The translations under genes and the position numbers were made by a program. The notes below the pieces were generated by a model. The model had not been told where the DNA came from and ran no database searches. It saw only the letters and a list, made by a program, of their open reading frames with translations. Positions 1 to 64,000 of a stretch of DNA of 64,000 nucleotides are shown piece by piece. Position 1 is the first letter of the stretch, and the number at the start of each line of letters is the position of its first letter. Source of the stretch: Haliotis rubra (Eukaryota); the NCBI RefSeq assembly GCF_003918875.1, contig NW_025766558.1, positions 620,001 through 684,000 on the forward strand, written 5' to 3'.

Positions 1-101
1 CGGAGGTTGTATTTCTCTCTCTTCTGCCTTTTGGCAAGTGGTTCTGATTCCTGGTCCTTGGTCTCTTGAGAGTCGGCGTTGCCATCCTCCACACTCGCCA
101 T
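1..101 (-). CDS. First coding exon (partial, runs off window) of an unknown gene: MASVEDGNADSQETKDQESEPLAKRQKREKYNL..., with an NLS-like PLAKRQKR
   Basis: Minus strand reads ttcacttacag acceptor (113-114), 11 nt UTR, ACCATGG Kozak start at 101, then an open frame to the window edge. Confidence 0.6.
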   Translation of the reverse strand, partial: MASVEDGNADSQETKDQESEPLAKRQKREKYNL

Positions 102-289
102 GGTGTACCGCGCTGTAAGTGAACGAAAATCAGTACAGGTCTGTGATAAATCAGATAATGTCATTTCTACAACTGTATTCATCCACTCATTTTGAATGTT
201 GCAATTTTGTTTTTCCCAGTTATGTTGCAGTTCATACCCCCCCCCCCCCCTTCTCTCTCTCTCTCCTCAGTCACACGGTGATGATTGAA

Positions 290-859
290 CACACACTGAC
301 ACACCAAACCCTGACTGAAGGAGATGGTTGCAGTCACTACACACACACATTGAACACGCACACATTGAACACACACACACACACATTGAACAAACACACA
401 CATTGAACACAGCAATGACAGGCGGAGATGTGGTAATTACAACTGTATACCTCCATCCACCCACACACATCACTGTTAACTCCCCTCCGATAGACTGAGA
501 CAGTTGCAGTCACACACACACACACATGGCTATACATGTATGTATATGTGTGTGTCTGCGTATACGTGCATGTATGTGTCTGTGTCTCTGTGTGTGTGTG
601 TGTGTCTCACACACACACATCACTGTTAACTCCTCTCCGACAGACTGAGACAGTTACAGTCTCACACACGCACACACACACACACGCACATCACTGTTAA
701 CTCCCCTCCGACAGACAGAGACAGTTGCAGTCACACACACACACACACACATTGAACACAGCAATGACACGCGGAGATGTGGTATTTACAACTGTATACT
801 TCCATCCACCCACATCACTGTTAACTCACTGTTAACTGCAGTCTCTCTCCTCTCTCTCA

Positions 860-941
<82 letters not shown>

Positions 942-982
942 TCACTGTTAACTCCCCTCTGACAGACGGAGACAGTTGCAGT

Positions 983-1024
<42 letters not shown>

Positions 1025-1140
1025 GCTATTCATGTATGTATATGTGTGTGTCTGCATATACATGCATGTATGTGTCTGTGTCTCTGTGTGCGTCTGTGTC
1101 TGTGTGTCTCAGTGTGTGTGTGTGTGTGTGTGTGTGTGAC
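290..1140. repeat. Compound (CA)n/(TC)n microsatellite region with a repeated catcactgttaactcccctccgacagactgagacagttgcagtc module
   Basis: Direct inspection; (TC)n at about 863-923. Confidence 0.85.
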
Positions 1141-1400
1141 ATAGACAGTAAACTCTCCTCTACTCGGACATAGAAACGTTTGTTGCAGTTGTTACAAGTA
1201 GAACACATTCATACATAATACGCACACGCACACACAAAAAGACGCACGCACGCAATGCAATCAGAAACAAAAAACGGTCTGCTTTTCAAAAACTTACGTC
1301 TTGTCGACTGTCTATAAATTAGAACGGTAGCTTCTTGATTTATATGAATGGATTTCTTCAAATGGATGATTTCAATCTTTCATCAGAAACACTAAATCAA

Positions 1401-2005
1401 GGTGAAGTTGATCCTTTAGACGACACACACATCCAGGTGAGGTTGATCCTTTAGACGACACACACATCCAGGTGAGGTTGATCCTTTAGACGACACACAT
1501 CCAGGTGAGGTTGATCCTTTAGAAGACACACATCAGGTGAGGTTGATCCTTTAGACGACACACACATCCAGGTGAGGTTGATCCTTTAGAAGACACACAC
1601 ATCCAGGTGAGGTTGATCCTTTAGAAGACACACACATCCAGGTGAGGTTGATCCTTTAGAAGACACACACATCCAGGTGAGGTTGATCCTTTAGAAGACA
1701 CACATCCAGGTGAGGTTGATCCTTTAGAAGACACACACATCCAGGTGAGGTTGATCCTTTAGAAGACACACACATCCAGGTGAGGTTGATCCTTTAGAAG
1801 ACACACACATCCAGGTGAGGTTGATCCTTTAGAAGACACACATCCAGGTGAGGTTGATCCTTTAGACACACATCCAAGACACACACATCCAGGTGAGGTT
1901 GATCCTTTAGAAGACACACACATCCAGGTGAGGTTGATCCTTTAGAAGACACACACATCCAGGTGAGGTTGATCCTTTAGAAGACACACACATCCAGGTG
2001 AGGTT
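1401..2005 (+). repeat. 33-35 bp minisatellite (ggtgaggttgatcctttagaagacacacacatcca), about 17 copies
   Basis: Tandem units visible; each contains CAG|GTGAGG. Confidence 0.95.
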
Positions 2006-3769
2006 GGTTATTTAAAAGACACCTACAACTATTTGAGATTGTCATTCGATCATATACACATAAATTTAGGTTGGAATGGTCATTTGGAAGATGTACACAC
2101 ACATATCCAGGAGAATGAATGTCGATGTTGTGGATACAGCGAGAGAGATGCAGCGTGTTAATGATGCAGCTTCAGGTAGTGAATGCATCCCCACAACTGC
2201 TGCATGAGTTCGCCATCGTCAACACTACCCGGGCCCTCTCATCTTCCAGATAGCTTGTATTCAGCACAGCAGTATTAGACGAGGAGGTTATAAATTGTGT
2301 TCAGATGATTGTATTTTTTCGCAATAAACTACCCCTCCTTCAGGTCACAGGTCAGGCCTTGTTAACACTGTCACGTGCCTCCAGGTCACTGCACATCTTT
2401 AAAGGTATGACGCTTCCCCAGACGGGTAATACACGTGTATATTGTGTGATGGTATGACACAGGTACTGAAGGTAACTGGTGGCTGCCACGCCCCATGTCC
2501 TCGCTCCTGTGTGTGTCAAGCTTGGACAGAAGCCAGGCTCGGCTGGAATGCGAGCGTCCTGACCGGGCAGTCAGACAGACAAGTAGATCGGGCCCATCCC
2601 ACTCAGCCCAGCCAGTGGAGCGTGCATACCTACATATGTCTTGCCGCGTACATTGTCACGCTCTCCCCTCTCTCATACATAACCAAACAGGCCGGCATTG
2701 TTCTCCCGCCTTCGCCGCATCTACCCGAACAATACACGTCTATTTAGCGGACGCCGAGCGAGAAGCAACTGAAAGATGATACGTCAGGCAGCTACCCCGC
2801 TACCACCCGACGACGTCAACAGACATACCCAGTCAGTCAACCACGCACGAGCGAGCCCTCCACACAGGTGTAGCTGATGAATATAATCCCTGCCTTCCTA
2901 ACATTCATCGGCCGTGCCGGGACACCCTCTCATTATAAACCATAGGGCCTTTCTTTAAAGTATTTGCTTCAAGTTCCTCAGGGAGCAGAACCACAAAAAG
3001 TTAAACCCATTAAATGCTCGAGGCATACAGGTTTGAAAGCATAAAAGCGTTGGAAACCTGATACGTATTTCATAAGCAAACTTTCCGTGGTACGAAAACG
3101 GCGTTCCGTTGACTTCACGATATGGAACACTCGCCGATTCAAGGGGTTATCACTACAATACGTACAATACGGCAGGTGAACATATTGCATCTTCATTACT
3201 TTGAAGAGGTAGCGGTTTATGAGGAAAAGAAAACTTCAGAAGGTGTTTGGTCTTGAACAGATATCAGTGATAGGGCTTCATCAGTATACGAAGAGTCCCT
3301 AAGATGCTAGGTAATAGGATTTAAAGGCTTAGTACGTCACTGGCATCAATGAGCATTTGTACACTTCATAAGTACCATCAATCGTATGGTATGTACTATG
3401 GTATAAGTAAGCGGCGACAGACATCAGAGGAAAGCTACACATTAGAGGAAAGTTACTGTCAATTATGTATAATAATCTAAGAATTCGTTCATGTGTGAAT
3501 ATTAATGGCTACTACAAGCAGTATTTCATAAACATAACAATTGCGTAAAGCAAGGGGAAGTATTTCCCCAAAACTGTTTTCTCTACATGTGATAATTGGA
3601 AGAAGGCATTCCTAGAAGTGTTTGTTGTGACGAAACATCTAGACTCATTACTACATCTAAGGAAAATATGTTTTAATGTTTTCTTCTTTGCCTATAAGCA
3701 GCATAATGCCCTGATTGCTTTGATTACCTACTGCCGTCTGACGCAAGGGGTACTGTGTCTCATGCCGGG

Positions 3770-4810
3770 GGTACCATGGTGTACCAGCGTTACAGTGTCT
3801 CACGCCAGGGGTACCAGGGTTACAGTGTCTCACGGCAGGGGTAACAAGGGCACCGGGGTTACAGTGTCTCACGCCAGGGGTAACAAGGGCACCAGGGTTA
3901 GTGTCTCACGCCAGGGGTACCAGGGTTACAGTGTCTCACGCCAGGGGTACCAAGGGTTACAGTGTCTCACGCCAGGGGTACCAGGGTTACAGTGTCTCAC
4001 GCCAGGGGTACCAGGGTTACAGTGTCTCACGCCAGGGGTACCAGGGTTACAGTGTCTCACGCCAGGGGTACCAAGGGTTACAGTGTCTCACGCCTAAGGG
4101 TACCCAGGGTTACAGTGTCTCACGCCAAGGGTACCATGGGTTACAGTGTCTCACGCCAGGGGTACCAAGGGTTACAGTGTCTCACGCCAGGGGTACCAAG
4201 GATTACAGTGTCTCACGCCAGGGATACCAAGGGTACCAGGGTTAGTGTCTCACGCCAGGGGTACCAGGGTTACAGTGTCTCACGGCAGGGGTACTAGGGT
4301 TACAGTGTCTCACGCCAGGGGTACCAAGGGTACCAGGGTTACAGTGTCTCACGCCAGGGTACCAGGGTTACCAGGGTTACAGTTCTCACGCCAGGGAGTA
4401 CCAAGGGTTACAGTGTCTCACGCCAGGGTACCAGGGTTACAGTGTCTCACGCCAGGGGTACCAAGGGTACCAGGGTTAGTGTCTCACGCCAGGGGTACCA
4501 GGGTTACAGTGTCTCACGCCAGGGGTACCAAGGGTACCAGGGTTAGTGTCTCACGCCAGGGGTACCAGGGTTACAGTGTCTCACGCCAGGGGTACCAAGG
4601 GTACCAGGGTTAGTGTCTCACGCCAGGGGTACCAGGGTTACAGTGTCTCACGCCAGGATACCAAGGGTACCAGGGTTAGTGTCTCACGCCAGGGGTACCA
4701 GGGTTACAGTGTCTCACGCCAGGGGTACCAAGGGTACCAGGGTTAGTGTCTCACACCAGGGGTACCAGGGTTACAGTGTCTCACGCCAGGATACCAAGGG
4801 TACTGTGTCT
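3770..4810. repeat. About 30 bp minisatellite (ccagggttacagtgtctcacgccaggggta)
   Basis: Tandem units with internal ggtacc sub-repeats. Confidence 0.95.
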
Positions 4811-5223
4811 CATGTACTTTTTATAGGCACGATTTCTGAAACAGTTAACAAGACCCCAGGAACAACTGATTCGAATACGTTGAATTACTAGTGAACATTT
4901 CTGAAACTAAAATATTTTTTGCTTTTTCTTTCGAGAAAGGGTTTAACGTGATAGTTAAAGTTGTCGATAGGTTTACATAGGTGGAACAATCCCTGTATTA
5001 TTATGATATGTTGAATTACAAGTGTGGGATCAGGGTAGGGAAGTTGTCTTCTATCTATACAACAATGTCAGGTTTCTCAGTCCAGAGCTTGTCCCTATAA
5101 GACGTCGCCTGTTAAAGTCTTACTTGTTCCGCGAGACCAGCCCCGTAGAGTCCGTCCGTAGCTGGGACGAAGCTGCAGACAAATTGCGAAACGGAGACCA
5201 ACTAAACAATTAACAAGTTATTT

Positions 5224-5581
5224 GACCGCCTCCGTGGTGTAGTGGTTAGAGCGTCCGCCCGGAGAGCGGAAGGTCGCGGGTTCGATCCCCGACCGCGTCA
5301 TACCAAAAGATGTAAAATATGGTACTTGTTGGTCCCTGCCTGGCGCTCGGCATTACTGGGTACAACAAGGACTGGTCGGCTCGGAGTCAGTATAATGTGT
5401 CTGAGTGGGGTATTCATGTTTCACTGCGACATGGTATATCATTGGGCTAGCACTATAAAACCAGCTTAAGTCTGGGCTAGTACAAGCAGCCGCACATACA
5501 CATACATACGCATGCACGTCGTCATATGAGCGAAATATTCTCAAGCACGACGTTAAACCCAATTTCACTTCACCTCACCTC
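5224..5581 (+). mobile_element. Full-length tRNA-derived SINE with 12-bp TSD
   Basis: A box (tggtgtagtggtt), B box (ggttcgatcc), simple-repeat tail, TSD aacaagttattt at 5212-5223 and 5582-5593. Confidence 0.85.
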
Positions 5582-5699
5582 AACAAGTTATTTTCACAGA
5601 ATCAAATTGATAAATTAAGTCAACCCTGACACGTTTTCGGGTAGTTAAATGCAATCAATGTCATAGATGAGAAAATACCTGCCATGGATTCCAGTGAAA

Positions 5700-5970
5700 G
5701 GTTTGTGGTTGTTGTGGTCTATACCCAGGACGTACAATCTCCAGGAACCTTGGGTAGATTGCATCGATAATGTACAAAACAACATACGTTCGCCATTTGT
5801 GTGTTTCATTACACTTGATTGTCTTAAAACAGTAATTAAAACGTTCAAATCTAATACGGCAGCGGTACCTGATGCTTTTCGAAACCATTCCTATTAGCGA
5901 GGAATGTCTCAGGGCAATTCTCTTTGTCCTTTACTTTTCTGTTTGTCACTCAATCTGTTTAGCATTTTCA
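5700..5970 (+). mobile_element. Degenerate non-LTR retrotransposon RT fragment
   Basis: Translations KTVIKTFKSNTAAVPDA (like K-A-x-G-P-D-G) and RGMSQGNSLCPLLFCLSLNLFS (like the RT motif RGIxQGDxLSPLLF). Confidence 0.6.
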
Positions 5971-6871
5971 TAAGAAATAGGAATGTAATTATTCGTGACC
6001 TCCTGAGCACAGATCCCCACATCTCTTACTAAGGCTGAAAAAAGACCAAATTCACCTTGTTGAGACCTTTCCTAGGCATGTCTTTCTGGCTCGACAAATG
6101 CAACTTCCTTCATTTGAAACGTGGCCAGTTGAGGGATGCAGGTTAAAGACAAACTCCAGATTGTCACTTATATTTACTATAGGACAACTTAGGACAGAAT
6201 AGAAATGTAGACCTTTCCGTCCTTTCTTATTCTTTTGGTGTTGTTGATTCCACGACACAAGAGATTCGGAGTATTAACGCCTTCTCGCCAAGAATCATGC
6301 CAGACAATAGATCCCACCACTCTTGCTCTTCATTCAGTCGTTTATGAGTTATATGTATCAGTTATATGTATCAGTTATAATCGGAGGACGTGTTTATGTT
6401 GGCTCTTCATGGCATGATGTCTATCTTTATTTTTGCTGCGTTTATATATTAACGCGTGGATATGATGGCTATTTTGCGATACGATATAACTCATACTTTG
6501 AAGTATACTCAAAGTTCCAATATTACATACTAGTGAAAACTGGATGGATGATTGTTGTTCAGAGATATACACTGTTCTAGGATGTATAAGAAACCTAGAT
6601 ATGTTTTGAACATGAATCTAAAGGAGTCCAGGGATGGAAATTTCCTGAATAGAGTTAAAACTTCTTAAAAACAAACGTGACAACACGGTGTGTAACATAT
6701 TCGTAGTGTTGAATACTGGTGTAAAATATTATCGTGACACGAGAGACGGACAAAATGTTTGTATTTTCAGATCAGATGTTTCGGACAGATTTGTGAGTAG
6801 TGTGAAGTCCATTATAGTAAGGCGCTGCAAGACTGCTGTCATCGGTGTGTTTACCACCAGGTCTCCATCTG

Positions 6872-9800
6872 GATCCCGACATCTATAGGCAGCTGAAGCA
6901 GCTTCTTGGGGTGCATCCCGACATCTATAGGCAGCCGAAGCAGCTTCTTGGGGTGCATCCCGACATCTATAGGCAGCTGAAGCAGCTTCTTGGGGTGCAT
7001 CCCGACATCTATAGGCAGCTCGAAGCAGCTTCTTGGGGTGCATCCCGACATCTATAGGCAGCTGAAGCAGCTTCTTGGGGTGCATGCCGACATCTATAGG
7101 CAGCCGAAGCAGCTTCTTGGGGTGCATCCTGACATCTATAGGCAGCTGAAGCAGCTTCTTGGGGTGCATCCCGACATCTATAGGCAGCTGAAGGAGCTTC
7201 TTGGGGTGCATCCCGACATCTATAGGCAGCTGAAGCAGCTTCTTGGGGTGCATCCCGACATCTATAGGCAGGCAGCCGAAGCAGCTATAGGCAGCTGAAG
7301 CAGCCGAAGCTTGGGGTGCATCCCGACATCTATAGGCAGCTGAAGGAGCTTCTTGGGGTGCATGCCGACATCTATAGGCAGCTGAAGGAGCTTCTTGGGG
7401 TGCATCCCGACATCTATAGGCAGCTGAAGCAGCTTCTTGGGGTGCATCCCGACATCTATAGGCAACTGAAGCAGCTTCTTGAGGTGCATCCCGACATCTA
7501 TAGGCAGCTGAAGGAGCTTCTTGGGGTGCATCCCGACATCTATAGGCAGCTGAAGCAGCTTCTTGGGGTGCATCCCGACATCTATAGGCAATAGGCAGCT
7601 GAAGCAGCTTCATGGGGTGCATCCCGACATCTATAGGCAGCTGAAGCAGCTTCTTGGGGTGCATCCCGACATCTATAGGCAGCTGAAGGAGCTTCTTGGG
7701 GTGCATCCCGACATCTATAGGCAGCTGAAGCAGCTTCTTGGGGTGCATCCCGACATCTATAGGCAGCTGAAGCAGCTTCTTGGGGTGCATCCCGACATCT
7801 ATAGGCAGCTGAAGGAGCTTCTTGGGGTGCATCCCGACATCTATAGGCAACTGAAGCAGCTTCTTGAGGTGCATCCCGACATCTATAGGCAGCTGAAGCA
7901 GCTTCTTGGGGTGCATCCCGACATCTATAGGCAACTGAAGCAGCTTCTTGGGGTGCATCCCGACATCTATAGGCAGCTGAAGCAGCTTCTTGGGGTGCAT
8001 CCCGACATCTATAGGCAACTGAAGCAGCTTCTTGGGGTGCATCCCGACATCTATAGGCAGCTGAAGGAGCTTCTTGGGGTGCATCCCGACATCTATAGGC
8101 AGCCGAAGCAGCTTCTTGGGGTGCATCCCGACATCTATAGGCAGCTGAAGGAGCTTCTTGGGGTGCATCCCGACATCTATAGGCAACTGAAGCAGCTTCT
8201 TGGGGTGCATCCCGACATCTATAGGCAGCCGAAGCAGCTTCTTGGGGTGCATCCCGACATCTATAGGCAGCTGAAGCAGCTTCTTGGGGTGCATGCCGAC
8301 ATCTATAGGCAGCCGAAGCAGCTTCTTGGGGTGCATCCTGACATCTATAGGCAGCCGAAGCAGCTTCTTGGGGTGCATCCCGACATCTATAGGCAGCCGA
8401 AGCAGCTTCTTGGGGTGCATCCCGACATCTATAGGCAGCCGAAGCAGCTTCTTGGGGTGCATCCCGACATCTATAGGCAGCCGAAGCAGCTTCTTGAGGT
8501 GCATCCCGACATCTATAGGCAGCTGAAGCAGCTTCTTGGGGTGCATCCCGACATCTATAGGCAGCTGAAGGAGCTTCTTGGGGTGCATCCCGACATCTAT
8601 AGGCAGCTGAAGCAGCTTCTTGGGGTGCATCCCAACATCTATAGGCAGCTGAAGGAGCTTCTTGGGGTGCATCCCGACATCTATAGGCAGCTGAAGCAGC
8701 TTCTTGGGGTGCATCCCGACATCTATAGGCAGCTGAAGCAGCTTCTTGGGGTGCATCCCGACATCTATAGGCAGCTGAAGCAGCTTCTTGGGGTGCATCC
8801 CGACATCTATAGGCAGCTGAAGCAGCTTCTTTGGGTGCATCCCGACATCTATAGGCAGCTGAAGCAGCTTCTTGGGGTGCATCCCGACATCTATAGGCAG
8901 CTGAAGCAGCTTCTTGGGGTGCATCCCGACATCTATAGGCAGCTGAAGCAGCTTCTTGGGGTGCATCCCGACATCTATAGGCAGCTGAAGCAGCTTCTTG
9001 GGGTGCATCCCGACATCTATAGGCAGCAAAGCAGCTTCTTGGGGTGCATCCCGACATCTATAGGCAGCTGAAGGAGCTTCTTGGGGTGCATCCCGACATC
9101 TATAGGCAGCTGAAGGAGCTTCTTGGGGTTGCATCCCGACATCTATAGGCAGCTGAGGCAGCTTCTTGGGGTGCATCCCGACATCTATAGGCAGCTGAAG
9201 GAGCTTCTTGGGGTGCATCCCGACATCTATAGGCAGCCGAAGCAGCTTCTTGGGGTGCATCCCGACATCTATAGGCAGCTGAAGGAAGCCTGACATGCCG
9301 AAGCAGCTTCTTGGGGTGCATCCCGACATCTATAGGCAGCGAAGCAGCTTCTTAGGCAGGGGTGCATCCCGACATCTATAGGCAGCTGAAGGAGCTTCTT
9401 GGGGTGCATCCCGACATCTATAGGCAACTGAAGCAGCTTCTTGGGGTGCATCCCGACATCTATAGGCAGCTGAAGGAGCTTCTTGGGGTGCATCCCGACA
9501 TCTATAGGCAGCCGAAGCAGCTTCTTGGGGTGCATCCCGACATCTATAGGCAGCTGAAGGAGCTTCTTGGGGTGCATCCCGACATCTATAGGCAGCCGAA
9601 GCAGCTTCTTGGGGTGCATCCCGACATCTATAGGCAGCTGAAGGAGCTTCTTGGGGTGCATCCCGACATCTATAGGCAGCTGAAGCAGCTTCTTGGGGTG
9701 CATCCCGACATCTATAGGCAGCCGAAGCAGCTTCTTGGGGTGCATCCCGACATCTATAGGCAGCTGAAGGAGCTTCTTGGGGTGCATCCCGACATCTATA

Positions 9801-10481
9801 GGCAGCTGAAGCAGCTTCTTGGGGTGCATCCCGACATCTATAGGCAGCTGAAGCAGCTTCTTGGGGTGCATCCCGACATCTATAGGCAGCTGAAGGAGCT
9901 TCTTGGGGTGCATCCCGACATCTATAGGCAGCTGAAGCAGCTTCTTGGGGTGCATCCCGACATCTATAGGCAGCTGGAAGGAGCTTCTTGGGGTGCATCC
10001 CGACATCTATAGGCAGCTGAAGGCAGCTTCTTGGGGTGCATCCCGACATCTATAGGCAGCTGAAGCAGCTTCTTGGGGTGCATCCCGACATCTATAGGCA
10101 GCTGAAGCAGCTTCTATTGGGGTGCATCCCGACATCTATAGGCAGCTGAAGGAGCTTCTTGGGGTGCATCCCGACATCTATAGGCAGCTGAAGCAGCTTT
10201 GGGGTGCATCCTGACATCTATAGGCAGCTGAAGCAGCTTCTTGGGGTGCATCCCGACATCTATAGGCAGCTGAAGCAGCTTCTTGGGGTGCATCCCGACA
10301 TCTATAGGCAGCTGAAGCAGCTTCTTGGGGTGCATCCCGACATCTATAGGCAGCTGAAGCAGCTTCTTGGGGTGCATCCCGACATCTATAGGCAGCTGAA
10401 GCAGCTTCTTGGGGTGCATCCCGACATCTATAGGCAGCCGAAGCAGCTTCTTGGGGTGCATCCCGACATCTATAGGCAGCT
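6872..10481. repeat. 42 bp minisatellite, about 86 copies (catcccgacatctataggcagctgaagcagcttcttggggtg)
   Basis: Highly homogeneous units; unit length divisible by 3 explains the long repetitive ORFs on both strands. Confidence 0.97.
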
Positions 10482-11986
10482 AAGCAGTGGTATGCATGTG
10501 TAGCCATGTTGTAAGCTATGATCAGAAGGCCGCCCTGTATAATCCACTAGCCAACCGTGTGTGGCATCCTCGTTCACACAGAAGTGACACACGACAGTAT
10601 ACAAGTTGGTAACATGACGCTTCACTGACGCCCTCAGTCAGTGATACTGTTCCCAGTCTGGGTAGTAATGCTCTGGTTTTGTTTATCATTTGTATCATTG
10701 TTTATCTGTAAGACTTTTACGACTACTTCACTCAATTGTCCCCCTACGATCGCTTTTCCTTAGTGCAAATCACTGCCGGTGCCGAGTCTGACATAACTAA
10801 CTGATTCTTAGAGAAGGACTGTAGCTTAAACATTTACTGTTAGGGACTTTGTCTGTAGACATCAACCATTTTCAGTTTCAGTTGCTGAAGGATTGATGAC
10901 ATGATTGGCGGAAAAGTCTACTCGGGAATAGCCTTGACGTGATAACAATATGTGTTGTTTATCAGAATAAACAGAACTTATATGTGGTGTTCAGTAATAT
11001 ACTGGTTGGAACACAGAAGAATTCTTTGAAAGAAACAAATGGAAGAACTTCTAACGTTTAGTTATTCCTGGAGTTCCTGTCGTGTACACGTGGCATCCGA
11101 CTTCGGATTAGAAGGACCGTGGTTCGAATCCTAGCACGGGACTCGGAAATTTTATGGCCGCTATACTTACATAAGCTTATATCTTTCATAAACACTGTAT
11201 ATAGTCAATTGTATTTGTGATCAATACCCTCATCCCATCTTCAACAGTCATTAAACATGCAGAAACACATATATCACACAACAGAGACCCCCAAACACAG
11301 TGCAGGCCAGATCCATGTCCAGGAGGAAATCTTCACGGCTGTACCAGTTCCGTGTTGCCCTATAAAGTAACCCTGCCTAACAACGGTGGCAGCTTGTGTT
11401 ACAACACTATTCAATCTACACTATGCAGTCTTTATCACTTTAATCCCGGTACACAATGAAGTTACACCACCCTTCACAGGGGTCTGACTGGACCTGGTGT
11501 GGGGCGACGATTGCTCCATGTCAAGTTGAAGATTATACCAGTGGAAGACACACATGGTTTATGTATGGGTTCTTACTGAGATTGGAGGCAAACATTCACA
11601 GCTATAAACATGTATAATGTATATGTAAGTATATGGAAATGTGGATCATATATCAATCATGTATGGGGCCTACTTCAATGAACATGGTATTACCTCTGTA
11701 GAGGACATATGTAACTGTTATCTGTACGTGAGACAGAAACAAAGGAAGACCCAAAGGGTTGCTCCCGTGGAGGAGTTCCAGTGTTTCACCTCCTGGCGAG
11801 ATACTATAGACTTAATCAACTCTTTCGGTACATAAGTAATGCATTTACTTCGGGACCTGGTCGTGGTCAAGATATCTCTTCGACAATAATTTGTCGAGTT
11901 TTTCAAACTCTTCTTTTTATTTCATTTCAATGTTTACAATTCGTCATTTGAACCCTCCATGGTATATGTTTGTTTCACAACGTGGT

Positions 11987-12733
11987 TCATTCACGATTAA
12001 CGATGTTGTAGCGGCTGATGATCTTCTGCAGGTTTCTACTTGCCTCCACCAAACAGGAAACTTGTTCCTTCAACTCATCAATGAGTATCTGAGCATTGCC
12101 CTGGGGGTCATCCCGTCCTGCAGTCTGACCCTTCAAGATGACCGGTTGATCTACATTTTCGTCAAACGTTTTATACATGTTGTTAAAATTGTCTGTTACA
12201 TTGGCAGCTGACGCGGCTACTTCATCCCGAAATACTATCAGTTCCTCCTTGGTCGCTAAATCCTTTCTCAAAACTTTCAGTTCTTCTTTCGAAGCAGATT
12301 TTCCTTTTGATTCAAATATCAGATCCATCTTGGCAGCCTGTGTGTCCACTTCTGCCAAAACCCGGTCAATCTGCTGACGCAGGGCCTTGAACTGGCTTCT
12401 AAACTGTGCTTCTGTAGGTGGGGACAGAGTCATGGAATCCTTCGTAGAGGTGAGTTTCTTGTGAAGGGCCTTGTAGCCCATCACTTCAAGGCCATGCAAG
12501 AAGGCAGGGAATGCCTCTGTACCTCTCGCCATAAGGATATCCAGAAACCGGTTAGTTCTCTCAACTCTGGTCGTGCCAGCGTCAATATGTTTCATGTCGT
12601 CCAGGTCTATGACATTCTTGGAGTAGAGAGTCCCAGTGATGTCCTTGGCGTCCAGCTCCACCTCTATGTCCATTATGTGTGTCTGGATGCACTTCTCATC
12701 TTCAGCAAGCATCTTCCCCCGCTCTGCAGCCAT
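11987..12733 (-). CDS. CARD domain + coiled-coil protein, 248 aa (paralog 1)
   Basis: N-terminal ~95 aa match the CARD pattern (L..KNVI...D...I....TR.ER...FLDIL..RG..AF..FL..L...GY..L...L); heptad-rich C-terminus; cattccag acceptor 15 nt before a GCCATGG start; AATAAA downstream. Confidence 0.85.
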   Translation of the reverse strand: MAAERGKMLAEDEKCIQTHIMDIEVELDAKDITGTLYSKNVIDLDDMKHIDAGTTRVERTNRFLDILMARGTEAFPAFLHGLEVMGYKALHKKLTSTKDSMTLSPPTEAQFRSQFKALRQQIDRVLAEVDTQAAKMDLIFESKGKSASKEELKVLRKDLATKEELIVFRDEVAASAANVTDNFNNMYKTFDENVDQPVILKGQTAGRDDPQGNAQILIDELKEQVSCLVEASRNLQKIISRYNIVNRE

Positions 12734-15174
12734 GGCGTCTCAGGGAATCTGGAATGTTATGAGAATAAAGAAATACACAGAATCTACACATCTGTCGTAC
12801 AAGCAGCATTCTGAAGAGATAGATGTTAGAATCGTTTGATGGCGTTCCAACAATCGGCTCATTGTATTATATTCAGCAGCTTCTAGTGGAAAGTAAATAA
12901 AGAAACACTCCGTACTTGCAAGGGCTGAAGTGAAGACAGAGCATGACTCCTTCAACAAACCTTCTAATCCGAATATCTTATGTCAAGAGTAAGCCTTCAC
13001 AGACAAATCATATTTTGAAATACATCTTCGTAAGAAACTAGATTTCTAAGTTCAGGCTATTTTACAATACATTTTTATTGTGGCGAAATATGGCCTTACG
13101 CTAAACTATATTCAGATCAACAGTTTTCATCACCACTAGTCGTTGTTACTATCATCCTTCTGACCGTTATTACTTTATAGATTTATAATTACAAACAATG
13201 AACCAGTTCAAGCGGTCATCATGAGCAGGATGAGGCAAACCCAACTTCATCCTCCCACCAGGGTTACAGGGGTCGAACACGTACATGGCATAACGGTATT
13301 CTGGGTTTATGGTTTAGGTGACACTGAACATGCCCATTGTCTAGACGGTGAGACCAAAATGTTCGGTTAGTAAACGCAGTGTATGTCTATTTACCGATTG
13401 ATACTCAATACCATTTAACTTATCGCGAGTTGTTTCAAAACCTAATCAATTCGCATCGTGTTTACTAGTCATGCCTGTTGTGACCCTCCACAAAAAGATT
13501 TCGAAAAAACATCTAAAGATTGTAAAGGTAATGATGATACCTAAATATGACGCCAGAACCCTTCTTCAACAGGCTAAAACCACGTTGGTGCATTCGACTG
13601 AAGCACGAGACATTTATCCATGAATTACTGTCACGAGAGTTGTCCGTTATAATCTGACCTTAGGTCATCGCCCTGGAATCCATCATAATCCACTCACAGA
13701 ATTCGATTTCAGACTCACACCAAATATTTCAAATAGGCTTTACAAGCTGATTCTACCACCAGACTGAAACACGCTTGAATCTGATTGGTGCAAATATCAT
13801 GAACATATTGTTCACCTGTATCCAATTCCATTTGGTACTTTAAAATTAAAAAAACCCAACCTTTTCACAAAATCCTTGCGTGTTAATTTCACCGATCTAC
13901 CGATAGCCTACAGGTGTATATGAAGTAACTTCCCGATCAGAGCTGTGTACATCTGATATTGGGGCATTACCTGATGTTGTCACTAACTGGTACACTGCAC
14001 ACAGCAGATTAGCAAACATGATGGAACATATTTCAGAACACAATTAACTCATACATTGACGACTGTGTACCAGGTATGTTCGTGTGAAGACGGTGGTCCT
14101 CCACCATACCACACAACGGTTCCATTGGCCGTGATTGTGTCCACAAGCCCGTTGCCATCAATAAATGAAAATATATCTGGACAATCTCCTCGTTTTGTGT
14201 CAAAATGTCACCGTTGCTCGGAACGTGTATGGCGACAAAGCATTCATGTCAGTTACAGCTGCCAAGGCAAATACGTGGTTAATCAAAACTATCAGTCTGA
14301 ATATGTTACATCTTACTTCTTACAACAATATATATTTTATGGCAGGCAATGCTTTCTTCAACAGACCTGAGCAAATATAAGGTTTTTGAGCATTTTCTGA
14401 GGCAAAAATAGATTTTTATTAAAATTCGTTGATATTCTATTCTAAAAGAAATAAGTATTTTTCTTTAACCAGTCAAGAATAAGTCACGAGTCCCTGAACC
14501 GCTTTCATGCAGTATTATGGACAGCTAGAATGGAGACAAACCTACTGTGTTTTAACATTTAAGGTCATCTAACTGTTGATCAGAAGCTGTTATCTAGGCA
14601 TTCATAATGCGCACTGTTCTATAAACTTAAATAAAGGTACTGATTTACGGCTAGACTACATTAAACGTCAACACACAGTAGATTCACCACTGAAATAATT
14701 ATCCAGACATATTATATTGGTACTCGGGTCTGTCAATAAGATGTGACTCAAACTGTAAAACTAGCAACTTACCGTCAATGGGAACAAACTTGTGAAGTAT
14801 ATTCCTGTGTGGTATTCAAACACATACACTGAGGTACAGCACGCCGAGACAAAGCGATCACTGTACTGCCGGACTTACAAGACATGTGACACTGTTCCCT
14901 GTGCTAACAGGCCGCTGATGGGCTGGGAAGATTAACGATGAATGTGACGACTTCACGATCTGATGAGCACATGGTTTATAACACGCGGAATCAGTCACAC
15001 CCACACACCAGTAACTGGAAGACTGTGGCTGGTATTTGTTTTACATTAAACTATTATTCGCAGCTATGACATTCCGTGTACACCTTTACCACGTAGTTGC
15101 TGATCAACTGTCTGGATCAGTGGCAATCAGTTCCAATAACCGACCTAAAGAAAAGGTTTGTGAAGGGGTAATGT

Positions 15175-17270
15175 GTCTCCCCCACACACCCTCTAGGATA
15201 TGTTCCTGTGTCTCACCCACCAACCCTCTAGAATATGCTGTTGTGGCTCACCCATTGACCCTCGGGGATATGTTGCTGTGTCTCACCCACTCACCCTCCA
15301 GAATATCCTGATGTAGCTCACCCACTGGCATATGCTTCTGTGTCTCACCCACCCACCCTCTTGGATATGCCGCTGTGTCTCACCACCACCCACCCTCTAG
15401 GATTATGCTGCTGCTGTGTCTCACCCATTCACCCTCTAGGATATGCTGCTGTGTCTCACCCATTCACCCTCTAGGATATGCTTCTGTGTCTCACCCATTC
15501 ACCCTCTAGGATATGCTTCTGTGTCTCACCCACTCACCCCTCTAGGATATATGCTCACCCTCATGTCTGCTCACCCTCTAGGATATGCTGCTGTGTCTCA
15601 CTCACCCACCCTCTAGGATATGCTGCTGTGTCTCACCCACTCACCCTCTAGGATATGCTGCTGTGTCTCATCCACTCACCCTCTAGGATATGCTGCTGTG
15701 TCTCACCCACTCACCCTCTAGGATATGCTGCTGTGTCTCACCCACTCACCCCTCTAGGATATGCTGCTGTGTCTCACCCACTCACCCTCTAGGATATGCT
15801 GCTGTGTCTCACCCACTCACCCTCTAGGATATGCTGCTGTGTCTCACCCTAGGATATGCCCCCACTCCCCTCTAGGATATGCTGCTGTGTCTCACCCACT
15901 CACCCTCTAGGATATGCTGCTGTGTCTCACCCATTCACCCTCTAGGATATGCTGCTGTGTCTCACCCACTCACCCTCTAGGATATGCTGCTGTGTCTCAC
16001 CCACTCACCCTCTAGGATATGCTGCTGTGTCTCACCCACTCACCCTCTAGGATATGTTGCTGTGTCTCACCCACTCACCCTCTAGGATATGCTGCTGTGT
16101 CTCACCCACTCACCCTCTAGGATATGCTGCTGTGTCTCACCCACTCACCCTCTAGGATATGCTGCTTTGTCTCACCCATTCACCCTCTAGGATATGCTGC
16201 TGCTGTGTCTCACCCACTCACCCTCTAGGATATGCTGCTGTGTCTCACCCACTCACCCTCTAGGATATGCTGCTGTGTGTCTCACCCACTCACCCTCTAG
16301 CATATGCTGCTGTGTCTCACCCACTCACCCTCTAGGATATGCTGCTGTGTCTCACCCACTCACCCTCTAGGATATGCTGCTGTGTCTCACCCACTCACCC
16401 TCTAGGATATGCTGCTGTGTCTCACCCACCCACCCTCTAGGATATGCTGCTGTGTCTCACCCACTCACCCCTCTAGGATATGCTGCTGTGTCTCACTCCA
16501 CTCACCCTCTAGGATATGCTGCTGTGTCTCACCCCTCACTATGCTGGGAATATGCTGCCTCACCACTCACCCTCTAGAATATGCTGCTGTCTGTCTCACC
16601 CACTCACCCTCTAGGATATGCTGCTGTGTCTCACCCACTACCCTCTAGAATATGCTGCTGTGTCTCACCCACTCACCCTCTAGGATATGCTGCTGTGTCT
16701 CACCCACTCACCCTCTAGCATATGCTGCTGTGTCTCACCCACTCACCCTCTAGCATATGCTGCTGTGTCTCACCCACTCACCCTCTAGGATATGCTGCTG
16801 TGTCTCACCCACTCACCCTCTAGGATATGCTGCTGTGTCTCACCCACTCACCCTCTAGGATATGCTGCTGTGTCTCACCCACTCACCCTCTAGGATATGC
16901 TGCTGTGTCTCACCCACTCACCCTCTAGGATATGCTGCTGTGTCTCACCCACTCACCCTCTAGGATATGCTGCTGTGTCTCACCCACTCACCCCCACTCA
17001 CCCTCTAGGATATGCTGCTGTGTCTCACCCACTCACCCTCTAGGATATGCTGCTGTGTCTCACCCACTCACCCCCTCTAGGATATGCTGCTTGTGTCTCA
17101 CCCACTCACCCTCTAGGATATGCTGCTGTGTCTCACCCACTCACCCTCTAGGATATGCTGCTGTGTCTCACCCACTCACCCTCTAGCATATGCTGCTGTG
17201 TCTCACCCACTCACCCTCTAGCATATGCTGCTGTGTCTCACCCACTCACCCTCTAGCATATGCTGCTGTG
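15175..17270. repeat. 35 bp minisatellite (tgctgctgtgtctcacccactcaccctctaggata)
   Basis: Tandem units; minus strand carries AGG|GTGAGT. Confidence 0.95.
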
Positions 17271-17689
17271 TAATGCTTATACGTCACAGGCCATGCCTAT
17301 GGAAGATTTTACTGCCCCTTCATTGACCTCTAAATCCAATGTCCCACTCTGAGGCATAAGTAATGGTGACATGGTCTTTTTTAATTGATAACCTTCTGAA
17401 TGAACATCATTTGGCACTAATGTAGAGGTTATCAGCAAAATAATTAGGTTATAGCCCGTCTCCGTTGTGTCCGCCCTCAAGTGACGACACAACGTCAAGA
17501 CTGAAGCATACCACCCCCGACACAGGTTCCAGATGGTCATACGTTCTTGTCTAAATGGATAAATGTTTATCTTCGACGTGTCTTAGATGTCCCAGAGTTC
17601 CTAGATGCCCGAGATGTTCTGGATGTGTAAATACGATGAACGTCATATGAAGATGACTCGGTGCCATAGATCTCAAACGTCCCACATAT

Positions 17690-18996
17690 CGTTGATGTCC
17701 TTCAAGTCCTAGATGTCCTTCATGTCCTAGTTGTGTAGATGTCCTTCATGTCCTAGTTGTGCTGATGTCCTTCATGTCCTAGATGTTCAGATGTCCTTCA
17801 TGTCCTAGATGTGCTGATGTCCTTCATGTCCTAGATGTGTAGATGTCCTTCATGTCCTAGATGTGTAGATGTCCTTCATGTCCTAGATGTGCTGATGTCC
17901 TTCATGTCCTAGATGTGTAGATGTCCTTCATGTCCTAGATGTGTAGATGTCCTTCATGTCCTAGATGTGTAGATGTCCTTCATGTCCTAGATGTGTAGAT
18001 GTCCTACATGTGTAGATGTCCTAGATGTGTAGATGTCCTTCATGTCCTAGATGTGTAGATGTCCTTCATGTCCTAGATGTGTAGATGTCCTTCATGTCCT
18101 AGATGTGTAGAGATGTAGATGTCCTAGATGTGTAGATGTCCTTCATGTCCTAGATGTTGTCCTAGATGTCCTTCATGTCCTAGATGTGTAGATGTCCTTC
18201 ATGTCCTAGATGTGTAGATGTCCTTCATGTCCTAGATGTGTAGATGTCCTTCATGTCCTAGATGTGTAGATGTCCTTCATGTCCTAGATGTGTAGATGTC
18301 CTTCATGTCCTAGATGTGTAGATGTCCTTCATGTCCTAGATGTGTAGATGTCCTTCATGTCCTAGATGTGTAGATGTCCTTCATGTCCTAGATGTGTAGA
18401 TGTCCTTCATGTCCTAGATGTGTAGATGTCCTTCATGTCCTAGATGTGTAGATGTCCTTCATGTCCTAGATGTGTAGAGATGTCCTAGATGTCATGTCCT
18501 AGATGTGATGTCCTTCATGTCCTAGATGTGTAGATGTCCTTCATGTCCTAGAGATGTGTAGATGTCCTTCATGTCCTAGATGTGTAGATGTCCTTCATGT
18601 CCTAGATGTGTAGATGTCCTTCATGTCCTAGATGTGTAGATGTCCTTCATGTCCTAGATGTGTAGATGTCCTACATGTCCTAGATGTGTAGATGTCCTTC
18701 ATGTCCTAGATGTGTAGATGTCCTTCATGTCCTAGATGTGTAGATCATGTCCTAGATGTGTATGATGTCCTTCATGTCCTAGATGTGTATGTGATGTCCA
18801 CATGTCCTAGATGTGTAGATGTCCTTCATGTCCTAGATGTGTTGATGTCCTTCATGTCCTAGATGTGTAGATGTCCTTCATGTCCTAGATGTGTAGATGT
18901 CCTTCATGTCCTAGATGTGTAGATGTCCTTCATGCCCTAGATGTGTAGATGTCCTTCATGCCCTAGATGTGTAGATGTCCTTCATGCCCTAGATGT
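17690..18996. repeat. 26 bp minisatellite (tagatgtccttcatgtcctagatgtg) built from 8-9 nt sub-repeats
   Basis: Tandem units. Confidence 0.95.
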
Positions 18997-21255
18997 TCTA
19001 CGTTTCCAGAGATCCTGGTTGTCGTTTTGGTTGTATTTGCCTGAGATACCACTTTTTTCCTGTTTGTGCATGTATCTATCTGTTGAAAAACATAACGTGT
19101 TATTCCATGGAGCACAAGGCAGCCATGTCATTGTAAAATCACTTGCATGTCTGCATGGGTACCAGCTATGGGTTGCCGCTTGGTATATAGTGTACGACGT
19201 GAGATGTAATTATGTTTGTTTCTCAATGCTGGGTGCACCACTCTCAATAGCCGCATTGTTAATATGGTATACACTCACATAAGGAAGATAAGGCTGAAGG
19301 ATGGACTAGGTCAGAAACAACTGGAGCTAATCAAACTGGCGTGATTTGTTCATTAGTTCTCTTCTGATAATAAGGTTAACTTCCACTCTTTTGTCATCAA
19401 CTTTAATAAACAGAAACGACAAAACCCGTTCTACTTTCTTAAGAAATCTCTGCTAACAGCAGAGTGGATTGTACAGTTGCCACTGTATCATGAATGTGTG
19501 TTTATCTGAATGTGTGTTTATCTGACAGCGCAGTCAGTGGTATTGCAGTTGTACGTCTTCAAACAATCCACTCTGGACCAGACAATCAAGTGATTGACTC
19601 AATGAGATACGATGACAGAGCATGAGTTCATGAATCACTATCAACACAGTGATGACACCAGGTGTTCGCGTTCCACCGGTAACACCCGTCATCAACATAT
19701 GCAATCGAATATTCCCTCCGCATGTCTACCATAAAACAGTTTGAATTATTTACATACTGAGGTCTTGATTGTTGTGACAATGATAGAACAACTTCTGAGC
19801 AAGATGCTGTTTGATATCAAGCTCGATTGTATCTCAAGAGTGGTGAAATGTAACCAATAAAGGCGGGAGCTGTTGGAATATTGCTCGACATGAAAGACTA
19901 TTGTAATGATGAAGTCACCCCTTTAGTCATACACCATTGTGGAGAGCGTTGTCACGCTGAATCTTTATGCCGAGCACTAGATGCTAAAAGATATTTAGAT
20001 CTAACAACTCAGTGAACGTTGACTAAAAGTGCGTGTCATGATTATAGAGGCCTTTTATTGAGTTTCAAAGGCTGTCAAATTACCCTGGTATAACCTTGGC
20101 ACAGCTCCAGCGATTAGACCATGTTGCCGTCATGGCTGAAGATTTGGACAAGCCGAGCAGGGCAGGAAGTAAAACACATAGGGATGTAAAATCTATTTTC
20201 CACGCATGATTCATAGAGTACCATTACTATAAGTAAAGCTGTCGCTATATATAGGCATTGTTAAGGTGGAATGTTTTCAATATTTATGTCGAATTATAAT
20301 TCTCTTTTCTTTAGCATACCTGTAACCGAGGAGGGTGTATTTTCTAAACCAGATTAAAGTGTAGTAAGTGAGAACAGGTCGATCCAGTTTATGGGTTGGT
20401 TACTTGGTTAGTTTCAGTTTGTTTACACAAGATAACGTAGATTGTTGGCACCAAGCCATGGTCGGAAAAACGTTAGATTGTGGTGTAGCGGACTGGATTG
20501 TCGCGGGTTTATCATTTACAATCCGTTGTCACGAGCTCTTGGAAATCAATACATGTGTTTATATGTGTATTATCTACCAGCGTTTCAGGCAAGCTCCAGC
20601 TGTGGGACGTCCTATCATATACAGGTGTTTGTTATGTAGTGTCAGTTAAGTATCAACTGACAAGTAGTAATGAAGAACATAAAGTATCATACAATACAGT
20701 ATTAGGTCACTCCTTTAATGAAGAATATAACCACAGTATTAGATCACTCCTTTACATAATACAACCACGGTATTAGATCATTCCTTTACATAATATAACC
20801 ACAACTTTATTCACATATGAAATCTATTTCTCCATACAAAGGAAATATATTGTAAATTAATTATATGTTTGCAGTGCCTTCCAGGAACTCCACAGTCACT
20901 CAGAACGTAAAGTGAGTTTCTCTGTCAGAAAACCAAATTCAGCAGGCAGCGAGTATAAAACGAATGTGGCACAATCTGAAACGCGCATATGCGCGCGCAC
21001 ACGAATAATCATAAAGTATAATGATAACAGCAGATTTAACGGGTGAGTACGTCCCCTCGGTAACTGGAGAAACAGGTTAGTTTACAGTTGGCTCGAGATG
21101 TTCAGGAAATAGTATTTGTTTCTCAAGTGATAGGTTATTGGCGACTCCTCCAGAGGTGTCAAGTCTCCAAGCATATATACGGTATATGTTTAACTGCTTC
21201 AAGGTGAATACAAGCGACAAAACCATTTCCATATTTTCAAGAACCATCTCTAGTC

Positions 21256-22377
21256 TCAGTTCCAAGCTTTTCTCCTGTGGATGGGTTTCTTGACACCATA
21301 GACACCGGTTCCAGCTGTCTGAGCACGACCATTACTCACCTGACTTTCCTCACGGATGGTCTTCAGTTGATTCTCAAGATTTTCCTTCAACTCCTTTTCA
21401 ATTTGCTGTCGATCTTCTCTTCTTTCCCTCTCCTGCCTTTTCCTTTCTTCCTCTATCTTCCTCTCCAGTTGATGCATGTCTTCTTGCCTCCTCCGCTCAA
21501 TGTCCGCAATGTCTCGAACATGCTTTTCCCGGTCCCTCTCCCTGTGCCTTCTATACCGTGCTTCTGCCGTTCTGCGTTCTTGTATTTCCTCCTGAACCAC
21601 GGCCTCCAAGTTGGTTATGTCCCCTTGCTGCTGTTCTATGGTAGTTTTAAGAGATCTGTTTTCTTCTTCCAGAACGGAAACCTTTGTCTGAAGGTCAGAA
21701 ATTTGACATCGAGCAATTTCAAGCAGTTCGTCTTTTTTCCGAACTTGTTCTTTCAGTGACTGAATTGTGCCCAGATTGTCATCATTCATGAGAGACATCT
21801 CCTTGATGTTGCTCAACGTCGCTGTTATATCCGCCATAGACGCCAATATTTCCTTCCGAAAGGTTTGTAATTCCTCCTTGGTAGCCAAGTCCAGCCTCAA
21901 ACCCTCGACCTCTTCCTTCGTTGCATAGAGATTCTTTGACTCGGACATTTCGTCAATCCTATGCGTCTGTCTATCCAAGGCTGCCATGATTGTCTCCATA
22001 CGCTTGCTCAGATCAGTGAACTCTCTAGAAAGCTGTGTTTCGGCTTGTCTTCTGTGTAGTGCCGAGGTCAGACTGTTGGACTCCTTGGTGGCTCGTAGTT
22101 TCCGCACTAGACCCTTGTACCCCATAGTGTCGAGAGCATACAAGAAGACTTGAAAGGAATTGGTGCCTCTGAACATGAGGATATCCAGGAACCTCTTGGT
22201 TCTGTCAGCCCGGGTTGTTCCCGACTCAATGTGTTGCATGTCCTTCAGGTCAATGACGTTCTTGGAGAAGAGAGTCCCAGTGATGTCCTTGGCGTCCAGC
22301 TCCACCTCTATGTCCATTATGTGTGTCTGGATGCACTTCTCATCTTCAGCAAGCATCTTCCCCCGCTCTGCAGCCAT
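21256..22377 (-). CDS. CARD domain + long coiled-coil protein, 373 aa (paralog 2)
   Basis: Intact ORF, ACCATGG start, CARD motif, heptad and E/R/K-rich C-terminus. Confidence 0.88.
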   Translation of the reverse strand: MAAERGKMLAEDEKCIQTHIMDIEVELDAKDITGTLFSKNVIDLKDMQHIESGTTRADRTKRFLDILMFRGTNSFQVFLYALDTMGYKGLVRKLRATKESNSLTSALHRRQAETQLSREFTDLSKRMETIMAALDRQTHRIDEMSESKNLYATKEEVEGLRLDLATKEELQTFRKEILASMADITATLSNIKEMSLMNDDNLGTIQSLKEQVRKKDELLEIARCQISDLQTKVSVLEEENRSLKTTIEQQQGDITNLEAVVQEEIQERRTAEARYRRHRERDREKHVRDIADIERRRQEDMHQLERKIEEERKRQERERREDRQQIEKELKENLENQLKTIREESQVSNGRAQTAGTGVYGVKKPIHRRKAWN

Positions 22378-23554
22378 GGTATCTCAGTTTGCCTTATTAA
22401 TGAAAATGATACATGTTTGATATTATTTATACACCAATAAATACGAGAAGGAAAGTAAATAACACACTCCTAACATATACTCTCCAAAAGGTAGGGGATA
22501 ACCGCAATAACATATTTTCCAAACTTCTAAGAAATATAGGTTTCTAGAAATAGTTGTATAATAATAATGAACGAAGTTGATACACATACATGTGATGACG
22601 AGTTGCCTATCGATGACAACTGGTTTTGTTGTGTGACAGTAGATGTAAACTCCGACGACGATCCTGAAGTAAGAAAGGAGTAAAATGGGAAATTTGGATT
22701 TTTTGGATCAAAAGTGACTTAAACAATTTGTCCAATATTCATAAATTCATAAACGATGCATATATCCACTGATGATTTGAGGGAGTCTGTCCCACTCCTG
22801 GCAAAGTTCGGGGGCAAGGAAATAATGCCCCAATTTCATAAATTATAAAGACACCTGGAGCCTCCGCAGTGAAGAACTATTTCTTTTAGGTAAACTGGAC
22901 TTGTGTGTTTCTCATTATAATGAAATAGAGAACATTTTCTTCTTCTTACGTTCTGACAGTGTTCAAAACCTGCCTCGTAATTAAGTGAACTGAAAGGAGA
23001 AAAACTTGGGAAGCAATGCAATAATTTTTCAGCTTCAATCTGGAGTCTTTCCGATTGTAAACTAAGTTCTTTTCAAAATGGTGCTTTAGGAAACCGTCTC
23101 AACTTTTGTGAAGGGTTTTAAGTTTTCTCATTGAGTAGAACACTTTCGAGATTTTGGATACAATATCAGATACATGTTATGGCGATTTGCTGTTCGATGA
23201 AAGTATAAATGTTTATGAGACTTTCAGATGCCTTGTCTAATGATGTGTCATCACCAGATAGTCCGGTCATGTAATCGAGATCATCAGCAAAATCATATAC
23301 GTAAACATGGAATAAAATGGCACCAAAACTCGTCCGTGAGGGACGCCAGCTCTGAGTAACCTTGATTTAAACAGTGCCTACCTTCAATACCATACATTTC
23401 CATCATATATCAAAACATATTGGAGATGGGAGACATGATGGGGCGGAGAACATGATGAGGCGGGGGACATGATGGGGCGGGGAGAACATGATGGGGCGGG
23501 GACATGATGGGGCGGAGAACCTGGCGGGTTCAGGCTACTGGGGTTACATAATAG

Positions 23555-23720
23555 TGAGTGAGTGAGTTTAGTTTAACGCCGCTTTGGCAATATTTCATCA
23601 ATATCACGACAGGGGACACCAGAAATGGGCTTCACACATTATACCAATGTGGGGAATCGAACCCGGATCTTCGGCGCGACTAGCGAACGCTTTAACCACT
23701 AGGCTACCCCACCGCCCCGT
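23555..23720 (-). mobile_element. Short tRNA-derived SINE with (TCAC)n tail
   Basis: Minus-strand A/B boxes (tagcctagtggtt; ggttcgattcc); TSD tacataatag on both sides. Confidence 0.8.
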
Positions 23721-24609
23721 GTACATAATAGGACGAGAAGGAAAATAACTGGTCAGAGAACACTATGACAATTCCTGTATTCAAATGTTTCTACAATACA
23801 ATGTTTCACAGAACGTACGATCAATAGTCGTAAAACAGAGGCGGAGGTGGCCTAAAATCAGTGTTTTCGAGCATTTGAATATACAGTAGAACTTTACCTG
23901 TCTTGAATTTGTTCTCGTCCCACCCTGTCAAGTGCACAGCTGAAGAGAGAAGATCTGTATGTCAGTACACAGCTGAAGAGAGAAGATCTGTATGTCAGTA
24001 CATAGCTGCCGGGATATGCTATATTGATCTTTGAATAAGGCTCAGGGTATAGATTACCAGTGAAACATCACACCCTCCGTGGGGCGATATTAAGTTCATA
24101 TCAGGATATCATGTCACCTGTCTTTTGTTTTAGTGACCTGTTTTCAGACAGTATATGAGTGCATGCACGAATGAGTGCCTGACTGCCTGCCAGTGTGTAT
24201 GGTGGGTTATACCTGAAATGTTATATCTAGAGTTATATATCATCTACAAGCTCGGTTTGTGTACATTGATTGTGGCTGTATCGTCTGTCAGATGGGTGTA
24301 ACCTTATATCCAGTAAGATTGTTGCAGAACTACTGGAAAACTACTTAGTGAACGACGAGAAACAATCCAATAATAAGACAAAATTCTGGAAAAACATGAC
24401 AAATATGCAGACCATATCTTTGAAATGGCTCGTTTGCATCCCAAGCCCCAGGTTGTCGGACTCCCCGATGCCCCTGGTTTTAGTACCTCCTGATCCTCGG
24501 CGAGTGGACGGGTTCCTCACCCACTCGGTGGGTAATGCAGAAGGCTGCCGTGTTTGGGAGCCTACAGAAGGGCAAGGGCACCTGAGCTGATGATGAGCCA
24601 TATCAGGAC

Positions 24610-24979
24610 CACCCGACTTCTCCCTGTTGCATCAGACTTCTCCTGCTGCATCACCCCTATAGTCATACACCCGACTTCTCCTGCTGCATCACCCCTATAG
24701 TCATACACCCGACTTCTCCCTGCTGCATCACCCCTATAGTCATACACCCGACTTCTCCTGCTACATCACCCCTATAGTCAGCACACCCGACTTCTCCCTG
24801 CTGCATCACCCCTATAGTCATACACCTGACTTCTCCCTGCTGCATCACCCCTTTAGTCATACAACCCGACTTCTCCCTGTTGCATCACCCTATAGTCATA
24901 CACCCGACTTCTCCCTGCTGCATCACCCCTATAGTCATACACCCGACTTCTCCTGCTGCATCACCCTTTAGTCATACAC
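24610..24979. repeat. 38-39 bp minisatellite (cacccgacttctccctgctgcatcacccctatagtcata)
   Basis: About 9 units here, only one at the paralogous site near 32991. Confidence 0.9.
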
Positions 24980-25359
24980 CATTGTGGAGAGCGTTGTCAG
25001 GCTGAATCTTTATGCCGAGAACTAGATGCTAAAATATATATAGATCTAAAACTCAGTGAACGTTGACTAAAAGTGCCTGTGGCCGGATTATTGAGGCTTT
25101 GTATTGAATTTCCTATTGCATGTTGATCAGGCTGCAAAATACCACGGCATAACCTTGGCACAGCACCAGCCAATTAGACCATATGTAGCTGTCATGGCTG
25201 AAGAGATAGAATAATTTGGACAGGCCGAGCAGGGCAGAAATGAAACACATACGTACGTAAAATATGTCTTCGAACATAATAATGCATTATAAATATAGCT
25301 GCCATACACTATACGCGACTGTACACCACGCACAACGCACTATAAACTGTTCATTAAAC

Positions 25360-26870
25360 ACTTGACGTTATACACTATACACTACACACTGTACATTGTA
25401 CACTAGACTTTATACACTATACACTGTACATTGTACATTAGACGTTATACACTATACACTGTACATTGTACATTGTACACTAGACGTTATACACTATACA
25501 CTGTACATTGTACATTGTTGTACACTATACGTTATACTATACACTGTACATTGTACACTAGACGTTATATACACTATACACTGTACATTGTACACTAGAC
25601 GTTATACACTATACACTACACACTGTACATTGCACACTAGACGTTATACACTATACACTACACACTGTAAATTGTGCACTAGACGTTATACACTATACAC
25701 TACATACACTTTACATTGTAAACTAGACGTTATAAACTATATACACTTTACAGTTTACAATAGGCGTTATGCACTATACACTACACACTGTACATTGCAC
25801 ACTAGACGTTATACACTATACACTACACACTGTACTTTGTACACTAGACGTTACACACTTTACACTATATACACTTTACATTGTGCACTAGACGTTATAC
25901 ACTATACGCGCACTACACACCGTACATTGTACACTAGACGTTACACACTATACACTACACACTGTACATTGTACACTAGACGTTAGACGTTATACACTAT
26001 ACACTACACACTGTACTTTGTACACTAGACGTTATACACTTAACACTACACACTGTACTTTGTACACTAGACGTTATACACTATACACTACACACACTGT
26101 ACATTGTACACTAGACGTTACACACTATACACTACACACTGTACATTGTACACTAGACGTTATACACTATACACTATACACTGTACATTGTACACCAGAC
26201 GTTATACACTATACTACGCATTGTACACTAGACGTTATACACTAGACGTTATACACTTTATTGTACACTAGACGTTATACACTACACACTTTACATTGTA
26301 CACTAGACGTATACAACACTATACACTACACACTGTACATTGTACACTAGACGTTATACACTATACACTACACACTGTACATTGTACACTAGACGTTATA
26401 CACTATACACTACACACTGTACATTGTACACTAGACGTTATACGCCATACACTACACACTACACATTGTACACTAGACGTTATACACTATGCACTACACA
26501 CTGTACATTGTACACTAGACGTTATACACTACACACTGTACATTGTACACTAGACGTTATACACTATACACTACGCATTGTACACTAGACGTTATACACT
26601 ATCCACTACAAACTTTACATTGTACACTAGACGTTATACACTACACACTTTACATTGTACACTAGACGTTATACACTATACACTACACACTGTACATTGT
26701 TCACTAGACGTTATACACTATACACACTGTACATTGTGCACTAGACGTTATACACTATACACTATATACACTGTACATTGTGCACTATACGTTATACACT
26801 ATACACTATATACACTTTACATTGTGCACTAGACGTTATGCACTATACACCACACACTGTGCATTGTACA
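25360..26870. repeat. Low-complexity tacac/tagacgtta satellite
   Basis: Degenerate tandem units. Confidence 0.9.
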
Positions 26871-27949
26871 CGTTCCACCGGTAACACCCGTCATCAACAT
26901 ATGCAATCGAATATTCCCTCCGCATGTCTACCATAAAACAGTTTGAATTATTTACATACTGAGGTCTTGATTGTTGTGACAATGATAGAACAACTTCTGA
27001 GCAAGATGCTGTTTGATATCAAGCTCGATTGTATCTCAAGAGTGGTGAAATGTAACCAATAAAGGCGGGAGCTGTTGGAATATTGCTCGACATGAAAGAC
27101 TATTGTAATGATGAAGTCACCCCTTTAGTCATACACCATTGTGGAGAGCGTTGTCACGCTGAATCTTTATGCCGAGGACTAGATGCTAAAACATATATAG
27201 ATCTAACAACTCAGTGAACGTTGACTAATAGTGCGTGTCATGATTATAGAGGCCTTTTATTGAGTTTCCCATTGCATGTTGACAAGGCTGTCAAATTACC
27301 CTGGTATAATCTTGGCACAGCTCCAGCGATTAAACCTTGTTGCCGTCATGGCTGAAGATAGAATAATTTGGACAAGCCGAGCAGGGCAGGAAGTAAAACA
27401 CATAGGGACGTAAAATCTATTTTCCACGCATGATTCATAGAGTACCATTACTATAAGTAAAGCTGTCGCTATATATAGGCATTGTTAAGGTGGAATGTTT
27501 TCAATATTTATGTCGACTTATAATTCTCTTTTCTATAGCATACCTGTAACCGAGGAGGGTGTATTTTCTAAACCAAATAAAAGTGTAGTAAGTGAGAACA
27601 GGTCGATCCAGTTTGTGGGTTGGTTACTTGGTTAGTTTCAGTTTGTTTACAGAAGATAACGTAGATTGTTGGCACCAAGCCATGGTCGGAAAAACGTTAG
27701 ATTGTGGTGTAGCGGACTGGATTGTCGCGGTCTTTACAATCCGATCATTTACAATCCGTTGTCACGAGCTCTTGGAAATCAATACAATATGTGTTTATAT
27801 GTGTATTATCTACCAGCGGTTCAGGCAAGCTCCAGCTGTGGGACGTCCTATCATATACAGGTGTTTGTTATGAAGTGTGTGTGTGTCAGTTAAGTATCAA
27901 CTGACAGGTAGTAATGAAGACCTTGCATCAACAGTTTCATACAATACGG

Positions 27950-29168
27950 TATTAGATCATTCCTTTACATAATATAACCACAGTATTAGATCATTCCTTT
28001 ACATAATATAACCACAGTATTAGATCATTCCTTTACATAATATAACCACAGTATTAGATCATTCCTTTACATAATATAACCACAGTATTAGATCATTCCT
28101 TTACATAATATAACCACAGTATTAGATCATTCCTTTACATAATATAACCACAGTATTAGATCATTCCTTTACATTTACATAATATAACCACAGTATTAGA
28201 TCATTCCTTTACATAATATAACCACAGTATTAGATCATTCCTTTACATAATATAACCACAGTATTAGATCATTCCTTTACATAATATAACCACAGTATTA
28301 GATCATTCCTTTACATAATAGAACCACAGTATTAGATCATTCCTTTACATAATATAACCACAGTATTAGATCATTCCTTTACATAATATAACCACAGTAT
28401 TAGATCATTCCTTTACATAATATAACCACAGTATTAGATCATTCCTTTACATAATATAACCACAGTATTAGATCATTCCTTTACATAATATAACCACAGT
28501 ATTAGATCATTCCTTTACATAATATAACCACAGTATTAGATCATTCCTTTACATAATAGAACCACAGTATTAGATCATTCCTTTACATAATATAACCACA
28601 GTATTAGATCATTCCTTTACATAATATAACCACAGTATTAGATCATTCCTTTACATAATATAACCACAGTATTAGATCATTCCTTTACATAATATAACCA
28701 CAGTATTAGATCATAATATAACCACAGTATTAGATCATTCCTTTACATAATATAACCACAGTATTAGATCATTCCTTTACATAATATAACCACAGTATTA
28801 GATCATTCCTTTACATAATATAACCACAGTATTAGATCATTCCTTTACATAATATAACCACAGTATTAGATCATTCCTTTACATAATATAACCACAGTAT
28901 TAGATCTTTTCCTTTACATAATATAACCACAGTATTAGATCATTCCTTTACATAATATAACCACAGTATTAGATCATTCCTTTACATAATATAACCACAG
29001 TATTAGATCATTCCTTTACATAATATAACCACAGTATTAGATCATTCCTTTACATAATATAACCACAGTATTAGATCACTCCTTTACATAATATAACCAC
29101 AGTATTAGATCATTCCTTTACATAATAGAACCACAGTATTAGATCATTCCTTTACATAATATAACCAC
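27950..29168. repeat. 34 bp minisatellite (agtattagatcattcctttacataatataaccac), about 36 copies
   Basis: Only 3-4 units at the paralogous site 20695-20802. Confidence 0.95.
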
Positions 29169-29622
29169 AACTTTATTCACATATGAAATCTATTTCTCCA
29201 TACAAAGGAAATATATTGTAAATTAATCATATGTTTGCAGTGCCCTTCCAGGAACTCCACAGTCACTCAGAACGTAAAGTGAGTTTCTCTGTCAGAAAAC
29301 CAAATTCAGCAGGCAGCGAGTATAAAACGAATGTGGCACAATCTGAAACGCGCATGTGCGCGCGCACACGAATAATCATAAAGTATAATGATAACACGAG
29401 ATTTAACGGGTGAGTACGTCCCCTCGGTAACTGGAGAAACAGGTTAGTTTACAGTTGGCTCGAGATGTTCAGGAAATAGTATTTGTTTCTCAAGTGATAG
29501 GTTATTGGCGACTCCTCCAGAGGTGTCAAGTCTCCAAGCATATATACGGTATATGTTTAACTGTCTCAAGCTGAATACAAGCGACAAAACCATTTCCATA
29601 TTGTCAAGAACCATCTCTAGTC

Positions 29623-30744
29623 TCAGTTCCAAGCTTTTCTTCTGTGGATGGGTTTCTTGACACCATAGACACCGGTTCCAGCTGTCTGAGCACGACCATT
29701 ACTCACCTGACTTTCCTCACGGATGGTCTTCAGTTGATTCTCAAGATTTTCCTTCAACTCCTTTTCAATTTGCTGTCGATCTTCTCTTCTTTCCCTCTCC
29801 TGCCTTTTCCTATCTTCCTCCATCTTCCTCTCCAGTTGATGCATGTCTTCTTGCCTCCTCCGCTCAATGTCCGCAATGTCTCGTGCATGCTTCTCCCGGT
29901 CCTTATCCCTGTGCCTCCTATACCGTGCTTCTGCCGTTCTGCGTTCTTGTATTTCCTCCTGAACCACGGCCTCCAAGTTGGTTATGTCCCCTTGCTGCTG
30001 TTCTATGGTAGTTTTAAGAGATCTGTTTTCTTCTTCCAGAACGGAAACCTTTGTCTGAAGGTCAGAAATTTGACATCGAGCAATTTCAAGCAGTTCGTCT
30101 TTTTTCCGAACTTGTTCTTTCAGTGACTGAATTGTGCCCAGATTGTCATCATTCATGAGAGACATCTCCTTGATGTTGCTCAACGTCGCTGTTATATCCG
30201 CCATAGACGCCAATATTTCCTTCCGAAAGGTTTGTAATTCCTCCTTGGTAGCCAAGTCCAGCCTCAAACCCTCGACCTCTTCCTTCGTTGCATAGAGATT
30301 CTTTGACTCGGACATTTCGTCAATCCTATGCGTCTGTCTATCCAAGGCTGCCATGATTGTCTCCATACGCTTGCTCAGATCAGTGAACTCTCTAGAAAGC
30401 TGTGTTTCGGTTTGTCTTCTGTGTAGTGCCGAGGTCAGACTGTTGGACTCCTTGGTGGCTCGTAGTTTCCGCACTAGACCCTTGTACCCCATAGTGTCGA
30501 GAGCATACAAGAAGACTTGAAAGGAATTGGTGCCTCTGAACATGAGGATATCCAGGAACCTCTTGGTTCTGTCAGCCCGGGTTGTTCCCGACTCAATGTG
30601 TTGCATGTCCTTCAGGTCAATGACGTTCTTGGAGAAGAGAGTCCCAGTGATGTCCTTGGCGTCCAGCTCCACCTCTATGTCCATTATGTGTGTCTGGATG
30701 CACTTCTCATCTTCAGCAAGCATCTTCCCCCGCTCTGCAGCCAT
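29623..30744 (-). CDS. CARD domain + long coiled-coil protein, 373 aa (paralog 3; 6 aa differ from paralog 2)
   Basis: Intact ORF, near-identical to 21256-22377. Confidence 0.85.
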   Translation of the reverse strand: MAAERGKMLAEDEKCIQTHIMDIEVELDAKDITGTLFSKNVIDLKDMQHIESGTTRADRTKRFLDILMFRGTNSFQVFLYALDTMGYKGLVRKLRATKESNSLTSALHRRQTETQLSREFTDLSKRMETIMAALDRQTHRIDEMSESKNLYATKEEVEGLRLDLATKEELQTFRKEILASMADITATLSNIKEMSLMNDDNLGTIQSLKEQVRKKDELLEIARCQISDLQTKVSVLEEENRSLKTTIEQQQGDITNLEAVVQEEIQERRTAEARYRRHRDKDREKHARDIADIERRRQEDMHQLERKMEEDRKRQERERREDRQQIEKELKENLENQLKTIREESQVSNGRAQTAGTGVYGVKKPIHRRKAWN

Positions 30745-31925
30745 GGTATCTCAGTTTGCCTTATTAATGAAAATGATACATGTTTGATATTATTTATACA
30801 CCAATAAATACGAGAAGGAAAGTAAATAACACACTCCTAACATATACTCTCCAAAAGGTAGGGGATAACCGCAATAACATATTTTCCAAACTTCTAAGAA
30901 ATATAGGTTTCTAGAAATAGTTGTATAATAATAATGAACGAAGTTGATACACATACATGTGATGACGAGTTGCCTATCGATGACAACTGGTTTTGTTGTG
31001 TGACAGTAGATGTAAACTCCGACGACGATCCTGAAGTAAGAAAGGAGTAAAATGGGAAATTTGGATTTTTTGGATCAAAAGTGACTTAAACAATTTGTCC
31101 AATATTCATAAATTCATAAACGATGCATATATCCACTGATGATTTGAGGGAGTCTGTCTCACTCCTGGCAAAGTTCGGGGGCAAGGAAATAATGCCCCAA
31201 TTTCATAAATTATAAAGACTCCTGGAGCCTCCGCAGTGAAGAACTATTTCTTTTAGGTAAACTGGACTTGTGTGTTTCTCATTATAATGAAATAGAGAAC
31301 ATTTTCTTCTTCTACGTTCTGACAGTGTTCAAAACCTGCCTCGTAATTAAGTGAACTGAAAGGAGAAAAACTTGGGAAGCAATGCAATAATTTTTTCAGC
31401 TTCAATCTGGAGTCTTTCCGATTGTAAACTAAGTTCTTTTTCAAAATGGTGCTTTAGGAAACCGTCTCAACTTTTGTGAAGGGTTTTAAGTTTTCTCATT
31501 GAGTAGAACACTTTCGAGATTTTGGATACAATATCAGATACATGTTATGGCGATTTGCTGTTCGATGAAAGTATAAATGTTTATGAGACTTTCAGATGCC
31601 TTGTCTAATGATGTGTCATCACCAGATAGTCCGGTCATGTAATCGAGATCATCAGCAAAATCATATACGTAAACATGGAATAAAAATGGCACCAAAACTC
31701 GTCCGTGAGGGACGCCAGCTCTGAGTAACCTTGATTTAAACAGTGCCTACCTTCAATACCATTCATTTCCATCATATATCAAAAAACATATTGGAGCGGG
31801 AGACATGATGGGGCGGAGAACATGATGAGGCGGGGGACATGATGGGGCGGGGGGAGAACATGATGGGGCGGGGGACATGATGGGGCGGAGAACCTGGCGG
31901 GTTCAGGCTACTGGGGTACATAATA

Positions 31926-32091
31926 GTGAGTGAGTGAGTTTAGTTTAACGCCGCTTTGGCAATATTTCATCAATATCACGACAGGGGACACCAGAAATGG
32001 GCTTCACACATTATACCAATGTGGGGAATCGAACCCGGATCTTCGGCGCGACTAGCGAACGCTTTAACCACTAGGCTACCCCACCGCCCCG
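31926..32091 (-). mobile_element. Duplicated copy of the 23555 SINE
   Basis: Same sequence; TSD gtacataatag. Confidence 0.8.
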
Positions 32092-33414
32092 TGTACATAA
32101 TAGGACGAGAAGGAAAATAACTGGTCAGAGAACACTATGACAATTCCTGTATTCAAATGTTTCTACAATACAATGTTTCACAGAACGTACGATCAATAGT
32201 CGTAGACAGAGGCGGAGGTGGCCTAAAATCAGTGTTTTCGAGCATTTGAATATACAGTAGAACTTTACCTGTCTTGAATTTGTTCTCGTCCCACCCTGTC
32301 AAGTGCACAGCTGAAGAGAGAAGATCTGTATGTCAGTACACAGCTGAAGAGAGAGAAGATCTGTATGTCAGTACATAGCTGCCGGGATATGCTATATTGA
32401 TCTTTGAATAAGGCTCAGGGTATAGATTACCAGTGAAACATCACACGCTCCGTGGGGCGATATTAAGTTCATATCAGGATATCATGTCACCTGTCTTTTG
32501 TTTTAGTGACCTGTTTTCAGACAGTATATGAGTGCATGCACGAATGAGTGCCTGACTGCCTGCCAGTGTGTATGGTGGGTTATACCTGAAATGTTATATC
32601 TAGAGTTATATATCATCTACAAGCTCGGTTTGTGTACATTGATTGTGGCTGTATCGTCTGTCAGATGGGCGTAACCTTATATCCAGTAAGATTGTTGCAG
32701 AACTACTGGAAAACTACTTAGTGAACGACGAGAAACAATCCAATAATAAGACAAAATTCAGGAAAAACATGGCAAATATGCAGACCATATCTTTGAAATG
32801 GCTCGTTTGCATCCCAAGCCCCAGGTTGTCGGACTCCCCGATGCCCCTGGTTTTAGTACCTCCTGATCCTCGGCGAGTGGCCGGGTTCCTCACCCACTCG
32901 GTGACACTCGGGTAATGCAGAAGGCTGCCGTGTTTGGGAGCCTACAGAAGGGGCCAGGACACCTGAGCTGATGATGAGCCATATCAGGACCACCCGACTT
33001 CTCCCTGCTGCATCACCCCTTTAGTCATACACCCTTGTGGAGAGCGTTGTCAGGCTGAATCTTTATGCCGAGAACTAAATGCTAAAATATATATAGATCT
33101 ATAAACTCAGTGAACGTTGACTAAAAGTGCCTGTGGCCGGATTACTGAGGCTTTGTATTGAGTTTCCCATCGCATGTTGATCAGGCTGCAAAATACCACG
33201 GCATAACCTTGGCACAGCACCAGCAATTAGACCATATGTAGCTGTCAGGGCTGAAGATAATTGGAATAATGTGGACAGGCCGAGCAGTGCAGAAATGAAA
33301 CACATACGGACGTAAAATATGTCTTCGAACATAATAATGCATTATAAATATGGCTGCCATACACTATACGCGACTGTACACCACGCACAACGCACTATCA
33401 ATTGTACTTTAAAC

Positions 33415-35500
33415 ACTTGACGTTATACACTATACACTACACACTGTACATTGTACACTAGACTTTATACACTATACACTGTACATTGTACATTAGACGT
33501 TATACACTATACACTGTACATTGTACATTGTACACTAGACGTTATACACTATACACTGTACATTGTACACTAGACGTTATATACTATGCACTGTACATTG
33601 TACACTAGACGTAATACACTATACACTACGCACTGTACATTGCACACTAGACGTTATACACTATACACTACACACTGTACATTGCACACTAGACGTTATA
33701 CACAATACACTACACACTGTAAATTGTGCACTAGACGTTATACACTATACACTATATACACTTTACATTGTAAACTAGACGTTATAAACTATATACACTT
33801 TACAGTTAACAATAGACGTTATACACAATACACTACACACTGTAAATTGTACACTAGACGTTATACACTTTACACTATATACACTTTACATTGTGCACTA
33901 GACGTTATACACTATACGCTACACACTGTACATTGTACACTAGACGTTATACACTACACACTGTACTTTGTACACTAGACGTTATACACTTTACACTATA
34001 TACACTTTACATTGTGCACTAGACGTTATACACTATACACTACACACTGTACATTGTACACTAGACGTTATACACTATACACTACACACTGTACATTGTA
34101 CACTACACACTGTACATTGTACACTAGACCTTATACACTATACACTACACACTGTACATTGAACACTAGACGTTACACACTATACACTACACACTGTACA
34201 TTGTACACTAGACGTTATACACTACACACTGTACATTGTACACTAGACGTTATACACTACACACTGTACATTGTGCACTAGACGTTATACACTATGCACT
34301 GTACATTGTACACTAGACGTTATACACTATACACTACACACTGTACATTGTACACTAGGCGTTATAACTACATACACTTTACAGTTTACACTAGTCGTTA
34401 TACACTATACACTACACAATAGACGTTATACACTATACACTACACACTGTACTTTGTACACTAGACCTTATACACTATACACTAGACGCTTTACATTGTA
34501 CACTAGACGTTATACACTATACACTACGCACTGTACATTGTACACTAGACGTTATACACTATACACTTTACATTGTACACTAGACGTTATGCACTACGCA
34601 CTGTACACTAGACGTTATACGCTATACACGACGCACTGTACACTAGACGTTATACGCTATACACGACGCACTGTACACTAGACGTTATACACTACGCACT
34701 GTACACTAGACGTTATACACTACACACTGTACACTTTACATTGTACACTAGACGTTATACACTACACACTGTACATTGTACACTAGACGTTATACACTAT
34801 GCACTACACACTGTACATTGTACACTAGACGTTATACACTACACACTGTACTTTGTACACTAGACGTTATACACTTAACACTACACACTGTACTTTGTAC
34901 ACTAGACGTTATACACTATACACTACACACTGTACATTGTACACTAGACGTTATACACTATACACTGTACATTGTACACTAGACGTTATACACTACACAC
35001 TGTACATTGTACACTAGACGTTATACACTACACACTGTACTTTGTACACTAGACGTTATACACTATACACTACACACTGTACATTGTACACTAGACGTTA
35101 TACACTATACACTACACACTGTACATTGTACACTAGACGTTATACACTACACACTGTACATTGTACACTAGACGTTATACACTACACACTGTACATTGTA
35201 CACTAGACGTTATGCACTACGCACTGTACACTAGACGTTATACACTATGCACTACACACTGTACATTGTACACTAGACGTTATACACTACACACTGTACA
35301 TTGTACACTAGACGTTATACACTATACACTTTACATTGTACACTAGACGTTATGCACTACGCACTACACACTGTACATTGTACACTAGACGTTATACACT
35401 ACACACTGTACTTTGTACACTAGACGTTATACACTATACACTACGCACTGTACACTAGACGTTATGCAGTACGCACCGTACAGTTTACATTGTACACTGG
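33415..35500. repeat. Low-complexity tacac/tagacgtta satellite (second copy)
   Basis: Degenerate tandem units. Confidence 0.9.
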
Positions 35501-36604
35501 ACCTTATACATCTCGACGACGACGTTGTGTTAATCTACGACCGTCATTCACCACGTTGTGTGAATCTACGACCGTCACTAACCACGTTGTGTGAACTTGC
35601 GAACGTCATTATCCCTGTTGTGTTAATCTACGACCGTCATTATCCATGCAAACAAACAACCCTATCACATGCTATGTCTATGTCTTTCTGCGTTTGTTTG
35701 AATAACTTTAAATTAGCATGGAACCGCTTGGCGGGCATGAACACCAGGGATAATAATAATAATAATAATAATGTGTCCATTTATATAGCGCCAAACTCCA
35801 CACTAGGTTATGGTAATGTCCCAGTTGTCTGGCTGACTGGCTTCCAACCCGTGCACAGATTAACTGGTATGGATCCCGTCATAGCTGTCCATCAACTCAC
35901 TATGTTACGGATATACTAATAATGGCTGTGACGTCACAGGGATGCTGCTCACTGACAAGCTGATCACGTGATCAAACCTACGTACAATTTCAGGTCAATG
36001 GTCTCACGGCTGTACTGACAAAATGTGAGTGAGTGAGTGAGTGACCAGCCATGTGTTCGTGCGGTCAGTCCACTCCTACTAAAAGCATGAGAAACACAGG
36101 ACATGATAATGTAATGTAAAGGAACCAGACAAGCGTCCAGCCTTGCCGATATCCGAGGTCTTCCTTCCAGAACTGAGGCGTAATTTATCACACGTATAAA
36201 CCATTACTATGCCAAATCAAGTTTAGCGCAAAACAATGTCTTCATCACATCCGCCACTGTAGGGCATTTTGTGGTATATTGAACCAGGATCAAAAATTGT
36301 CACGTGACCAGCACGATCGCTGCACTCACAGGAGAAGGCCTCTTCCGGCATAAGTGTGGGATGAGAGGGCGATTCTGACAATGAGCTATAAATTATTATC
36401 AGAGTCCAACACTACAGACACAAATGGCAAACAGTGAAAGGTGACACTGAAAGAAGAAGAGGCAAACAGCCCTATAGTTTGTTTTCATGCTCAATAAGGA
36501 CATCCCAGCGAGGCAGTGAGGGTGTATCAAGGAGCTTCTGGTGATTAAGAGGCCTGTGTATCGGATCTATTGTGTGTGGAGAGGACCAAACGGATTATAT
36601 AAAT

Positions 36605-39600
36605 ATGACTACAATGATGTCTTGGTTCAGTACCTTGAACATGGTGCTGCTCATGGATCTGACTGATGGTAAGTATCACCACCTTCTTCTCTCACAGACA
36701 TTGTCGGCGGACCATGGATCTGACCTACTTCTCTCACAGACATTGTCGGCGGACCATGGATCTGACTGATGGTAAGTATCACCACCTTCTTCTCTCACAG
36801 ACATTGTCGGCGGACCATGGATCTGACTGATGGTAAGTATCACCACCTACTTCTCTCACAGACATTGTCGGCACACCATGGATCTGACAGATGGTAAGTA
36901 TCACCACCTTCTTCTCTAACAGACATTGTCGGCAGACCATGGATCTGACTGATGGTAAGTATCACCACCTACTTCTCTCACAGACAATGTCGGCACACCA
37001 TGGATCTGACAGATGGTAAGTGTCACCACCTTCTTCTCTCACAGACATTGTCGGCGGACCATGGATCTGACTGATGGTAAGTATCACCACCTACTTCTCT
37101 CACAGACATTGTCGGCACACCATGGATCTGACTGATGGTAAGTATCACCACCTACTTCTCTCACAGACATTGTCGGCGGACCATGGTTCTGACTGATGGT
37201 AAGTATCACCACCTACTTCTCTCACAGACATTGTCGGCAGACCATGGATCTGACTGATGGTAAGTATCACCACCTACTTCTCTCACAGACATTGTCGGCA
37301 CACCATGGATCTGACTGATGGTAAGTATCACCACCTACTTCTCTCACAGACATTGTCGGCGGACCATGGATCTGACTGATGGTAGTATCACCACCTACTT
37401 CTCTCACAGACATTGTCGGCGGACCATGGATCTGACTGATGGTAAGTATCACCACCTACTTCTCTCACAGACATTGTCGGCGGCTCATCTATGACATGTT
37501 AGACATGAAACTAACCTTAAATGTGATCGTAAGGCTGTGGTTAGAGGCATGTCATTCCATCTGTGGGTCACAGTAGACACAGATTCACGAAACACGAAGC
37601 AGGACATTATTAACCTCTTGCTTCCGAGTGCTGGACACAGTGTTGATTGGAGGCAAGGAACGCGGGATTGGGATCATTAAANNNNNNNNNNNNNNNNNNN
37701 NNNNNNNNNNNNNNNNNNNNNNNNNNNNNNNNNNNNNNNNNNNNNNNNNNNNNNNNNNNNNNNNNNNNNNNNNNNNNNNNNNNNNNNNNNNNNNNNNNNN
37801 NNNNNNNNNNNNNNNNNNNNNNNNNNNNNNNNNNNNNNNNNNNNNNNNNNNNNNNNNNNNNNNNNNNNNNNNNNNNNNNNNNNNNNNNNNCCTCTTCAGA
37901 CTCCAATGCTTATAAGCTTATAAGAGGCGACTAACAGGACCGGTTGGTCAGATTCGCTGACATGGTTGACACATGCAATCGTATCCGAATTGCGTTGATC
38001 GATGTTCATGCTGTTGATCACTGGGCTATCACGATTATTTACAGACCGCAGTCAAATAGCTTGATCATTCCTGAGAGCGGCGTTAAACAACTAACAAATC
38101 CAATCTGTTTGCTGACCTAGTTTTGTCCTGTCAGTTGCAGCTGGTGTCATCCTACAGACGGAGAAGATGGTCGTGCAGGGCGTTGCGTCCTACATGAGAG
38201 CGTCGTGCGACTGTCCCGCGACACACATAGTGCTGGTTCGGCCTGACACCAAGACAGTAGTTTTTGTAGCACAACAGTCGACTGCCAGAGTAATTGTGAA
38301 GGTTATTTGAGTGACCCGCTGTTTAGTAATGAAACAACTCTGAGTGTTGTCATTGTCAAGTTTCAAGCTGTTGATGTGGGAACATGGAAGCTGCGATGTT
38401 GTGGCAAAGAAGTGATGTCAACAATAACAGATGGAGCAGGTGAGAAGACATGTGTGAGTGGGAGGGGTGGGGAGTGATGTCAACAATAACAGATTGAGCA
38501 GGTGAGAAGACGGTGGAGTGGGAGGGGAGGGGTGGGGAGTGATGTCAACAATAACAGATGGAACAGGTGAGAAGACGTGTGTGAGTGGGAGAGGAGGGGT
38601 AGGGAGTGATGTCAACAATAACAGATGGAGCAGGTGAGAAGACATGTGTGAGTGGGAGGGAGGGGTGGGCAGTGATGTCAACAATAACAGATGGAACAGG
38701 TGAGAAGACACGTGTGAGTGGGAGGGAGGGGTGGGGAGTGATGTCAACAATAACAGATGGAACAGGTGAGACGACATGTGTGAGTGGGAGGGGAGGGATG
38801 GGGAGTGATGTCAACAATAACAGATGGAACAGGTGAGAAGACATGTGTGAGTGGGAGGGAGGGGTGGGGGGTGGGAGTGATGTCAACAATAACAGATGGA
38901 ACAGGTGAGAAGACATGTGTGAGTGGGAGGGAGGGGTGGGGGTGAAATGATGTCAACAATAACAGATGGAACAGGTGAGAAGACATGTGTGAGTGGGAGG
39001 GAGGGTGGGGGTGAAATGATGTCAACAATAACAGATGGAACAGGTGAGAAGACACGTGTGAGTGGGAGGGGAGGGGTGGGGGTGAAGTGATGTCAACAAT
39101 AACAGATGGAACAGGTGAGAAGACATGTGTGAGTGGTAGGGGAGGGGTGGGCAGTGATGTCAACAATAACAGATGGAACAGGTGAGAAGACATGTGTGAG
39201 TGGGAGGGGAGGGATGGGGGGTGAAGTGATACTGAGTTGACATCGGTTTAGTAGGGATGACATTGGTTGTGTTGCGTTCAGTTGAAATGAGTGGGAATGA
39301 GATAAATGATATCGGTTGTGTGAGTGAGTGAGTGACTAGTGACCTTTGTAATATGCAGCATCATTCTTCATATTTTCAGAAACTATATCAAGACGTCCAA
39401 CCATCCTGCGCGACCCCGTACCGCCAACAGAACATCTCGGGGGGCGAGCAGATGGGGCCGCACGATCACACACGACAAATCGACTGTTCGCAAAAGCTAC
39501 ACGTTTCCCCACCACCGACAGGACACCTCGGAGGACAGGTTCTGTCCCTCATCCAGCATCCAGCACTGGAAATACACTTCCCAATTCTAACATCGTCCTC

Positions 39601-39657
39601 AACATGTCACTGATAATGACATCCATCTTTTTACTGATGTTTGTAAATGTTTTTTAA
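36605..39657 (+). CDS. Putative GPI-anchored Ig-like cell-surface protein; exons 36605-36668, 38135-38439, 39380-39657
   Basis: Exon 1 MTTMMSWFSTLNMVLLMDLTD (signal-like, G|gtaagt, phase 1). Exon 2 is phase 1-1, Cys-rich, with LSVVIVKFQAVDVGTWKLRC (Ig E/F-strand-like); it needs one extra T in the T5 run at 38261-38265. Exon 3 is a P/T/S/R-rich stalk ending SSTGN..IVLNMSLIMTSIFLLMFVNVF*. The gap in intron 1 could hide further exons. Confidence 0.7.
36652..37483 (+). repeat. 61 bp minisatellite spanning the exon 1 end and 5' splice site of the Ig-like gene
   Basis: Unit catggatctgactgatg|gtaagtatcaccacctacttctctcacag|acattgtcggcggac, about 13 copies. Confidence 0.93.
37682..37890. other. Assembly gap (209 N)
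   Basis: N run. Confidence 1.
37915..38100 (+). mobile_element. 3' portion of a SINE-like repeat (related copy on the minus strand at about 52640-52835)
   Basis: Shared ggcgactaac...gatcactgg...gcggcgttaaacaa type sequence. Confidence 0.5.
38412..39230 (+). repeat. About 58-66 bp G-rich minisatellite spanning the exon 2 end and 5' splice site of the Ig-like gene
   Basis: Unit gtgatgtcaacaataacagatggaacag|gtgagaagacatgtgtgagtgggagggaggggtgggga, about 13 copies. Confidence 0.93.
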
Positions 39658-40242
39658 TCTTGACCCAATCAATACATAGTTGCACAGTGTATATGGTCTC
39701 TGCTCTGAAGCATGAGCGTGTCGGCCAGTGCAGCAGCCGAGAGATGACCTAATGGGACTAGTGAATGGACACACAAACAGCTGTTTCCAGGGACACTCAA
39801 GGTACCCGGATGTAAACTATTGACCTTTGTCACGCTCACGAGCCAGATCCTGAGTATTCACTCACCAATTTCACCAAGTGCTTTACGTCAGAGACATGCA
39901 GCACTTCCGGCTTTCCTGCCACAGCCGGCAGCCATGACATACAGGAATACAGAGAGTTGGTAAAAAAAAACCCAACTCACTCACGTAATTTTATGAGGAA
40001 ATTAACAGTAATTGACGTGGTTCTATTCTTGTCTTTATTATCACCCGTTGTTTGCCACAAAAAGCTGTATTGTTAAAATTCTTTCTAAATTTGGAAATAT
40101 AACAGCAATGAAAAGTTTTGTGTAGGTTTTGAGAGTATAAAAAGACAGCATAACAGCAGGTTATAATGTCCATGACATTGACGTTAAGAGTCCAGGTTCG
40201 GGGCAGGGGTCAACCACCAATGCCACCGATGTCACCAGCTCA

Positions 40243-41150
40243 GTGACGTGTATGCCTACCCCGAGCACAGCAGTCCATCGCCGACGCATGGAGTCTATCA
40301 AATAGGCTGGAAGGCAAGTGGAATGGCTTCCCAAATTCTCTGTAAATCTGTGGCTAAATCAGGAACGTTATCCGGCGGAACACGGCGTAGATGTCGCTCT
40401 ATTTCCTCCCACGCATGCTCTGTAGGGATCCGGTGAATCTGCAGGCCAAGGCAGTTTTGTTATATTGTGCTGTGGAAGAAAGCCCCATCAACCTATAGCC
40501 GCTTGTGGGCATGGAGTGGTAATCGTGGTCCAGGGCGGTGAAGAAACGGAATTGTTCTCTTCAGCCCACACCTGTCAAATTGCCCCGAGCAACATCTAAA
40601 GATTTTCTCCAACGTGCACTTATCCCACCCCCCAGTCATCACGGAACCATCCCAATTCCTCTCCAAGACACAGGCTTGAATACAAAGCTTCCCAAGACGT
40701 CTGTAGACACGTTGACCTCCTTCACTATGGAAAATGTTTAATTGTCTGTGAAAAGTCCTCCACCATAACCGAAATTGACAGGATTTCGGCACCACCTTTC
40801 ACGGCTTTCACGATGACATTGCGTCAGGATAGGTCGTATGGCGGGACGAGTCATGTCCCATAATGAAGCAAGCGGTTCCTGACTGTGTTGGAGTTGATAC
40901 GCCGAAGTCTTGGAATGGCCTGAACAGTGGTGCCTGCAGTCTGAGACCAGTGTCGGAGATGGGGCACCCGCATCTATCTGTCCTGTCTCGGCGTTGTGAC
41001 ACGTAGACGTCCTGCACGTGGGCGATCTGCAATTTCATTATTGTTCTGACAACGTCTCAACTGTGCTGAAATGGTGTTTCGCTGGCAGTGGAAATCTCGG
41101 CCATCTGACGTGAGATTTCCTCACCGTACCATCCCCTTAGCCTCATGACG
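40243..41150 (-). mobile_element. Decayed Tc1/mariner (Tc1-family) transposase pseudogene
   Basis: Minus-strand fragments DRPRAGRLRVTTPRQDR*, TVRNRL, RPILTQCHR..R.RWCR, GGQRVYRR, GSVM, LPWPADSPD / EHAWEEIERHLR, SMRRRWTAV; stops and frameshifts present. Confidence 0.85.
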
Positions 41151-41534
41151 TCATGATGTCGATGTCAAACAATTAAGCTTCCAAACTGTGAGCAGCTTCT
41201 GACAAATGTGTGCTCTCAGTGTATCGAGATGCACATGCACAAATGTGTTTGCACGTGCCAATGCCGGACCACCAACATCACGAAATGTAGCCCATGCATG
41301 CGTGTTCAATTGAATTCACTAATTTCTGTGTTTACATTTGTATATATGTACACTTGTTGTTCAAATATATATTATTTTGATTTCATCGGTGCACAGTATC
41401 GTTTCGTAGTTAGTATGTGGCAAGTATGCAAAAATGGAATCAGTGGAAAGTATTACTTTAATTTCTAATCAGTGTGGGCACACAGGATAACAAACTTTGC
41501 CTTACGAAATACAACGCACATAGGTTTGAACTGA

Positions 41535-41574
<40 letters not shown>

Positions 41575-41719
41575 GGGTATATAAGTCAAATACGTGTAAG
41601 GAGTAATGTCTGTAGCGGTGTGCAGGTCGCTCTGACTGCCTGTAACATGGGCCCAGGAAACATGGAGAGGAGGCGCAGTGTCGGGGACCTCTCCAAGGAG
41701 TCACTAGACGTTCGCCGGT

Positions 41720-41803
41720 CTACTGGGCGTCTACACTGAATCTGTAGACGGTTGTCTGTCTATAAGTCTCGCCGGGTCTGAGGATGGTGCTTGGGAAACT
41801 GGG
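41720..41803 (-). CDS. GALM: GALM-A exon 7 ([27 protein letters not shown])
   Basis: gtttcag acceptor, TAG stop. Confidence 0.92.
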   Translation of the reverse strand, partial: PSFPSTILRPGETYRQTTVYRFSVDAQ

Positions 41804-44800
41804 CTGAAACAATGGAGAAAGGATGACTCACTCTGTCTTGTATGGAATACTGTAAGGGACATTCTCGCGATCTCGCATTCTCGCTCTTTTGGTATTTTAA
41901 GCTTGATTCCAAAGGACGAGATCGCGAGAATGCGAGATCGCGAGAATGTCCCTTACAGTATTCCATAGTCTTGGCAATGAGTATTGTGATATTGCTAGCT
42001 GTGACTGTAATATGTACATTATAGACACTGCTGTCAAGCCCGTGTGTTGGGGCCACGTCAACCACAACACTGTTTTCAACCCGGATTGTTTCCGCCATAA
42101 TTCCACACAAATGTGTGTGTGTGCGTGCGTGCGTGCTTGCGTGCTTGCGTGGAAGCTGGGGGAATGGGCTGTCTGTTCAAGGCAGGATGCGCCATCAGCT
42201 AGGTATTTAGTGGCGTTTGTGTTTGTCATGTCTGCGGTTGTGTTTGTCATGTCTGCGGTTGTGTTTGTCATGTCTGCGGTTGTGTTTGTCATGACTGTGG
42301 TGTTGGTTGTCAAGGCAGTGGTTGTGTTTGTCAAGTCAGTGGTTGTATTGTAATGACTGTGGTTGTGTCTGTCATGACTGTGGTTGTATTTGTCAATGCA
42401 GTGTCAGGGCAGTGGTTGTGTTTGTCAAGGCAGTTGTTGTATTTGTCAAGGCAGTGGTTGTGTTTGTCATGACCGTGGTTGTATTTGTCATGACTCTGGT
42501 TGTATTTGCCATGACTGTGGTGTTGGTTGTCAAGGCAATGGTTCTATTGTCATGACTGTGGTTGTGTTTGCCATGACTGTGGTTGTGTTTGTCAAGGCAG
42601 TGGTTGTGTTTGTCATGGCGGTGGGGACTGGAGATCAGTTGAGGTTGTTTAGTTGGGTGACCATGGGTTCTACATTTATATTCAGTAAATATAAATACTC
42701 AATACACATCTCACATATCATGTTCGGTTTGCCCTGTCGGGATGCCGATACCATAACAAGGTATACATGACTCGAGGACGTCATTGCTTCTGAGCCGAGT
42801 CTACGACAAATAGATGGGACGTATGTCCAAAGAAGGTGTGGCGTGGGCATTTTACGTCCGTTTCAGTTGTTATATTATTTAGGCAACAAATGCACTTAAA
42901 GTATTTGATTACATCCATCCCATTGTTGGCAGTGTTGGCATTCTTTCACCTGATTCACACTGTCTGGGTGATGCTGGGCTTCGAGACAGTTGTGTTAACT
43001 CACGTGATTCACACTGTCTGGGTGATGCTGGGCTTCAAGACAGTTGTGTTAACTCACCTGATTCACACTGTCTGGGTGATGCTGGGCTTCAAGACAGTTG
43101 TGTTAACTCACGTGATTCACACTGTCTGGGTGATGCTGGGCTTCAAGACAGTTGTGTTAACTCACCTGATTCACACTGTCTGGGTGATGCTGGGCTTCAA
43201 GACAGTTGAGTTAACTCACGTGATTCACACTTGTCTGGGTGATGCTGGGCTTCAAGACAGTTGAGTTAACTCACCTGATTCACACTGTCTGGGTGATGCT
43301 GGGCTTCCAGACACTTGTGTTAACTCACGTGATGTACACTTGTCTTGGTGATGCTGGGCTTTAGACAGTTGTGTTAACTCACCCGATTCACACTGTCTGG
43401 GTGATGCTGGGCTTCAAGACAGTTGAGTTAACTCACGTGATGTACACTTGTCTGGGTGATGCTTGGGCTTCAAGACACTGTCTTGAGCTTTAACTCACCT
43501 GGTGTCACACTTGTCTGGGTGATGCTGGGCTTCAAGACAGCTGTGTTAACTCACCTGGTTCACACTGTCTGGGTGATGCTGGGCTTCAAGACAGTTGAGT
43601 TAACTCACGTGATGTACACTTGTCTGGGTGATGCTGGGCTTCAAGACAGTTGAGTTAACTCACGTGATGTACACTTGTCTGGGTGATGCTGGGCTTCAAG
43701 ACAGTTGAGTTAACTCACGTGATGTACACTTGTCTGGGTGATGCTGGGCTTCAAGACAGTTGAGTTAACTCACGTGATGTACACCTGTCTGGGTGATGCT
43801 GGGCTTCAAGACAGTTGAGTTAACTCACCTGATTCACACTGTCTGGGTGATGCTGGGCTTCAAGACAGTTGAGTTAACTCACCTGATTCACACTGTCTGG
43901 GTGATGCTGGGCTTCAAGACAGCCGAGTTTACTCACGTTATGTACACTTGTCTGGGTGATGCTGGGCTTCAAGACAGTTGAGTTAACTCACGTGATGTAC
44001 ACTTGTCTGGGTGATGCTGGGCTTCAAGACAGCTGTGTTAACTCACCTGGTTCACACTGTCTGGGTGATGCTGGGCTTCAAGACAGTTGAGTTAACTCAC
44101 GTGATGTACACTTGTCTGGGTGATGCTGGGCTTCAAGACAGTTGAGTTAACTCACCTGATTCACACTGTCTGGGTGATGCTGGGCTTTAGGACAGTTGTG
44201 TTAACTCACCTGATTCACACTGTCTGGGTGATGCTGGGCTTCAAGACAGCCGAGTTTACTCACGTTATGTACACTTGTCTGGGTGATGCTGGGCTTCAAG
44301 ACAGTTGAGTTAACTCACCTGATTCACACTGTCTGGGTGATGCTGGGCTTCAAGACAGCCGAGTTTACTCACGTTATGTACACTTGTCTGGGTGATGCTG
44401 GGCTTCAAGACAGTTGAGTTAACTCACGTGATGTACACTTGTCTTGGGTGATGCTGGGCTTCAAGACAGTTGAGTTAACTCACGTGATGTACACTTGTCT
44501 GGGTGATGCTGGGCTTCAAGACAGTTGAGTTAACTCACGTGATGTACACTTGTCTTGGTGATGCTGGGCTTCAAGACAGTTGAGTTAACTCACGTGATGT
44601 ACACTTGTCTGGGTGATGCTGGGCTTCAAGACAGTTGAGTTAACTCACGTGATGTACACTTGTCTGGGTGATGCTGGGCTTTCAAGACAGTTGTGTTAAC
44701 TCACCTGGTTCACACTGTCTGGGTGATGCTGGGCTTCAAGACAGCCGAGTTAACTCACGTGATGTACACTTGTCTGGGTGATGCTGGGCTTCAAGACAGT

Positions 44801-47800
44801 TGAGTTAACTCACGTGATGTACACTTGTCTGGGTGATGCTGGGCTTCAAGACAGCCGAGTTAACTCACGTGATGTACACTTGTCTGGGTGATGCTGGGCT
44901 TCAAGACAGCCGAGTTAACTCACGTGATGTACACTTGTCTGGGTGATGCTGGGCTTCAAGACAGTTGTGTTAACTCACCTGATTCACACTGTCTGGGTGA
45001 TGCTGGGCTTCAAGACAGTTGAGTTAACTCACGTGATGTACACTTGTCTGGGTGATGCTGGGCTTTAAGACAGTTGTGTTAACTCACCTGATTCACACTG
45101 TCTGGGTGATGCTGGGCTTCAAGACAGCCGAGTTAACTCACGTGATGTACACTTGTCTGGGTGATGCTGGGCTTCAAGACAGCCGAGTTAACTCACGTGA
45201 TGTACACTTGTCTGGGTGATGCTGGGCTTCAAGACAGTTGTGTTAACTCACCTGGTTCACACTGTCTGGGTGATGCTGGGCTACAAGACAGTTGTGTTAA
45301 CTCACCTGATTCACACTGTCTGGGTGATGCTGGGCTTCAAGACAGCCGAGTTAACTCACGTGATGTACACTTGTCTGGGTGATGCTGGGCTTCAAGACAG
45401 TTGTGTTAACTCACCTGGTTCACACTGTCTGGGTGATGCTGGGCTACAAGACAGTTGTGTTAACTCACCTGATTCACACTGTCTGGGTGATGCTGGGCTT
45501 CAAGACAGTTGTGTTAACTCACCTGATTCACACTGTCTGGGTGATGCTGGGCTTCAAGACAGCCGAGTTTACTCACGTGATTCACACTTGTCTGGGTGAT
45601 GCTGGGCTTCAAGACAGTTGTGTTAACTCACCTGATTCACACTGTCTGGGTGATGCTGGGCTTCAAGACAGTTGAGTTAACTCACGTGATGTACACTTGT
45701 CTGGGTGATGCTGGGCTTTAAGACAGTTGTGTTAACTCACCTGATTCACACTGTCTGGGTGATGCTGGGCTTCAAGACAGTTGAGTTAACTCACGTGATG
45801 TACACTCGTCTGGGTGATGCTGGGCTTCAAGACAGTTGAGTTAACTCACGTGGTGTACACCTGTCTGGGTGATGCTGGGCTTTAAGACAGTTGTGTTAAC
45901 TCACCTGATTCACACTGTCTGGGTGATGCTGGGCTTCAAGACAGCCGAGTTTACTCACCTGATGTACACTTGTCTGGGTGATGCTGGGCTTCAAGACAGT
46001 TGAGTTAACTCACGTGATTCACACTTGTCTGGGTGATGCTGGGCTTCAAGACAGTTGTGTTAACTCACCTGATTCACACTGTCTGGGTGATGCTGGGCTT
46101 CAAGACAGTTGTGTTAACTCTCCTGGTTCACACTGTCTGGGTGATGCTGGGCTTCAAGACAGTTGTGTTAACTCACCTGGTTTACACTGTCTGGGTGATG
46201 CTGGGCTTCAAGACAGAACCCTGTAAACTTCCCATAAGTGGCGCCATCTTTTCCCTTGTCCTTGGCGTCGAGGTAGTAGCTGGTGTAGAATAAGACCGAT
46301 GGTTCGGTTGTGGATACTTCCAGGACCCGCCCTGATGGAGGGTGCTCCATTCTGTAAACGAGAAGAAACAAATAAAACAGGATTCTTACCGACCGCTCTA
46401 TTTTGTCCTATATTCCTTTCCATTCATACAGTACAGACAGTATTAAAACGACCTAGTTCCCAAAACAGATTGAAGATGTTGATTTATCCACTTATTTGTA
46501 TCTTTAGATCCCCACAGGCCACTGCATAGGCGTGCAGGAATATCTTCTCCAGCTACGTGCCCCAGGTCACGCCAACCGTACAAAATGACGGTCTGAGGTA
46601 CAGATACATGTCACGCCCACCGTACAAACTGACGGTCTAAGGTACAGACCCACGTCACGCCTACCGTACAAAATGACGGTTTTGGAACAGATATGCCACG
46701 CCCACCTTGCTACATGTTTCAGGTTCCCCGACTCCTCCAGGTTATAGCTGACAGTATATCCTGTTCCACCCGGAACTGACGTCATATGATCTCCCAGCCG
46801 TACAGGACTCCGCAGGTCGTAAGGGGTTTCATCAACATCTTTTAGCTCACCTGAAATGTAAACAGTAATAATCCCAACAGCACCTATCCTGATTATAGCC
46901 TTTATAATAATGTAGGGAAAGTCTCATTCGCTGTCTGATCTGCGTATTGAGGGGGCACAGGACTTGATGATACATCTAACCAGCTTGACTGTGCCAGGAT
47001 CACCCCAAGCCTCATGGTTGCATTTAACTATATTATTCTGTAAAAGAAAATTGCAAATTAAATGTGGGCATGTATTGAGAGTACACAATACTGGGGCACA
47101 GTGACAATTTGCAAACATTCAACTCATAGGAATAATTGCTCGTCACGGCTTCCACAGCTGTCAACAAGGGAGGGAGGCATGCAATCTTGTTTTATGCCGC
47201 TGTATTGTAATTCAAACAACGCGCAAATAATGTGACCCACACAAAATCAACAAGGTCACCTTACCTGTAGGTATGAGAGTGTCGTCGAGGACGGCGTATG
47301 CATCAGAGTTAATTCTGACAACGTGGTCGTCAATGTGGCCGGCAGACTGACGAACAGAGAGATATTTTGTGTTAGATCAGCGATATATGCATGGATGGGC
47401 AGGGGGCGCATTATCTTTTGTTAAAGTATTATCTGTTACAAAGTGTTATCTATATATCGCTGACAGATAAGAACATTTCACATCCCAACACCTAACCACG
47501 TTGGTAAGTTTGTCCACTAGCTGCCACGTTTAAAACTCGAGAATAGTCTCGATCTAACTAATGGCCCATGTACACGCTCTATAAACAAGCCCAATAACAC
47601 TTCCAATTGCATGCCTGATTCAGACATGCCCTATACACACCCCTGCACACATGCCCTGTAGACACACCCTATACTCATGCTCTTTATGCATGCCTTAAAC
47701 ACGTGTCCTCTGCAGACGCTGTACACATGCCCTGTAGCCACACCCTATACTCATGCTCTTTATGCATGCCTTAAACACGTGTCCTCTGCAGACGCTGTAC

Positions 47801-50800
47801 ACACGCCCTGTAGCCACACCCTATACTCATGCTCTTTATGCATGCCTTAAACACGTGTCCTCGGCAGACGCTGTACACATGCCCTGTAGCCACACCCTAT
47901 ACTCATGTTCTTTATGCATGCCTTAAACGCCTGTCCTCCGCAGACGCTGTACACATGCCCTCTACATACACACTGTCTGGATAGCCAGAACACACGCCCT
48001 ATGCTCATACCCTATCCTCACCAATAAACACATACCCTGCAGTCACGCCCTTCACACATGTTCTATACTAGTGCACTATAAACACGCCCAGTATACGTGC
48101 CCTACACACGCCCTGTACATGCCCCACATACAGGCACACATTCAGGAGTTTGTACCGATACTGCCTGCTGCGCTGCTGCTGTCGAGGCCTCTTAGGGGGG
48201 CTTCTATATTACAGGGTAAAACAAAGCTGAAGCATCACCCGACCAGGTGTATTAAAGTCTATGGAGGTTATAATGAAAACCAAATGTCAGACCACTGTTT
48301 CATTGCCCTTGTATAAATGTATACCGTGTTCTAAATTAAGCTCACTTGAAATATTCAAAATATTCAACTGCTTGGATGAGGATATGTTTGATCGCTCACA
48401 TGTCCGGCCATGTTGAAGTAGGCGTGGTTTGTCAGGTTGATGGGCGTGGCTTTCGTGGTGTTAGCCTCGTACTGAATGAACAGTTGATTGTCATCTGTCA
48501 GCTCGTACGTCACAGTTGTCGTCACCTCACCCGGGAAGCCCTCCTCGCCATCGTCGCTGACGTATCTCAGCTGAAGCTTCTTGCCGTCCACAACATTGGT
48601 GTTCCAGACGACTTGGTCAAAGCCTTTCACGCCGCCATGTAATAGATGCTCCCCGTGATTGGCTGTAAGGTTGTACGTTTCCCCGTCCAATGAGAATTTA
48701 GCTCCCTTAATACGGTTAGCATACCGTCCAATGATAGAGCCAAGGCAGAATATTGCGTTGCTTTCGTAACCTGCAATATGAACATATGATCGAGTCTTTA
48801 CCTACTGTCTAACCACATGCAGTGTTATCTCTGTGACTGTATTAGCGCCTTCATAAAACAGTGAACGGTTTTCATTCCACGTCACACTAAATCTGATATT
48901 CGATGTTTTATGGATTAATCCCATTTAAGCTGATGTCACCCCGTCTGCGGTGAGGCGATATGCCAAATCACACAGATACAGCCTGTATGTCAGACATGGG
49001 TTAAACTGAAGGTGGTCGATTACGCCGGTGTGTGACCGAATCAAGGTAAGGTTGGTCCGGCAACATCACACTACCAACTACCATCTCGTCTCACAACCAA
49101 CCTGTCATATCGTCGAAGCCGAGACTGATGTCGTCAACGTCGCCGTGTTTATCTGGCACAAGGATGTCAGTGATGGTGGCGCCGTAGTTCAAGACGCGGA
49201 CAAGGACATTATTGCCATTCGTAAGGGTGTATCTGGCGGAGAAACAGAATTACAAAATTTGTGTTGACATGTAGTTTTAAAATCATGTCTTCTGGTCGTT
49301 TTAGCTTTACGAAAATATTTTGAAGCCGGGGGCACCTGGACTAACCCCCAAATGTCTGTGTCTGCCACTTGGTGCATGATTTCGTCTGGCAGCTTATATA
49401 ACGTTTTCTCTGAACTTGTAAATATAATCAACTTTCTGGAACTATGAGAACTCGTATTTAGTTACTCAATCACTGTCCTCATTACATGACTGGATCACAG
49501 CCTGTAGGCCAAGGTCCCGAGATGACCTAGATGGCCTGTGTCTTGTTACAGGTCATGAGAACAGCAAGATAACCCAGCTCCTGACCAATCTCGTTACAGA
49601 CCTGAGTGAGACACGTTTAGACGACCAGTACAATCAGAGTGAACTAGGGGCAACCTGACGATCAATTCAATCACAGGGAACTAGGGGCAACCAGACGACC
49701 AGCACAATCAGGGGAATTAGGGGCAACCAGACGACCAGTACAATCAGTGGGAACTAGGGGCAACCTGACGACCAGTACAATCACAGGGAACTAGGGGCAA
49801 CCAGACGACCAGGGCAACCAGACGACCACACAATCAGGGGGAACTAGGGCAACCTAGACGACCAGTACAATCAGGGGAACTAGGGGCAACCTGACGACCA
49901 GTACAATCAGGGGAACTAGGGGCAACCAGACGACCAGTACAATCTAGTGGCAACCAGACGACCAGTACAATTAGGGGAACTAGGGGCAACCAGACGACCA
50001 GGGGAACTAGGGGGGCAACCAGACGACCAGTACAATCATCAGGGGAACCTGGGGCAACCAGACGACCAGCACAATCAATTGGGGAACTAGGGGCAACCTG
50101 ACGACCAGTACAATCAGTAGGGGAACTAGGGGCAACCAGACGACCAGTACAATCAGTGGGGAACTAGGGCAACCAGACGACCAGTACAATCAGTGGGGAA
50201 CTAGGGGCAACCAGACGACCAGTACAATCAGGGGGAACTAGGGGCAACCAGACGACCAGTACAATCAGGGGGAACTAGGGGCAACCAGACGACCAGTACA
50301 ATCAGGGGGAACTAGGGGCAACCAGACGACCAGCACAATCAGGGGGAACTAGGGGCAACCAGACGACCAGTACAATCAGGGGGAACTAGGGCAACCTGAC
50401 GACCAGTACAATCAGGGGAACTAGGGGCAACCAGACGACCAGCACAATCAGTGGGGAACTAGGGGCAACCAGACGACCAGTACAATCAGGGGGAACTAGG
50501 GGCAACCAGACGACCAGTACAATCAGTGGGGAACTAGGGGCAACCAGACGACCAGTACAATCAGGGGGAACTAGACGACCAGGGCAACCAGGGGACGACC
50601 AGACGCACAGTACAATCAGGGGAACTAGGGGCAACCAGACGACCAGTACAATCAGTGGGGAACTAGGGGCAACCAGCCTGGGGACGGCCAGACGACCAGC
50701 ACAATCAGGGGAACTAGGGGCAACCAGACGACCAGTACAATCAGGGGAACTAGGGGCAACCAGACGACCAGTACAATCAGTGGGGAACTAGGGCAACCTG

Positions 50801-51408
50801 GACCAGACCAGACGACCAGTACAATCAGGGACCACTAGGGCAACCTGACGACCAGTACAATCAGGGGGAACTAGGGGCAAACCAGACGACCAGTACAATC
50901 AGGGGGAACTAGGGGCAACCTGACGACCAGTACAATCAGGGGAACTAGGGGCAACCAGACGACCAGCACAATCAGGGGAACTAGGGGCAACCAGACGACC
51001 AGCACAATCAGTGGGGACTAGGGGCAACCTGACGACCAGTACAACCAGGGGGAACTAGAGGCAACCAGACCATCAGTACAACAAGGGTAAAAAAACAAAA
51101 CAAACACAAGCACGCTCGCACGCACGCGCACACACACATGCACGTCACACAGACGTACACCTACAAGGAGCCTCTGGTGTTTCATGAGAGTATCGCATCC
51201 TATGCTATGTCTTATCACTGTAAAGTTCACCTGTCAAACGCACGCCTTCACTGACGGCGAGGCTGCCCTGTGGTGCCAAGCTGTGAGGCTTTTCTAAACA
51301 AGAAATGGTCAGTATGGTGCCACAGCCGTGACAGAGTGGGTTTATCTACCTGCTGACATGTTCTCCGGTCTTCGTCACCCCGAACTCCTCCTCTGTGATA
51401 GAAGCCAT
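41720..51408 (-). CDS. GALM: Galactose mutarotase / aldose 1-epimerase-like, copy A, 348 aa; exons 51408-51350, 49232-49102, 48770-48400, 47346-47265, 46850-46706, 46351-46177, 41803-41720
   Basis: All GT-AG with consistent phases, 1047 nt. Motifs [60 protein letters not shown]. Confidence 0.93.
41841..41967. mobile_element. 127 bp MITE with 44 bp perfect TIRs (TATGG...CCATA) and 6 bp TSD gtcttg; IS3EU-like
   Basis: TIR tatggaatactgtaagggacattctcgcgatctcgcattctcgc and its exact reverse complement; gtcttg on both sides. Confidence 0.8.
42220..42620. repeat. 21 bp degenerate minisatellite (gtcatgactgtggttgtgttt)
   Basis: Tandem units. Confidence 0.85.
42946..46216 (-). repeat. 54-55 bp minisatellite made of the GALM-A exon 6 end plus donor, about 60 copies
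   Basis: Minus-strand unit TGTCTTGAAGCCCAGCATCACCCAGACAGTGTGAATCAG|gtgagttaacacaac. Confidence 0.96.
46177..46351 (-). CDS. GALM: GALM-A exon 6 ([17 protein letters not shown]...[14 protein letters not shown])
   Basis: Contains the catalytic Glu motif; CAG|gtgagt donor. Confidence 0.92.
46706..46850 (-). CDS. GALM: GALM-A exon 5 ([13 protein letters not shown]...GYTVSYNL...HVA)
   Basis: Canonical splice sites, phases 1-2. Confidence 0.9.
47265..47346 (-). CDS. GALM: GALM-A exon 4 ([27 protein letters not shown])
   Basis: Canonical splice sites, phases 0-1. Confidence 0.9.
47640..47960. repeat. About 76 bp tandem repeat, 4 copies
   Basis: cacaccctatactcatgctctttatgcatgccttaaacacgtgtcc... 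repeated. Confidence 0.8.
48400..48770 (-). CDS. GALM: GALM-A exon 3 (GRYANRI ... HGG ... [11 protein letters not shown])
   Basis: Conserved motifs, canonical splice sites. Confidence 0.95.
49102..49232 (-). CDS. GALM: GALM-A exon 2 ([43 protein letters not shown])
   Basis: ccgccag acceptor, G|gttggt donor. Confidence 0.92.
49620..51080. repeat. 36-38 bp minisatellite (agtacaatcagggggaactaggggcaaccagacgacc) in GALM-A intron 1
   Basis: Tandem units. Confidence 0.93.
51350..51408 (-). CDS. GALM: GALM-A exon 1 ([19 protein letters not shown])
   Basis: ATG at 51408, AG|gtagat donor, phase 2. Confidence 0.88.
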
Positions 51409-51858
51409 TGTTTGTCCTCAGCCTGTTATCTACTGCAAGGCACTTAGTAATTACCTCCCTTGTCCATGTCACGCTACATTCACTGCAAGCTTTATTTGAA
51501 TGTTGCTGTAGATTCCACATGTTGGTAGATCTTCCTGGGAGACAGATGACTCTCGATGTTCGGTACACACTGTCTTCACCGGTAGTCCCGATACAATCAA
51601 TACAAACATGCGATGAATGTCGTCGTCGCTGTCGGTCACGCTCCAGACGTCTATATGGACATGCACGCACGCACGCACACAGACACGCACCACACACACA
51701 AACTAACACTAACGCACACACACACACACACACATACACACACTAACACACACATCAACGCAGGCTGACAGAGTATATTGTTTCTGCAGAAGTCATTACC
51801 TTCATTGTATATACTGTAACACCCTGTCAACCATTACCTGTACTTGTCCTTGTGTCCC

Positions 51859-52428
51859 AGTGTCACCGTGGTGTAAGGAGGACCTCCCAGCCTGTACCAG
51901 TGTCACCGTGGTGTAAGGAGGACCTCCCAGCCGCTATCTACTCAGTCCCCGTCCAATACCCTCCCAGCCTGTACAAGTGTCACCGTGGTGTAAGGAGGAC
52001 CTCCCAGCCGCTATCTACTCAGTCCCCATCCCTCCCAGCCTGTACCAGTGTCACCGTGGTGTAAGGAGGACCTCCCAGCCGCTATCTACTCAGTCCCCAT
52101 CCCTCCCAGCCTGTACCAGTGTCACCGTGGTGTAAGGAGGACCTCCCAGCCGCTATCTACTCAGTCCCCATCCAATACCCTCCCAACCTGTACAAGTGTC
52201 ACCGTGGTGTAAGGAGGACCTCCCAGCCTGTACAAGTGTCACCGTTGTGTAAGGAGGACCTCCCAGCCGCTATCTACTCAGTCCCCGTCCAATACCCTCC
52301 CAGCCTGTACCAGTGTCACCGTGGTGTAAGGAGGACCTCCCAGCCTGTACAAGTGTCACCGTTGTGTAAGGAGGACCTCCCAGCCGCTATCTACTCAGTC
52401 CCCGTCCAATACCCTCCCAGCCTGTACC
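51859..52428. repeat. Composite about 40/77 bp tandem repeat upstream of GALM-A
   Basis: gtgtcaccgtggtgtaaggaggacctcccagcc repeated with an optional insert. Confidence 0.88.
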
Positions 52429-53224
52429 ATAACACAGCTAGTGTGTTGTGTGCGTGTCTTCCCAGAAACGTTCTGAAACTGTATACACTTGTAATCTGTC
52501 GTCCTTGGTGTTTGTGCACTGGCGACAGTGTGTAGGAAGATACACCAGAGGCTCGAACTCAACTCAAGTCTGTGTGAGAAAGGGTCTCCGTTCACCTTTG
52601 AGCTTGTGGCGACGGAGCAGCTTATCGTACAGTATCGAATGAATGAATGAAAATAATATCGAATAATCGAGTCTGGACCAGACAATCCAGTGACTGATAT
52701 CACGAGCATCAATCTACACAATTGATAAACGTCGACATACATTAGCCAAGTAAGCGAGCTGACCCTGCTAGTCATGAAACATCCGCTAGTCGCCTCTTAC
52801 TGCAAGTATGAGTTGCAGACGACCTGTTCTAACCTGCTGATTTAACGACATTACGCTCTTACTTTATGTCTGACTGAACTATTACAGGTCTATGTTCCCT
52901 GGATTCAATATCCCGAGTTTTATTTTGGGTATTCCGCTCCAGTTAGAGCATTATATGCTCCTACTTACAACTCCACAGGTACATCACATTCATCCACCAC
53001 TGTCCACAACCCACTGATGGGGTCAACACGACGTCTCTCACCCAGCCAACGTATAGATTACATAAGCCGGGGGAATGGTATATATTTATTCATAGATATG
53101 CACAGTAAACGTCAACCCCTTGATTAAGGTAGGATTCAAGGTCAAGGTAATGCAAGAAATGTGCATGCCATGTCTCTGCTGACTAACGGTGTCTACTCTA
53201 CATCTGTAGACGGTGCATGTCCGT

Positions 53225-56200
53225 CTACTGTGCGTCTACACTGAATCTGTAGACGGTTGTCTGTCTGTAGGTCTCGCCGGGTCGGAGGATGGTGCTTGGG
53301 AAACTGGGCTGAAAGAACGAAACAACTGAATCATCCTAAGTGTTCGAAATAGAAGTAGAAATGTCAGAACAGACCAGAACAATCCAAAGAAAACTGACGA
53401 CCTGCAAAGAAGCGAGACTTGTTCAGCGTGAAACTGGTTCCAGCATCAGTAACGATGTACGGGGCTAGCAGATGGTGTGATGTACACTTGTCTGGGTCAT
53501 GCTGGGCTTCAGGACAGTTGAGTTAACTTACCTGACGTACACCTGTCTGGGTGATGCTGGGCTTCAAGACAGTTGAGTTAACTTACCTGATGTACACTTG
53601 TCTGGGTGATGCTGGGCTTCAAGACAGTTGAGTTAACTCACGTGATGTACACCTGTCTGGGTGATGCTGGGCTTCAAGACAGTTGAGTTAACTTACCTGA
53701 CGTACACCTGTCTGGGTGATGCTGGGCTTCAAAACAGTTGTGTTAACTCACCTGATGTACACTTGTCTGGGTGATGCTGGGCTTTAAGACAGTTGAGTTA
53801 ACTCACGTGATGTACACTTGTCTGGGTGATGCTGGGCTTCAAGACAGCCGAGTTAACTCACCTGATTCACACTGTCTGGGTGGTCCTGGGCTTCAAAACA
53901 GTTGAGTTAACTCACGTGATGTACACTTGTCTGGGTGATGCTGGGCTTCAAGACAGTTGTGTTAACTCACCTGGTTCACACTGTCTGGGTGATGCTGGGC
54001 TTCAAGACAGTTGAGTTAACTCACCTGATTTACACCTGTCTGGGTGGATGCAGTTGGGCTTAACTCACCTGATGTACACAGTTGAGTTAACTCACGTGAT
54101 GTACACTTGTCTGGGTGATGCTGGGCTTCAAGACAGCCGAGTTAACTCACTTGTCTGGGTTCACACTTGTCTGGGTGATGCTGGGCTTCAAGACAGTTGA
54201 GTTAACTCACGTGATGTACACTTGTCTGGGTGATGCTGGGCTTCACACTGTCTGGGTGATGTCTGGGTGATGGGCTTCAAGACAGTTGAGTTAACTCACT
54301 GTCTGGATGCTACAGTTGAGTTAACTGTCTGTCTGGGTGATGCTGGGCTTCAAGACAGTTGAGTTAACTCACGTGATGTACACACTTGTCTGGGTGATGC
54401 TGGGCTTCAACTGACAGGTGATGTTAACAGTTGAGTTAACCTGGGCTTCAAGACGGTTGATTACTCACTTGTCTGGGTCATGCTGGGCTTGCTGAGTTAA
54501 CTCACGGGATGTACACTTGTCTGGGTGATGCTGGGCTTCAAGACAGTTGAGTTAACTCACGTGATGTACACTTGTCTGGGTGATGCTGGGCTTCAAGACA
54601 GTTGAGTTAACTCACCTGATTCACACACGGGGTGATGCTGGGCTTCAAAACAGTTGTCTGGGGTGATGCTGGGCTTCAAGACAGTTGTGTTAACTCACGT
54701 GATTCACACTGTCTGGGTGATGCTGGGCTTCAAGACAGTTGAGTTAACTCACCTGATTCACACTGTCTGGGTGATGCTGGGCTTCAAGACAGTTGAGTTA
54801 ACTCACGTGATTCACTGTCTGGGTGATGCTGGGCTTCAAGACAGTTGTGTTAACTCACCTGATTCACACTGTCTGGGTGATGCTGGGCTTCAAGACAGTT
54901 GAGTTAACTCACGTGATTCACACTGTCTGGGTGATGCTGGGCTTCCAGACAGTTGTGTTAACTCACCTGATTCACACTGTCTGGGTGATGCTGGGCTTCA
55001 AGACAGTTGAGTTAACTCACCTGATTCACACTGTCTGGGTGATGCTGGGCTTCCAGACAGTTGTGTTAACTCACCTGATTCACACTGTCTGGGTGATGCT
55101 GGGCTTCCAGACAGTTGTGTTAACTCACCTGATTCACACTGTCTGGGTAATGCTGGTTAGACAGTTGAGTTAACTCACCTGATTCACACTGTCTGGGTGA
55201 TGCTGGGCTTCAAGACAGTTGAGTTAACTCACCTGATTCACACTGTCTGGGTGATGCTGGGCTTCAAGACAGTTGAGTTAACTCACCTGATTCACACTGT
55301 CTGGGTGATGCTGGGCTTCAAGACAGTTGAGTTAACTCACCTGATTCACACTGTCTGGGTGATGCTGGGCTTCCAGACAGTTGAGTTAACTAACTCACCT
55401 GATTCACACTGTCTGGGTGATGCTGGGCTTCCAGACAGTTGAGTTAACTCACCTGATTCACACTGTCTGGGTGATGCTGGGCTTCCAGACAGTTGAGTTA
55501 ACTCACCTGATTCACACTGTCTTGGTGATGCTGGGCTTCCAGACAGTTGAGTTAACTCACCTGATTCACACTGTCTGGGTGATGCTGGGCTTCCAGACAG
55601 TTGAGTTAACTCACCTGATTCACACTGTCTGGGTGATGCTGGGCTTCAAGACAAAATGCTCCAAATTTCGCGTAGGTGACACCACCTTTGCCCTTTACAT
55701 CGAGATAGTAGCTTGTGTAGAACATCACGGAGGGTTCTGTTGTTGACATTTCAAGTACACGTCCTGATGGCGGGTGCTCCACTCTGTTAAACGAGAAGCA
55801 GCAGGTCAAGCATAGTTGGACGCAGCTACGGCGTTACGACCTCAACCTCATCAACATCATCAACCTCATCAACATCAGCTGACACACCGACAAGTCCTCG
55901 GGTTCCTGAGGCTCGGCTGTTTGTTTCGACTGGTTCATACTCCTTACTTACAACCTCCATGGATACAGCTACAGTATCACTGACATACAACACTCATTCA
56001 CTCATCACGGGGCAATATGTACAGGAATCTGTATACACAGGGGTGTGCAGTCCCAAACTCTTACCCTATGACATGACCTAGAAACAATCCTGTCTTCATT
56101 TTACCATTTACCATTCTATTACACAAGAAGCACGCGTCCATCAATATAAGAGGTTGTGTAGATGACCCAGTATCAGGGGAACAGACATGCCACGCCCACC

Positions 56201-59200
56201 TTGCTACATGTTTCAGGTTCCCCGACTCCTTCAGGTTATAGCTGACAGTATAACCTTTCCCGCCCGGAACTGACGTCATGTGATCTCCCAGCCGTATCGG
56301 GCTGCGCAGGTCGAGAGGAGTTCCAGTAACATCTCTTAGTTCACCTTCAAGAAGCGGAAACCTATCAGACAATTACACATGTTGATTCAAAACCAGCAAC
56401 ACCAACCTTGTAATACAAACCAATAATAGCGATATGAATCTGTGATCGTTTGTTAAACGTTTATCCTAAGTTTAATAAAATTCTGAGATTTATATGTTCA
56501 CCTGACAAGGCAAGATTATTAGGATTCGCAATCTTAATTTCACTTTTGTTTACTTTATTGTTTAAAGTGAAATTCATCGGTACGTTTTCACTGCAAACAG
56601 ACTATAGCTACCATACAGTAATCACATGTTGGCAACCACGCCCTGCAGATCAGCTGGGTTGTTGTTACTTCATCACTGTTACATCAACTGATCCCAGTAG
56701 TCACCTCACCTGTAGGTATGAAGGCGTCGTCAAGGACGGCGTATGCATCAGAGTTGATACTGACCACGTGGTCGTCAATGTGGCCTGCAGACTGACGGGA
56801 AAAGGGAGGTAAGTTTACTTTTGTTTTCCATCAGTGATTACCCCAAGGCAGGGAGGGTTGTGTGGTGGGTGTGGAATACCGTGGATACCGCATGGGTTGG
56901 TAGTTGTATCAATATCAATATTTAGTAAATGCCTGTTCACTTCTGTTATTCGCTATTATTTTATATATAAAAGAAATTGGTAAAATGAACTTGATTTCTT
57001 TTCCATTTTTGAATATCAGTGGCCTTTTACAATGACTACTCTTCGACTGTGGAGACTGGGTATTTAGTGACGGGACTGCAGCACGGGAAATCTTACATGT
57101 CCGGCCATGTTGAAGTAGGCGTGGTTTGTCAGGTTGATGGGCGTGGCTTTCGTGGTGTTAGCCTCGTACTGAATGAACAGTTGATTGTCATCTGTCAGCT
57201 CGTACGTCACAGTTGTCGTCACCTCACCCGGGAAACCCTCCTCGCCATCGTCGCTGACGTATCTCAGTTGAAGCTTCTTGCCGTCCACAACATTGGCATT
57301 CCAGACGACTTGGCTGAAGCCCTTTTCGCCGCCGTGTATGAAGTTGGACCCGTGATTGGCTGCCAGGTTATAAGTGTTACCATCCAATGAGAATTTAGCT
57401 CCTGCTATACGATTAGCCACTCGTCCAATGACAGTGCCGATGTAGGGTTTGTTGTCTTGGTAACCTGGTGATGGGAATAGGACATCCTATCATTATCTAG
57501 GAACAGAGAATACAATAAGAATAAGAAGAAGAGTGGATAACGTTGCACTTGTTGTTTTCTGGTGTTCATAGCGTGTTTGTATTCGTTATACTATGATTGA
57601 ATTATTGGTTTTACAGAGCGATAGCAAGTCGTTTGGACAATACACAACATGCAAAACAGCCTGGAAATATTTAAGATTGGACCAGAAGAAAACGGTGAAT
57701 GATATTATGAGTACTTCATCTGGTAAAATGGGATGCTAGCAACCAAGCCGCCAAATCTAACCACCAGACATATCTATGACAAGTACAGGTTGTTGGTAAG
57801 AAGTTGTAACTTGGAATCCACACTGGGCGACTTAGTAACACTTATCTCCAGTGACATCTTCTGTACTTTACAACAGCTGTGCTATTTATTTTAAAACTGC
57901 AACACCTGTTTTGGTCATGCGTCATATAAGCTTCGGTCCAGTGTTGACAGATTGAGAAGGTCTTATCCACCGCCATAGTGTGGGTGGACAGGGTGTTCCG
58001 GGGCACGTGTCACAACCCACCCGACCAAGGTCCTGATTCCTGGCATATTCCAATATGGAAATATCTATATGAATCGCAAGTGTGTAAAGCGCATGCGCAC
58101 AACTCGTTATTACTTTCATTCAGTACAATATATGACATTACTATGGAAAACATTTCAGTTCCTACTAGACACGTGTATGTATTCTGAGGTGTATGTCCCT
58201 CTTTCGCACCAGATACCAGATTTGCTGATGTTACAGTGAGTGAGTGAGTGAGTACGGTTTACGCCGCTTTCAGCAATATTCCAGCAATATCACGGAGAGG
58301 GACACCAGAAATGGACTTCACACATTGTACCCATGGGGAATCGAACCCAGGTCTCGGCGTGACGAGCGGACGCTTTAACCACGAGGCTACCCCAGCGGCC
58401 CGCTGATCTTACAGACTTTATTGCGGACAACTTCCACGATCTGGACAAAGACATGGTTATCGTTGGATGCATAAAAAATGTATCCAATGCGGTTTAATCG
58501 TGAAACAGGATAGTGTACGTTCGTTGCTAATAGTGTTGGACCCGGATGGCGTTGAATTTCGCTCAAGACACCGTCTTCATCGACGTGTTTATTCTTCAAC
58601 TTCCTGTGTTGTTAAAACATGTTAAATAAACTACAACACACATACGTATACATAAGGGATTGAAACGGAGGAAGTAAAACGGGGAACATGGTATTTTAGT
58701 AAGAAATAAAGTCGGTACATGTGCTATACGTGCACATACTAATGGATCAAATAAATAAGGCGGCTTTTATATGATATTGTACAGAATTAAACTCAATACA
58801 TCAGACATCAGTTTTATAATTAAGTATAACACTCAACGTTTACATTTTTCATGGTCATGTAATACTATATATTCATAATAAAGCCGTAGCACAAAACAAG
58901 GTATCCAAGCTTTATGCTAGTGTTCATAATACGTTGTACCAATATTAGAAGTCATCATAAACACCTATAGTTAACTCCGACTTTGCATCGTTTGAAATCT
59001 TCCAAAAAGGATAGAAGTTTGTACATTTTAGCCATCAGTCAAGCAAACGTGCGTTCCATTAATGCCATTAAATGCTAAACACGAAGTTGAGCGCTCAAGA
59101 TACTAACTTGTGCGCTCAAGATATTAACTTGTGCGCACAAGATACTAACTTGTGCGCTCAAGATATTAACTTGTGCGCTCAACATACTAACTTGTGCGCT

Positions 59201-60898
59201 CAAGATGTTAACTTGTGCGCTCAACATACTAATCAGGTCCCTTCATTCAACATATTTAATCTGTTGCGTAAAATCCGTATTCTGGCCACGGGGTATCTTG
59301 GTCGGAGTCTCCCGGGTTCTACATAAAGTAAAAGGGATTACCTTTCAGTGTTGAGTAGCAGGGGTTAGAGCTTCTTGATAGGGCAAATCGCGTACCTTAG
59401 TTGTGCTGAATGTAATGTGGGGTTATAATCCTCATATAGGGAACACTCAATATAGTCTTAACTATCCGAGAAATAGTCGTGTATAGAGATAGTCGTGTAT
59501 AGAGATAGTCGTGTATAGAGATAGTCGTGTATAGAGATAGTCGTGTATAGAGATAGTCGTGTATAGAGATACTCGTGTATAGAGATAGTCGTGTATAGAG
59601 ATAGTCGTGTATAGAGATACTCGTGTATAGAGATAGTCGTGTATAGAGATAGTCGTGTATAGAGATAGTCGTGCATAGAGATAGTCGTGTATAGAGATAC
59701 TCGTGTATAGAGATACTCGTGTATAGGGATAGTATAGAGATACTCGTGTATAGAGATACTCGTGTATAGAGATACTCGTGTATAGAGATAGTCGTGTATA
59801 GAGATAGTCGTGTATAGAGATACTCGTGCATAGAGATACTCGTGTATAGGGATAGTATAGAGATACTCGTGTATAGAGATAGTCGTGTATAGAGATACTC
59901 GTGTATAGAGATACTCGTGTATAGGGATAGTATAGAGATACTCGTGTATAGAGATACTCGTGTATAGAGATAGTCGTGTATAGAGATAGTCGTGCATAGA
60001 GATAGTCGTGCATAGAGATAGTCGTGTATAGAGATACTCGTGTATAGAGATAGTCGTATATAGAGATAGTCGTGCATAGAGATAGTCGTGCATAGAGATA
60101 GTCGTGCATAGAGATAGTCGTGCATAGAGATAGTCGTGCATAGAGATAGTCGTGCATAGAGATAGTCGTGTATAGAGATAGTCGTGTATAGAGATACTCG
60201 TGTATAGAAATAGTCGTGTATAGAGATACTCGTGTATAGAGATAGTCGTGTATAGAGGTATAGAGATAGTCGTGTATAGAGATACTCGTGTATAGAGATA
60301 GTCGTGTATAGAGATAGTCGTGTATAGAGATAGTCGTGCATAAGTCGTGTATAGAGATAGTCGTGTATAGAGATAGTCGTGTATAGAGATAGTCGTGTAT
60401 AGAGATACTCGTGTACTTTCATTATAGCAGTGGGAGCTGGCGTATGTTCCGTGTCGGCGGACGTCTTCAGGTCAAGGCCAGGGGCAGTATAGATTACGTT
60501 CGCAGCTGAGGTGAAAGGTCACATGTGCCGTCTTCACGGGCAAGGGGCCTTATAGACTAGTGTATTCGAAAATATTCACTCGAGGGAATAAAGTTGGATC
60601 ACGGTTGGATGAATGTCTAACTGACAAACAAAGCAGGCATCCATTGACGTGTATCTCAGCTTTAGTGACAATACATATTAGAAAACTCCACCGAGTGCAT
60701 GCAGCTACGCCAGTATTATGCAATACGTGTTCGATACAAATGTCTGATACTTGTGATATATTGTACCAGCAGGTGTAAATCTTCTGTGTGTACGAACAAG
60801 AAATGTGAGCCACAGCCGTGACAGAGTGGGTTTATCTACCTGCTGACATGTTCTCCGGTCTTCGTCACCCCAAACTCCTCCTCTGTGATAGAAGCCAT
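53225..60898 (-). CDS. GALM: GALM-like copy B; exon 1 60898-60840 (duplicate at 63401-63343), canonical exon 2 not found, exons 57464-57097, 56791-56710, 56344-56200, 55783-55615, 53308-53225
   Basis: Exons 3-7 intact and in phase ([37 protein letters not shown]); no NYGA/LGFDD exon seen between 57465 and 63343. Confidence 0.8.
53477..55653 (-). repeat. 54-55 bp exon-6-end/donor minisatellite of GALM-B, about 40 copies
   Basis: Same unit family as 42946-46216. Confidence 0.95.
58237..58401 (-). mobile_element. tRNA-derived SINE, same family as 23555
   Basis: A/B boxes on the minus strand, (TCAC)n tail, TSD gctgat[g/c]ttacag. Confidence 0.8.
59090..59232. repeat. 21 bp tandem repeat (aacttgtgcgctcaagatact)
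   Basis: About 6-7 units. Confidence 0.85.
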
Positions 60899-61231
60899 TG
60901 CAAGGTGATCACTCTTTGCTATCTAATACACGCCGCTCAGTGATTGCCTCCCTTTGGGTATAAACCAGGCCAGTATGTGTCCAATGTATGTAAAACCACA
61001 AAAACAAGATCAAAACCGTAAAAAGAAGTAGTAATGTTTTGCTCAGATCACCTTGCAGAACGAGTCCTGGTGACACAGTGACCTATTTAGGTGGTTGACA
61101 CGACATGCTCCGTTTCTGTTTCTACCGTTTCTGTTTCTATAAACAATAAATATATTAGGCAACGCCCACTAACAGAGTACTGTATTCTGATTGGCTGATA
61201 CGAGAATGAGCAGGGTTTGTGAATTTCGTAG

Positions 61232-61345
61232 AGGGTAATAATGTCCGAGTAACTCTCCATTCCTAAAAAATAATGGAGCCGAGGCCCCGGAGGGGCCGAG
61301 GCATATTATTTTTTAAGGAATGGAGAGTTACGAGGATATTACCCT
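61232..61345. mobile_element. Long hairpin, probably part of a non-autonomous DNA element
   Basis: agggtaat..gtaactctccattcctaaaaaataat / attattttttaaggaatggagagttac..attaccct; a second small hairpin at 61443-61468. Confidence 0.55.
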
Positions 61346-63342
61346 ACTTAAATCACATTCGAAGTATTGGGAATATTTCTCTTATCAAAATTAAATGTCA
61401 AAATGACAAAATGAAGGTTTTATTTTGAAACTGGTACACATCGCTCCATTCCTGAAAAGTAATGGAGCGAACAGACAATGGAATGACGTCACAAATGTAA
61501 TTTAAATTTCCTACTCGTGTCCTCGGGTTTTGTGGTAGTTATTGCATTTGCAATCGGAGAAGTTATTATTTTTACAGTACTATAAGAATTGACTTCAGTG
61601 TTGTTTTTGCTGTAATGCAGTTAATAACGTTAAAAACCGCTACACGTACGCGCAACTTTCACTCCAGTTTTCACGTTTATATTTATGCCAAAACAGTTTT
61701 GCCATGTACTCTGTGTATGTACTTCTATATTTGGCAGCATATATTCCGTATTCTGGCCACGGGGTATCTTGGTCGGAGTCTCCCGGGTTCTACATAAAGT
61801 AAAAGGGATTACCTTTCAGTGTTGAGTAGCAGGGGTTAGAGCTTCTTGATAGGGCAAATCGCGTACCTTAGTTGTGCTGAATGTAATGTGGGGTTATAAT
61901 CCTCATATAGGGAACACTCAATATAGTCTTAACTATCCGAGAAATAGTCGTGTATAGAGATAGTCGTGTATAGAGATAGTCGTGTATAGAGATAGTCGTG
62001 TATAGAGATAGTCGTGTATAGAGATAGTCGTGTATAGAGATACTCGTGTATAGAGATAGTCGTGTATAGAGATACTCGTGTATAGAGATAGTCGTGTATA
62101 GAGATAGTCGTGTATAGAGATAGTCGTGCATAGAGATAGTCGTGTATAGAGATACTCGTGTATAGAGATACTCGTGTATAGGGATAGTATAGAGATACTC
62201 GTGTATAGAGATACTCGTGTATAGAGATACTCGTGTATAGAGATAGTCGTGTATAGAGATAGTCGTGCATAGAGATACTCGTGCATAGAGATACTCGTGT
62301 ATAGGGATAGTATAGAGATACTCGTGTATAGAGATAGTCGTGTATAGAGATACTCGTGTATAGAGATACTCGTGTATAGGGATAGTATAGAGATACTCGT
62401 GTATAGAGATACTCGTGTATAGAGATAGTCGTGCATAGAGATAGTCGTGCATAGAGATACTCGTGCATAGAGATACTCGTGCATAGAGATAGTCGTGTAT
62501 AGAGATACTCGTGTATAGAGATAGTCGTATATAGAGATAGTCGTGCATAGAGATAGTCGTGCATAGAGATAGTCGTGCATAGAGATAGTCGTGCATAGAG
62601 ATAGTCGTGCATAGAGATACTCGCGCATAGAGATAGTCGTGCATAGAGATAGTCGTGTATAGAGATAGTCGTGTATAGAGATACTCGTGTATAGAAATAG
62701 TCGTGTATAGAGATACTCGTGTATAGAGATAGTCGTGTATAGAGGTATAGAGATAGTCGTGTATAGAGATACTCGTGTATAGAGATAGTCGTGTATAGAG
62801 ATAGTCGTGTATAGAGATAGTCGTGCATAAGTCGTGTATAGAGATAGTCGTGTATAGAGATAGTCGTGTATAGAGATAGTCGTGTATAGAGATAGTCGTG
62901 TATAGAGATACTCGTGTACTTTCATTATAGCAGTGGGAGCTGGCGTATGTTCCGTGTCGGCGGACGTCTTCAGGTCAAGGCCAGGGGCAGTATAGATTAC
63001 GTTCGCAGCTGAGGTGAAAGGTCACATGTGCCGTCTTCACGGGCAAGGGGCCTTATAGACTAGTGTATTCGAAAATATTCACTCGAGGGAATAAAGTTGG
63101 ATCACGGTTGGATGAATGTCTAACTGACAAACAAAGCAGGCATCCATTGACGTGTATCTCAGCTTTAGTGACAATACATATTAGAAAACTCCACCGAGTG
63201 CATGCAGCTACGCCAGTATTATGCAATACGTGTTCGATACAAATGTCTGATACTTGTGATATATTGTACCAGCAGGTGTAAATCTTCTGTGTGTACGAAC
63301 AAGAAATGTGAGCCACAGCCGTGACAGAGTGGGTTTATCTAC

Positions 63343-63401
63343 CTGCTGACATGTTCTCCGGTCTTCGTCACCCCAAACTCCTCCTCTGTGATAGAAGCCA
63401 T
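63343..63401 (-). CDS. GALM: Second copy of GALM-B exon 1
   Basis: Identical to 60840-60898, including the donor. Confidence 0.7.
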
Positions 63402-64000
63402 TGCAAGGTGATCACTCTTTGCTATCTAATACACGCCGCTCAGTGATTGCCTCCCTTTGGGTATAAACCAGGCCAGTATGTGTCCAATGTATGTAAAACC
63501 ACAAAAACAAGATCAAAACCGTAAAAAGAAGTAGTAATGTTTTGCTCAGATCACCTTGCAGAACGAGTCCTGGTGACACAGTGACCTATTTAGGTGGTTG
63601 ACACGACATGCTCCAGGTACTGGGGTACAAACCAGGCGCAATCCCCGCATGGTTAAATGGCCGTCCTGCATTGACACAACTACAAGGGTGCTATACAGAA
63701 ATATATTTATTACAATTATGCGATGATACAACACTAACACTCCCAAATTCGCACATTCGTGATCACTTAATCTTATACCATCCCGAATATTAACAGGCTT
63801 AAAACATGTCTGATTGTGTAATGAGATACCAGTGTCATTTTACACCCAAAAGAGATACAGATCATCGCTCAATGAAAGTGTCGTTTATCCGTAACCATGG
63901 AAACAACGTCTCTGGATGTTTACGCTCCAGACAGATCTATGACGTCATGACTCCAAACCGATAGGTGGTGCTCTGGCGGTACAGGGCGCAGGATGGTGTT

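Follow-up and report, generated by a model that had tools for sequence, protein, structure and literature searches.

Why should minisatellites begin inside coding exons and carry the exon end, together with its 5′ splice site, over and over into the adjoining intron? The question is raised by a stretch of 64,000 nt from Haliotis rubra (hereafter the window; assembly GCA_003918875.1, part of contig QXJH01000025.1), 41% of which consists of minisatellites. The genomic locus of RefSeq protein XP_046571124.1 in this assembly agrees with the window letter for letter. The window holds two galactose mutarotase genes on the minus strand, GALM-A and GALM-B (Pfam PF01263), and an Ig-like gene at 36.6–39.7 kb. 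We ran Tandem Repeats Finder (TRF) on the window and searched spliced gene models singly by exon, with a full-length protein as query in place of the joined model. The cross-species junction data cover GALM and the Ig-like gene only.

Anatomy of the junction arrays

A first-pass annotation of the window had described arrays built from an exon end plus its donor and running into the intron, and TRF recovered all five at nearly the same positions (Table 1). The units span real exon–intron boundaries, which were placed (i) for GALM-A by exact mapping of the RefSeq protein, (ii) for GALM-B and the second Ig-like donor by orthologs and (iii) for the first Ig-like donor by inference. The exon stretch in the GALM-A unit amounts to 13 codons of exon 6. 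As described, the GALM-A exon-5 donor is also where the small fifth array begins, with an exon content of just 1–5 nt at most; a 44-nt array is present at this site in H. asinina too.

Over the four large arrays, whose units of 54–67 nt are of minisatellite size, the splice signal is retained, and 115 of the 116 copies counted have GT. Donor copies are identical in array 1 (12/12) and in array 2 (12/12). GT is kept in 55 of 56 copies in array 3, where 25 copies match the authentic 9-mer and 29 have C at −1, so that about half of its donors carry the weaker base at this position, and in all 36 copies counted in array 4. Each array 1 unit further contains a moderate acceptor-like site, which would mark out a micro-exon of 32 nt.

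The three independent units are no more alike than shuffled sequences, which agrees with the earlier view that position, rather than membership of a repeat family, is the common factor; no microhomology, skew or motif is common to the array units. Four independent origins were considered and rejected, as the GALM-A and GALM-B arrays share both unit and variants and therefore count as one.

Table 1 Genes, junction arrays and assembly gap in the window
Feature	Position	Strand	Description
Ig-like exon 1	36605–36668	+	Inferred signal-peptide exon; phase-1 donor at 36669, the sole phase-1 donor with an upstream ATG frame before exon 2 outside the gap
Array 1	36652–37483 (TRF 36723–37483)	+	61-nt unit (17 nt exon + 44 nt intron); 12.5 copies; donor 36669
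Assembly gap (N run)	37682–37890		Inside Ig-like intron 1
Ig-like exon 2	38135–38439	+	305 nt (306 in ortholog); one-base frameshift near T run 38261–38265
Array 2	38411–39224	+	~67-nt unit, ~30 nt exon; donor 38440; 12 copies
Ig-like probable last exon	39381–39657	+	Hydrophobic end; boundaries uncertain
GALM-A	41720–51408	−	7 coding exons; exact spliced match to RefSeq protein XP_046571124.1; Pfam PF01263
GALM-A coding exons	51350–51408, 49102–49232, 48400–48770, 47265–47346, 46706–46850, 46177–46351, 41720–41803	−	
Array 3 (GALM-A)	42946–46216	−	54/55-nt unit, 39–40 nt of exon 6; donor 46176; ~60 copies
Small array at GALM-A exon-5 donor	46566–46706	−	44-nt unit; 3.3 copies; almost no exon
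GALM-B exons 3–7	53225–57464	−	Match to XP_046571075.1
Array 4 (GALM-B)	53477–55653 (TRF 53484–55653)	−	54/55-nt unit of array 3, 39 nt exon; donor 55614; ~40 copies

The Ig-like gene has no called protein in the H. rubra assembly, and Pfam returns no Ig match for it; exon 2 is intact in the H. cracherodii and H. rufescens orthologs, which by language-model features (Atlas) are similar to Ig V-set/I-set clusters. The order and strands of CARD, Ig-like gene and GALM-A are identical on one H. rufescens contig, where a signal-peptide exon of the annotated ortholog ends at the same phase-1 donor upstream of exon 2 and intron 1 measures 1,642 nt, compared with 1,466 nt in H. rubra. The assembly gap in this intron is separated from array 1 upstream by 199 nt and from exon 2 downstream by 245 nt, is in contact with no array, and its flanks have no 10-mer in common. 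The end of exon 1 and the start of exon 2 are both phase 1 and thus compatible, which together with the H. rufescens synteny supports continuity across the gap indirectly. DNA likeness of exon 1 to its H. rufescens counterpart is not significant (181/1000 shuffles), and since the exon itself is inferred, donor 36669 is placed with less certainty than the other three. The H. rufescens model has a different 3′ end from our reconstruction.

The frameshift in Ig-like exon 2 is either an assembly slip or the mark of a recent pseudogene; inclusion of the micro-exon as a remedy was rejected, as one 32-nt unit fails to restore the frame. The window shows signs of local assembly errors in this frameshift, in the absence of GALM-B exon 2 from the H. 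rubra assembly, where copies of exon 1 lie at 60.9 kb and 63.4 kb, and in a 2.5-kb near-duplicate at 59.3–63.6 kb.

Age and turnover of the arrays in Haliotis

Comparison with related species, as the first-pass annotation had proposed, finds that three further Haliotis species carry the GALM exon-6 array at this donor. The 54-nt unit with the breakpoints of H. rubra is present in both genes of H. cracherodii and H. rufescens, and H. asinina GALM-A carries a 42-nt deletion derivative of it; copy numbers in A/B are 60/40 in H. rubra, 35/17 in H. cracherodii, 8/27 in H. rufescens and 5/0 in H. asinina. No exon-6 array was found in H. asinina GALM-B or its paralogs C and D, nor in Gigantopelta or Patella. 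Because it recurs with the same breakpoints in three other assemblies, the GALM array is not an assembly artefact. The split between H. iris and H. rufescens is dated to ~40 Ma, and that between H. iris and H. rubra is calibrated as older (PMC13544226); genus-wide sharing on this dated tree makes the array tens of millions of years old. Non-junction arrays within the GALM-A introns are likewise common to several species.

The two Ig-like arrays are absent at the orthologous donors (array 1 checked in H. rufescens) and are younger than the GALM array; H. cracherodii and H. rufescens share the position of the second donor but have no echo there. In a distant GALM cluster, the homologous last donor is occupied by an array with a 33-nt unit in H. 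rubra (in four copies of the gene region), H. cracherodii and H. asinina. Either an array arose at this junction a second time, or an ancient one has been remodelled.

The arrays change in length and evolve in concert between species, with 0–60 copies and lineage-specific homogenisation. The authentic exon end plus donor shows no difference from the consensus of its own array in H. rubra B, H. cracherodii A and H. rufescens A, and two bases in H. rubra A, compared with at least four differences from arrays of the other lineage. Arrays A and B of H. rubra have variant units in common, although most intron sequence between the two genes is unalignable, and variant units are interspersed within arrays. 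Identity between the two H. rubra genes is patchy as well, with 97/136 in exon 6 outside the echo, 37/39 within it and 169/170 at the end of exon 3. Taken together, these patterns indicate gene conversion both between the GALM paralogs and between exon and array.

The decoy GT dinucleotides are neither purged nor specially retained. Copies in H. cracherodii B and H. rufescens B have drifted and contain a stop within the echoed codons. Reading on from a downstream donor meets an immediate stop in H. rubra, the only species with an in-frame stop after the donor, and an open frame in H. cracherodii A and H. rufescens A. This species-varying outcome fits neutral turnover and not a conserved switch. 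Selection for a 'guard' stop behind the GALM donor was rejected, since two orthologs lack it. General selection for in-frame units was discarded as well, as three of about eight junction units are multiples of three, the share that chance would give. The lengths of the GALM junction units (54, 42 and 33 nt) are each divisible by three, a possible sign of selection on frame.

Exon edges, donors and splicing

We assessed the excess at junctions against a simple null in which arrays are collapsed to one unit, which gives each junction a 2.75% probability of falling inside a unit. Three of eight independent donors lie in arrays against 0.22 expected (P ~0.002, post hoc), a value that is an upper bound on the evidence because the window was picked for the pattern. 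The claim that donors are struck above chance thus stands for the window within this limit, and so does the observation that none of its coding-exon acceptors is echoed. A 35-nt array at 1388–2022 is an unproven candidate over the acceptor of a minus-strand untranslated exon and also reads as a plus-strand donor.

The further claim, that a process acts specifically at 5′ splice sites, is not borne out. Donor-to-acceptor ratios of 3:0 (p 0.25) and 4:0 (p 0.125) are not significant, a GALM paralog of H. asinina repeats its exon-2 acceptor nine times in a 53-nt unit that includes 36 nt of exon, and amphioxus arrays occur at both boundaries (PMC3087553). Moreover, the final codons of GALM genes, stop codon included, are themselves echoed in H. 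cracherodii and H. rufescens, in 2.5–7 copies of 43–44 nt. The proposed link to U1 or R-loops, a mechanism that every coding-junction array of the window would favour by sitting at a donor, is very improbable on this evidence: the stop-codon echoes speak against a U1-linked process because there is no splice site at that edge, and an R-loop-like G-rich sense strand is lacking in all but array 2 (sense-strand G skew of −0.17, +0.69, −0.14 and −0.13 in arrays 1–4).

The dozens of downstream donors appear to leave annotated splicing untouched. The RefSeq protein XP_046571124.1 splices GALM-A at the first donor (46176), and RefSeq models of ten Haliotis GALM genes use the first donor, with one exception, which is indirect evidence of donor choice; a 394-aa H. 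rubra GALM model extends into its own array. By analogy with the 37-bp VNTR in intron 7 of human F7, the extra donors would most likely be ignored. There, as in abalone, the first unit spans the exon–intron boundary and identical pseudo-donors follow; the pseudo-donors are functional without competing, donor choice runs 5′ to 3′ and the most upstream donor alone is used (PMC1557585). The human case differs in being a single locus with few copies, and its scanning rule was established in mammalian cells.

The arrays could nevertheless act as a regulatory device, as the first-pass annotation had allowed, in which copy number would govern the use of downstream donors, or of the 32-nt micro-exons of array 1, and truncated or decayed mRNA would tune expression. 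To belong with the splicing-regulatory tandem repeats (spl-TR, PMC10078293), an array would have to show an association of repeat length with splicing level. Retention of the GALM intron 6 array for tens of millions of years, the in-frame unit lengths and the hit on a homologous donor in two GALM clusters are in keeping with such a role. We regard it as improbable, since (i) the array has been lost in H. asinina B and is missing from the paralogs and outgroups named above, (ii) the reading outcome varies by species between stop, open frame and frameshift, (iii) non-junction arrays in GALM-A introns are equally shared between species and (iv) the F7 pseudo-sites do not compete (PMC1557585).

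Origin and meaning of the arrays

The abalone arrays are a further set of an already known kind, the 'mirage' minisatellites of amphioxus, described in Adh3, the globins BflGb6 and BflGb9, TnC and PGBD5 (PMC3087553, PMC3902484). In both, copies of a boundary run in tandem into the intron, splice signals are kept in many copies, copy number varies, concerted evolution goes along with divergent edge units and both boundary types are struck; amphioxus units measure 10–160 nt, a range that takes in those of abalone. Amphioxus mirages leave splicing intact (PMC3087553, PMC3902484), as established there by RT-PCR and indicated in abalone by gene models alone. Abalone differs in being a mollusc rather than a cephalochordate and in reaching up to 60 copies, and it adds persistence across a genus and the tracking of a coding exon end. 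Variable internal tandem repeats at exon–intron boundaries are also found in human tandem paralogs, where, unlike the abalone arrays as known from gene models, they create alternative splicing or new introns (PMC2812944). Our literature search, thin on subscription journals, found no account of the abalone arrays.

We think it probable that the arrays are tolerated by-products of this kind, kept alive by a copy anchored in the exon. A short tandem duplication would arise across an exon edge in a minisatellite-rich genome. The first copy would hold the true junction, and later donors would stay silent and leave the mRNA unchanged, as has been shown for human F7. Array size would then change by unequal exchange and conversion, including exchange with the exon end and with the paralog array, a step indicated by the species comparison. 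The copy in the conserved exon could not be lost and would keep re-templating the array, so that junction arrays would be long-lived and exceed chance at donor, acceptor and stop-codon edges alike. Tolerance alone fails to account for the excess over chance. The 33-nt array at the last GALM donor of the distant cluster was counted against the tolerance view, as were the GALM unit lengths divisible by three.

Anchoring would be our preferred reason for the excess, and biased birth at exon edges its main rival. Here breaks coupled to transcription or splicing, nucleosome edges or the compositional step at an exon boundary would raise the rate of short tandem duplication at both kinds of exon edge, after which the arrays are neutral. 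The three donors struck against 0.22 expected would follow directly, as would two species-restricted arrays in one small gene, the Ig-like gene. We consider biased birth unlikely, given that the window is post hoc, that no microhomology, skew or motif unites the units and that echoes of the stop codon do not depend on a splice site. Chance overlap or assembly artefact might be expected in a repeat-rich window that was chosen for the pattern, shows local assembly errors and holds Ig-like arrays without an ortholog. It is refuted for GALM by the same array and breakpoints in three other assemblies, and the interspersed variant units and the P value of ~0.002 make it highly improbable in general.

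A more far-reaching reading, which we hold to be rather unlikely, is that abalone exon edges are true hotspots for long-lived minisatellites and that arrays feed the coding exon and its real donor. For tens of millions of years, intronic copies would then have been a source of mutations, or a store of sequence, for the coding exon, and later donors may be used by a minority of transcripts. The exon segment fed in this way would be the one with the presumed catalytic glutamate of GALM.

Junction arrays mislead gene prediction, as the 394-aa H. rubra model illustrates. Abalone offers a test bed with many natural loci that each present dozens of identical donors, in which it can be asked whether the first-donor rule of F7 holds in molluscs. 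With four Haliotis genomes in which array ages are readable, biased birth and longer survival at exon edges would become separable.

Arrays at the last donor and other edges of GALM genes

The second, distant GALM cluster carries, in three species, an in-frame array with a 33-nt unit composed of 27 nt of exon and 6 nt of intron, located at the donor homologous to the exon-6 donor of the GALM genes in the window. In H. cracherodii XP_071079415.1 (L006 17601-17625), the authentic last donor has AT at the GT position. The splice site used in the RefSeq model lies 21 nt downstream, within the array's initial unit, which lengthens the protein by 7 residues. This modelled shift possibly represents rescue by the array, or else an error of assembly or prediction. 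An array also occurs at an acceptor of a GALM paralog in H. asinina. In GALM genes of H. cracherodii and H. rufescens (loci L002 and L003), further arrays repeat the coding end, stop codon included, into the 3′ untranslated region.

Coordinates of GALM arrays and CARD genes in the window and in related Haliotis loci
Feature	Unit (nt)	Copies	Locus	Positions
Last-donor array, second GALM cluster	33		L004 (H. rubra)	4357-4960, 14369-14886, 84957-85621, 95384-95795
Last-donor array, second GALM cluster	33		L006 (H. cracherodii)	7727, 17601
Last-donor array, second GALM cluster	33		L007 (H. asinina)	8302, 13732
Acceptor array, exon 2 of GALM paralog	53	9	L007 (H. asinina)	about 5640-6130
Stop-codon arrays	43-44		L002	3378-3602, 17517-17623
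Stop-codon arrays	43-44		L003	7158-7464, 17745-17851
GALM-A mid-intron arrays	37 and 20-21		Window	49619-51081, 42217-42624
GALM-A mid-intron arrays	37 and 20-21		L001 (H. asinina)	10349-10781, 14405-14542
CARD + coiled-coil genes			Window	12005-12733, 21343-22377, about 29700-30744

Irregularities and splice-like arrays in the window

Exon 2 of the Ig-like gene contains a one-base frameshift at a T run (38261-38265); the frame is intact in its orthologs, and the gene is without a called protein in the H. rubra assembly. Between 57465 and 63614, GALM-B exon 2 is absent and exon 1 is present twice, its copies lying in a duplicate of 96% identity (59274-61111, 61745-63614), possibly through mis-assembly. 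In the left-edge gene, an untranslated exon on the minus strand (1299-1415) may have its acceptor inside a 35-nt array at 1388-2022; the array can also be read as a donor on the plus strand. Another 35-nt array (15172-17271, 59 copies), upstream of the first CARD gene, has donor-like words on the minus strand and was assigned to no exon.

Arrays away from known junctions

Among the near relatives found, those of the three CARD genes are confined to Haliotis. The second and third genes sit within an 8.3-kb tandem duplicate of 98% identity, in which one shared unit is present in 3 copies (20696-20803) versus 36 (27949-29169) and another in 9 (24635-24980) versus 1 (about 32990-33020). Judged from these copy numbers, array turnover here is very fast, and it takes place away from any known junction. 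The GALM-A mid-intron arrays are common to the H. rubra window and H. asinina, and array persistence is therefore not confined to junction arrays.
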